From: Rhina ancylostomus
Taxonomy: Eukaryota
Length of the DNA: 64,000 nt
Assembly (NCBI GenBank): GCA_030265395.1
Contig: JARFYF010000052.1
Span: 86,166,374-86,230,373, forward strand
Reading direction: 5' to 3'
A model generated the notes under the pieces. The model saw only the letters and a list, made by a program, of their open reading frames with translations, was not told the origin of the DNA and did no database searches. A program made the position numbers and the translations under genes. The first letter of the stretch is position 1. The number at the start of each line of letters is the position of its first letter. Positions 1 through 64,000 of this stretch are shown here, piece after piece.

Positions 1-330
1 GAACGGGTGAGTTGTGAGGCGGGGACGTCCGCTCACTGTGCTGCCGTCGGTGGGGCTCGGTGACCGGGAGAGGGGAGGTCAGTCGGACGGACGGACGGCG
101 GCGGCGGCGGAGGCGGAGCTGGTTCATCTGCTCGGCGCCAGGCAGGGTGAAGCCAGCAGCGACTCCCTGCTGTCTACCGGGACGGGCACGGCTCCAGAGC
201 ACACTCCTGTTTACGGCCGCTTTAATGTTGTGTCAGCCTCAGCAGGGGTTTGCTGGTTCCTAGTGGCCCCTGGGTGCTGGTCACTTCTTCGACGATGGCT
301 GTCAACCGGTTTCGGATAACAAAATTATCT
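1..330 (+). promoter_or_regulatory. CpG-island-like GC-rich 5' region of PAQR3, with a probable 5'UTR exon donor at 7-12
   Basis: Very GC/CpG-rich compared with the AT-rich rest of the window. Contains (GGAC)n/(GGC)n repeats at about 84-117. CGG|GTGAGT at 4-12 is a consensus donor, and an acceptor (TGCAG, ending 437) lies just before the ATG. Confidence 0.6.
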
Positions 331-441
331 TGGCGGTTTTGAGTGTTTGGATAACGTGTTGAATGAGGTTTTTTTGGTCATATATATTGACCGTTAACTC
401 TAAAACCCTGCCTTGTGTTTTATTTCTTCATGTGCAGCACC

Positions 442-626
442 ATGCCTCAGAAGTTACTCAAAAGTACCCACTTCATTGAATTAGGAAATTACCACTATTG
501 GCCTGTGCTTGTACCACGAGGTATCCGTCTGTATACCTTTGAACAAATTCCATCTTTTCTTAAGGATAATCCTTATATTACAGATGGATACAGAGCTTAC
601 CTACCTTCAAAACTGTGTTTAAAGAG
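442..626 (+). CDS. PAQR3: PAQR3 (progestin and adipoQ receptor 3) coding exon 1
   Basis: CACCATG start. Encodes MPQKLLKSTHFIELGNYHYWPVLVPRGIRLYTFEQIP...DNPYITDGYRAYLPSKLCLK, matching the PAQR3 N-terminus. 185 nt, donor AG|GTGGGT, phase 2. Confidence 0.96.
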
Positions 627-1767
627 GTGGGTTATTAAGTCACAATCCTCTAAATTCTCTGGGAATGTGTTTTTTCAAGTACAATAAAACTCCATTAATC
701 CAGTACATTTAAGACATTGGTTGTGTGGGATGAGCATTTTTTTCTAGATAATTGGATGTTATTCTATCAGTACTCTAACATTTAGTTTACTTTTTATAAC
801 TATCACACATTTTCCAGTTTACCTGGCAAATAAGGGGAATGTGGGAAACAAGGCCATGGTAAGTTTCAAGGGATGTAGATGAGTTTAAACAGCACCCGGG
901 GATCACGGCCCTGGTAAGTGAGAAGGGACTACAGGTTCAGCACTCTTAGATGCTGAGCCACTGGAATTTCTGAAATCGGAGAGCAAATAATTGGAGTTTG
1001 GTGCCATAAAACTCGAAAGGTTTTGTACAATGAATGAATGTTGGGGGTGGCAGAAACTCAAGGAAGTGGCCTGTCAGCTACAAGATGATAGTTATTTAAT
1101 AACTTGTATTATTAAACTCCTAATCTGGCATGCTCTTAACTTTGGCGCCAAACTGGCAGATTTTTTTGACTATTGATTGCTATTCTGTTTAAAAACTTAT
1201 ACACACCTTAATGCATTCCTGAGGTGACCCAAAACGTCGACTATCCCTTTTGCCTCTATAGATGCTGCTCAACCACTTTGGCAGTTTGTTTTTTGCTCCA
1301 GATTCCAGCATCTGCAGTCTCTTGTCTCTGTCTCAACTTCTTTTTGTATATTACACAGTGGTATAATAAATTTTCTAGTGAACTAAAAGGGAGCCTAGGA
1401 AACTTGAGCCAGATGATGTTAAAACACAAGGATTTTTGAACATTCAGAGAGCTGATTATAAGAATTTTACAGTTATAAGGGAATGTTCAAAGTAGATTAA
1501 AGTTATCTAAGAAGTTAAATGAATGCCATAAAATGTTCATTTTATAAGCAGTGCTTTGATGAATTTGGGTCTTGTATGTCTCAAATATATTACTAATATA
1601 AAAAGTGCAGAATACCTGAAATAGTATATATTGTAATAATTGTTAGCATGTTCTGTAGTTTGAACACGTAGATTTTATATTCATCAGAAGACCTGGGATA
1701 TGGTCTGAATGTTGAATTGATATTCTTGTATTTTTTGCTGTGTAATAATAAGCATTTTTCCCTGCAG

Positions 1768-1930
1768 TCTTTTCATCCTTTCTAATGAGACAGTGAATAT
1801 CTGGAGTCACCTTCTTGGATTTTTCCTGTTCTTCGGTCTTGGTATTTATGATATGACCATTGTACTTCCTGAAGCAAATGCCTCCAGAGATGATTATGTT
1901 ATATATTCTATCTGTCTCTTCTGCTTCCAG
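1768..1930 (+). CDS. PAQR3: PAQR3 coding exon 2
   Basis: Acceptor cctgcag|, donor CAG|GTAAGT, 163 nt. Encodes (S)LFILSNETVNIWSHLLGFFLFF...YSICLFCFQ with the PAQR ExxxNxxSH motif. Confidence 0.96.
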
Positions 1931-3077
1931 GTAAGTGGTTTAGATGTATTTTTTACTTGAACAGGGATTATTTTCATTTGTTATTGTTGATTCTCCAATG
2001 ACTAGAACACCTGAAATTTGCCTGACATCTCTGCTAACAACCATAATATCATTCTGTTATATTAGACCATAAGGAACAGCGTAACTAGCTGGTGATGGAT
2101 AACAAAAATATTCTTGTGTATATCCCCAACCCATAACCCCATCTTCTTCCCAAAGCTTTCCCTTTCTAGCTCCCAAATATTTTAGATTGCATGGCCTATC
2201 TCAGTCTTCTACTGCTTGCTTGGATTGACAGCACTGGAAGAAAACAACATTTGCAACACCTTTTTTTAAACTTTGTTATTTTTTCCAAATTGTCTCTTGC
2301 TCTCCTTGACTCTTTGTTTGCTTTGTCAACTTGGAACACAGTCAAAGATGACACTTTTCTTAACTTATTAGATATCAAATAATGAAATATGGAATGTTTT
2401 CAATGAGCAAAATTGATTTTTAACATTATCTCAACATTCCAGAAACAGTGGGAGAATGAAATATTGACCATGGTCTACTGTGGGTTAGAAGTTAAATACC
2501 AGAAATTATATTGTGATAAAAAGAATGTCATCAGTAAAAGTGTGGTACAATAAACATCAAAAATGTAATATTGAGTTGATTCCAGTAACTTTCAGTTTTA
2601 TTTGTAAAAGATTGGTTCCTATTGGTTACATTCAAAGCAATGAATTGAAGTAAAAGCTAAAACTGAACAAGTGCAGGATTTGATAGGTGCTGGTTAATCA
2701 AGAGTTGGCCCTGCTCACCTTTGAAAAGCTTCAGAAACTCTAGTTAAAAGTGTGAGTAACACACTATTCCTGTATTCTAAGTATAAGACTTTGACTTTAT
2801 TTTCTTTGAATATTCTTTTAATGAAAATCTTTTTTATTTTCCTCTTATTGAAACTACTCTTTCATTTTGAAAGTAGAGTGGTGTAATTGTATGACAAGAT
2901 ATGGCTTGTGATATACCATATTTGAGATGAGTAAGTAAATGTTATTCTAAGATTTGTTTAAAAACTGAAAACCATTCAAATTGTTTGAAAACAGTTAGGT
3001 GCTAGGTATTGTAATGTGTAACTTTTTTTTACAATATTTATACATCTTAAATTAATTTGGAGTTTTTGCTTTTATAG

Positions 3078-3233
3078 GTTTGCATGCTCTGTTCAGTGGG
3101 ATATCACCTGTTCTGCTGCCATCGCTCTGAGAAAGCAAATCGTCGCTGGTTGGCCCTTGATTATGCTGGGATTGCCATAGGGATTTTGGGTTGTTATGTC
3201 CCTGCAGTGTTCTATGCCTTTTATTGTAATGAG
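3078..3233 (+). CDS. PAQR3: PAQR3 coding exon 3
   Basis: tttatag| ... GAG|GTAAAT, 156 nt. Encodes VCMLCSVGYHLFCCHRSEKANRRWLALDYAGIAIGILGCYVPAVFYAFYCNE (SxxxH and D motifs of the PAQR/CREST family). Confidence 0.96.
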
Positions 3234-3389
3234 GTAAATTGATTCTTTTTCCCCTTGCTGTCTATTTAAACTTTCATACAAGTAATCTGAAACAAACCTA
3301 AACCTTTGGCATTTTACTAACCAAAATGTTAAACTTCGATTGGAATTTATATCATATCTATACACAAGCAATATGCGCACATGCTTATC

Positions 3390-5680
3390 GAGCAGGATCA
3401 GACCACTTGACTCCCTGAGCCAGCTCCACCAACTGATATCACGGCTGAACTGATTGTGACCTCAGTTCCGCGCTTCCCTTTACCTGTGGTAATCTCAGTT
3501 CTCTTGGTTAGAGTATCTACCTACTACCTCAAAATATTTAAGGATTGTGCTTTCTTCACCATTTGAGGAAGAGACCACCAAAGATTCATGATTTTCTGTG
3601 GGGAAAGAAATTTGCCTCATCTGTCTTAAGTAGGTGACTCCTAGTTCTAGAATCTCCCAAGAGAGGAAACATCCTCCAACATCTTGCCAAGCCCCCAGTT
3701 TTGATGACATTGCTGCTCATTCTTCTAAATTCCAGTGGATACAAACCTAGCTTGTTGATCCTTTCCTAACGGTGACACTGACTGTTTAAGAAGTGACTGA
3801 TAAATTTTCTGACATGCTTTCCATTCATTAACATCCTTCCTTAAATAAGGTGGCCCAGATCCCTCTGCGTCTCAGAGCTCTACCATCTCTCATCATTTGG
3901 ATAATGTACTTTTTATTTTTATGCCAAAATGGACAATTTTATTTTTCCCACATTTTACTCACTTTGCCAGATTTTGGTCCTCCCACTTAAGCAGGCTGCA
4001 AAGTTACATCCCCTGAACAATCTTCCTATCTCTGTGTCATCAGCAAATGTTAGTGCTTTCATATTCCTTTCCCTCTCTCACACATAAAAGTTTGAGGCCC
4101 CGGCACTTACCCCTGTGGCACACCACTTAGTCATACTGCATGGAAACAAATCATTTGGCCCAACCCATCCATGCCAACCAAAATGCCTGTCTAAGCTTCC
4201 TAACCATGCCTTGTACATTCTCATCCAAATTGTTGATATTAGGTGACAAACAACAATGGGCCTATCGCAGACCCCTGAGGCACACTATTAATCACTGGCC
4301 TCCAGTCCAAAAAAATCAACCTTCCATCATCACACTTTGCTTCCTACCATCAAGCCAGTTCTGTATCCAGTCAGCTAGATATTCCTGGATCCCATGCAAT
4401 CTAACCTTCCAAAGCAACCTACCGTGCAAAACTGTACCAAAGGCCTTGCTGAAGTCCATAGACTACATCTACTGCACCTGCTGTCATTGAAGAAATAACC
4501 CCAAAAAGGTCAAAAAACTATTAAATTTGTGAGACGTGATCTTCCCTTGCACAAAACAGTGCTATCAACCTGTCTTTCCAAATGCATGGATATCTTATCC
4601 CTCAGAATCCCCTTCAACAACTTAACTACCACAGAGGTTCGGCTTGCTGGTCTATAGTTCCCAGGTTTTACTTTGCAGCCCATAAAGGCACAACATTAGC
4701 TATCATCCAGTCATTCAGCACCTCACCATTGCTAGCAATGATTCTTGTATCTCAGCCATGGCACCTGCAATTTCTTCTCTAGCTTCCCAGTGTGCTTGGA
4801 TTTATCTACCTTCATACACTTTAAGATGTCCAGCACCTTCTCTAATGTGGACTACCCTTGTGACGTTCACATTAACTTTCCCAAGTTCCCTAGTTTTCAT
4901 GTCTCTCTCCACCATAAAAACATAGAAATGCTCATTGAGGATCTCACCCTTCCGCTGCAGCTCCACACATAGATGTCCACTTTGGTCTTTGAAAGGCCCA
5001 ATTCTCTCCCGAGTTACTCTTTTTCCTTTAATATACTTATATCTGTTGCATATTGCCATCCAGAAAAGGGCCTATTTATGCTTCTGTTTCCAGTGAGCCA
5101 ACCAAGTCTTCTATCCACACTAATATGTTGCCTCTTGTACCATGAATTTTTACTTTCTCCAACAACCTTTGCAGCAATTTATCAAATACCTTCTGGAATT
5201 CTTAGTCCATTCACTGGTTCCCTTTATCCGCAGCATATGTTATTTTTTCCAAAGAACTTTAATACATTGATCCTGAACATGATTTCCCTTTTTAGAAAAC
5301 CCTGCTTGCTTTGTATAATTACCTTCAATTTTTTTAAGTGCCCTTCAATAATATTTTTAATAATAGCTTCTAGCATTTTCCCTATTACAGATAAGCTTAC
5401 TGTGCTTTCTTTGTCTTCCTTTTTGATAAACAAATTGTATTTGCTGTTGTCCAATCTAATGGAATCTTCCCCTAACCTAGGGAATTTTTGAAAATTAAAA
5501 CCAAAACATCATTTACCTTACCAGCCACATCTCTTAAGATCCTAAGATCAAGTCCATCAGGACCCAAAGACTGTTAGCTCAGAACTCCAACAGTTTGCTA
5601 AACACCACTGCCCTGGTGATTGTAATCTTCCTGGCTTCCTCCTCCTTTTCAAATTCCAGGAGTACAACTATTTCTGAGGT
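3390..5680 (-). mobile_element. Nested decayed CR1/L2-type LINE fragments (PAQR3 intron 3)
   Basis: Minus-strand RT-like remnants, e.g. 5224-5454 (SLSVIGKMLEAIIK...SKQGFLK), broken by stops and frameshifts. Bounds approximate. Confidence 0.7.
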
Positions 5681-5998
5681 TACGTGCATGCTTACAGGAG
5701 AGTCTTGCCTCTTCTAAAATTTGCTTCATCTGGACATGGGAAGAGGCCACTTTAATAAGAGTAAATCATCTTTGTTAAAGACAAATGAACCACGTATGAA
5801 AACTGTACTTCTGTACCAGATCGCTTAACTGGGTACCAAAACCTTATCTATACTTCCAGAAATGCTATGAACACTGATATTGTTCAATTATCAGTGTTTC
5901 ACAATTAATTGAATTATTAACCTCTGTTTGTAGCAGTTCTCCTAAGCATGAACCTGTTTGTAGAGTTACTATGTTGCACTTTTGTCTTCTGTGCTTAG

Positions 5999-6196
5999 TT
6001 TTGGCGACAGGTGTACTTAATAATGGTGCTGGCTATGATATTGGCAGTATTCTTTGCACAAATACATCCCTATTACCTCACTCAGCGGTGGTACAGCTTG
6101 CGTGCACTCATTTTTTGCTGTGTTTCTGCATATGGGTTGATCCCAACAATTCATTGGATTTGGCAGAATGGAGGGATGAGTGCACCCATAGTTAAG
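5999..6196 (+). CDS. PAQR3: PAQR3 coding exon 4
   Basis: gcttag| ... AAG|GTAAGT, 198 nt. Encodes FWRQVYLIMVLAMILAVFFAQIHPYYLTQRW...PTIHWIWQNGGMSAPIVK. Confidence 0.96.
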
Positions 6197-7736
6197 GTAA
6201 GTGCAACAAAAATGTGTAAATAGTACAGAATTTAATACAATTGATACATTTGATATTAACAAAACTCCATTCTGAATTTGCCATTATAGCAATCAAATAT
6301 TGCATTAAACATCTGTTGAAAGCCCAGTATGCTCAGTTTAATAACATTCATACTAACATAGTAATTATCTACTCTATAGTTCAGATTTAGCTTTACATTT
6401 GGCCCAAAATATTTAACATTAATGGTTAATACTGGTATTCTTAAACATTTCGACTGGTTGGTGCATCTGCATGATCCACAGCATAAAAGAGCCCATTCAC
6501 AGTCAATATTCCACTAAGGCTCTCATTGGTACTGTACTTGCAAGAGGGTCTTGTGAAACCCAAGCCTATCTCCACTGGTAAGAAATCTGTAAAAATTTAA
6601 TCCTGGGATATTTCTTTGTATATCTCTAAATCCCACATTATGAATACACATTGTGTAGAGCAGATATTCTAACAATGCTCTCAAATAATATCTAATGTAG
6701 CAGGCTTCTCAGAATGGTTATTTTGCAAAAAAATCATGTGGTTGGTTGGGAAAAATCACTTCATTGAAGAATATACTGTAGTTTAAGGGGACATTTGAAA
6801 GTTGATTGGATAGGCAGTAACCTTTAGGAAAAAAAATGTTAAGGGAAAGGCATAGTGGATCTGGACCTTGCAGCTAACAATTGAGCAGGGGATCTATGGA
6901 ATAAGCAAAAAATAATGGAAAGCATGTGCAGTAACTGAAGGAAACTGCTGAAATAGATTTGCATTTAACAGGAGGGATTGAAAGAGATAAAAAGAATCTT
7001 GATAGTTGTGACACTGGAGCACAGGAGGGTGGAGTTTGATAGCAGGAGTGGAAATCTGAAACAAAAACAGAAAATACTATTAAACACTTGGGTCAGTCAG
7101 CATCTTTGGAAGGAGAAGCATTAACATCACATCAAAACCCCTAGATCAGAACTGTGTAAAAGGAAAAGCAGACTAACTTTAAGTTGTAGAGAAGGTTNNN
7201 NNNNNNNGGAAGGGCTAGGGCTTGATGGGATAGGGATGAGGCCAGAAATGCCACAGGGCAAGTAATAATTGATGGGTCATTGTGGACAGCTGGAGTTTAA
7301 AATATAAAGTAAAATGTTGTGCAACATTTTGTTAATCCAAATGACCAATACTCTTGATCTAAATTTGGCATTTTTTTTCTTCACTGTCCCCCACCCAAAT
7401 GCACCCCTTTCTTGCAGCCCATTTGGTAGTTTTGTCTTGTTATCGAGAACCCGTGCTCTAGACTTCCTGAAGCCTACCCACTCTGACCAAGTTTTTAATT
7501 CAACCCTTTTCTCCTATTTCAACTTTATCTGAGTGAACTATGAGAAGTTCTTGGGGACATTTTTCTACATTATTGACATGTAAATGCAGGCTGTTCTTAA
7601 TATGGAGGATTTCATTGAAAATTGTTCACAAAAATTAACTTAATTGGTGTTGAAAGGCTGAATTATTCACAGATAAGAATGAATGCCAGTTTACAAATTC
7701 AATTTTTCTTTTTTCTGTAACTCAATGTCTTTTCAG

Positions 7737-7827
7737 GCACTTGTTCCACGCATATTTGTGATGTATTTCATGGGTGCAGTGGCTTTTTTTCTCTACATCA
7801 CAAAAATTCCAGAAAGATATTTCCCAG
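7737..7827 (+). CDS. PAQR3: PAQR3 coding exon 5
   Basis: ttttcag| ... CAG|GTGAGC, 91 nt. Encodes ALVPRIFVMYFMGAVAFFLYITKIPERYFP(G), with the PAQR PERxxPG motif. Confidence 0.96.
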
Positions 7828-8599
7828 GTGAGCATGAACAAGTCTATTTCACATACTGAATGCAAGTTATTGACAAGAACAGCATTTATTACCACCCTTG
7901 TTTTCTCCACATAGTTATCACTATGCCCATGGTGCTTTTAAATATGGAGTTGTGGGATTTTAATTTTTAATCAGCTTTTCAATTTGTAGAATTGCCTGAA
8001 ACAGGTTGCAGTACAAGATGCTGTAGACTGGAACTTGTTATGGGGCTTGCCTCAAAGTTACATCAATGCAGGCTAAATGCTGTGAAAGCATGCTCCCACA
8101 TGCATGAGAATCAGGTATCCAAAAGAGCATTCCATGATGCTCAGAATCACAATAGTTACAGTACCGGAAGAGGCCATTCAGTGCCAAGTCTTACTGGCTA
8201 AGACCAATTCAGCTAGTCGCATTCCTTTGCTGTCTTTCCCCATAGCCCTGCAAATTCATTCCTTTCAGATAGTTATTTTGAAGCCTGCAATTGAATCTAG
8301 CATTACTACTGCTCTTGACAATGCACAATAGAAATTACACAGGAATGAGGGGATGGGTATTGGGAAAAGACATTGATTATCTGCCACTATACCTCTAAAT
8401 GGCCAGCATTCAAAGAAATATATATTTTCTGCAAATCATGTATTGAGTCACAAATGAACAGGGAAAGTAGTCTGTCCATGGTTGATAAGTGAAATTAAAG
8501 ATAGCAGTTCACTACTTCCTCTTGGATTTAGTACTAAGAAACAGGCTGTAAAAACTTCTGTAGATATATGCCTTCAATGTATTTTTTTAAAAGGGCAAA

Positions 8600-10010
8600 A
8601 GTGTGTCCTTTGTACTTAGGTGGATGAATTTATAGTGGGGGAATGGAACATCTTTGTCTTCACAGAATGCATTTCAGAAGTTCTAGAGAACTGAGGGTGT
8701 ATGAGAATGAGGAAAAGAAGTAAATAGGTGTACTGACAAAATAGTACAAGATAAATTTAAGACTAAAAGCTGATGAGCTATATCAAGAATTTGNNNNNNN
8801 NNNNNNNNNNNNNNNNNNNNNNNNNNNNNNNNNNNNNNNNNNNNNNNNNNNNNNNNNNNNNNNNNNNNNNNNNNNNNNNNNNNNNNNNNNNNNTTTGAAA
8901 TAGATTTCTATAGTGATAGTGAATGCCTTGATCTTTTTTCTGAATTCTGTAGATTCTGGAATTGTTCTTGTGGGGTGGCGGGGAGGGGTGGGAAGCAGGA
9001 AAAGAGAATTTCAAGTTCTCCATCCTGGAGATCTGTGGAAGCTGATTCAGAGTTCATTCAAAACATTGCAGATGTTCAAGTATTAAGTTTATCAAGGGAT
9101 ATGGGGATAGTGCAGGAAACTGGCAGAGGTAGCACTTGCAGCATATTTTTTCATGTCATTTTTGGTTCTTTTGCCAATTACTTTAATTCTATGCCCCCTT
9201 GCTCTTGACTCTTGCATCAGTGAGAACAATTTCTACCCAATCTACCTCTAAATCTGTGCACCCCTTCCAAACCCTTTCTGTTCTAAGTGTGACACCCAGA
9301 TGTGAACACAATATTTCAGTTATGGTCAAAGTGTTTCAGAATATTCCACGTCTCCATCTGGCTTAACCACTTCCAACTATTTTTGCATCAATGTGTCTCT
9401 TGTACCTTTTTAGAGTTGTGCCTTCATTTTATTGTTTGTTCTCATTCATCATACAAGATTTAACATTTCACATTTCATATTTATCAACATATTTAATTTT
9501 CCACATTCACCCATTCCACCAGATTACTGCCATCTCTTTGAAGTCCATTATTATTCTCTTCACAGTTCACCCTACCTCCTAAATTTTGTCATCTGCATAT
9601 TTGGAAACTATACCCTCTATATTCAAATCATTCATGTAAAGAAAAGCATGTCCTAACACTAACCCCTAGAGAATTCCACTGTATACTTGCCTCTTGTATG
9701 AAACAGAACTTTTCACTACTACTATTATTGTTTCCTGTTACTTGGGTCAATTTTCTATCCATGCCATTACATTCAGTGGGTATATCATGTCCTGGTTTAA
9801 CTTCCCAAAATGCATCACTTCACATTTGCCTGAGTTGAATTCCAGTTGCCTTTCCCAGTTGATTGATTGAGATACTATAATAACTTTAGACAACCACCTT
9901 CACTCCACCAATTTTGGTGTTATCTGCAAACTTATTAATAATGCTATCTACATGGTCATTCCAAATCATTAATATATATGACTAAGAACAGGGGATCCAG
10001 CAACAATCCA
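8600..10010. mobile_element. Decayed CR1-type fragments in both orientations (PAQR3 intron 5)
   Basis: RT-like remnants such as 'cccaaaatgcatcacttcacattt' and 'ttatctgcaaa', the reverse complements of KCEVMHFG and FAD motifs. Bounds approximate. Confidence 0.55.
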
Positions 10011-10495
10011 ACAAACTGGTTTTGTAGTCAGCTGGACAATTGATTTAGCACAGTATTACTTCCTCTAGCACATCAACATTTTGAAAAAGTATACTCCTGT
10101 TTAGTGTATTATTTAAAGAAATTTATTGCTGCTGAATGAGAACAATAATAGGGAGGCTATCAGCAATCCCTACACTAAGCTGAACTGAAACTAGGTTACT
10201 AAGATCCTAAATGTATGAAGAGTACTTGGTATGCATGTTTAGTAAGTATTTTGTATTTAATCTTCCACTTTGATTTATATAACAGTATCCCAAATTCAAA
10301 GCCTCAATAAATTTTGCTAAGCAATAGGAATTAGTTTTGTATTGGATGTTAAGACCTTAATGTTGTAATATAGAAAATTGTTTTTCCATTAGTGTCATTT
10401 TGTTCTCTTCATTGATTTAAAGATAAGCACGAAATAGTATATAGTGATATTATTCATTAAAGTAAAAGTTGCTAATGCTTTTGTACTTTTTGCAG

Positions 10496-10635
10496 GGCAG
10501 GTGAACTACCTTGGTTCCAGTCATCAGTGCTGGCATGTTCTTGTTGTCCTGATGTTTTATTGGTGGCACCAAACTGGAGTGTACATTACACAGTATAGAC
10601 ACAACCAGCCCTGTTCTGAATTAATCAGTACATAG
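10496..10635 (+). CDS. PAQR3: PAQR3 coding exon 6 (terminal)
   Basis: ttttgcag|. Encodes GQVNYLGSSHQCWHVLVVLMFYWWHQ...ELIST and TAG stop (HxxxH motif). The six exons sum to 933 nt, i.e. 310 aa plus stop. Confidence 0.96.
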
Positions 10636-12206
10636 AAGATGCTGTTATGTAAATTTCCTTAAGTGCCTATAGTCATACACTGAGCAGGGGAAATAGCATT
10701 TTTGTAAATTGTTCATTTGATAATTGTTCTGTGCATGCATAGACACTTTATTTAAATGACAAATGGATATTTGGCTTCATGACCTGAGCAGTCAACATTA
10801 ATTATTTTACCATAGCCTCTGAAGGCATCTTTAGTAGCCATAAAGCAATCCTTGAAATGATGTACTTAAAACTGGAGAATCAGTGTACACATGACTTGGT
10901 TGTTAATGGCCAGGACTTAATTTTATTTAAAGACAAGTTGCTTGTTGCAGTGTCAGTAGAGCAAGCCATATATTGACCTCTAAGGTTACTTAGATGGCAT
11001 TTTTAAAACTGTGTTGCACAGTATTTTATTATTCCTGCTTGGAAGACCAAGGATTCCTAGGGGGTCAGCTCATACCTCATATTTGGTTCATAGTTGGGCA
11101 AAGTTAAGCTTTACTACCATTTTTTTTTTATTCATGCAAATTTGAAGCCACATTTCAGCAATGTAGTTTATAAGGTTTGAGCTCTTAGTCAAGTTTGCTG
11201 AGAAGTCGTCCTATTTCCACATAACATATGGAAAATGAAGGGGTAAAACTCTTGAAATTAAAGCACGTATTATCCTAAAGAATAGAAATGGGAAAAGAAC
11301 CGGCACTAAAAATTACCAGGTCTAATGATCAGGGAAACAATTAGAACATATTTAATGTTGAAGTATAGCATTTACAAACAATATTATAACAGATGTCACT
11401 GGCTTGAAGTGACTCAGCTGTACCACAATTACTTCAGTGTTTAAATGACAAAATCTAATTGGGACTCTACTATGGATAGAGAGTATGTCCAATACTTTGT
11501 GCAGTATATTTCACACAAGGTTAAGGGAGAAAGGTGGTTACCACCCACCCTTCTACTGTTGTAGAAGTGAGGAAGTCAAGTAGGCAACTAATTTATCCTT
11601 TTAAACTGGGCCAGGCAGAATATTAGAGCAGAGCAAGGTTATAGTTCTTCATCAAAACATTGTCTGTCATGTTTACCAAACTACAAATTTAGGTAACTAC
11701 AAAAGGTATACTGAACACTTGATTTTGTATATTTTTACAAATGTGTCCAGAGCCTCAATTATAAAATTCAACTTAAGGGTTAAGTGCAATTTTTAAAAAT
11801 TTTTTTGCATAGAAAACAGTTTACCAAAATGACCACCATTCTTTTGAAGATCTGTTTTGTTGAAATAGCCATCTTTCTTGTTTTCACTCTTACATTTTTA
11901 CTACTTGCCCTTAAAGGACAAGCTGGTCTTGTGGTTTTCAGATTTGTTATGTATTGGTTTTAAGGCTGGAAATGTAGCTACAAGGTTTTGTTTTTGGTTG
12001 GGGGGGGGGGGGGGGCAAANNNNNNNNNNCACCCCCCCCCCCCCCCCCCCAAGAGGTGGGTTCACCTTAAAATGTGAATTCTGCTTTTCCTGTGATTCAG
12101 TGCTGGTTTTGACAAAAAAATTTTCAACAAAGCTGAATTATTACTGATTTGTATCAATTCTTTCAAAATCCACATTAATTACAAAATGTCCATCAAGTCC
12201 ACCATA

Positions 12207-12851
12207 AATAAAACAAGTTCAAGGCATCTTCCTGCGCTAGGCAGTTCATCCTGCTTGATTTACTTTCAATCCAGTATTGCTTATGGCATTGAAAAAATTA
12301 GAATAGCAAGATGCTTTTTCTTTCTCCTGCATCTCTCTCTTTTCCCTCTTTAAACCCTCCCACCCACAAGCAAAATCAAAAGTAACTAGGCAGCATGTTA
12401 AATAAGTAGTTTCTGTAAGTTGGGCAGGGTACACAATCAATTGGTTATTTTGCATTAGATTTCCAAAGCTGAACTTGTCTCTAATAACTTAAAATTCCAC
12501 AATTACTCTAGAAACCAAAAACAATGAACTTAGCACTCAAGGTCCCTTAAATAAAATTTCCTTACTCAAGACATTTAACCATAATTTCAAGTGGAATTTA
12601 TTGCAGGTATCAATGAATAAAGGGAGTGTGGCAATCCAATCCCTCCAACTGTTAAATTTTCATTTAACAATACAGTTTGCAAAGAAAGTAAATATGAGCA
12701 AAGCTCCCCATGTGTTATACAGTGGAAAGAAAACCACTAAATATAAATGATAGATTTAACAAATTTTAAACTATTAATACAAAAAAAAGAGACTCACTCA
12801 CTTAAGTCTCCAAGTCTGAAAAGTGCACTTTAACTGTATCGCAGCAATAAA
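12207..12851. promoter_or_regulatory. Cluster of candidate poly(A) signals for the convergent PAQR3 (+) and BMP2K (-) 3'UTRs
   Basis: AATAAA on + at 12207, 12550, 12616 and 12846, and on - at 12597-12602. Which ones are used cannot be told from sequence. Confidence 0.4.
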
Positions 12852-13455
12852 AAGACTATGTACTAGATGTTTGATTTCCATTCACACAAAAGCAGCCTGG
12901 CTGAATGCAAGCATTAAAACATGACAGACTTAATACAGGGGCATTTAGACTCCAGTTTTAAGCATATAGTTGTTTGGTTTAACTGTGGCTGCATATTATG
13001 ATCACATTACAAACAGCAAAACATGTGACATGATACTTTGCTAGTCTGAGGATTATTTAGTATATTCTGCAGAGGAAATCATAGAATCTTTCTACCTCAG
13101 AAAAAGCAAAATGCATAGACTATACGATCAGGTCCAACTCCACCGCTTGGTGATTTCAAATGGTAGCTGTTTTTAGTTCTGCAAGCTCATTTTTTTTTAA
13201 TTGATTTTTATGCAATGTTTCCAAGATAAAAGAATTACGAGTTGCAGTAGGAAGTTATGAATCCCTTAAAACATGAAAGCAGGAATGGAATGGATTGTAC
13301 ACAGTCTATTTCCACAGATTTGAGAGTATCAGCTGGGATTTCCCCCTCTACAATGGCTCAGAGGTATTGAGTAGCATGGGGAAAAAGCCCTGCTCATAAG
13401 GCCTTGTGGTGGAAAATTAGTTTTAACAAAGCAGATAGTCTTTTCTATTGGAAGA

Positions 13456-14852
13456 CTATTGTTTGGAAGGAAATGGTGCTGCACCAAATGGATCAAAATC
13501 ACCATGTTGATGTGCACTGTGTAAAACTAGTTCAGTAAAGGGCACTGCACCANNNNNNNNNNNNNNNNNNNNNNNNNNNNNNNNNNNNNNACCATGTACA
13601 GAACTAGGTCTGGATCTGTTAGTAACAGGATTGTGGTCTCCTCGATCACTTAGACCTTGGTACTGAGAGTTTCTGGCAAGGTCTTGTGGATGGAATGGCT
13701 TGGCACCAAATGGGTCAAGCAGGCTTTCATCAGCAGCCAATAAATGGCATTGCTCCTTTCCATCTGTAAGTGCCACACCAATATTCTCCTTAGAATCAGA
13801 TGTATTCAAGAGTTCGTTGCTACTTTGTGAATCACGCCTCCCTACTTTTTTGTGCCTGCGTACTCGCTCTGGAGTTCTATAATTAGGTTTGGAAGGTTTT
13901 CTTGCAGTTGTTGGTGTGCCATGGTGGCGTTTTCCATTTCCACCAGAAGATTCCTGTTTGGTGCGACGTTGTCGAGAAGAAAGTTTCTGTAAACTGCGCT
14001 GCTTCAATCTGTGTTGCTGACAAGCTGTGATCTCCTCAAAAGGAACATGTCCAAAAGCATCCTCTTTGCTTTCCTCTCTATGCTGAGCAGGCTGAAGTGG
14101 CTGGAATGGAGTGGAGCCAAACATGTCCACATCATTAGGCGAAATAGGTGGTGTTTGTGTGAGAGTACCTTCAACATAGTAAACTGGATGAGGTAATTTT
14201 CTGGTAAAAGGTGCATTACTAAATACATCAAACTCTTCCTGCTCCTTAAGAGCAATTGTTTTGAAGGGTGCCTTTTGAATACTATCTTTATTCTCCATTC
14301 TTTTGTCAAGTTGCATATGCTGCTGCAAACCAACAAATGGCACAGCACCAAACATATCTACTTCATCTTGAGTTTTGACTCCTTTGATTCGAGGTGAATC
14401 TGGAGGGGTGATGAGTGCTGTTGCGGACTCTACACTTGCAATACTTTCACCATCAGCATTGTATTCTGAACCTTGTTCTGTTACAGATCTTTCTTTATTC
14501 TGATCAAAATCAGAATCAGAGCTATGCTTTTCGTCCTCACCCACTTCTTCATCTTCATCAGATTCCATTAGCAGAGGCCTCTGCCCAAACGTTTCTGCTT
14601 CTACATCATTGAACTCTCCATGTTCACTGTGGAACTCATCCTCCTCTTGTTCTTCCTCTTCACTGCTCTGAGGAGTAGGTGGGTCAGACTCAAAATCACT
14701 GTCTGAGTCTTCTCCATTTTTTTTGTTCTGCAAGATATTTGGATCATTTTTTTCTTTGCTCTGGTCACTGAGTGGAAGAATATGTCCTTGTGTTTTAGCT
14801 TTAAATGCACAGTCTGAATTTTCCACATTTTCTTCACTTCTTGCATTTGATC
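13456..14852 (-). CDS. BMP2K: BMP2K terminal exon 16 (long-isoform acidic/DPF-rich C-terminal tail)
   Basis: Acceptor ttccttag| at 14853-14854, phase 1. The ORF includes SDFESDPP, RPLLMESD, QRSLQKLSSRQRR, RHKKVGRRDSQSSNE and the terminal DPFGAAPFPSKQ*, all typical of BMP2K. A 38-N gap (13553-13590) preserves the frame. Confidence 0.95.
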
Positions 14853-16479
14853 CTAAGGAAAAATAATATTTATACCATAACTAAATTGTTAAAAGACAAA
14901 TATTTAGGAAAACAAACGATAATATGTTAAGCTAATGTTCTTAATGCTTTGAAACACAGCTGAGCAGAAATCCAACTCAACTGATAAGAACAAGTTCTGA
15001 GTGCTAGCAATAAGGATCTAATTCAAAATTAGTTTGAATCCAGTTTCTAGCAGCAAATGTGAGCAACGATCTTTCTTAAAGACTTAAAGACCAAGAATAG
15101 TTGCTTCCAGTTGTACACAAGAGGTATTCTTGTATCACTCAAATTCAAGAATGTTGCTGGGTTCTAAGCATGCAATGATTTGAAACTGGGTTCTCCAAGT
15201 AGAGGTCTTCCACCTCTCAAGTACAATATTCACAAAAAAATTCTCAACACAAGCATCAGAAAGTATGAATCAAGTTTTTTTCTCAAGTCCAACAGCTAGA
15301 GTACAGTGAAAGGACAGAGGTCAAGATATCAGACAGTAATTCAGAGGCATTTTCAAATCCCACCATAAAAGTGGAATACAATTCAGAGAAATTAAATCAA
15401 AGACTTGGTAATGGTGACCATAAATCTACAGAAATGTTGCAAGATTCCTTGTTCATTAATGTCTCTCAGGAAACGAAAGGACATGTGCTGTAATTACCCA
15501 CTCCTATTTGTGATGTGGTCTCCAGTCAATCAACAGTGACCTAATTACTCAATGAACTAGCTTCACAAGCCCTTCAGTTGTATATCTGACACACTAAAGA
15601 ACAAAACCAGACAGACCACCCAGCATTCACTAATGTATCAAGTCCAGTTGATTCACAAACCTCTGAGCTCTGGTTACTAGGAGTGCTGCCCCAGTCTGGT
15701 CAAGCAAAATCAGATGGTGGGCAATTGAGGGGCTCCTCCACCATCAGGAGCCCATGCAATCTACTACCCTATTGTTAAGGGGGAAGAAGAAAAAAAAATC
15801 ACTTAACAGGATTGAAAAGGCATTTCCTACAAGATGGAGTGCATAGGGGAAGGAAGTGCAGAGGCAAGAGGGAGAGGGGTATCTGGTAAAGGGAAGGGGA
15901 TCAAAGAGCAAGTTAATATTGGAGGTTATGGCTGAGGGATGCACTGAAGGAAAGGAGATTCAGGGATGGGGAGGCTTGAAAGGTCAAGGGGAGGGAGAGT
16001 AGGGAAAGCCAGATGGCTGCAATGGACAAGGCCATCTGTACCCCAGTCTCTGTGTGCACATTTACTGACTGATGCCTACACGTATGTTAATATCTATGCT
16101 GCAGAGCCTAGTCTCCAACCCTTGTGGAGGATCTTACCACATGTTCTTGCTTCGTCAAACTCATGGCAGCTGGTGTGAAAATTCCTACCCACATTGAGAA
16201 GTGACATATAAGCAACCACCACTCCTTAAATGCAAAGTTTAGGAACTGTAATCTCAGAACCCTCACAAGCATCAACAGAAGACCTGAACGTTGCTCTGCT
16301 ATCACAGTATGGGAATTTAGATACCTACTGCCTTGGCTTGTGTGCTGCCATTTGCCTGTTGTCTCAAGCGCGGCAGTGATGCTATTGTCAAAATGACAAT
16401 GTTCTGGAAAAAAAAACAAACCATATCAGAAACCCTGGCTTCATAGAACGTCCCCCCCACCACCGTCAAGAATGAGCTA

Positions 16480-17500
16480 ATTCAATGTCCGCTCTGTGGA
16501 ACAGGAATGATTCCTATTTCTCCAAACCATGCAGAACCAGCATGGTTTTGGTCATCAGCAAACATACTCCAACCCTGGAAGCTTCAGATGAGTCCAGAGA
16601 TCTTTGAACAAATCTTGGTCTAAGTCTCAGGGTGATGAACAACTTCAATGCCAGGGTTGGGAAACACCAATTACTACTTTCCAAAGAACTGTTTAAACAG
16701 TAGGGAAGCTAACGCCAATAGAATCATTCTGATAACAAAATGCCTGCAGCATAGTCTTGTTCTAGAGAGAAAAAGCACAAGACCTCATGGCAACACTCCT
16801 AATTCAAGAGCTCTGTCATCAACTTGTTGTCTGGACCACATGAGAGAATGAGCTTTACATATAACATCCATAAAACCAAAAGGCACACTATCTACCTGTC
16901 TCCACTGTTCAATGCCACATCCTCACAATAAAGGTCTGCAATGAGACTTGGAAAAATGCAGACCATTTCCCCTACCTTTAAGCTGCCTCTCAATGAAGGC
17001 AGGCACTATAGAAATTCACTATTGCCATTAGTGTTCCATGAGGTTTTTTGAAGATCAAGACTTCGAACTCAGCAAAATGCATATCGTCCACTGAGTTGCA
17101 GTGGTCATTGCCCTGCAAAACACTTTTGAAACAGCAGGCACCTCAATGTACTTGAGGTACCAGCAAAGCTGTCTCCACAAATTCCTTCACATCTCCTAGT
17201 GGGATAAGTGAACTAACGTCAGCATTCTCATACAAGCCAAGATCCTTTAAATTCTCAATTACGATGGGTAGGCCATCATTTGCATACCCAGGGCCAGACT
17301 CCAGAAACAGATACTCCAACTTCTGTCACAGTAAAGAATTACCAGGTGGAGAAGGGGTGATTCACAGATATTCCTTAAACCTCCTTGAACATGTGTAATA
17401 TCCCTCCAAGTGGGAATGTGTCATAACCACTCAAAGATGATAAAAAACCATTCAGGATGGAATTGAGGAGTATTTGCCAGAGTACACAGAAGTTCAGCAT
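16480..17500 (+). mobile_element. Highly decayed RTE-clade LINE
   Basis: Remnants of YxPTLxAxDE and FNARVG (endonuclease) and QxCLxKxLxIxW.DK.TN.S (RTE C-terminal region). Confidence 0.55.
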
Positions 17501-19199
17501 AAACACAGAAGGAAACCACTGTCTCCCCCCACCCCATCATGCACCTCCTATCCCAACTGTAGCAGAATCCAGCCGAAGAACTGGAAGTCAACCCACAGAC
17601 TGAGCAAGAAATATTTAACAGACCACCTGGCAAATGACTTGAAAACCGTATCTGTATACCATCCTATCCCATCAGCAGGTTGTATACACCAGGAATGGCC
17701 ACGGAGTATATGGCAGTGAAATGCCCTGTGAGACAGCTCATGGACAAGGAGATCACCTCTTGCTAACATCCTTCCTCAGCTAATGTGCCTCCATGTTGAA
17801 AGATGTTTGAAAACATCAAAAGTAGCAAGAGCAATGATTTTACTCTGTGTGGACTTCACATATATCAAAAGCATCTTAATAGCTCTATGACTGCTGGGCT
17901 GTTGAATCCTTATATCTGCCAGACTAGTTCTTCAACAGTTGTGAGAAAATCAAAAAGGGACAAGCCAACCTAGCTGCATCCTCACCAACCTACTTGCTAC
18001 AAATTTATCTATCCTTAATATTGGCAGCGAACAAGGTTTTGTCTTCACACAGAGGACACCCTATGTCAGATAATGTGGCACTACCATTTTGCCAAATAGG
18101 ATACACTCAGAACAGAGCTGGTAGCTTAAAAGTGGAGATTCATGAGGCAGTGTGAGCCATCAGCAAAAGTAGAAATACATTTCACCACAATCTGCAACCT
18201 CATGACCCAATGTACTATTAGAAATAGGCCTTGGGATTAAAACTGATTTAATGAGTGTAGGATATGCCAGAACCAGCATCAGCCATTTCTGAAAGTTAGG
18301 TACCATCCTGCTGAAGGAGCAAGGACAACATACATGCTAAGCAGCAAAACAGTATGCAATAAACAAAGCAAAGCAGTCACAGAAATGACAAAGTCAAAGT
18401 TCTGCAGTCTAGTTACATCTATTGTGAATAGTGACAAACAGGAGGTTGCCCCAAGAACATACCCACTCTCCACAATATTGAGACCTAGTGCTTGCCAATG
18501 CCAGAGACAAGGCTAGGGCACTTGCAATCACAGTTAGCCACAAAGAGGTAACTGAATGATCCACCTTTACTTTCTCCTGAGATCCCCAAACCTGGCGTGA
18601 CAGAAGCTAATTTTCAGCCAATTCTATTCACTTCACATAATATCGAGAATCAGGCGAGAACACAGGATACAGCACAGGCTACAAGATCAGCCAATATTTC
18701 ATCTGTAGCACTAAAGGCTATAATACTGAAAACAGAAAATACTAGAAATGCTCAGCAGGTCATACATTATCTGTGGAGATTAAGTTAACATCGGGTCAAT
18801 GAGCTATTCCATCTGTAGGGTCATTGATCTGAATCACTAAACTACACATACACTGCCAAATCTAACTGTTTCCTAAATTCTCCCATTTGATATCTATGGT
18901 ACTTTGTTCAAACAAAATAGTTGTGATTATGACAGAAGAGTCTCAGAAGAGGTAGTTAGGATATGGGATACATCTAAAAGCTGCATAACATTCTCAATCT
19001 TCTCCAAATCACAGACCAATGTGAACACATTCAGCTTCCACAGGAGGGGTAAACTTGGAACATGGGCTTGGAAGCAAAAGAGCCTGAAGCAGAATAGAAC
19101 AAATTCCACATCAGCTAGAACAAGTAAAAGGCCAGAGAGCCATAGAAACAGACCATTCCACCCAAGTCTCCACCAAAATCAAGCACTCATATACATTAA

Positions 19200-19420
19200 T
19201 CTCATTCTCCCCACATTCCAATCAGCTGCCCTCCTCCACAAGATTCTACAACACACCCTCATACTAGAGGCAATTTACAGTGGTGAACTGACCTACTAAT
19301 TCACACACCTTTGGAACTTGGGAGGAAACTGAAGCACGCAGAGGAAACCACACAGTCACAATGAGAATGTGCAAACTCCATACAGCATTGGTGATCAGGA
19401 TTAAACCTGTGTCACTCAGT
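19200..19420 (-). mobile_element. V-SINE fragment
   Basis: Reverse complement of the V-domain: GGAGTTTGCACATTCTC...GTGGTTTCCTCTGCGTGCTTCAGTTTCCTCCCA. Confidence 0.7.
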
Positions 19421-19763
19421 ATCTAAATAAGATAAAAGCAGGGGATAGAGAACAGCATGCTAATATGCAAACTAGCCTTTCATTTCTAGGACTCAGATTT
19501 AAATCCAGTCCAGATTTATTAGACCAGATATTCTCCTCTACAAGGTAACTTCAAGATGCTACATAAAGTGATTCAACAGTTTATCAGTGGACCAACACAT
19601 CTATGCTATACCACTTATATGTCATTAAAACTAACAGAATAGCTAGTAAGAAAATCAAAATCATCAGAACTTGCAGGAAATCAGGAATAAGTATTTAAAT
19701 GAGGTTTTAAGGGCTGCTAGCATCTGTGGAATTCAGAACCCATGGCATGCATTTAAAGTGAGA

Positions 19764-20332
19764 CCATAGAGAACAGAGAAACTACAGCACTGTTCAGGCC
19801 TTCGGCCCACAAAACTGTGCTGATCATGTCCCTACTCTAGAAATTACTAGGCTTACCCATAGCCCTGTTTTAACTCAGCTCCGTGTATCTATACAACAGT
19901 CTCTTAAAAGACCCTATCATATCCACCTCCACCACCATTGCTGGCAGCCCATTCCACGCACTCACCACTGAGTAAAAAACTTACCCCTGACATCTCCTCT
20001 ATATCTACTCCCCAGCACCTTAAACCTGTGCCCTCTTGTGGCCACCATTTCAGCCCTGGGGAAAAGCCTCTGACTATCTACCCGATCAATACCTCTCATC
20101 ATCTTATACACCTCTATCAGGTCCCCCCTCATCCTCCGTCGCTCCAAGGAGAAAAGGGCGAGTTCCCTCAACCTGTTTTCATAAGGCATGCTCCGCATTC
20201 CGGGCAGTGTCCTCGTAAATCTCCTCTGCACCCTCTCTATGGCTTCCACATCACTCCTGTAGTGAGGTGACCAGAACTGAGCACAATACTCCAAGTGGGG
20301 TCTGACCAGGGACCTATACAGCTGCAGCATTA
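19764..20332 (-). mobile_element. Young CR1-type LINE, 3' end (ORF2 C-terminus and 3'UTR)
   Basis: Uninterrupted ORF 19962-20330 (LYRSLVRPHLEYCAQFWSPH...IERVQRRFTR...LERRRMRGDLIEVYK), followed by a short simple-repeat tail. Confidence 0.92.
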
Positions 20333-20791
20333 TTTGAGAAAAGCGGCAGCATCCTAAACACTCGCCCCCTTCGCCGTGTCTGCACTGTCTGCAGGCTGTG
20401 CCATCTACAGTGGTCCACCAAGGCTACTTTCCAGTCCTGTGATCTGTTACCAAGAGGGATGAGGGCAGCAGGTGCATGGGAATACCACCAATTATAGAAT
20501 CCCTTTGAACTCGCAACATCCTTGAAATATATCTCATTCCTTCATCGTCACCAGGTATAAACCCTAGAACTCGCTGACAGTGCTGGGAGAGCACCTTAAT
20601 CCGATAGACTGGCAGTTCAAGAAGGCAATCACTATCTCCCCATTAAAAGAAACTACAGGTGGTCAATGCCCTCACCCTGCACATTGCAGAACATGTGGAG
20701 TAAACAATGTCTGTTGGGTGACTTATTCAGAATATTGCCTTTTAAATTACTTGATCTTTAATCTGAGGCATGCAAACAATTTGCCTTGCAG

Positions 20792-20942
20792 TGAATTGGA
20801 TGCTCCATTTGCAAAGTGGAGCAAAGACCAAGTGTGCAACTGGCTAGATGACCAAGGACTAGGTATATACGTGGGGGCTTCAGGATCCTGGATCACATCA
20901 GGCCAGGCTTTACTGCACGCATCTCAGCAGGACCTGGACAGG
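20792..20942 (+). other. Orphan liprin-beta (PPFIBP1-like) SAM1 coding exon, displaced into BMP2K intron 15
   Basis: ttgccttgcag| ... AGG|GTAAGT, 151 nt, no stops. Encodes ELDAPFAKWSKDQVCNWLDDQGLGIYVGASGSWITSGQALLHASQQDLDR, which closely resembles the liprin-beta-1 first SAM domain as I recall it (DLDMPFAKWTKEQVCNWL..QGLG.Y......WI.SGQTLLQASQQDLEK). No other liprin exons were seen in the window. Confidence 0.85.
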
Positions 20943-21450
20943 GTAAGTTTCTAGCTGCTTGCATTTTTAAAGTGCCTTTGAAATAAGAAAATATCACAAT
21001 GTGCTTCACAGAAATGCAATTCGACACAAAATTGACACCAAAGGAAATAGAGATGGTTGACTGTTGAAGACATTAATGAGGAGAGAGGTGGGGAGGTGTA
21101 GGGAAGAAATGCCAGAGTACAGGGATGGCTGAAGGCACCGCTGCTAATAGTGGAGCAAAAAAATTAGACACAACCTGTCCCTAAGAGAATGAGACTTCCT
21201 CAGCAACAGAGAGTGTGTTACAATGAACTGGTCTGGAAGTAGAATAGAGGATGAACTTGGGTGAGTTTTGGCCTTTACCTGTTTCTACATTGCCGTGGAT
21301 CAGGTTCTTGCTTCAGGTTCCACCCACCACTGTGACTTGAGCACAGAGGTCCAAGCTAATGCTTCAGCATTACTGAGGGACTACAACAGTACTGACGGAG
21401 TGCTGCACCATTTGGAAGTAGTGAATGAGGCATTAAACTTGGCACTATCA

Positions 21451-21578
21451 TTAGCTTGAAGCGATCATTAAGGAAGAAATAGCAAGACACCTGGAATGAA
21501 GTGGTTCCATCAGGCAGATGCAGCATGGATTCAGGAAGGGCAGGTCCTGTTTGACAAACTTATTGGAGTTCTTTGAGG
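21451..21578 (+). mobile_element. CR1 reverse-transcriptase fragment, opposite orientation, ending at an assembly gap
   Basis: Encodes QHGFRKGRSCLTNLLEFFE, a motif of the CR1 RT domain. Confidence 0.85.
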
Positions 21579-21678
21579 NNNNNNNNNNNNNNNNNNNNNN
21601 NNNNNNNNNNNNNNNNNNNNNNNNNNNNNNNNNNNNNNNNNNNNNNNNNNNNNNNNNNNNNNNNNNNNNNNNNNNNNN

Positions 21679-22390
21679 ATCCCCCATCACAACAACTCTG
21701 TTATTCTCACACCTTTCTAGGATCTGCTTCCCTATCTGCTCCTCAATATCCCTGTCACTATTGGGCAGCCTAAAAAAAACACCCAGTAAAGTTATCAACC
21801 CCTTCCTGTTCCTAACCTCCACCCACAGAGATTCTGAAGACAGTCCCTCCACAACATCCACCTTTTCCGCAGCCGTGACACTATCTCTAGTCAACACTGC
21901 CACTCCCCCACCTCTTTTGCCTCCCTCCCTGTCCCTTCTGAAACATCCAAAACCCCACACCTGAAGCAACCATTCCAGTCCCAGAGCCACTCAAGGCTCC
22001 ATAATGGCTACATCATAGCTCCAAAATATCAATCCAAGCTCTAAGCTCATCCGCGTTGTTCACAATACTCCTTGCGTTAACATAGACACATCTCTAGTTT
22101 ATCTGAGCATATCCCTTCTCTATCACCTGCCTATCATACTTACTACTAGCTTTCTCTATTTGAGAGCCAAACACCACTTCCCCAGTCTCTTCAGTTCTGA
22201 TTCCACCCCAACAATTCTAGTTTAAACTCTCCCCAGTAGCCTTAGCAAACCTCCCTGACAGAATGTTGAGCCCCCAGGATTCAAATGCAACCCGTCCTCT
22301 TTGAACAAGTCATACCTGCCCCAAGAGAGACCCCAATGGTCCAGAAAACTGAATCCTTGCTCCTTACTCCAATCCCTCAGCCACTCAGAG
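21679..22390 (-). mobile_element. CR1 LINE 5' part: end of ORF1 (SGNH esterase) and ORF2 APE endonuclease
   Basis: Encodes WLRDWSKEQGFSFLDHW...DGLHLN (SGNH) and FRRDREGGKRGGGVA...SESLWVE...LGVFFRLPNS...VVMGD (endonuclease). AAGTGAGA flanks the composite element at 19756-19763 and 22391-22398. Confidence 0.9.
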
Positions 22391-23907
22391 AAGTGAGAGA
22401 TGTTCTGTATGAGAGATGTTCTCTGCATATATTAAAATGACCTAGAATTGCTTGTTTTCAGCATTTGGTGCTAAAATGGGAAAAGTTACTTTCTTTTCTA
22501 TAGTCAGTGCAGTTTTGTTTAATAGAGGAAACGTCTATAAAGAATGACAGTATCTATTAGATAGGTGTGAGTTTTCCCAAGCTGAGAAGTTAGAGCAAAG
22601 GGATAATTGTTTAATGGGAAACCATCATAGCCACAGAAAATGGTTTAATGATTTCCAGTTAATTCTCTTGGTCTGACTACTCCATAATGTTACACAATTA
22701 GAAAGGGCTAAAATGTTCAAGGCTCACATTACTATTGATCCAAGACCTATATTTTAAAACAAAAGCCAAAATATATAAATTGATGCACCATTCCTTCAAG
22801 GCAAATTTATATGCTCATTACAAATCTTGTCACTGTAACAAAAATGCATCATGTTAAATTTGAAAAAATATTTCCAATAGAAATCCCATAAATCAGAATT
22901 ACAAACATCTTTTTTTGGCATCAACCCATACCCAGCAAGCTGGCAATGATTTATAAAGAAAAAATTGGATGCTGAAGCACTATTGTTACCCCCCCCCCCC
23001 CCCCAAAGAACCAACACACAAAGCACTGGAAGAACTCAGCAGGTCAGACAGCATCTACGAAGGGAAATTGACAGTTGATGTTTTGGGCTAAGACCCTTCT
23101 TCAGAACTGGAAAAAAAAGAGGGGAGATAGCCTGTATAAAAGGGTGGGGGAGGGGGTGGAGTGAGAGCTGGCCGCTTTTTAAAGGACAATTTATGTTTCT
23201 AAACCAAACAAGGCTTGAAATTATTAATCCACTTGATAACATTTCGAAAAAATAAATCTGCATAAATCACCAAGAAATATGGATTTTTAACTTTTGTTAT
23301 GTACAAAGGATTATTACAAATTGCAATCAGTTTTGAAAACCTCTCCAAATAGTGGGACACAAAAACATATTTAATCACATATGATCCAAATCTTTTAAAA
23401 AATTCTTTTTTTGATGTTCTTTTTCCAGACAACAGATTAAAGCTGATGAATGTCTTGTAACTTGTAATTACATGTCCTGCACTGATGTATCAGTACAAAT
23501 ATTCAGGCAAGGAACTTTGTAGCTTTATCTGAATTTGAAACTTGCATTGTTAAACTAAAGCTATTTGACGCACAAGTGTTTTTTTTTTAAAATGAGGTTT
23601 CTTATGAAGCAAGTTCCTCATGAAGCAAGTTCCTCTCAGTCTGTTGTTGTACTATTTCATAGAGGCTGCAGCTAACTTAATATAAAATTTCAAAGTTGAG
23701 GTGGGAAAGGAGTGGATTAAGCACAATCTGGCCCCATAAAATCTAAACTAGTCTTAAGAATAAACTGTTTTCCCAAGAAAAATACACCATTCCAGAAACA
23801 CGATTCAGAGTGACTTCAACTTCTAAAAACCTATTTCTTCTAATAGCAATTTAGCTTTCCACCTCAAAATTCTTGTCAATGTTCATCTGCAAGTCAGTAT
23901 CTTTGAG

Positions 23908-23969
23908 ATTTATATTTTGTACCACACAGGGTGCCAAATGCATTCTGTTGTGTGGTACAAAATATAAAT
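23908..23969. repeat. Perfect 21-bp inverted repeat (hairpin)
   Basis: ATTTATATTTTGTACCACACA (23908-23928) is the exact reverse complement of 23949-23969. Confidence 0.9.
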
Positions 23970-25465
23970 TTGTATGGTGCATTGTAGAAGCTAACACTGG
24001 TATTATTTCCAACTGCTACAAAGTCTGTTGTATTGAGTTGGGGTGATTTATTTGAACAAAGCTATTTAATGTCAAATTTTAAGAATGAAATTCTTTGCCT
24101 ATTTCCTAATTTAAGCACTCTTTCCTGGTGTTAACTTGCTGTGCATCTTGTGTGAAAGACCATCCAGCCTGTTATAGGATACGTAACTAAAGCATTGCTT
24201 TAAAAATGAGCATCTCTGAAGTCATTTGGTTTTCAAGTTACAATGATAAATCTGCCCAAAACTAAAAGTGAAATAGGACTGTATACGAGGAATGAAGTGA
24301 ATCTTGAGGAAAAGTAATTATTGGTGCCTGGTTTCTCAGACTTGATGCACAACTGTACTACTGCAGTAACAATCAAAGGAAGATACACACTGGTATCATT
24401 CTGAGAATCTACCACTCCCTCGACCTTCCTAACACCTTATTGATATCATCCTCAAGGGATGAATGTTAATTTTTCATTTTGGAAACCTGTATCAACTTAC
24501 CATGAATGCTGACTAGACCAAATACAAGGTGCCTTGCATCATTGCACTAGAAATTAATAGATCATGTTAAGAGCCATTTTAAGACTAAATTTGGGGATGG
24601 GTGAGGGAGAAGACAATGCTGGTTGACAATTCATTGTTGTACTTATAAAGAGATCTACCATGGGAAGATCCATCAGCTAGTCATATAAAAGGAGGGTGAA
24701 AACCAAATTGGAAGGATTCAAGAGTTAATGTTACAAAATCACTGAAAGCAATGATTTTGTTTTAACTTTAAAANNNAAAGGTAGCTCACACAAATATTTA
24801 AATTGGTGAATGACAAGGCTCTAAATCATTTAATGGTAAACCCCAAACTGGAAATTGGCACCTACCACATAGGGAAATACTAGAGTTGAACTAGAACCCC
24901 TGCTGGACTGGTAGATATTAAAAACAAACGTTATTATTTTTGAACCCAAACTTGCTCAAGGCATTCCTTTATGTTGAATGCTCCATAAACTTATATTAAA
25001 ATATTTCCAAATCCTGCAAAGTACCAATACTAGAAAAAAAACTTCATTTATAAATAAAAACAGCCAAATAAATGCTAACAACCAGAGATACAAGTAACTT
25101 TGTTAACAATGAGGAAAAATACATACTCTAAAAAGGTATACTTCAAAGACACTGGCCATGACATTGTTCTACTGCCCAATAAATCAAAGCAAATCCCAAA
25201 TGCAGAGACTAAGAATTATTAATTACAGCAGCTGATAATATACCAAGGTCCATATGACTTACTGGCATTTACACCCATAACTGGGTTATCCCAAATGGAG
25301 ACCAGCATTGGGCATATCAGTGAGCAAATCCATGTGGATATCTGTGGAATCTGAAAGAGCTGTGCAAAAAGTTGTAGGTTCCCAGATCTTAGACTAGGAA
25401 ACTTCCAGAAAGCAAAATAAAATTAGAAGAGTCCATTCTAGTCTTTAGAGGGATGGGAAACTAAC

Positions 25466-25579
25466 CTGTATGCGAAACAAATGGAACACAGCCAAACAAG
25501 TCTTCCTTAAGTGGAGTTTGTTGAACGGGATGCTGTACAGTCTCATTCTCTACGGATGTTCTCCTCTGCTCTGGTTTAC
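25466..25579 (-). CDS. BMP2K: BMP2K exon 15
   Basis: tcctatatag| ... CAG|GTTAGT, 114 nt, phase 1-1. Encodes GKPEQRRTSVENETVQHPVQQTPLKEDLFGCVPFVSHT, similar to mammalian EDPFGSVPFISHS. Not in the ORF track. Confidence 0.9.
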
Positions 25580-25970
25580 CTATATAGGACAAAAGCATTT
25601 CCTGTTTGAAAACTATAACTCAGCTTATACAAGTGTCATTCTGATGAGCAAGTTTAGAAATATTAGGAAAATTAGTACATTTCTTAATGCAAGGTTATAT
25701 TAAGAGCATTATGCATTTAAAAGTTCAGTATTGCTTGGCATACGATACTGAATAGCTGGTGCCAAACTAATCTGATCAGCTGAATCACGATTTTTTAAAA
25801 GCAAAATAAATGTGGATTTTAGCTAAGTAAGCTTCTTGCTGGTGGATTTGCCAGTTGCACCATTTTCTTCCACATTTAGGACCAGGATTCATAGATTTTC
25901 AACTGACTAACAGCCATAAGAGAAAAAAAATACTTCTCTGCCACTTAACTGCTTTCTCCATTTGGGAAGA

Positions 25971-26510
25971 TGTATTGTGGAGGGCCGTGGCCGTCACGTG
26001 ACAGCACTGCCCATTACCTGGTCGAAAGATACACCACTGTCAGTCAAGGTTTGGTTCCACCCTACCCATCAGTGCACACCTGTCACTGGCCCCCTTAAAC
26101 ACCTTTGTACTTGGCCTTGGGTCATTGGCCTTTTGTGATCGATTAGTCCTTGCTGGCACCAGGACATTGGCCTTTTTGAACTACCTGGGCTGGACCCCCC
26201 AGCACTATAAAGAGTGCCACACGTGTTTGGTTCACTCTTTTCACTGCTCCAAGGGATTCAGCCTGCTTCATCCCAGGCCGAGGAGCCTTGGAATAGCACT
26301 GGAGAGATCATTGATAAGGTGTGCACTGTCAATAGGTTTAGGAGTGTTCTAGGTAGTATCCCCAGTAGCATAGGGCCATGCCTGCACTGAGTCAAGGGGT
26401 GGCAGGTACCGTATTGCTTTTCTTTGATTGTCTGTACTGATAGTTTGTGTGAGTGTTGTTCCTGTTACCTTTTCCCCACATTTGTCTTTGTAAATAAATC
26501 ATTTATATCA
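25971..26510 (+). mobile_element. Probable solo LTR
   Basis: 540-bp GC-richer island with TG...CA ends, TATAAA at about 26206 and AATAAA at about 26493. No clear TSD. Confidence 0.5.
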
Positions 26511-27639
26511 AGGCAAATGACATGCAAGCAAAAATAGGTTGTCAGGATCTGCAGATTAAAAGGGCACTTAGGAATTAATATAATATGGGTATCCACTATC
26601 AAGATTGAGTAATATTTGGATCTCAAATTTATAGCATCTTACGAAATCTGTCCTTGCACCATTCTGCAACCAGTGCAACTTCTACTGTTCTCTTGAAAGC
26701 ACCCCAACCTCATTTTAATGGCCAAGAATTTTCAGTTGCTAGTTGCTCATGCACTGCTATCCCTTGAACTAAATTCCAACTTGCCTTGTTCAGTTCCCAC
26801 CAGGAGAACTTGGAGAGACAAGTAGAGCCATCCTTTGTAAAAAGGCCCTGTTCATCAATGGAAGTTTCTGTAGCGTAACATTAAATAGGGTACCTGGTAG
26901 TTCCAAAGTAAAATGCCTACAAAAATGTTTGAGAACCAGCTGAGAAAGGTGTCAAAAAACTTTGAATGACAGTGATTTTAAAAAATACCAAACTATTAAG
27001 GATTCAAAAAACACAGGAACAAATGAATTGGAGAACTAAACTTAGTTCATTTATAATTTCTTGCATACATCCCCCTCCATTGAAATAATAGGACCCATCA
27101 CTGCATCTATTCTAAATCGGCCTAAGGCTATTCAAACACATTTCCCACCACAATTTTAGGACTTCCAAGGAAAGGAATCTTAAGATTTCTGACAGTTACA
27201 CATAAAAATGTCAGTTTCCTACAAAATCCAAGTCAGTGAGATTTTTTTCATTTCAGAATAAATGTCAAATTCATCATACTTGAGTCTCACATAAGTGTAT
27301 TATGCAAATTGTACTTAGTGATGCAAATATATACTAACATGGTACCGCAGACTATGAATTGGATTTTAACAAAGAATTTGTTAATCAGTTTCAGGCATTA
27401 TTAATATAAGCTGATGGATACCATTTTCTTTGTTCATAAGCTTTAGGAATATTTATAAATTCAAACCATTTTAAAACTTGTAATGTGGTCTTGAAACCTA
27501 ATACAGATTTTTCTTAATAGCTTAAATATTAAGACCACCATTGGTCTATTATGTTCTGAATCATCTCAAATCAACTGCAACTTTAACAATAACAGCAATT
27601 TTAGTTGGGAAAGGAAAACAAAATCTTTACCACTCTTAC

Positions 27640-27797
27640 CTGATCTGAGCTGATCAAATTCCCGATCAAGTAACTCTTCCTCAGTTAACTTTGAGAAGTT
27701 GTCCTCTCCAAACGGATTCCATCCAGACATGTCAGGAGGGTTGCTGATATTTTGAGGAGAATATTTGGAAACTCCATCTAAGTCTAAACTAGTTGGC
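27640..27797 (-). CDS. BMP2K: BMP2K exon 14
   Basis: ttttacag| ... CAG|GTAAGA, 158 nt. Encodes RPTSLDLDGVSKYSPQNISNPPDMSGWNPFGEDNFSKLTEEELLDREFDQLRS. Confidence 0.96.
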
Positions 27798-28679
27798 CTG
27801 TAAAATGGAAAACATTTAATATAAAGCAAAATAATTTGAAGTATTTCATATAAATACAAAATCTAGTCAAGCAAAATATAAAAATTACAACAGTAATATC
27901 CTAGTTTTCCATTTGTTGGAATCTTAATTTTAAGTCCACGTTATTCAAAATTATAGTGCTATTTTTAAGTCCTGCTTCAACCAGTACAGAACAGTAAAAA
28001 CAAATAAACTTAAAATAATGCAAATGCAAAAACTAATCTGTGGAAACATTTCACTGGTAATAAAGGATATGTCACACCAGAGAGCTGCTGAAAGCAAATT
28101 GGATTGATTTATTCATATCCTAAATCTCAATCAGAAAACAGCATTTTCCAATAATCTAAGCGAAATGAAGATCATTGCTTCAGGTGATTTTGGACCCAAG
28201 GTTCCCAAAGTTTTTCAACATCTTTTTCTCCCCCTTGTCTAATGTTTAGGTATATTTGTCAAGAAGAGGCTGTCAGGATGGCATAAGGAATTAGTAAAGG
28301 GGAGAAAAAAAATTCAGTGATAATTCTAAATTGGATAATATCATAAGACAATTCAGTAACATATTAAAGGACTTAAAGCTCCATTCTACCATGCCTCTAA
28401 TAGAATCATAAAAATCACATTGGATTTTTATCTTATTGCCGCAATTGCTTAATGAATTGTAGGAAAAATAATGCAATGCAACAAATTGCAATATTTCGTC
28501 TTAAAACAAGAAACTAACAATTTATTTCAACTGGAGACATTACAAATTTGTCACCAATCATTCACAGTGAACTGATCTGCTCACTCTTTTGCAGCAAATT
28601 CTGAGCAAAAGGTACTAATATTTCCAAAACCAGCAATTAATATTGCAAATCAACATTTTCCTCATCCCACAGTACTGAC

Positions 28680-28933
28680 CTAACTGAGTTGTTAGAAGGT
28701 TCCATCATTAGTCCAACAGGCTGCATTGAGCTAGTTCCAGTGACCACAAAAGATACACCATACGAGACATCATTCTGAATCCTATGATGGCCAACAGTTT
28801 GATGGGAAGTTGGGGAGGTTGGAGAAACAAAAGGACTTAAAGCAGCTTGGCATTCATGTGGCGATGGCTGAAAATGTGGGTGCTGGTGCACAACAACCTG
28901 AGATTGCACAAAAGCCTGTGGATATTGTTGTAC
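28680..28933 (-). CDS. BMP2K: BMP2K exon 13
   Basis: aatag| ... TAG|GTCAGT, 254 nt, phase 0-2. Encodes VQQYPQAFVQSQ...GHHRIQNDVSYGVSF...VGLMMEPSNNSVR. Phases fit both neighbours. Confidence 0.88.
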
Positions 28934-29064
28934 CTATTAAATTGAAACATTACATGTTTAATACAATCATAATCCAATAAAGATTCATTAGTGCAATGTT
29001 TTACCTTATTCAAAACCAACTCTTTAAAAGAAAGTAAATGCAACAGCAATCACACCTTTAAAAC

Positions 29065-29175
29065 ACGTTGGCGCCAGAAGCATGGTGACACTTGCGGGCT
29101 GCCCCCAGAACACTATGCAAAAGATGTATTTCACTGTGTGTTTTGATGTACCCGTGACTCATAAGATATCTTTAT
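29065..29175 (+). mobile_element. 3' tail fragment of the same SINE family as 47197-47495
   Basis: Shares GGCTGCCCCCAGAACAC..CAAAAGATG..TTCACTGTGT..TTTGATGTAC..GTGACT.ATAA.GATATC with 47414-47488. Confidence 0.75.
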
Positions 29176-32100
29176 ACATTACAAGATGCTCCCCAAAATA
29201 GGAGAAGGAACGGGCATAGAATAGAAGCTGGAAAAATCAAAAATGTGAAAGACTTGAAATAAGTACTTTGACAAAATCAAAACGTGGCTTTAGGTAAATA
29301 AACTCTCCAGGAATACGATTACAGATGGATTTGCCAAACCTGGTGGTGCATTGAGCGAACATAAAGCTGGGGAAGGGCAAAAAGGCACAAAAGGTCATAT
29401 CATCATGAACACTGCATTGAAATGCCATTCATAAAGCTTCTGAACCCTCTTGAACACATTCACCAGCCCATTTCCTTACTGCATTCCAAACTAGAACTCA
29501 GTTGAACTCTGCTGACAAGCAGTTAATGAAGTGGACTAACGGATGCAGAAGACTCCAACCAGTGTGTTTTAGGAAACAGTAATGAAAGACACAATACCAT
29601 AAGATTCCTGGCAAAGGCTTCGTTTAAAAATTCACAAACCAAAAAACCTTCACTCTGCATGGATTCACCTAACCTGCTAAGTATTGTCAACATTTTCCAT
29701 TTCTATTATTAATTTGCTCACAGCTGGAATAGTGGATGCAATACAAGGGACACCATTACAGGAATACATTGGTTCATATTTTGCAATCAGCAAAAAAGAA
29801 CACTGCTCAGCATTCATCTTGATAAATGCTCGCAAAGTTTTAGCAAATGCTGCAGCACACTTCCCTCTCAGTTATCACTTTGATTTCGGCAGCCTGCATG
29901 GGAAATTTATGGCATCCGATAAGAATGAAGAATCCTGTCAGATGGCAATGTATGAAGTAAAATACAATCAAGTTAATTACAGAAATAGTAAAAGATTGGT
30001 ACATACAGTACTTGTAATTAAGGAAGAAATCAGGTAGGGAAATAAATTTAAAACATTACAATACAAATCTTAAAAATGATCTGCTACTTTATTTTCCTGA
30101 AAGAGTGTGACTCTACTCTTCTACAATTAATTTTTCAAGAAGCATTGTGTTTTGCAAATACTATAATTTGCTTTGTCATTAAAGTTACTCCCAACACAAC
30201 CATAAACAGGAATATCCAGCTCCAGATGCATGCTTTTAAATACAGAAGAATGGAAACTGCTGTCAGAGATATTCTGTTCCTCTACTGGCTGCTTTATTGC
30301 TGTCTACAGCAACAGAAGATGCAGAGCTCCCACCAATTACCCAATGTTAGAGCACTTCTTAAAAATTTAGTTCATGCGTTATAATAGCAATCACACCATT
30401 TAATGGCCATGGCAGAAGGTATATTGATGCAATTTTTGGCAAAGGTGGCGCATTTTTGGCACATGACTCAATGGNNNNNNNNNNNNNNNNNNNNNNNNNN
30501 NNNNNNNNNNNNNNNNNNNNNNNNNNNNNNNNNNNNNNNNNNNNNNNNNNNNNNNNNNNNNNNNNNNNNNCAAATTGGATTCCTATTCTCTTGACCCCAG
30601 TCCTACCTGATGGCAGAGGTAGTGCTGAAGAAGCCTTAATAACCGGTGGCTTACCTTGCAGATAATGCACATTGTAGTCATGCTGGAGTGAGTGAACATT
30701 TGAAATGGGAAATGAGGAACCAATCTTTTTTTTTCTGGATATTATCAAGCTACTTGAGGCATTTCTCATTCAGACATTATTCCATTACATTCCTGATTTG
30801 TGCTGGGGGGGGTTTAATATCTGAATTACTTGCTACAGAACTCCCAGCATTTTCTGATTTGTTCCTTTATTTAGGTGTGTACATGCATTTGAGGAAAAGA
30901 CCCAATGATGAAATATGTTTCTCCTCACCACCACAATCAGCCCTGACCAGCCCACAAGATGCAAATAGTGGAGGATGTGCCAGTAGTGAAAAGATTGAAT
31001 GTCACATGGAGGTGGTTAGATTTTTAGAGACAGTCTTTTTCTGGTACAGACTGTTTCATTGTCTGTAGACACAAGAGACTGCAGATGATGGAATCTGGAG
31101 GAACTCAGCACCTATGGAGGGAAATGGACAGTAGATGTTTTGGGTCGAGACCCTTCATCTGTACAGAGTTGCAAAATTAACTAAACACTGCGTTTTATCT
31201 TAGGATATATGGATCATTGATCAAGCAGAAAATGGTTGGGCCAACACTACCACCTGGAAGAACACCCACAGGAATATCCCAAGACAATTGATTGGTCTCA
31301 AGCAACCATCTACCTTGTGCTAGATTTGACTGTAGCCGGAGGAAGAGCTCCTCCCCACCAATTCTCAGAGCTGAATTTTCCTAAAATCCCCAACTTGGGG
31401 ATTGTTAAAGACAAAAACAAACCTAAAGCTTAATTTACATCTCAGTTTAGTGTAAAATTCTGACATTGGGTTTTTACAAACCTCAGTCATGAAAAATTGC
31501 TTTCCTGGATTGCAAACACAACACCCAGCTCTGGCCTATGAACACTTCATCCGAACCCTCCATTGACATCAAGAACTACAAGCAGGAAATTTCTTGCACC
31601 TAAGATCAATGATAGTAGCTTCAGTCCCAGTCACAAATTGCCCCCTAAATACCAACTCCATCCTTCGTTACAACTAAGGCTGAACTAAACACAGTTTAAG
31701 TGAGAGGAACTTCAATAAAATATTCATTCCATCCCGACTTACACTGCTCCATCCAAAATTCTGAAAAGCCATTCTATATAGGACCACATCCTTTTCATTC
31801 ACCTTTGTGCTTGCTGACTTGCATTGGTTTCTGATCTGTGAAACGTATTGTTTTAAAATTCTTTTTATAAAAACCACCATAGCGTTGCTGTGTCTCATTT
31901 CCATAACATCCTCCATTCCAGAATATTCTGTCCTGTTGCAAATCCTAGATTTTAAAATCACTCTATCCTTGATGGCCATACCTTCTGCTGCCCAAGAGCT
32001 CTCACACCAACATTAAGACATATCAAAATGCCTGTGATCAAGGTTCACCTGTTCAAATATCCACTGTTTACATTCTAATTTGTTAACGTTCCTGTGGAAT

Positions 32101-33363
32101 CCTGAGTAACATGATACAAAAGTTACAAATTTTGTTCCCTTCCAAATTAATTAGAATTCTCAAGAATGAAAGAGAACCTAAAATGCATTTCCATAAAAGG
32201 AATATTAGAACATTAAATTAGCTGCTCATGAACCATTTTTTAAAAACTTTTTAAGAGGTCTGCATTTAAAGGGCAAGAAAATTTGATTAGAATTCATAGC
32301 TGTAAATCAGGATTCTGAAACTCATTCCAGTCCATGTGAAGCTAAGATTAGTTGTGAAGCAGTTTACAAATTGGGAAAATACTTAAAACTGGATAGAAAA
32401 CAGATGAAATTTAATGGAGATAAGCAAAGCGTATGAGGGGAAGAAACAATAGACTTTGGACAATTTCCATGACAGTTGCTGAAATAGCTAAAGTTGTTGA
32501 AGCTGAAAAGGATTAAGGAGCCTTAAAAGACAAAATCAAAAACTGCTGGAAATACAGTTTTATCTGTGGAGAGAGAAATAAAGTAACATTTCAGGTCAGT
32601 TCTAACAGCAAATTTCAAGGCAGCAGAAAAGCAGAAGGGCAAATGCAAAAAGGGCCAAGACTTTGTAATACAGTGAGAAGGAGAGATTAAATGACAACTG
32701 GGATGTTGCAAGGCAAAATGGGATGGCAACAGAAATGAAGAAACAAAAAAAATAGCCCAGAGACACAACTGGCAATAGCAGAATTACCAACACAAAATGT
32801 TCAGTGTTCAATAAATTGAGAGCAACAATCAAAGCCAACAAGATATTCAACCAAAACAATAGAATGTACTCAGATGTGATCAAACATGATTTTCTGATTA
32901 GACCACACTTGTATACTGTGNNNNNNNNNNNNNNNNNNNNNNNNNNNNNNNNNNNNNNNNNNNNNNNNNNNNNNNNNNNNNNNNNNAATAACCTTGAAAT
33001 GCTGCAAAAGAGACCCATGAGACTCATTCCTTCTTTAACCTGTCTCGATTACATGAAAAATACAGAGACTTGAAAGGTAACAGCAGGAAACAAATTGGGA
33101 ATCTATTTAAATTAACCTTCAAGGACAAGAGATCATAAAATTAAACTAGTAAAAGGAGAGTTTAGGATAGAACTCAAGATTTTATCCTTAAAGTGTTTTA
33201 CAAAGAGTGGATTTTCATAGGTAGTGGAGGCAAAATCCCCAGAGGGACTGTGACACTTCCAAACCATATTTTGTTACCCATTCATTCCTTAAACACATTG
33301 GAGTTACTCAGTTAACTGATCCATTTGGTAGTAACATTTTTCTCCACTCAGTGCTCTGCTTAC

Positions 33364-33471
33364 CATGGAGTACTGAGGCGATTGTTGCTGTTGATAATAC
33401 ATTGGCTGTATCATTAATTGATGCTGTTGTAACTGTTGCTGATGTATTGATGACTGCAAAGCCTGTTGATA
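33364..33471 (-). CDS. BMP2K: BMP2K exon 12 (Q-rich)
   Basis: ttttcacag| ... ATG|GTAAGC, 108 nt. Encodes YQQALQSSIHQQQLQQHQLMIQPMYYQQQQSPQYSM. Confidence 0.9.
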
Positions 33472-35830
33472 CTGTGAAAAATATTAGAATAAATTGTGTA
33501 GAACAGAAATCACCATGCTTGTTACAAAACCCATATATACAGCACTGTGTTGCAAAGGCACAAAAAAGTGGTAATCTATTGGAAACTAAAAGGAAACCCA
33601 TATTTATGTTGCACCTTACACCAAATAATGTGATCTCAATACATTGAGATCTCACAGCTGAGGAAAAATTGACAAACAGAATGCCTACGTGATTCTTTAC
33701 AAAATGTATTACTTCACAGACAGTGAAATAAACAAGTCAGTTTGGAGCAGAAAGTGCTGGAAGAGTCAGGTCAGGGGAAACAACGTTTCAGGCTGGAGAT
33801 CCTTCATCAGAACTCAAAGAGAAAAGCTTGTTAAGCTCTGGGTGAGCATGGGGGGGGGGGGGGGGGTGGGGGTGGTCAGGGATGAAACCAGGGTGACCAT
33901 AGGGATAACCAGTAAACAAGGTTAACTGCTTAATGAGTGAGTCGAAGTACTTAGAAGAACACAGACAGAAGAATTCAAGACAAAAGAATGTAAGAGTTGC
34001 AAAATGTAGAACAGCAAAATATGTCCAGCAGAACCTGCTGGTATGGACAACTGACAAAGACAGAGGAATCAAGTTACTTGAAGCTGTAGAATTCAATAAA
34101 GTCCAGAAGGCAGCAATGTGCCCAGGCAGACGAGATGCTGTTCCTCAAGCTTCGTTGTAACAGTGCAGGAAGCCAGACANNNNNNNNNNNNNNNNNNNNN
34201 NNNNNNNNNNNNNNNNNNNNNNNNNNNNNNNNNNNNNNNNNNNNNNNNNNNNNNNNNNNNNNNNNNNNNNNNNNNNNNNTCATGGCCCTTGCACCCTATT
34301 GTCTGCCTGCACTGCACTTTCTCTGTAACTGTAACACTTTATTCTGCATTCTGTTATTGCTTTCCCCTTGCACTACCCCCAATGCACTGTTGTAACAAAA
34401 TGATCTGTATGGATAGCATGCAAAACAAGTTTTTGACTCTACCTCGGTACATGTGACAATAATAAACCAATTACCAACTTAAAACTAACTTGTTTTCTCT
34501 CTTTCCTGGTTTTGATGGAGGGTCTTATACCTGAAACATTAACTCTGCCTCTCTCTGGGCAGCTCCCTGGACTTAGTATTGAATTCTACAACTTCAGGTA
34601 ACTTGATATCAGACTGTATCAGTCGTCCATTTGTGATATTTGCTCAGCTTATTTCTTTTCTCCCTTTGAGTGGAGGATGTGCCCAACCTGACCTGCCGGG
34701 CACATCCTCCTGCTCTGCATTTTGCAACTCCCACTTTCTTTTGTCTACGTTCTCCCTGTCTAACTGCTCTCATTCACTCATTGACCAGTGACTTTGTTTA
34801 TATCTGATTGCCATGGTCACCCCAATGTTACCCTATGAGAAACATCCCTCCCCCCACCCCTCCTTGCAGCTTTTCTTTCCTTCCCAGTTCTGACAAAGTG
34901 TCTTTGACCTGAAAACTTAACCATTTCTCTTTCCGGAGACATAGCATGACCTGTTTCAATAGTTGCAGCATTTTCTGTTTTTATTTTAGATTTCTAACAT
35001 GTGCAGTTTTTTTTATTATTCTCTGTCTTGGGGCAGGATATATATAACACCCTGATAGTAATAGCCAAACACTTTTGCCCAGACATGAAGGACAAAAGCA
35101 AATCAAAGCACCAAAACTGATTTGAATTAACCTTGGACAGTGAACTGTAATACACTGTCAAAAATATCAATAAATCTCACACTATGATCAAAAACATTGA
35201 AAATTTAATCACAGACTGAAAATTAGAAATGTTATAGCACATCAATAAAGATAATTACCATAGATTTACAAAATAATTTTTGGCTATAGGACTTGTGTAC
35301 AAGTTAACTAAATAAATTTGAGACACCATGGAACAACAAGGCACAGGTTCAGATCCTTTCCTCAGTAACATTTGAAAAAGATTTTTTTGTGTTCTTGAGT
35401 TTGTGTGAACATGTCTAAGAAAAAAAAATTTGCAGATGGTTTGTTCATTCTCCAAAAAAAGAGGTAACTGATTAAAATGTAAAACATACAATACACAGTA
35501 AAATCCTGATAATCCACAAATTCCAGTGATTTGGCACAACAGGGTCATTTTCCCACCCTCCCTCTAAACTTACTTGGTTCACTGGAAAAATTAACAAAGT
35601 GAATCAAGTGTGTTGGGGTATTAATCAAAATGACACCCAGAAAATCTGCCAGTCCAGCACCAAAATCTTGAAGATGCCAGATCAGTTTTATTGCACACAG
35701 CTATAATCCTCTCAGAATGTACTGCCACTTCAAAACTGATAATTTGCTGACCCTGTATCCTGGTGTTCTACAATGCAAATGATATGGAAGTATGATTTAG
35801 GAAATTATACTTTAAATCCTTGACAGCTAC

Positions 35831-35982
35831 CTTTTGGGCCTGACTAATCTGTTGTTGCTGTAACTGTTGAAGATGGTGATGCTTCAAGTCTCCCTGCTGT
35901 ATCTGCTGAAGAACTCTATGTTGCTGTTGACTGGTCCCCTGAGCCATATGAATTGAATGTCCATTTCCAGCTAGTGTAACAG
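35831..35982 (-). CDS. BMP2K: BMP2K exon 11 (Q/H-rich)
   Basis: cttcacag| ... AAG|GTAGCT, 152 nt. Encodes AVTLAGNGHSIHMAQGTSQQQHRVLQQIQQGDLKHHHLQQLQQQQISQAQK; the HRVLQQxQQGD motif is conserved in BMP2K. Confidence 0.9.
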
Positions 35983-37924
35983 CTGTGAAGAAATTTATGC
36001 AAATGAATAGCAAGCTACCAAAAAAAACACAGGCTGCTAAATTTAAGCTACATCCAAAAACAGAGATTATTAAAACATATTCCCACAGGTATTAAAAATT
36101 CTCGATCTGCAACCTAACATGATATTTTTTCACTAAATTTTGGTGCAAAATGTCCAGAGATCAGAGATCATCGAAATTTGCTGTGCAGCCTTTACTCTAA
36201 CATGATTAGACAGACTTGGGGGGGGGGGNNNNNNNNNNNNNNNNNNNNNNNNNNNNNNNNNNNNNNNNNNNNNNNNNNNNNNNNNNNNNNNNNNNNNNNN
36301 NNNNNNNNNNNNNNNNNNNNNNNNNNNNTGATTAGACATACTTAGCCCCCCCCCCCCCCCACAAATAGGTTTTAAACTACAGGACAAACCCTTTCATGAC
36401 TGTCAATATGGTCAGCCATTCAGTATTTAATACAGAAAAGTCAATCATCCTTTCCATGTATTCAATTTTACTTTTAATAGCTAACATGCAAATAATTTGT
36501 AAAACTTACATGTGGTCACTAATGGCTTGGATATGAATTTGTAATATAGCTCTTCAAAAGGTGAATCCACAAATCAACCAGATCATCCAGGAGAGAATGC
36601 AACACGAGACAAAAAGTCTAAGGGATTTTGGCATAATAAAAACACCAAATAGGCCATCACAAAATAAACTATACTGTTCTGTACTCAAGAGCATACCAGT
36701 ATCTGATTATTAATTAGCTTCAGTTGTGAGGTGTAAAGAGAAAGATACTGCGCTCTCAAATGATGAAAATAATGTGGAAAGTTAGCAGTACAACAACAGA
36801 ATGCACCTATGTTTGAATCATCAAAATTTAGTACTCACATTTTCTTACTGGATTAATTTAACATTTTCTCTTCAAAAATATCAAAGGCTAAAAGAGCATA
36901 TAACATGCAAGGGCACAGATACATAACAAAGACTGAAGGAGATAATAGACAGGGTTATGAGGTATGTGATAGACAATTTAGCATCTCTGGGAAGAATTTC
37001 TTGGCAAGAAAGGGAGGGAGATGAAGAAACATGACTGTCTGGAATTGAGTATTTTTTAAATTAGGAGCCTTAAGGGAAACAAGAGCTTACTAGGCACCTA
37101 GATCAGATTCATTTGTCTATTAACATTATACCTTCATTTCTCACCTTTATCAAAATCAAATGCTTTAATGGGGGAAAATAAACCCAAGTATCTTAAGCAA
37201 CACAAAATGCTGGAGAAACTCAGCATTTCCAGCATCTGCACACTCATTTCTCCAAATATCTNNNNNNNNNNNNNNNNNNNNNNNNNNNNNNNNNNNNNNN
37301 NNNNNNNNNNNNNNNNNNNNNNNNNNNNNNNNNNNNNNNNNNNNNNNNNNNNNNNNNNNNNCTTAAAAATTATTTGCCCAAAAAAAATGCAAACTCTCAG
37401 CACTTTTGGCAGAAGTCTTCTGAAGCACTAGACATTAAGCTAGATACCAGATAAGCTCGCTTCTGGTCAGGATTCCATTGCAGCCTTCTGGGGTCAGATA
37501 TTCACTTACATCAAACACAGCCACCTTCCTGAGAAATGCCATTGCCTCACATCAGCAGTTCTAGCCTTCCTAGCCCACAGAGGGACCCAATAGGAGATAC
37601 ATCTAATGAGACCAGTATCTGCTTGTGTACAAATAGGGTTCCACAAAAACTGAAGGTTTTATATTCTTAGTGCAAATCTCCTACAAAGAAGATTAGTTAC
37701 AGTATACGTCTTACCTCTGCAGATATACTTTTCAGCAATTTCAGTGACCAGGGATCCTAGATGGAGCTTGGGCCCTCACCACTGCAAATCAAACTGGCAA
37801 GGTTCCACTTCTCCCAAAGATCATTCCCAGCAGGATCATTTCAATATTTATACTGGGAACTTCTGCCATGTGATTTTCACAGCTCATCTTCAAATCCCCA
37901 TTTTTAAAGATTTTTCTTGCCTAC

Positions 37925-38760
37925 ATTCAGGGGTATCTTGATCAGTTAGGGAAGTGGTCTGAGTAGCAGCAAATGGATTTCAATACAGTTAAGTGTGAGG
38001 TGATGCACTTTGGAAAGTCAAACCAGCGTAGGACTTATACTATGAATGGGAGGGCACTATGGAGTGTAGTGAAACAAAAGGGACCGAGAAGTACAAGTGC
38101 TTTGTGTGCTGAAAGCAGCATTACAGGTAGACAGGGTGGTGAAAAAGGCCTTTAGCATGCTAGCCTTCAGTCAGGACACTGAGCAGAGCATCTGGGACAT
38201 TACATTTCCACTGTACCAGTCACTTATGAGGCCACACTTGGAATACTGTGTACAGTTTTGGTCACCCTGTTAGAGGAAAGACAGTTAAACTGGAAAGTGA
38301 GAAANNNNNNNNNNNNNNNNNNNNNNNNNNNNNNNNNNNNNNNNNNNNNNNNNNNNNNNNNNNNNNNNNNNNNNNNNNNNNNNNNNNNNNNNNNNNNNNN
38401 NNNNNNNNNNNNNNNNNNNNNNNNNNNNNNNNNNNNNNNNNNNNNNNNNNNNNNNNNNNNNNNNNNNNNNNNNNNNNNNNNNNNNNNNNNNNNNNNNNNN
38501 NNNNNNNNNGACCCACAGGGCAACTTTTTTATGCAGAGGATGGTGAGTATATGGAATGAGCTGCCAGAGGAAGTGGTTGAGGCAGGGACAATAGTAACAT
38601 TTAAGCAGCATTTTGGTAGGTACATGGAGGGATGGGACGGGACTTAGAGGGATATGGGCCGATTACAGGAAATTGCCAACGAAGCAGGCACCGTGGTTGG
38701 CATGGACTCACTGGGCCAAGGGGCCTGTATCCGTGTTGTATTGCTCTATGACTCTAATGG
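37925..38760 (+). mobile_element. CR1 LINE 3' portion
   Basis: Encodes MDFNTVKCEVMHFGKSN, RPHLEYCVQFWSP and FFMQRMVSIWNELPEEVVEAG. Ends in a (CTATGA)-like tail and spans a gap. Confidence 0.85.
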
Positions 38761-39010
38761 TCTAATTTAGAAATGTGCCATCAAAAGTATCCACACATCA
38801 CTGGATTTAAATTGTAACGTAAATTTCCCTAAACAACTGCTAGATGGATCATTAAATCCAAACAAATATCCCCTCATCTGGGTGTCTAAATAATTATGAA
38901 TAAAGTACAATTTAAAATATTCAACAAGTTATGCTGCCTCAATTCCAAATGCAATATTGACACATTAGTATTAAGTTACACTTTTAGCTTTCTTTCAGCT
39001 AAGGAATTAC

Positions 39011-39171
39011 CTTTTGGTCCAAAATTTCCACAGTCACTTGGAATTGATCTTTTCAATGGAGTTACTGCACTCTGAATTGGTAAAACACTTGCATTTACAG
39101 CACTGGTGTTGGCTTTTGGTCTTCGCCTTGGTGCTATCGATGTCTCCGTTGGTCCTACTGCCTCACTTAGT
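39011..39171 (-). CDS. BMP2K: BMP2K exon 10
   Basis: ttccacag| ... AAG|GTAATT, 161 nt. Encodes RLSEAVGPTETSIAPRRRPKA...GNFGPK; the PTETSIAPRxRPKA motif is shared by AAK1 and BMP2K. Confidence 0.94.
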
Positions 39172-40080
39172 CTGTGGAAATTATACATATAATAAGCACT
39201 TAACTGTAAAGAATACTAAAGTTGAATAATGAAGTAAATTACATTTTCACAAGACTCATCTAACAAAAACAATCATTTATTCAGCTTGTATTGGTCATTA
39301 ACAAATTTGCAGTTGCTCTAAGTATGGGCTCACTGTACTGGAAAAGATCTACCAATAAATTGTAATTGTGAACAACTACAAATTGAACTGAAGTGCTAAG
39401 AGCCCAATACTCACTGGGTCTGCTTCCATGGAAGGGAGTGGAAGTTTTCTTTTATAACAAGGTTCTTAACCAGAAGTCCGCCTGATCAACCTTCTGGTCA
39501 GGCAGGAGGTACTCCAGAGCAGACTGCTACAGCAGGTAGGATGCAGAAGCAGAGTGGAGGAGATGCTAGGGGGACTGCTGGGAGTTTTGAGATTGAAAAT
39601 TAACATTGGACCTATCCATGACTCATCAATTTTTGAGATTTAAATTCATCCTTCTGTTCAAAGGTAAAAATACTCCCAAGTGTACAGAAATATGTTTACT
39701 TGCAAAATTCTACTTCACTGCAGAACGGTTTGGCAAAAAAAAACATTAATTTTGCAAAACTTAATCTGGGGGTTCATCTCAAACAGAACTCCACAAGTCC
39801 AAGGCCCATTCAGGACTTCACCACTTACCAATTCATTCCTCAATCACTATGTGAAGGACTATTTGCACTGATGGATAAACATGGAACAAGAAGATTGATA
39901 CTAAAGAAGTGGGAAGGAAATATTCTTAGACCAAAGGCTCACAACTACATTTTTAACCACAGCCAGTTTTCACCTACATAAAAAATTTAAAAAGGAATGC
40001 AATAAATGAAAACCAAGGGTCCAGAGATGGAAGGCTCATTGACAGAGGAATCAGGAGCCAAGTGACTGCATGTTGTGTAA

Positions 40081-40302
40081 GAGATTCTGCAGATGCTGGA
40101 ATCTGGAGCGCACACAAAATATGCTGGGAGGAATTCTGCAAGTCAGGCAACATCTATAGAGAGAAATAAACAGTCGATATTTTGGGTTGAGACCTTTCAC
40201 CAGGGCTGTCCTGGGGAAGGGTCTCAATCCAAAACGTCAACTGTTCATTTCTCTCCATAGATGCTGCCAGACCAGCTGAATTCCTCCAGCAGTTGTGTTG
40301 CA
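40081..40302. repeat. Foldback (inverted pair) of Penelope-associated pLTR-like repeat
   Basis: Arms at about 40111-40204 and 40210-40300 are imperfect reverse complements. The same family occurs at about 1220-1330, 23015-23110, 31070-31165 and 33745-33815. Confidence 0.7.
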
Positions 40303-41169
40303 CCTGTTGTGCTATAATTTCTATTATTTATAAAATATCCTTTACAAAATCTGAGCTTGTGTATTGATTTGGAAATGTTACTGCTGAGCCCTTTGAGAGA
40401 AATGGCCAGCTCAAGGTCCACTGCCCTTAGCAATCAATCTCTCTCTTTGGTTCAGGTTAGTCTGCTTTATTTGCTTTTTAACAACTGCTCTGAGACTCAC
40501 TTCAATGTTTTTACTGTACAAGACCAGAGTCCAAACTTTTGAGAATAAACCTTTTAAGAGCATCAACTAGGGAGACTGATTGTACCTCAAATAGTGTAAG
40601 GAGGTCTCTGGTTGCAATTTCAGGATGAATATCAATGAGTTAAACTACTTAATGGTAGGATATTGGGTCAATTACTCTTACTATGCTACACATACTGGAA
40701 GTTATTACATTATACAGATTATGAAGGAAATGTGTTATCAGTATGCATTACACACAATTGCATTGAGTCACTATTATTCAGTGATAAAATCAAAAGCTCA
40801 CCCCATTTCTGGGTTTCCCCCCCTTGTGAATTTATTTCTGGTTCTTACCAACTTCTGGAGCAAAGCGACAAGAGATACTGGACAAAAGACCAAACACTTA
40901 GGCATGCTTATGGATTTCACCTGATCAAATATCAATGATCATGCTGTGATCTGACCTCAAGAAAGAATTCTAACCAAATTTGGTTCCTATATAGGAGGAA
41001 AACTTGAAGGGAGGGTAAGCATACAGACTAAAGACTAGGACAAAATGGAACAAGAAATAAGGAAAGAAAAGAAAAGCAGAAGCAAATCATTGAAGATGCA
41101 GGAAACCTGAAATAAAACAGAAAAATGATACTTAGGTTGGACAGCACCTTTATCGTCAATGCGAAATGT

Positions 41170-41960
41170 TAGCACACTCTCTACAGATGCTCAGATTTAT
41201 AATCACTGATATGACATGAAATTTGTTGTTTTGCAGCAGCATAGTGCAAAGACATAGGAATATATAAATTACAAGAACTAAATGGTGCAAAGAAGAAGTA
41301 ATAATGAGGTAGTGTTCATGATTTCATGGATTGTTCAGAAATTTGGTGTGGAGGGGAAGAAGCTGTTCCTGGATCATTGAGTATGGGTCTTCAAGATCCT
41401 GTACCTTTCCCCTGATGGCAGTAATGAATAGAGGGCATTTCCTGGATGGTTGAGGGTCCTTAATGATGGATGCCAGCTTCTTGATGCACTGCCTCTTCAA
41501 GATGTCCTCGATGGTGGGGAGGGTTGTTCCTGTGATAAAGCAGACTGAGTCTACAACCCTCTGTAGCCTCTTGCAATCCTGTGCATTGGAGCCTCCAAAC
41601 AAGGCTGTGATACCAGTCAGAATGCTCTGCACTGTACATCTATAGGAATTTTCCAGAGTCTTTGGTAACGTACTAAATCTCCTCAAACTCCTAACAAAGT
41701 AGAGCCACCGCATGCCTCCTTTGTGACTGCAATGTTTGGGCCCAGGATAGATCGTAGGATATGTTGACGTCCAGGAACTGAAAGCTGCTCACGATTTCCA
41801 CCACTGACCCCTCAAATGAGGACTGGTGAGTGTTCTGACTTTCCCTTCCTGAAGTCCACAATCAATTCCTTGGTTGTGCTGACATTGAGTGCGAGGTTGT
41901 TGTTGTGACACCACTCAACCAGCCGATCTCTCTCACTCCTGTAAGTCTCCTCGTCACCAG
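41170..41960 (-). mobile_element. Rex1/Babar-type LINE 3' portion
   Basis: ORF 41324-41713 encodes RWLYFVRSLRRF...YRCTVQSILTGITA...DCKRLQRVVDS...LPTIEDI...SIIKDP, typical of the Rex/Babar post-RT region. Confidence 0.8.
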
Positions 41961-42989
41961 CATGCTATTTGATTAGCTAAGTATTTTGTTTCATTATAAA
42001 AGCAAAAGTGGCTCTCAAATTGCAAGTTTCCAACAGTGCTCTAAATACACAGACCCAGATTGTACACAAGTGATGAAAAAGCTCTTAAAGACATAGAACA
42101 ATCCTATTCACTGGACTGCAGGAGTTGCAAAATAATAATCAATGTATTAAATGTTAAGAGTATTGCTTACTGGCAGTGCATAAGTAATGTCACTTGCACA
42201 GTGACTATTTTGTGGGGAATGAATAATTCCATATGAAGTGGTAATTTTTGATATGCTCCCTGCATGCAACATCACTACAGGAGGTTTTAAGGTAATTAGA
42301 TTAAGTGCAGAGGACAAACGAACGAGGCTCTTAGAGCAAGCAAGACAAGTCTGAGGTACCAAGAGTTGAGCTAGTTAAATTATAGGGAAGTTTAGAGCTC
42401 TGGGAAAAAAAGGAAAGTGTACAGAACTTCAGGGGTAGGGAGATCATGCAAAGCTTTTCAGAATTTTCATTCCACTTTGATCTTTTATTCCTCCTTTCAC
42501 AATTTGTCACTGTTATATTATTTATTCAATCTAAGGATATCTTCCTTTCCCGCCAATCTTGTTTCTGATTTACCTTTATTTAAATTGTTAATTGAAAGAG
42601 TGCTGCAGTTACATTTTAGGAATTATAGATGTACAAGCAAAATAAACATTTTCAAAAGTAATTCAAAAGACTGGCTAGATGATGTACAATCACAACAGGA
42701 TCCCTTTTTGTGGCACAGAATATGAATGATTTATACATACAATAAAGTATAGCGTAGTGTCCTTTCCAAGTTTTTACTTTTCTATGGGTACTCAAAATAC
42801 TGCTCTAGTCCCATTTTCAAGACAATGTAACCCACATTTTTTAATTAGATAACTACATTACTGTTAAAGTAAAATAGATTTAATATCAGAACATTACCAC
42901 ATCCTAAATGGTTGCATGCAGATCTAATTAAATTATAACTAAGATCGGTGAACTTCTTTTGTTGGCAGATTTAACTTGGGCATACTTAC

Positions 42990-43069
42990 CTAGCTTTTGT
43001 TTGACTTTTCTTGGCAGCTGCCTCACTGGCAGTCATGGGTTCAGGAAGTACTGTAGGAATAGAAACATT
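42990..43069 (-). CDS. BMP2K: BMP2K exon 9
   Basis: ttttgcag| ... TAG|GTAAGT, 80 nt. Encodes NVSIPTVLPEPMTASEAAAKKSQTKA(R). Confidence 0.94.
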
Positions 43070-45384
43070 CTGCAAAACAGAACGACAAAACATTCAGGAA
43101 CTAAAATCTTTCATTCAAAGACAGACGTTAAACCCAATGTGGGTTTCTGCAATTGATAGTTAATTTTAAATGAGTACATATGGAATTAGTAATAATGCAC
43201 TAACATTCATAAGGAATGGAACAAGAGGTTGGAAGCAAAATAAGTCATGGATAACATCGGATTATGGATAACATCTCATCAAACGTGATGAACAAATTTA
43301 CTCAGGACTACATATCAGAACAGATGTCCAACTGTATTTATCAATAATTGCAATGCAAGGTATAGCAAGCCAAATATCCAAGTTTGCTGTTGGCACTAAC
43401 TAGCATGATAAATTGGAATAAAAATTTGCAAAGGGCCACTGGTAGACTAAATGAGCAAAACTGCGACAAGAGTATAAGGAAATCTGATGATGTTCATTTT
43501 AGATCCAAAAAAGATCAGAGCCTTCTAAATAATGAGAGACTGAAAACAGTAGAGTCACATAAATAAATTACCTACTACTCGACAAGTAAAAATATTTGAA
43601 ATTTATATAGAACGTTATCCTTTATCTCAAGGATATAGGGAAACAAATATACCTATTTTAATTCCATCTCACTCCCACAGTGACCTTTGTACTCAGACAC
43701 CTAAATCTATTCCAATGAACTTCATAGTAAGCTCAAGGACCAATTCTACATCTTTCAATTCAATACTTCCCGAACTCAATACTTAAAATTCAAAGAATGG
43801 TTCTATACCCATCCATTGTTTTGCATCATCCCTTTTGTAATTTAACCTCTTACCCCATCATAGAGCTCTTTTGTTCTTCTCTCCTCAACCACATTCCCCC
43901 CCACCCCCCCACACTAATTTCACTGCATATCAAAACTGGTTCATTTTTTCCCCAGTTCTGATACTAAAAAAAAAATCACTAATTTGAAACATTAACAGCT
44001 TCTCTCCAGAGCTGCTGCCTGCACTACAATACTTACAATTTTTTTGATACCAAAAAAGGCCACCTATAGTCCTAACCCCATACAGTAATATTTTTTTGGT
44101 GAAGAGTTAGAGTAGGTAAAGATAAAACATCTGTGGGGAATTCTAGAACACATCACAACTTGAGTGCTATTTCATCCAGAAGTGATGTTCATGAGCACTT
44201 AGGAAAGTAGTGGAAATTTGGAAATCTTTCCTCTTCCCCACAGCCACAACACAAATACAAACATTTCAAAGCATTATAGATCATTAAAAAGTGACAAGGG
44301 ATAGGCTTTCAAGACAGTTAATTGAGAATCAAAGATCAGCCTTGGAGGATAGGCTAATGAGGAATGCTCCCTCATTCCTAATTGCCAGTCACTTACTGCA
44401 AGTCTGATGATACCCTAAAAAAAGGGCGATTCCTCTGGATAACATTGACAGGAGTATCAAGACTTCTGTTTAGGGAAACCTTTTGACATCTATTTTGTGA
44501 CAAGATGAAGTCCAAGCAAAACATTGAAATTTCAGTGCAACCACAGGTTTGAAGGGGCTGTTATACATACAATTTTAAACACTGACAGTCCTACTGCTAA
44601 GAGATCAAAAGCCCAAAAAGTCACAAATGCTGTAGTGTGGGAGAGGTGGGAAAAATAAATCAAAAATGCAATATTTTCCTGCCTTCAGGCTAACCTCAGG
44701 ATCTGTTGGAAGACAACATCAAGTTTTACTGACATCCCATTAATGAACTGTCCAATTATCATCAAGACCATAACGTGCACAAGACTCTTCTTGCTTTGTT
44801 AACAGAGCTGCAATCACTTGTACTGACAGCAAATAGAAATCCACTCCTCTGCTTCCGGGAAATCTTTTGAAGGTCCAGCACAAAATAAAAAAGTAACGGA
44901 ATCCTGCCAAGTGGTTTTCCACCCCTTTTTTTTGCTGATGATTGCATATGGACTCAAGGGTCAAGAAAAATGCATACTGCAACTTCCTGCCTAGTCCTCT
45001 GCAATATTTAAATTACTTTGCTGTTGCTGTACTAAAGATGTACCTCATTATTCACAATAATGGAGTGAAGGCTGATTTTAACAGACCCTTCACAGCTTAA
45101 AGCAACCAAGGCTGTGAGGGTAAAAAAAAAACTAAATCCTACTCAGATCAGTACATTGCACTCCAGCATTTCAAATAGCTTATCAATATGACAAATACAA
45201 ATCTTAGACTTACTTTAGATCTGTAATTACACAATTGCAAAATCTGTACAATTTCATTTGCAAAGTTATAATTTTCAGATAAATTTTGTATGATTGTTAA
45301 ATATTAAATGAAAACAAATTACCACAGGCACAGTAAGTTATGACAACATTCCTTCTATCCATTTTATTTTAAAAAGATAAACTA

Positions 45385-45570
<186 letters not shown>

Positions 45571-46434
45571 CTAATGAAATGNNNNNNNNNNTCTTTCTTT
45601 TAAAAAAATGGATTGCTAGGATTTCTTTAAGATCCAAGATACAATCATCAAATCTGTGGCTAGACTTGAGAAAAGTTTAAATGCTCAAGGCAAATTGTGA
45701 AACTAATGCAAATCGTAAAGTATTCTTTTCTGGAAAAAGAAACTAACAAAAAGAGCAACAATCTGGCCAGTTTCTTGCAACTATTCTGAGAAATTCCAAG
45801 ATGGCAAAGATCAAGATATTTCAATTAATTTATGTTTGAAACCATATGCAATGATGATTACATACCCTCCAGTTTACAACACTTTACTGGGTCTTAAAAA
45901 TTTACATTTAACATATTTACTCAAGTAAAACTGAAGTGATGGCCCTCTTGTGCTTAATTTTAGCTTTCTGTAGCTTAGGAGGTTAAATTGCTTTGGAGCT
46001 CTACGTACTCCAATTCACAAGAAACAGAAAGGTATATTTGATTCTACCCCAAGGTATCTGCTAGAAATTTCCTGTCAAACTTGGAATACTGAATATTATT
46101 CTTGCCTATCAGTACCAAAATAGAATCTATGATGTCTACCTCATGACATGGATTTTTATTTTATATGCTCCCCTGTTAAGGCACAAAAATATCATTCCTC
46201 ATCTCCCTACTTATCTTTGCCTGAGCAGTTCTCAAACTCAGCAAAAACTATCTTCAGTAACATTATGAATATCTCAGTATTTGACCTGCAATATCTATAG
46301 GGTTTTTTTGGGAAGGTAAAAATGTGCTCAGGTGCTATTTTAAGTTTTTTGAAAACAGAAATATTTCCCCTCCAAGAAAATTAAAATCTAAAATGTTATG
46401 GTATTTTTGGAAATAACACCAATTATAATTTTCA

Positions 46435-46608
<174 letters not shown>

Positions 46609-47196
46609 CTAAAAGAGAAAATATCTCATGGTGAATTTTTAAAAAACGCAGCATATTCAACATCAGTGAACAAACTTGTGTATTAAAACATTTAATTTTA
46701 ACAGTTAAGGATTCAAATGCCACAAAATATTCAGTATTCAAAGCCATTAAAATTACTTTAGTAATACACATCAATGGGAAAACAACCATTTTACATTGCT
46801 GCAGCTCATCATTGCAATTTATTTGAATATTCTCCCTTTTTGTTAATTTGATTGCACACTGTATCAAATTTGCAACTGCCCATTAGCAACAATGCTACTA
46901 AGGTGCAAATCTGAACAACTTAATTCCTTAACAATTTTAATTAGATGTTGATCAGATTTAAAATGAAAAAGCTTGCAATGGAGTCAGGATGTTGTGGACA
47001 AGCAGCTCCCCAGAAGAGGGAGCCGGTAATCACAGGAAGGTTCAGCAAGCTGCCCTTAGACCAAATTTACAAAACTAGCTGGGCCAGACATTCAGTCTGA
47101 CCTCACCAGTTAATTATACTATGGCAAGAATAGATGGTACTGACTACATATAGGGATATTGATTAGTGATTGAATATTCATAGGGCATATTGATAG

Positions 47197-47495
47197 AGCA
47201 GGCACGGTAGTGTAGCACTTAGCATAACACTATTACAGTACCAGCGAGCTAGGTTCAATGCTGGCCACTGTCTGTAAGGAGTTTGTACATTCTCCTTGTG
47301 TCTGCGTGGGTTTCCTCTGGGTGCTACTATTTCCTCCCACATTCCAAAGGCATACAAGTTAGTAAGTCGTGGGAATGCTATGTTGGCACCAGGAGTGTGG
47401 TGAAACTTTCAGGCTGCCCCCAGAACACACTACGCAAAAGATGTTTTTCCACTGTGTTTTGATGTACATGTGACTAATAAAGATATCATATCTTA
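47197..47495 (+). mobile_element. Near full-length V-SINE (tRNA-derived head)
   Basis: Head with box A/B-like motifs (GGTTCAATGC), V-domain GGAGTTTGTACATTCTCC..TGCGTGGGTTTCCTCTGGGTGCT..TTTCCTCCCACA, and an AATAAA plus simple-repeat tail. Confidence 0.85.
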
Positions 47496-48289
47496 TTCAA
47501 CATAAGTATCAATACAGGGAAAGAGAAGCAATAAAAGATGGCACGGAGTCCGTTTCCTACCTCTAACTTATTTGGAGGAGTACATTAAAAGCTTCCCCCA
47601 AACATTATCCTTTGAAATGACTAGCAGTGGCCCTCCCACCTTGCCATCCAATTGGTCATGCTGAAAGAAGTTTCTGGTAATAATTAGCCCCCATCAACAA
47701 GCCAGAGGAGTGATAACTGCCTAGTCATCAGCAGTGAACAACCTCGACAGCAACCAGAGGAACACAGCTGATGAAGGCAACTTTGAGGGTGCCATGGGAG
47801 CAAAGACAGCATCATCTGAGGCAGAAGACCAATCTTCGTGAAGGGCAGAGAACCCTGGGCTCTGGGAGCCAAGAAAAGACACCTGTAACTGCCCCAAGCA
47901 CAACAGATCAGGACAGATAGCACCTTTATTAAGTATTGCATAATCAACCGTGGGTGCAAGTGTGTGAATAAAGCTGTGTTTGCACTGGGATCCAGTTATG
48001 CCCTTCTATTTGCCTCAGAAGTTTAAAAGCACCTGGGCAAAATACACTGAAAGATATTGGTCGAAGTGCTCAGAAAGAGTAGGAGCAACAAACTGAACTC
48101 ATCAGTTGAGACCAAGGATAATTTCAACCATTCTGCACAGAAGCAAGCTGGAACATAAGGTGAGAAAAAGTCAGAGCCAAGTCTGGGTCAAAAAAGGTGG
48201 AATTTGTATTTTTCTCTCCAACAGAAAATGTTTGATATCAGATCATTTTGACTTGACATTCACATGCAACCAGAGTAGCGCACAAACTA

Positions 48290-49140
48290 AATGGTAAAAG
48301 ATGGAAGTTTTTCAAGGAGGCGAAGGTGATCAATGTAGGTAGAGCAGTGGATGTTGGCCACATGGATTTTAGTAAGGCATTCCATAAAGTGTCTCATGGT
48401 AGGCTCATCCAGAAGATCAAGATGTATGGGATCCACAGTGACTTGGCCATGGTTCAGAATTGGCTTGCCCATAGAAGACAGTAGTGGTTTATGGGTCTTA
48501 TTCTGGTTGGAGGTCTGTGGTGTTCCACAGTGATCTGTACTGGGACCTCTGCTGTTTGTGATATATACTCAAGTGACTTGNNNNNNNNNNNNNNNNNNNN
48601 NNNNNNNNNNNNNNNNNNNNNNNNNNNNNNNNNNNNNNNNNNNNNNNNNNNNNNNNNNNNNNNNNNNNNNNNNNNNNNNNAGCTTTATAAAACTGGTTAG
48701 GCTGCATCTGGAGTATTGCATTCAATGCTGGTTGTCCCATTATCGGAACGAGGTGGAGGCTATGGAGAGGATGCAGAAGAAGTTGACCAGCATGCTGCCC
48801 GGATTAGAAGGTACATGCTATAAGGAGATTGGACAAACCAGGGGCGTTTTCTCTGGAGCAGCAAAGGCAGAGGGGAGACATGATAAAAATTCATAAACTT
48901 ACATGAGGCATAGACAGACAGCCAGCATCTTTTACCCAAGGTCAAAATGTCTAATACTGGAGGACGTGCATTTAAGATGAGAGAGGGGAAGTTGAAAGAT
49001 GTGTGGGGCAGGTTTTTTGTTTAAATACACAGAGTGATGGGTGCCAGGAATGCACTATCAGTGGTGGTGGGAGATAGGTACATGAATATGCAAAGAGGGA
49101 TATGGACCATGTGCANNNNNNNNNNGAAGAGATTAGGTGT
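48290..49140 (+). mobile_element. CR1 LINE fragments
   Basis: Remnants of DFSKAFxKVxH and LVRLHLEYCIQCW...MERMQKKLTSMLPGLE. Confidence 0.8.
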
Positions 49141-49623
49141 CATTAACTTAATTAGTTCCTGTGCTAATGTTCATAGGAGAAAATTGTTCAATGACAAAAT
49201 ATTATGCCACTGGAGGGCGACAGCTATCTATATAAACAAAGGGCAACTTTACACACAATAATTACAGTACACTAAGGGTCAGAAACGACCACCTATGCAA
49301 TAGCATTACATGCAATGCCCAAGAGCGGATGCCAGGTTTTCATTCTTAAAACTACAGTGAACCCCAAGCTTTTACTTTTTTCTTAACCTTTCCCACCAAC
49401 TTCTCTTCAGATTCCCCTTCACCAATCACGCTTTAATCTTCCATTTACTTTCATGATGTCCAAGAATATTTCATCTACGGATTCATCTGTTGGACCCAGC
49501 ATTCCATTCCCACTAAAATAGCTGACTCCTTAATATCCTTTGCTGCCACCTATGTTAACCCGATGGACCTATGTTAACTGATGGTGCAAATAATTGCTTC
49601 TCTTTAGGTACTAGCCACACTTA

Positions 49624-49905
<282 letters not shown>

Positions 49906-51480
49906 TTATATTTACATTCATTGGTGTTCTGAAGAAATACACTAGCAGAAACCAAAGTATACTTTAATAAATTGATGGATTTCAAAAAATAGTATAGTAG
50001 TGATAAATTAAGGATTATGCATCACAAACTATTGATTTTAAAACAAAATTAAAGACTGGTGCTTTAGTTTATAAATCTTAACAGAAACCAAAAATTGAAC
50101 ATGCCATTTTAAAATATTGCTACATCCATTCAAAGGGTACCANNNNNNNNNNNNNNNNNNNNNNNNNNNNNNNNNNNNNNNNNNNNNNNNNNNNNNNNNA
50201 TCGATGTTCTGCTATAGATATAGTTAAGAACCACAATGTGAAATAAACTGATTTTTCCTGATTCTACCAAATAAAAACATCCAACCTGAAATGTTCTCTC
50301 CTTCCAAACTTAAGCAATTCATGACATAATGATCAGTTTATAGCCTCCTGTAAATCAGTATCTAATTAGTTTTTAAATTTTGACATATTCTGACCAACAT
50401 ACTTCAAGTTTCTAAGGGAATAAAATGTTTACATTTTCAACCCATGCAAATTATATGCAGCATCAGTGCTAATGCACCAATCATTTATATGGTCTGCCCA
50501 GTGATAATGCATTTTCATATGACACCAAGACTACAGTAAATCATAGTATTGTTAACCACAGTAAACAAGATCAAATAAATATGTGCAACTGTGTGTTTTA
50601 GAGACTACTTTTACTTAATTTCCACCCCACACCCTCAACTATCAGCATTGTCAGGCAGCAAAAGTTGCATATTTGCACAGGTCACACTTTCACATTAATA
50701 AACAAAATTAAGCTAATTCCGGACATACAATCAAGCCAAAATACAATGCTAAGAGCTATCATGTTCAAAAATATAAATTTGTTAATAGCATTATAGTAAT
50801 TACAATGTAAAGTGTCTAAACTTGAGGAAAACATGTAAAGGTTTGTGTACAAAAACCATTAATGAAAATGAGAATTGTGGAAACTGACCAACAAGAAAAA
50901 TAGCCAAATTGCACAAGGTCCTGCCCACTGCTCGGACTCACCATCCACATTCACCCCACACAAAATATGAATGCACAGGGGGTACAACCTTGCCTGGCCT
51001 TCCAACCCTAGAGATATCTGACCTGATGTAGCTGGGTCTCAGAGATAATCCCACAACATTCAGACTGTTACAGAAGCAATATCTGGGGAGAGGGTTTGGG
51101 TGCATCAAAGCTGTCAGGGAATTTAATGGTTATTAATTATCTCTGACCAGACATTTAAAAGCTATTAAAACTGCCACACATTACAATTAGATTATTACAC
51201 AAATTCACTTAGAAACTGAAAGTATTTAAGTAAATTAATCTTTATATTAAATCATTTACCTTTCCTCCATCTGGTCAATTCTGATAAAAAGATGGGACAC
51301 AAGTAATGCAACATATTGGCAGATGTGGTACATCTGTCATTCAATAAAGCTGAGACATACAGCTGACAGGCACAAGTCCAGAAGATTTTATTTCAATTGA
51401 GATGGAAACACCAAATGTCATGGCAGCTTTCAAAATGGTGTAAAATCTTAGCTTTAAAGAATTCAAGGAAACAGAACTTA

Positions 51481-51621
<141 letters not shown>

Positions 51622-51984
51622 TTACAAAACTAATAGTAACTATAAACAGAATTCAAAAACCACATCAGAAAGGTCAACTCAATCTCCATAACATTACATA
51701 TCACTGAACAAAAGCAAAGATACTCAGTACACAGAAAAAAACTAGTAACTAAATTATAGACAAAGGCAGATAAGCAGTATATGGCTTACTTCCATTCAGA
51801 TAAATAAAACTCAGTTATTCCCATTTCCTTCATTTCATATNNNNNNNNNNNNNNNNNNNNNNNNNNNNNNNNNNNNNNNNNNNNNNNNNNNNNNNNNNNN
51901 NNNNNNNNNNNNNNNNNNNNNNNNNNNNNNNNNNNNNNNNTTCCTTCATTTCATATTGACTGATTCTGGCCAGCTAGAAACTAA

Positions 51985-54770
51985 ACGGAAGGGCAAATTA
52001 TGATAAGGATATTGTGACTCTGCAACAGGTTATAACAGATTGAGTGGGGGGAAACTTGCCAAATAGCATTTAATGTGGAAAAGTGTGAGGTTATGCACTT
52101 CAGTAAGAGGAATCAAAAGGCAAATTATCAAATTGAAAAAAAATTGCAAGAGTGAAATACTGAGGGATCTAAGTTCTTGTGCAGGAGTCACAAAAAAAAT
52201 AGCAGGCAAGTGCTAGTAGTAAGAGGGCAATACCACATTGGCTTTTATTGCAAATGGGTTAGAGTTTAGAAATGGGGAAGTTTTGTTACAATTGTGCAGG
52301 GTGCTGGTGAGGCACACGGAGTATTGTGCACAGTTTGGTTCCCTTAACCAAGAAAGTTTATGGTAGCTTTGGAGGAAGTCCCAAAAGGTTCACTAGGCTA
52401 ATTCTTGGCATGAGAGAACTGTACTCATCAAGAAGGGATGAACAGGCGGGGTCTACATTGTTTGAAGTTTAAAAGAATGAGGGATGATCTCATTAAAATA
52501 TAAGATCCTCATGAGGATGACAGGGTTAGATGTGTGTACCATTATTTAAGAAGGGCTGGAAAGACAAGCCAGGGAACTACCAGCTGGTGAATCTGACTTC
52601 AGAGGTGGGCAAGTTATTGGAGGGGATTCTAATGGCCAGGATCTACCAGCATTTGGATAGATAAAGTCTGATTAAGGATAGTCAGTACATGGGAAGTAAT
52701 GTCTGACAAGTCAGTTATTTTGAGATAGCCAAGAGAATGGATGGGCTCAAGGCGGAGGACGCTGTCTATGGACTTTAGCAAGGTCTTTCACAATGTCCCG
52801 CTCAGTAGGCTAGCACGCAAGGCTAGATTGCAAGAGACCCGGGAGAGCCAACTATCTGGGTTCATAATTGGCTAGATGATAGGATGCAGAGGATGATGGT
52901 GGAAGGTTGTTTCTAAGACTGGAAGCCTGTTACTAGTTGTGTGCCACAGGATCAACACAGACCTCTGTTGTTCATTATTTATACAAATGATTTGGAAGAG
53001 AATGTACAAGGCATGGTTAGCAAGTCTGCAGATGATGCTAAAATAGGTGGTATCCTCCACAGTGAAGAAAGTTATCAAAAATTACAAGAGAGATCTTGAT
53101 CAGCTAAGTAGGCCGAGGATTGGTAAATGGTATTCAATCAGCTAAGTGTAAGGTGTTGCATTTTAGGAAGTTAAACTAGGGTAGTTCTTATACAGTGAAT
53201 GGTAGGGCCTCAGGGAGTGTTGTGGAAGAGAGAGACCTAGGAGTACAAGTACAGGGTTCCCTGAAAGTGGCATCGCAGGTAGACAGAGGTGTTTGGCATG
53301 TTGGCCTTCATCAGTCAAGTCGTCGAGCATAAGAGTAGGGACATTATGTTGCAGTTGTACTAGACATTGCTGAGGTTGCACTTGGGATTTCTGGTCTCAC
53401 CGTTATGGGAAAGACATCATTAGGCTGGAAAGAGTGCAAAGAATTTACGAGAATGTTGCCAGGACTCAAGGGCCTGGATTAAAGGGAGAGGTTGGACAGG
53501 CTAGGACTTTATCCCTTGGAATGTAGAAGACTGAGTGGTGTCTTTATAGAGGTGTTTCAAATCAGGAGGGGCATAGATAGGATGAATGCAGTCTTTTTCC
53601 CGGGGAAAGGGAACCAAAAACTAGAGGGCATAGGTTTAAGTTGAGAGGAAAGATTTAAAAGGGACATGAGGGGCAGCTTCTTCACAGAGGCTGGAGGAAC
53701 AAGCTTCTGGAGGAAGTAGCTAACAATATTTAAAAATGTTACTTTGGCTACCTTTTTAGTTATTGAAGAAATTCTCATGGAAAAAGGACCAACAGCAAAG
53801 GAACATAGGTGATTTTAAAAGGCACTGAAGTTTCAGTTCCACAATATGGAAATACAAGTGTAAATCAAATACCATACCAGCTGGACTCAAAAGGGCACGT
53901 ACTTAGTTTTACAGAACTTACGGTACAATCAGACATGCAGGAAGCAGATTCTTCCTTGCTACTAAACAGTAAGTGAATACATATTTACAAGTCAAATTGG
54001 AAAAGGCATGCAGAAACAAACCATGCTTAGAAATCTTAAAGCAGTTAAGAGGCCAAAAATGGGACATCAAATGGCCCTGGTCAACAGTAGTTGAGAATTC
54101 CAGAGGATAGCTGGGTAAAGAGTTGGTCCCTTCACCAGAAAGGAAGTAGATGCATGAAGCTGGGGGAATGTGTTGCTTCCTGAATGAATACTTAGCATTA
54201 GTATTTATCCAGGGAGAAGGATAGCGAAGATGGAGAGTTAAGGGAGATGTATGCTGACTATCTGTATCAGGAAAGAGAAAGAGATGTTATTGCACAAATC
54301 TCAACCACCTGATGAAATCTATCCCAGGGTGTTATGGGAAGAGAACAGACTGCTAGAGCTCTGTCAGATATTTTTGCATCATCTTTGGCAGTGGGTGAGG
54401 TGCCAGAAGACTGGAGAGTAACTAATGTTGATTCCATATTCAAGGGTGGTAGGGATCAGCCAGGAAACTACAGGGACTGATTAGGGAGAATCATCATGGT
54501 TTTGTGCATGAGAAATCTTACTTTACATCTGATTGAGTTTTTGACATTATTAAGAAACATGATAAAGTCAAGGCAGTAGATGTGGTATATATAGACTGCA
54601 GCAGAGCTTTTGACGAGTTCTCGCATGGTAAACTGGCCAAGAAAGTCAGGGCACATGGGGTACAAGGTGTTTTGGCAAACTAGATCCAAAATTGACTTCA
54701 TGATAGGAGGCAGAGGGCAGTGGTGGAAGGTTGTTTTAATGACCAGAAATCTGTAACCAGTTGTATATCA
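51985..54770 (+). mobile_element. Several stacked decayed CR1 LINE copies
   Basis: Repeated KCEVMHF, PGNYxxVxLTS, DFSKxF, ADD.K and LE.RRL.G.L remnants with frameshifts. Confidence 0.8.
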
Positions 54771-55805
54771 AAATAAGGTTGAGTTTAGTGCCTCAGCAGC
54801 TAAAATTATGGCTGCCAATTATGGAGAAATTAAAGGATAAGAACTTGGAACTGGAGATTTCAAAGGGGCATTGGGCTGGAGACTATCAAAGATAAAGAGC
54901 CTTATAGGGAACTGAAAGTAGGACTGAAATGTAAATTTGAGGTTCTGCTTGAAGTCAATACAGATCAAGAATAGGGATAACTAATGAACAAGACTTGGTG
55001 AAAGTTACAACCAAGGATGTAGAGTTTTGGATAATTTCAAACTACCAAAGTAGGAGAGCTTTGTTGATATAGTCAAGACTAGATGTTCTGTCAACTTAGA
55101 TTATCTGATTATTGAAACTGAACTTATCAACTTGTGTTACCATCTTAATTCAAACTTGCTTTGATCTGTTTGCAATCCTATGCAACTCCTTTTCTTATTT
55201 TCCCCGAAGGGTATTACTTCATATTTTTTATTAAAGATTTTCTGTTTAAATTCATTTCCTGGTCCCTTGAGAAGCACTGCATTTTTCAAGTCACTAGGTC
55301 AGAGTAACATTCACACCAAGACTCATTTGTTCTCCTCAATTTTCTACATTTAGTTTTGCCCTGCAGGCACTCAGGATAGGACAAGGCTCCAAGGATGACA
55401 GCAATCCCATTTTGCTCCAAAAATTGCATTAAACTTTAGAAATCTTTTAATTCAAAAGCTACTGCAGCCAAGTCTGATCCTGTCTCAATATGTATAATCT
55501 TGTTTAGAAGTAAGCAATAAGGGAAAGAATCCTTACTGAACCACTCCCTAAGCTTGGGAGCACTGGAATCAAGTACTGGTTCTACAATTGGCTTCAATCT
55601 ATTAACAAAGCACTGAGGGTCAACTCAGTTTCTTGCTCGCTACAAAAACATAATATGCAGAGCATTTTAACTGACATCTAGGTATGACTCTCATATCCAA
55701 AATATGATAGAGCAAGAGATCTGTAAAACAAACTACAGTTCAATTCGTGGAATATCAATTTTGTACAATACATTGTGATTTTTCACCATTAAGTAAAAAT
55801 TTTTA

Positions 55806-56006
<201 letters not shown>

Positions 56007-58284
56007 TTAGTGGCTTCGATTTCAAAATAGTACATATTGAGTTTTTAAGTCTAAGACACATAATTGGAGTTTCAAAAGGTCTTTATCAAGCAAAACAAAA
56101 TACAACACAAGTGTAAATCATACCACAATGCACATGTAAAATTGTCATTTAATATTTAAAAAGCATTTAATATTGAGTACTGACATACTGCAGGACTTCA
56201 ACTAAAAACAGTAGAGAATCTAAACAAAATTAAGATCAGCAGTTTATGCAGAAAGATGCAGCTTGAACTTTTGGGCAGTAGCAAAGCTTTTGTCACTGAC
56301 CTCAAAGGAAGCTGCCTACAAAGATGTAATGAATAGTGATGTCAAAATCCCCCCTCAACTTTGAATATCATGGCATCAGTACACAGGATCTCTGGCATCC
56401 AACATCAGGGATGTCATCAAACCAGCTGTGCAATCAATCACATTGAAAAACTCTCAAGTAGCAAAAACTGGAATTTTAACTTTGTAACTACTTAAGGTAC
56501 AGAAACCAAAATAAAGATCAAAACATGCGAGACCAACTTGAAAGCCAAAGTGTCATTAAAGATCATGGAATTTTGAAATAAATATGAAAAATAGACTCCA
56601 TGCTAAATTGGATTATCAGGGCCAATGTTTTTCAATTGTATATTTTGTTTTAAATATTTATTCAAGTGATGTGGGCTTCAGAGACTGAACCAGCATTTAA
56701 TTTAGTTATGGCTTTTGAAATGCAGTTATGCCTCACTCAAATTCCCTGACCCATAAAGTTTTTACAGAGAAAATAATGAGCAAAAGGTTGAAGCATTTAT
56801 CTATTCAATAACTTCAATAAGATTACCATCTGCAATGATTTTAACAGCACATCCTGTGGAGGAACTAGATATCACTAACTGCAAGCTCTGGTTTCCACAT
56901 TTAACTGAACAGATTTCAGAAGTTGCTGAGAGTTTTAAGATAACAATGGCAAATACTGACAACAATTACCAAGACAATATTTCCATCACACTATGAATGC
57001 CTTCAACTTTTAACATTGGAACAAGAAAATAGCTCAAAAAGCAAACGGCAAAAACTCAGTGGGTAAAGCACCACCTGTAAAGGCAAAGAGATGGCCAACA
57101 TTTCAGGTCGAGACACTACAACATGACTGAGAGGGTAAAGGGAAGATAGCCAGTATATAGGAGAAGGGCAGGGGAGGGGGGTGGATGGGTAGTGAACAAA
57201 GAGAGAACCCAGGTGGATTAGTGGGCGTGTCAAAGATGTGGGTGACCAGTAAGTGGTTCCCTTAGACAAAGTTGACAAAGGACAAAAATAACAAAAACCA
57301 TGTTTGAGGCGAATGATATTTTATAAGAATCAGAAAAGGCTGTGGAACACAAGTTTCAAGAGTGAAAGGTGAAATTAAAACCAAAAGGCAAGGGTTTTTC
57401 ACTATGGTAAAAGGGAAATGGGAAAGGAACAAACAAAAAATTCTTCAGTCAAGCCCAAAATGTACCACGTCAAAAGATAAAGTACTTGAACTCATCTTTC
57501 ATTGTGCTTAATTGAAATTGACGATGACAGAAGTCAGAGTGGTTGAGGATGGAGGATTTAAGGAATACACAGCCACAAGTTGGGAATCATGCTTTCAGAT
57601 TGAAGATTTATGTGACATCAAATACACAAACTGCATTTAGTCTCCCCGGAGTTTGTGACCAGCAAATACAGCATACTAAACCCAGGCGGTATAAACAAAA
57701 TCACTGTTTCACCTGGAAAATGTGCTTGGGCTTGAGCAATGAGAAAGGAAGAGTAAAAGGTCTAGTTCCAGCAGTTACACAGAATAGTTCTATGGAAGGG
57801 GCCAATGAAGTAGTGGACAAGCAAACCAGAATTTTGCAGAATATGTCCCTTGGGAATGGGGGAGGGGGAGGGGATGGGGGAAGGTGGAGAGAGAAGAATG
57901 GAAGATTGTTGGTGTAAATTAGGCAACAGTAGTTAAAGCCATTTGATAGGAACATCTGCCTTTTGGATCAGCGAGTTCAGCTGATGAACCTTCACACCAT
58001 GGCAAGCATGAATGTACTGCTATACTAGTTTTTAATTCTGATAAGTCTTTTTGTTTGAGTGCAGCTATCTAAATAAAAAAGTGAACTTGGCCAATGTTTG
58101 CACTACTGAAACAGGTAACAAAAATCCAAGATAATGCTAGTTCAGTTGATGCCATGTCTTGGTCCAAAGCATTCAACTTCTCATTACAGTATATAGAATG
58201 AAAGCAATTCAATTAAAGTAGTAAAACTGTTAACAAATACATCAAAATATTTAAAGTGCAAAACTTTCACGAGCAGTCAACTTA

Positions 58285-58407
<123 letters not shown>

Positions 58408-58869
58408 CTAAAGTAAAAAAAAGATGAGCTAATTTCAATATGGTACAAAGTACCATAGGACTTGTTACATATTTATATTCCAATTAAAAACACTGCAGTA
58501 GATGACACTACAATGTAGTGGATTAGCATTTCCCCACCCACAACCAAAATCAAAGATCAAACCTAGGTCAAAAGAATTTCTCTCTTCAAATGTCTCAACT
58601 CAACTCAGAGCTTGGGTAAACTCAAACCATGCATTTGTGACCAGGTAAACAACCTCAAACAAGAAGCCGCCATCCAAAAGGCTATTGCCCAGGGTAATGT
58701 GAGCAATCTCAAAACCAGCCAGAGACAACTGACAAATAGGGAACTTGTACTGCACAAATGCAGGATTTCACATTCAACAGCACACATACAGACATCTCAG
58801 AATTTATGGCTTTAAAAAACCATCTACCATACAGGAGATTTGAAAGTAATCACCAGAACCTCAACACTA

Positions 58870-59064
<195 letters not shown>

Positions 59065-60059
59065 TTAGATAACTCAAAACAATTACTTTACCATTGAATT
59101 ACACAAATTTTAATTCTGTCTTTGGTGCTCTAATTGGACAATCCTCAAGACATCTATGGAGTTTTTTTTTGTTTTTAAAATCAATAGAATCCCAACACAA
59201 TATCATAAGATAGTGAAATTGAAAAAGCTTTTATTATCTCAAATGATCCAATTTAAAATTTGAATCAGGATCAAGTTCCTCTATTGGCTTATTTTTCCCC
59301 AGCTCCTTAGCTCCACCCATTCTTAAAACTCTGCCCTCATATCTCCATTTCATCAAATCTGGTGAGCAGGTCCAGATCAGAGCACCCCTAATTCTCCACC
59401 TGCCCCAGGTGTTAATGACCAGGACACACAAATAAACCAGTCATTTTTGGGGCAATACACCACATTGGATTGAACAGAGCTGCAAATGCAGAGTTCAAGT
59501 GATTTCCACCAGTTATGATACTAAGGTATTACGCCAAACTAGTAACCAGAAAACCAGAGCAGATAGTGGCTTTTTATGAAAGAAGCCAACTTCAATTATG
59601 CCTGGGAGAGGTTGTGACTTTACTGCATGTCTCATTTCCCCAATCACACAATCCCCTGCCCATCCAAATACCTCACCCTTTCTCCTTCAAGGGTTCCTGC
59701 AAATGTCATAACATTAAGGATAGAGGGACAGAGTTCATACATCATTGGTTGAACACCCATTGGTCACAATCCACATCATTAGACATTAGGTCAGAGGAGC
59801 TCATGTTGCTGCCTTCACTTCTTTGGCTCATGGTTAACCTCACTATGTCAAAGCAATGATGGAGGTTGGGGGAGGGATGAGGAAGGACTTAGTTGTTCTG
59901 AAGTAACAAGGCTGGGATTCAACATCTGAGCAAATGGAGGAGATAGGATTTGTTCAGCATCCAAAACAATGCTACAGAATGCATTGTACAACAGCATGTG
60001 TTTAAAAATTCTTTGAGGTGCAAAGCAATTTTCCACTCAAAAAAGCAAACAAGAACAGA

Positions 60060-60880
60060 TTTCTAAATCTGCAAAGAGTGGTAATCACCCAGGACAATAA
60101 TAAACAGGCCATTAACAAACTTGCAGAATGGGGCAAAAAGTGGCAAATGAAATTCAATACAATGTGAGCAGGTATATTTTGGGAAGAGTAGTGAGATCAC
60201 ATTATATAAAAGTCTCAGTGAGATGCAGGAACAAAAGGGATCTTGGAATTCAAATACACCAAAAATCACTTAGTCATGCCACAGGTACACAAGTCAATAA
60301 AAAAAAAGTACGAACAATGCACTAGGATTGATTGCTACTTTTCAATTCTTTTCCTGTAGAAATGTTAAATCTATATTGAAACATGGCAAAATCACATTTA
60401 GAAGTGCACACAGTTCTAGTCATCAGGTTATGAAAGGACTCTGGGAACTTGGAGAGGGTACCAAAAATTACATAAAAGATACCAAAAATGCAAAGATATA
60501 CATATCAGGAAAGGGTAAAAAGACTCAAGTCTCTTTGCCCTTGAGAAAAGGTGGCTGAGACATGATGCAAGAGGTCTATAGAAGTATGAAATGTTTTTAT
60601 ACAGCTGCTAGAGTAGAGCTCTTGCTATACCAAGAGGGTAGGTCACTAATAAATGCAAGTGAATTTAGAAAAGATTTCATTTCTCAAAGCATGGTGAGAA
60701 TGTAAAACAGAGTCACCAGCAGCAGCTGAAGAAAATGGTATATACACAAGGATAAACTGGGCAAGAACATAAAGGGAGAAAGGAATTGGAGATTAGCATA
60801 TGTTTAGATAAGGAACGATGGATAGAGGATTGAGTGGAACGAAATCACGGGCATTGATAGGTTGGGCCAAATAATGCATT
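60060..60880 (+). mobile_element. Old CR1-type 3' fragment
   Basis: Degenerate WQMKFN, xRDLG and LEKRWLR.D remnants. Confidence 0.55.
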
Positions 60881-61449
60881 TATGGCATAACTGCAGAGAA
60901 AATTAGCATGACCCCAAATCTTTCAATCGATTAGTTTTAAAACTTTCTAAAAGTTTGTTGTGGAAGAGTTACAAATAAAACAATCCACATTCTACTTTAC
61001 TGTAGCTGCTATTCATGGACTAGACTAATGTACTAATACAAATATTAATAGTATTAGAAACTAGTTACATGTGGCAATTTCTATGTAACGCTTAAAGTTC
61101 AAATACAAACCCTCCATGCCAATCATTCGGAAAATGTGGAAGATACAGAAAGCAATCGAGGCAAGAAGACTTCCACGTACACCAAGAAAGATCCGATTGT
61201 AAATGTAGTTTACCAAGACTTAGTTGTGCAGTTCAACACTGAAGCTGACAGGGCTAGCTTACCAGGTGGGGAGAAATCAGGAGCAAGGGTAGGAGTGAAA
61301 TAAAAGATGGCCACAAAGCAGATAAACAAGCACGAGTCACACTTGCTGCATATTTATCAAGATTAGTAGCAATCAGGCAAAACTATCTTGACCTAGCTAG
61401 CGCAAAATGCCCTACACATTTTGGAGTGAGCAAGTCAGCCACAGTGTTG

Positions 61450-63550
61450 ACTCTGAAGACTTTGATTCTTATTTGGAATATGTTTAAAGGTGGTTAGTGA
61501 CAAATGGTGTTGCAGATGAGAAAAAGGTAAATATATTCAGCTTTTTTGGGCCCTAGGGTCTGGGCTGTTGCATGCTTGATATCTAGATTTCAGTACATTT
61601 GTAACGGAGCACATCACAACCCTGGAGATAATCATGTCCAGACTGCAGATACACAGAACCAGTGAAGGTACCAAAATGCAAATTTCAGTAAAGATAATGG
61701 AATGCCAAGGCTATTAAATTGACATTGAGGGTCTGTACCTCACTCAGAGCAAAGTGAATGCTATTGTTATCATACCAGCACCAATCAACATGGCAGAAGT
61801 GGGGACATTCCTGGGTTTGCCAAATGATTATGGACATTTCCTCACCAACCTGTCAGCCTTGATACACCTGTCTAGCAGAGACCAAACAAAATTGTTCATA
61901 ATGTGAAGATGCACTTCAGCAATGCAAACACCAACTTCTGAAATAGCCAGTGACTCACGCACTATTATTCGAAAAAGTCTGAGACTTGTTTGTACTGGTT
62001 CTATATAGGGAAGAATCACAGTTACTTTTGGGCATAGAACATTCAACGGTTTACACTTCCAGAATCCTGGCATCCAAGTGAATAAAATTATGCTCAAATT
62101 GGGGGAAAAAAAAGACCACAACAATTTTTGGCCTTAAGAAATTTCCCAATATTTATATTGTTAAGCTTTCAAGTTGCTGACATCATGAACCACTCTTGAC
62201 CACAGCTGGGCCTAAGTCCACAATATCAAACTTTGGAGCATTGAGGATCCAATGCTGGACATTGACCTTGTTAGCCTACAGCTATGAAATCACGTACACA
62301 TTCTCAGGTCTATGCAAATGACAATGCACCATCTTGGCTACCATGCAAAAAACACACAGAAACGGACAATGGAGCAGTATTTCAAATGTCACATTTTGGG
62401 GACCTATGTCAACTGGTATTGATACAGAAATAAGACAGGATCCTGTGCTTTCAAAAGTATTAGAGTTAACCTTGAAGGGCTGGCTCAACTTACTGAGATG
62501 CAATATTACATCCTTTATTTGATAAAAAGGGATCAGTTATCCATAGATCGTGACTCTTATGTGGGGTCTAGAGTCATGATGACAAAGTTCACAAAGTAGC
62601 TAATGGGCTGACCTTTAAGACGGTCAACCCTGGCATTTCTCACAAGGTGCAGGCCCTTGGTTACTCTAGAGGCCAGGACCACATCAACAGGTTCAATATT
62701 TTGAGCATTAGTTTGCACCCCATAAGGATGCCCAAAGCAAACCCATCTCTGCATCTGTGGTCCTGGGTATTATGCCAAGGAAGCGCATTCACATGCATAA
62801 TTCTAAAATGGACAAAGAGGATGTTCTCCAAGTGATTAACATCCACTCAAAGTGGCAAAAATGCTTCCTACATAACTGACCACTACTGATCAGACTGAAT
62901 CTTCTGGGGCATTGCTTTACATCTTATGGATCACTAAGAGAGCTTCTGTCATACAAGTTTTTGTATACAATTGTGAGCTCTTCCCAAAACAAAGTAGGTT
63001 CCAGCATATTTTGTCCCAACCACATCACCCTTCACCTAAAAGGTGCAGCTGTGAAGGTTGTGTAAACTTTCAAGGGAGTCTGGACAAAAACAGAATTCTT
63101 AGCCCAAAAATTGGTTAAGTTCTTATTTATATTCCAGACCTCACATGACGAATGAAACAAAGTCTGCCAAGTTGTTTTAAAGCATTAGCCTTGCATTCAG
63201 CTAGCCTAATTCAAGACTGATTTTTCCTCCACTATGTCCAAATAACTGGAGCAATTAAAAGCTAACAATAACACGACCAGGCCTGTCCAGATGTTCAAGA
63301 ATGAAGTAGAGGTCTAGGATTTCAGACATCCAAAGCTCTTGCAGACTTCTGGAGAGGCAGCCAAGTACAAGTAACCTTTGACCAACATAGTACAAAGAAA
63401 AATAGACAGACAGTCACATGGATAACCTCTCACCTTTGCAAGTTCTAACATTGCTAGATCTTCTTCCAGATGAAGGCAGATGGAAAATTTTATTCCTATT
63501 CTCAGAACCACAGCAGTACCTGTTCTACAAACTAATGATCATCCTGTCTC
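61450..63550 (+). mobile_element. Decayed Gypsy LTR-retrotransposon pol (RT/RNase H/integrase)
   Basis: Frameshifted remnants in order: IDxEGL...SKVNAIV, TFLGL.N.YG.FL.NLS, YAQI.., IFGLKKF, RIQxW.LTL.AY.YEI.Y, RQDPVLSKV, and an HP.S.G.A integrase motif. No intact ORF. Confidence 0.75.
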
Positions 63551-63749
63551 AACAGCATCCATAACTTCAAGTGAATTTATGTAGCAATGGAAGATGCCAG
63601 AGACATTTGATCTCTCAGATGTTCATATCTAACTTGTGTTTTATCAGTTGGTAACAAAGTTCTCTACGCAGGCAGCATAATCCACTGAACTTATTCTGAG
63701 GTTGAAGAATCAGCTTTAGCCCAGGAGTTAGTAACTAAGTTATGTCAAT

Positions 63750-64000
63750 GACCTATTTGTCAATGGACCCACAGCCATCTTGAACTTACGGTTGCACATC
63801 ACTTCAACCTCCCCATTCCCACACTGACCCATATGTTCTCTGCCTTCTCCACTGCCATGGTGAGGTCAAACGCTAACTAGAAGAACAGCACCTCTTATTC
63901 CATTTGGGTAGCCTACAATCTAATGGCATGAACATTGAATTTTCCAATTTCAGGTAAACCACACACTATGTCCCTTTCACACTCCTACTGGCCCACTGAG
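63750..64000 (+). mobile_element. Penelope-like element, GIY-YIG C-terminal end
   Basis: Encodes VAHHFN... and LEEQHLLFHLGSLQSNGMNIEFSNFR*, typical of the ORF end of Penelope-like elements. A more decayed copy is at about 43640-44030. Confidence 0.75.

Follow-up and report, generated by a model that had tools for sequence, protein, structure and literature searches.

Within the window, the 64,000-nt stretch of Rhina ancylostomus DNA analysed here, an exon of PPFIBP1 (liprin-beta-1) with part of each flanking intron was found inside an old CR1 LINE in the last intron of BMP2K, and it is tentatively read, with a rough probability of 0.42, as a real but dead duplicate captured by DNA-level repair into a CR1 copy already in place. 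A real dead duplicate is slightly more likely than an assembly error. The sequence-only reading of this locus had described an exon nested in a CR1 in the last BMP2K intron, and every part of that description was found where it had been placed. It had also set capture beside assembly mis-join; both options are kept here, and its view that an artefact is at least as likely holds insofar as the mis-join is a close rival, though no longer the favourite.

The BMP2K protein of Pristis was mapped onto the window using tblastn, placing exons at 25580-25464 and 14853-13459 and, in combination with splice-site reading, the host intron at 14853..25465 on the minus strand, bounded by a GT donor and an AG acceptor. 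The last BMP2K exon of the window matches Pristis at 98% and Narcine at 84%. A neighbouring exon, which we take to be PAQR3, gave no usable match in Pfam or Atlas, all Atlas matches being below 0.9 and bacterial or archaeal and therefore discarded. PPFIBP1 and BMP2K lie on different sequence records in 9/9 annotated rays, which rules out PPFIBP1 as a neighbour of BMP2K and bears out the earlier expectation that it does not belong at this locus.

The enclosing element, designated CR1-A, lies on the minus strand in two pieces. The 3' piece (19764..20333) encompasses the ORF2 C-terminus (20333-19885 by tblastn, corresponding to aa 798-948 of P0186), the 3' UTR and a short-repeat tail; the previous placement of this end at 19764-20332 was confirmed, except that homology reaches one base further, to 20333. 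The 5' piece (21679..22390) encompasses an esterase-like ORF1 tail (22383-22267), a spacer and the endonuclease (22093-21679). The ORF2 regions align with the full-length ORF2 proteins P0186, P0188 and P0192 in tblastn, the RT core being absent, and both the AP endonuclease and the RT/C-terminal region expected in ORF2 of the CR1 clade are represented. The endonuclease matched Exo_endo_phos (E 4.4e-4) and the ORF1 tail Lipase_GDSL_2 (E 0.082 over 39 aa), both under the Pfam cut-off. The 3' piece matches P0181/P0466/P0180 at 86-89% and the 5' piece P0463/P0313 at 73%; the two halves belong to one subfamily. As described earlier for a TSD-flanked, minus-strand CR1, the 8-nt target-site repeat AAGTGAGA stands at both ends, at 19756..19763 beside the CR1 3' end and at 22391..22398, 3-6 nt past the start of recognisable CR1 ORF1. 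There are 5 copies of AAGTGAGA on the plus strand of the whole window, and in 79/20,000 random draws the two CR1 ends shared a matching 8-mer. The true duplication may be shorter than 8 nt, as the left copy, read on the minus strand, opens with bases similar to those of the CR1 tail; TSDs of L2/CR1 elements are described as peaking at 3-5 nt (PMC4245944), and that of CR1-A is longer. The 3' end carries two degenerate short repeats and a hairpin with a fold z of -1.81 (11/200 shuffles equally good).

The earlier description of a young CR1 was not upheld, both halves being decayed: the 3' piece has a frameshift near 19968 and 5/90 invariant columns altered, and the 5' piece a stop, frameshifts and 9/64 altered (3' versus 5', p=0.09). 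With 14/154 columns altered overall (9%), CR1-A is, by its sequence, an old, decayed copy. Dating was restricted to protein columns because no DNA comparator of the family was found: a first pattern search for CR1 DNA in bacterial genome contigs gave 0 relatives among 100 matches, a second gave 14 distant loci among 90 matches (at most 57% identity, unused), and a plasmid search matched nothing. CpG observed/expected values (0.32 for the 3' piece, 0.20 for the 5' piece) did not tell young and old segments apart. The inner part of the 3' piece is less altered than the outer parts of the element (4/79 versus 10/75, p=0.065), and codons 60-122 of the 3' piece (20156-19968) form a 63-codon stretch without private changes, seen at the protein level only. 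The p-value for such a stretch in one old copy varies by model from 0.015 to 0.26 overall, being 0.015-0.067 over 152 codons (post hoc) and 0.08-0.26 for the inner piece considered alone.

Between the two pieces lies approximately 1.1 kb of foreign intron-exon-intron DNA with intron flanks of 458 nt and 636 nt. The upstream intron (20334..20791, plus strand) resembles nothing elsewhere in the window; its portion from 20334 to about 20680 is presumably an old LINE 3' remnant, for whose peptide Pfam returned nothing and Atlas no usable match. The downstream intron (20943..21454, plus strand) includes at 21281-21454 what we assume to be a SINE remnant; Rfam gave 0 matches in the window. It is followed, as previously noted, by an opposite-strand CR1 RT fragment and a 100-N gap. 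This fragment, CR1-B (21455..21578, plus strand), is 5'-truncated, contains one stop and runs into the gap; its RT match at 21455-21577 (tblastn) corresponds to aa 543-583 of P0186. CR1-B matches P0201 at 85% and P0463, the nearest relative of CR1-A, at 54%, so an inverted piece of CR1-A was ruled out on the ground of its different subfamily. The gap (21579..21678) conceals the right junction of the insert, and the sequence missing there would amount to 1,878 nt for CR1-A and 1,146 nt for CR1-B. A repeat search at the junction detected neither an inner TSD nor a long inverted repeat.

The exon itself (20792..20942, plus strand, 151 nt, phase 2-0) is bounded by AG..GTAAGT, is free of stops and encodes the first 50 aa of SAM1. 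The proposed liprin-beta-1 SAM1 identity is supported by concordant matches of the peptide to liprin-beta-1 in PDB 3TAD (E 1.7e-20), to Pfam SAM_1 (E 5e-8) and to ray liprin-beta-1b (90-94%). Its description as intact is apt for the open frame and canonical splice sites but not for the peptide, which is identical to Pristis and Narcine at 47/50 aa, these two showing no difference over the 50, and carries the substitutions D1E, T39A and E49D. The residues E1, A39 and D49 occur in 0/116 liprin-beta-1 sequences covering the exon, and mouse has D, T and E at these sites. When two whole liprin-beta-1 proteins were searched against the window by tblastn, this exon alone matched and no neighbouring PPFIBP1 exon was present. 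The exon is antisense to both CR1-A and BMP2K; on account of its orientation, exon shuffling into BMP2K was rejected and use of it there is unlikely, and blastp gave no match to a SAM exon in the BMP2K proteins compared. As a single copy on the opposite strand without neighbouring exons, it is probably inert, whether real or artefactual.

Drifting duplicate and working exon were compared by counting changes at columns invariant in 14 cartilaginous fishes. The ends of the BMP2K exons were trimmed manually on the basis of the tblastn mapping, and X positions were removed. The exon is altered at 3/42 such columns, all conservatively, versus 2/625 for the BMP2K of the window (Fisher p=0.0021), a difference that suggests, at the level of sequence comparison, a drifting duplicate rather than a working exon. 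Over all sites relative to Pristis the excess is non-significant (3/50 versus 22/1053, p=0.10). The exon's rate of change (7%) resembles the decay of CR1-A (9%, 14/154), while selection would make a pattern of three conservative changes 8-13 times more probable than drift would. With this taken into account, the net ratio favours a dead duplicate by approximately 2-13 fold if either of the two best-supported background rates is used, and drops below 1 at a background rate of 2%. These calculations, like that of the p-value over 152 codons, left out private residues adjoining another private residue. In working PPFIBP1, blocks with at least three private changes were found in 4/14 species, all on long branches. 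Base-calling error was set aside as an origin for the three substitutions, the BMP2K exons in the window being clean, though a low-coverage patch might still produce them.

In the preferred reading, repair capture, a 5'-truncated CR1-A landed in the last intron of BMP2K, flanked by a short target-site repeat, and has since decayed, as its sequence attests. CR1-A would later have broken in its middle and been repaired with DNA copied from the PPFIBP1 locus, which lies on another chromosome. In the simplest course, one broken end would have invaded a truncated CR1-A copy within a PPFIBP1 intron, copying would have continued across the intron, the exon and the next intron as far as CR1-B, and the product would have been end-joined to the half that holds the endonuclease; replacement would have cost about 1.9 kb of CR1 and the copied exon would have drifted afterwards, a step to which its private changes partly attest. 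DNA copying permits both retained introns and antisense orientation, and the lesser decay of the inner 3' piece is as expected of a younger donor copy. The window contains 17 gaps in 64 kb, 7/17 of exactly 100 N and four of 10 N, and the other 100-N gaps that could be sized proved short (a 16-nt overlap at 51841 and about 373 nt at 48581), which fits replacement better than simple insertion. The left junction is in mid-contig, with the gap 1.25 kb away, and the assembler got across the 710 nt that make up the other CR1-A half. There is precedent for gap-filling capture inside DNA transposons (PMC8277862) and for non-allelic repair between LINE copies (PMC7407515), and ectopic recombination between CR1 copies, proposed earlier, survives as part of this best explanation. 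Against repair capture count the bias of known single-copy captures towards the same chromosome (PMC8277862), since the donor here would be interchromosomal, and the right junction hidden in Ns. The intact splice sites and frame, with conservative changes only, likewise weigh against a dead duplicate.

A mis-join, nearly as credible, would have the contig enter the CR1 3' end at BMP2K, pass over to another copy of CR1-A that lies in a PPFIBP1 intron and is truncated at 20333, and continue for 1.25 kb until stopped by CR1-B. The assembly is fragmented and the contig terminates in a repeat; the mutated-clean-mutated order of the 3' piece and the stronger decay of the outer CR1 parts also agree with such a crossing, as does the exon with its open frame, perfect splice sites and conservative changes. 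The clean stretch of 63 codons, which under some of the models would be unlikely for one old copy, speaks against repair capture and would fit a switch between copies. However, the walk into the genuine liprin locus that was previously suggested predicts an orthologous peptide, and three invariant sites of the exon carry private changes; these would have to be lineage-specific changes in a working gene, on a lineage where BMP2K shows 2/625 (P 0.0003-0.006), or the donor would have to be a decayed duplicate elsewhere. Moreover, CR1-A is old, and old LINE copies are described for birds as assembling well from short or linked reads (PMC7757076). In one assembler an untouched run of 100 N denotes a read-pair-bridged gap (PMC5411770); under that convention, which may not apply here, the gap would independently support the right junction.

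RNA-mediated routes, taken together, are improbable. Most of their weight falls on composite retrotransposition, itself doubtful, in either of two versions. In one, an antisense CR1-A in a PPFIBP1 intron would read past its tail and over the exon as far as another truncated CR1-A; the tail of this second copy would prime reverse transcription of the unspliced antisense RNA, leaving one TSD around the whole; this accounts for the single TSD, the antisense orientation, the retained introns and the similar decay of exon and CR1-A (7% versus 9%). In the other, a sense pre-mRNA ending in CR1-B would have been mobilised by the CR1-B tail (5' transduction) into an older CR1-A, consistent with the shared orientation of CR1-B and exon. 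CR1 is described as requiring its own 3' hairpin and tail (PMC8665684, PMC4245944), so that host DNA would move only with such a tail. The versions need at least 2.3 kb and approximately 3 kb, respectively, within the gap, whereas the two sized 100-N gaps are below 400 nt, and under the first the 3' piece should show no less decay than the 5' piece, whereas the observed difference runs the other way (5/90 versus 9/64, p=0.09). A template switch during insertion, in which copying leaves the CR1 RNA for unspliced pre-mRNA of PPFIBP1 and then returns, is very improbable. Foreign DNA in place of the RT core inside one TSD pair recalls LTR-mediated chimeric retrocopies (PMC5131818); for bird SINEs, CR1 RT has been proposed to switch templates (PMC5729268). 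Strand argues against this route, also raised earlier: the exon is on the plus strand and CR1-A on the minus strand, so cDNA primed from the CR1 tail could not copy sense pre-mRNA, and an antisense RNA or DNA template or two inversions would be needed, 5' inversions being seen almost only with L1 in the account of PMC4245944.

Among known systems, repair capture at this locus resembles the single-copy Pack-TIRs formed by transposition-independent gap-filling (PMC8277862) in that host DNA with exon and intron portions sits, as a single copy, in an older transposon and would have been captured after its insertion. The container here is a CR1 LINE rather than a TIR DNA transposon, and the locus at most works like a Pack-TIR; the donor lies on another chromosome in relatives. 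Where breaks within LINEs are mended by end joining or by non-allelic recombination (PMC7407515), a mosaic LINE with foreign DNA at an internal break is predicted; such repair was described for mouse L1 in cells, whereas a ray CR1 is considered here from one sequence. Repeat-mediated mis-joins in short-read assemblies likewise present foreign unique DNA entered via a repeat and ending at a gap, but would predict orthologous exon sequence. In LTR-mediated chimeric retrocopies and CR1 template-switch chimeras host gene sequence also replaces the element's interior (PMC5131818, PMC5729268); these are described as copying sense RNA, usually intronless, unlike the antisense piece with both intron flanks found here. 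The ray PPFIBP1 SAM1 exon shares the canonical splice sites and 47/50 aa, and differs by the three private changes, the missing neighbouring exons and the location on the BMP2K chromosome.

If artefactual, the locus flags a mis-join that may have taken a conserved exon out of the PPFIBP1 model, and the private-substitution test offers a cheap means of separating capture from artefact. It is a long shot that ray CR1 moves unspliced host exons as composite elements, from an antisense intronic CR1 to the tail of a second within one TSD pair; if true, exons would have a general route of dispersal through a LINE regarded as too tail-specific for retrocopies, and the locus would be one of many 'Pack-CR1' copies. 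The copy, antisense to its host gene and seemingly dead, is of interest as a marker of mechanism rather than of function. CR1-group elements are reported to make up 22-34% of elasmobranch genomes (PMC13343379). Repair capture, if real, would provide a vertebrate LINE carrying an intron-flanked exon from another chromosome, and would show that in the genomes of sharks and rays duplicated pieces of genes can land in old CR1 copies.

The structure examined lies within the last intron (14853-25465) of BMP2K, which is encoded on the minus strand. It begins with an 8-nt repeat, AAGTGAGA (19756-19763), followed by the 3' piece of a minus-strand CR1 LINE, CR1-A (19764-20333), and foreign DNA from 20334, with a PPFIBP1 (liprin-beta-1) exon (20792-20942) and a fragment of a second element, CR1-B (21455-21578), both on the plus strand. 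After 100 N, the endonuclease and ORF1 tail of CR1-A (21679-22390, minus strand) ends directly before the right copy of AAGTGAGA. The repeat was reproduced by 79 of 20,000 random draws, and the anatomy proposed in the sequence-only reading, a TSD-bracketed CR1 with a foreign exon inside it, was confirmed. A 13-nt direct repeat of 16-nt period (22394-22422) overlaps the right TSD copy and may be a local slip or a templated duplication at the insertion site. The closest relatives of the CR1-A halves were the CR1 protein records P0463 (73%) and P0181 (86%). These two records look like separate parts of a single element, since their contigs are equally long and a third record, P0210, overlaps both. 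CR1-A ORF2 sequence of approximately 1,878 nt is absent between the halves. CR1-B was assigned to a subfamily other than that of CR1-A by its similarity to the record P0201 (85%, versus 54% to P0463).

The exon encodes the first 50 residues of liprin-beta-1 SAM1 (3TAD, E 1.7e-20; SAM_1 match), and the exon search gave 59 hits among 64 candidates, with all 44 named ones being chondrichthyan liprin-beta-1, in agreement with the identity first proposed. No further PPFIBP1 exon was found within the window. PPFIBP1 and BMP2K lie on sequence records that differ in length in 9/9 annotated rays and skates, so the exon piece is foreign at this locus, as had been suspected. The exon is most likely inert, because it is antisense to BMP2K, has no partner exons and encodes an incomplete SAM domain; none of the BMP2K proteins examined contains it.

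In its last BMP2K exon the source ray shares 98% identity with Pristis pectinata, 90% with Mobula hypostoma and 84% with Narcine, which places it near Pristis. Over the 50 residues no difference separates Pristis from Narcine, yet the window departs from both at D1E, T39A and E49D; of 119 sequences examined, 116 cover the exon, and E1, A39 and D49 occurred in none of these (mouse has D, T and E). Using the same 14 species for PPFIBP1 and BMP2K, invariant columns were altered at 3/42 in the exon versus 2/625 in the window's BMP2K (p=0.0021), and the rates of private changes of the two genes were alike in most other species (0.88% each in Pristis). Across all sites the excess was without significance (3/50 versus 22/1053, p=0.10), and in working PPFIBP1 some 42-column block carries at least three private changes in 4/14 species, all long-branch. 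The three substitutions are all conservative, a pattern 8-13 times likelier under selection when 157 functional changes were set against simulated drift. Their count favours drift by 109 at the window's own rate, 26 at the Pristis rate and 3.4 at a 2% rate, yielding a net ratio for a dead copy of about 2-13 at the first two rates and below 1 at the third. The private substitutions were taken as real but modest evidence for a dead exon copy.

CR1-A, previously described as young, is old: it contains one stop and several frameshifts, and invariant columns are altered at 9/64 (endonuclease) and 5/90 (3' piece). Within the 3' piece, codons 60-122 (20156-19968) show zero private changes, with mutated parts on both sides (p 0.015-0.067 under a uniform copy, in a post hoc test; p 0.08-0.26 within the inner piece only). 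Altered invariant columns number 10/75 in the outer parts of CR1-A versus 4/79 in the inner piece (p=0.065), which hints that its tail and junction sides derive from different copies. Additional CR1 fragments, likewise decayed and of other subfamilies, are present at 4196-5753, 9588-10009, 37925-38632, 48305-49069, 52042-54761 and 60102-60526, two of them split by gaps with collinear halves. CR1-type ORF2 was also encountered in records labelled as bacterial or within short contigs from archaeal and bacterial assemblies (P0182, P0186 and the DNA loci L001-L014), probably as animal contamination. Two short interspersed repeat families (78-83% identity; 19290-19408, 29067-29170 and 47251-47487; 23026-23107, 31106-31159 and 40208-40289) are probably SINEs. 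The 154-codon open stretch at 41327-41788 (minus strand), which we take to resemble a Rex1-type LINE C-terminus, gave one weak unrelated match only in Pfam, and an open exon at 442-627, presumably the PAQR3 N-terminus, received no confirmation from Pfam or Atlas.

The assembly of the window is fragmented, being interrupted by N runs at 17 places; 7 of these measure exactly 100 N and 4 exactly 10 N. Some gaps are sized exactly, since the 38-N gap within the last BMP2K exon (13553-13590) matches 13 missing codons with the reading frame preserved. The 100-N gap at 51841-51940, with flanks overlapping by 16 nt exactly, is a false gap with duplicated ends, as is the similar one at 36229-36328, with near-duplicate flanks containing G and C runs.

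The composite was judged real rather than artefactual with a probability of about 0.6. Its simplest real route, tentatively preferred at a little short of even odds, is DNA repair, in which a break inside the old CR1-A would have been mended by copying DNA of the PPFIBP1 locus. The sequence shows the anatomy, the subfamilies, the orientation and the decay; we infer the donor structure, the order of events and the right junction. An assembly mis-join via CR1 would also bring together tail and junction sides from different copies, and such a mosaic would arise equally from ectopic repair off a younger copy. By the convention of some pipelines, 100 N stands for a join whose size is unknown, so that the run here is not proof of linkage. 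In one assembler (PMC5411770), 100 N denotes a gap bridged by read pairs; were this to hold here, the insert would be tied to CR1-A on the right side too, against a mis-join, which is a close rival at somewhat less than even odds and not the favourite, having earlier been rated at least as likely. The two other 100-N gaps of estimable size are both short (a 16-nt overlap; about 373 nt), and a short gap means that the CR1 middle was replaced, which makes a composite or 5' transduction by CR1, needing 2.3-3 kb inside the gap, unlikely.

A cDNA primed at the CR1 tail extends along the plus strand, on which the exon is sense, and the template must therefore have been antisense RNA or DNA. The suggested template switch onto unspliced RNA fails on this orientation: with the exon antisense to CR1-A, PPFIBP1 pre-mRNA is unfit as a template, and 5' inversions have been observed almost exclusively with L1 (PMC4245944), leaving a sense switch highly improbable. 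The observation of the sequence-only reading thus stands, and its interpretation in part.

Retrogenes are reportedly scarce in birds, as Suh is said to have noted in 2015. No report on this locus or on CR1-internal exon capture in rays was found among the titles and abstract openings of a largely open-access literature. Capture into CR1-A by repair would resemble the gap-filling capture that occurs in DNA transposons (PMC8277862) and the non-allelic repair that happens between LINE copies (PMC7407515). The event would be of a known kind in a new host element, represented by a single copy.
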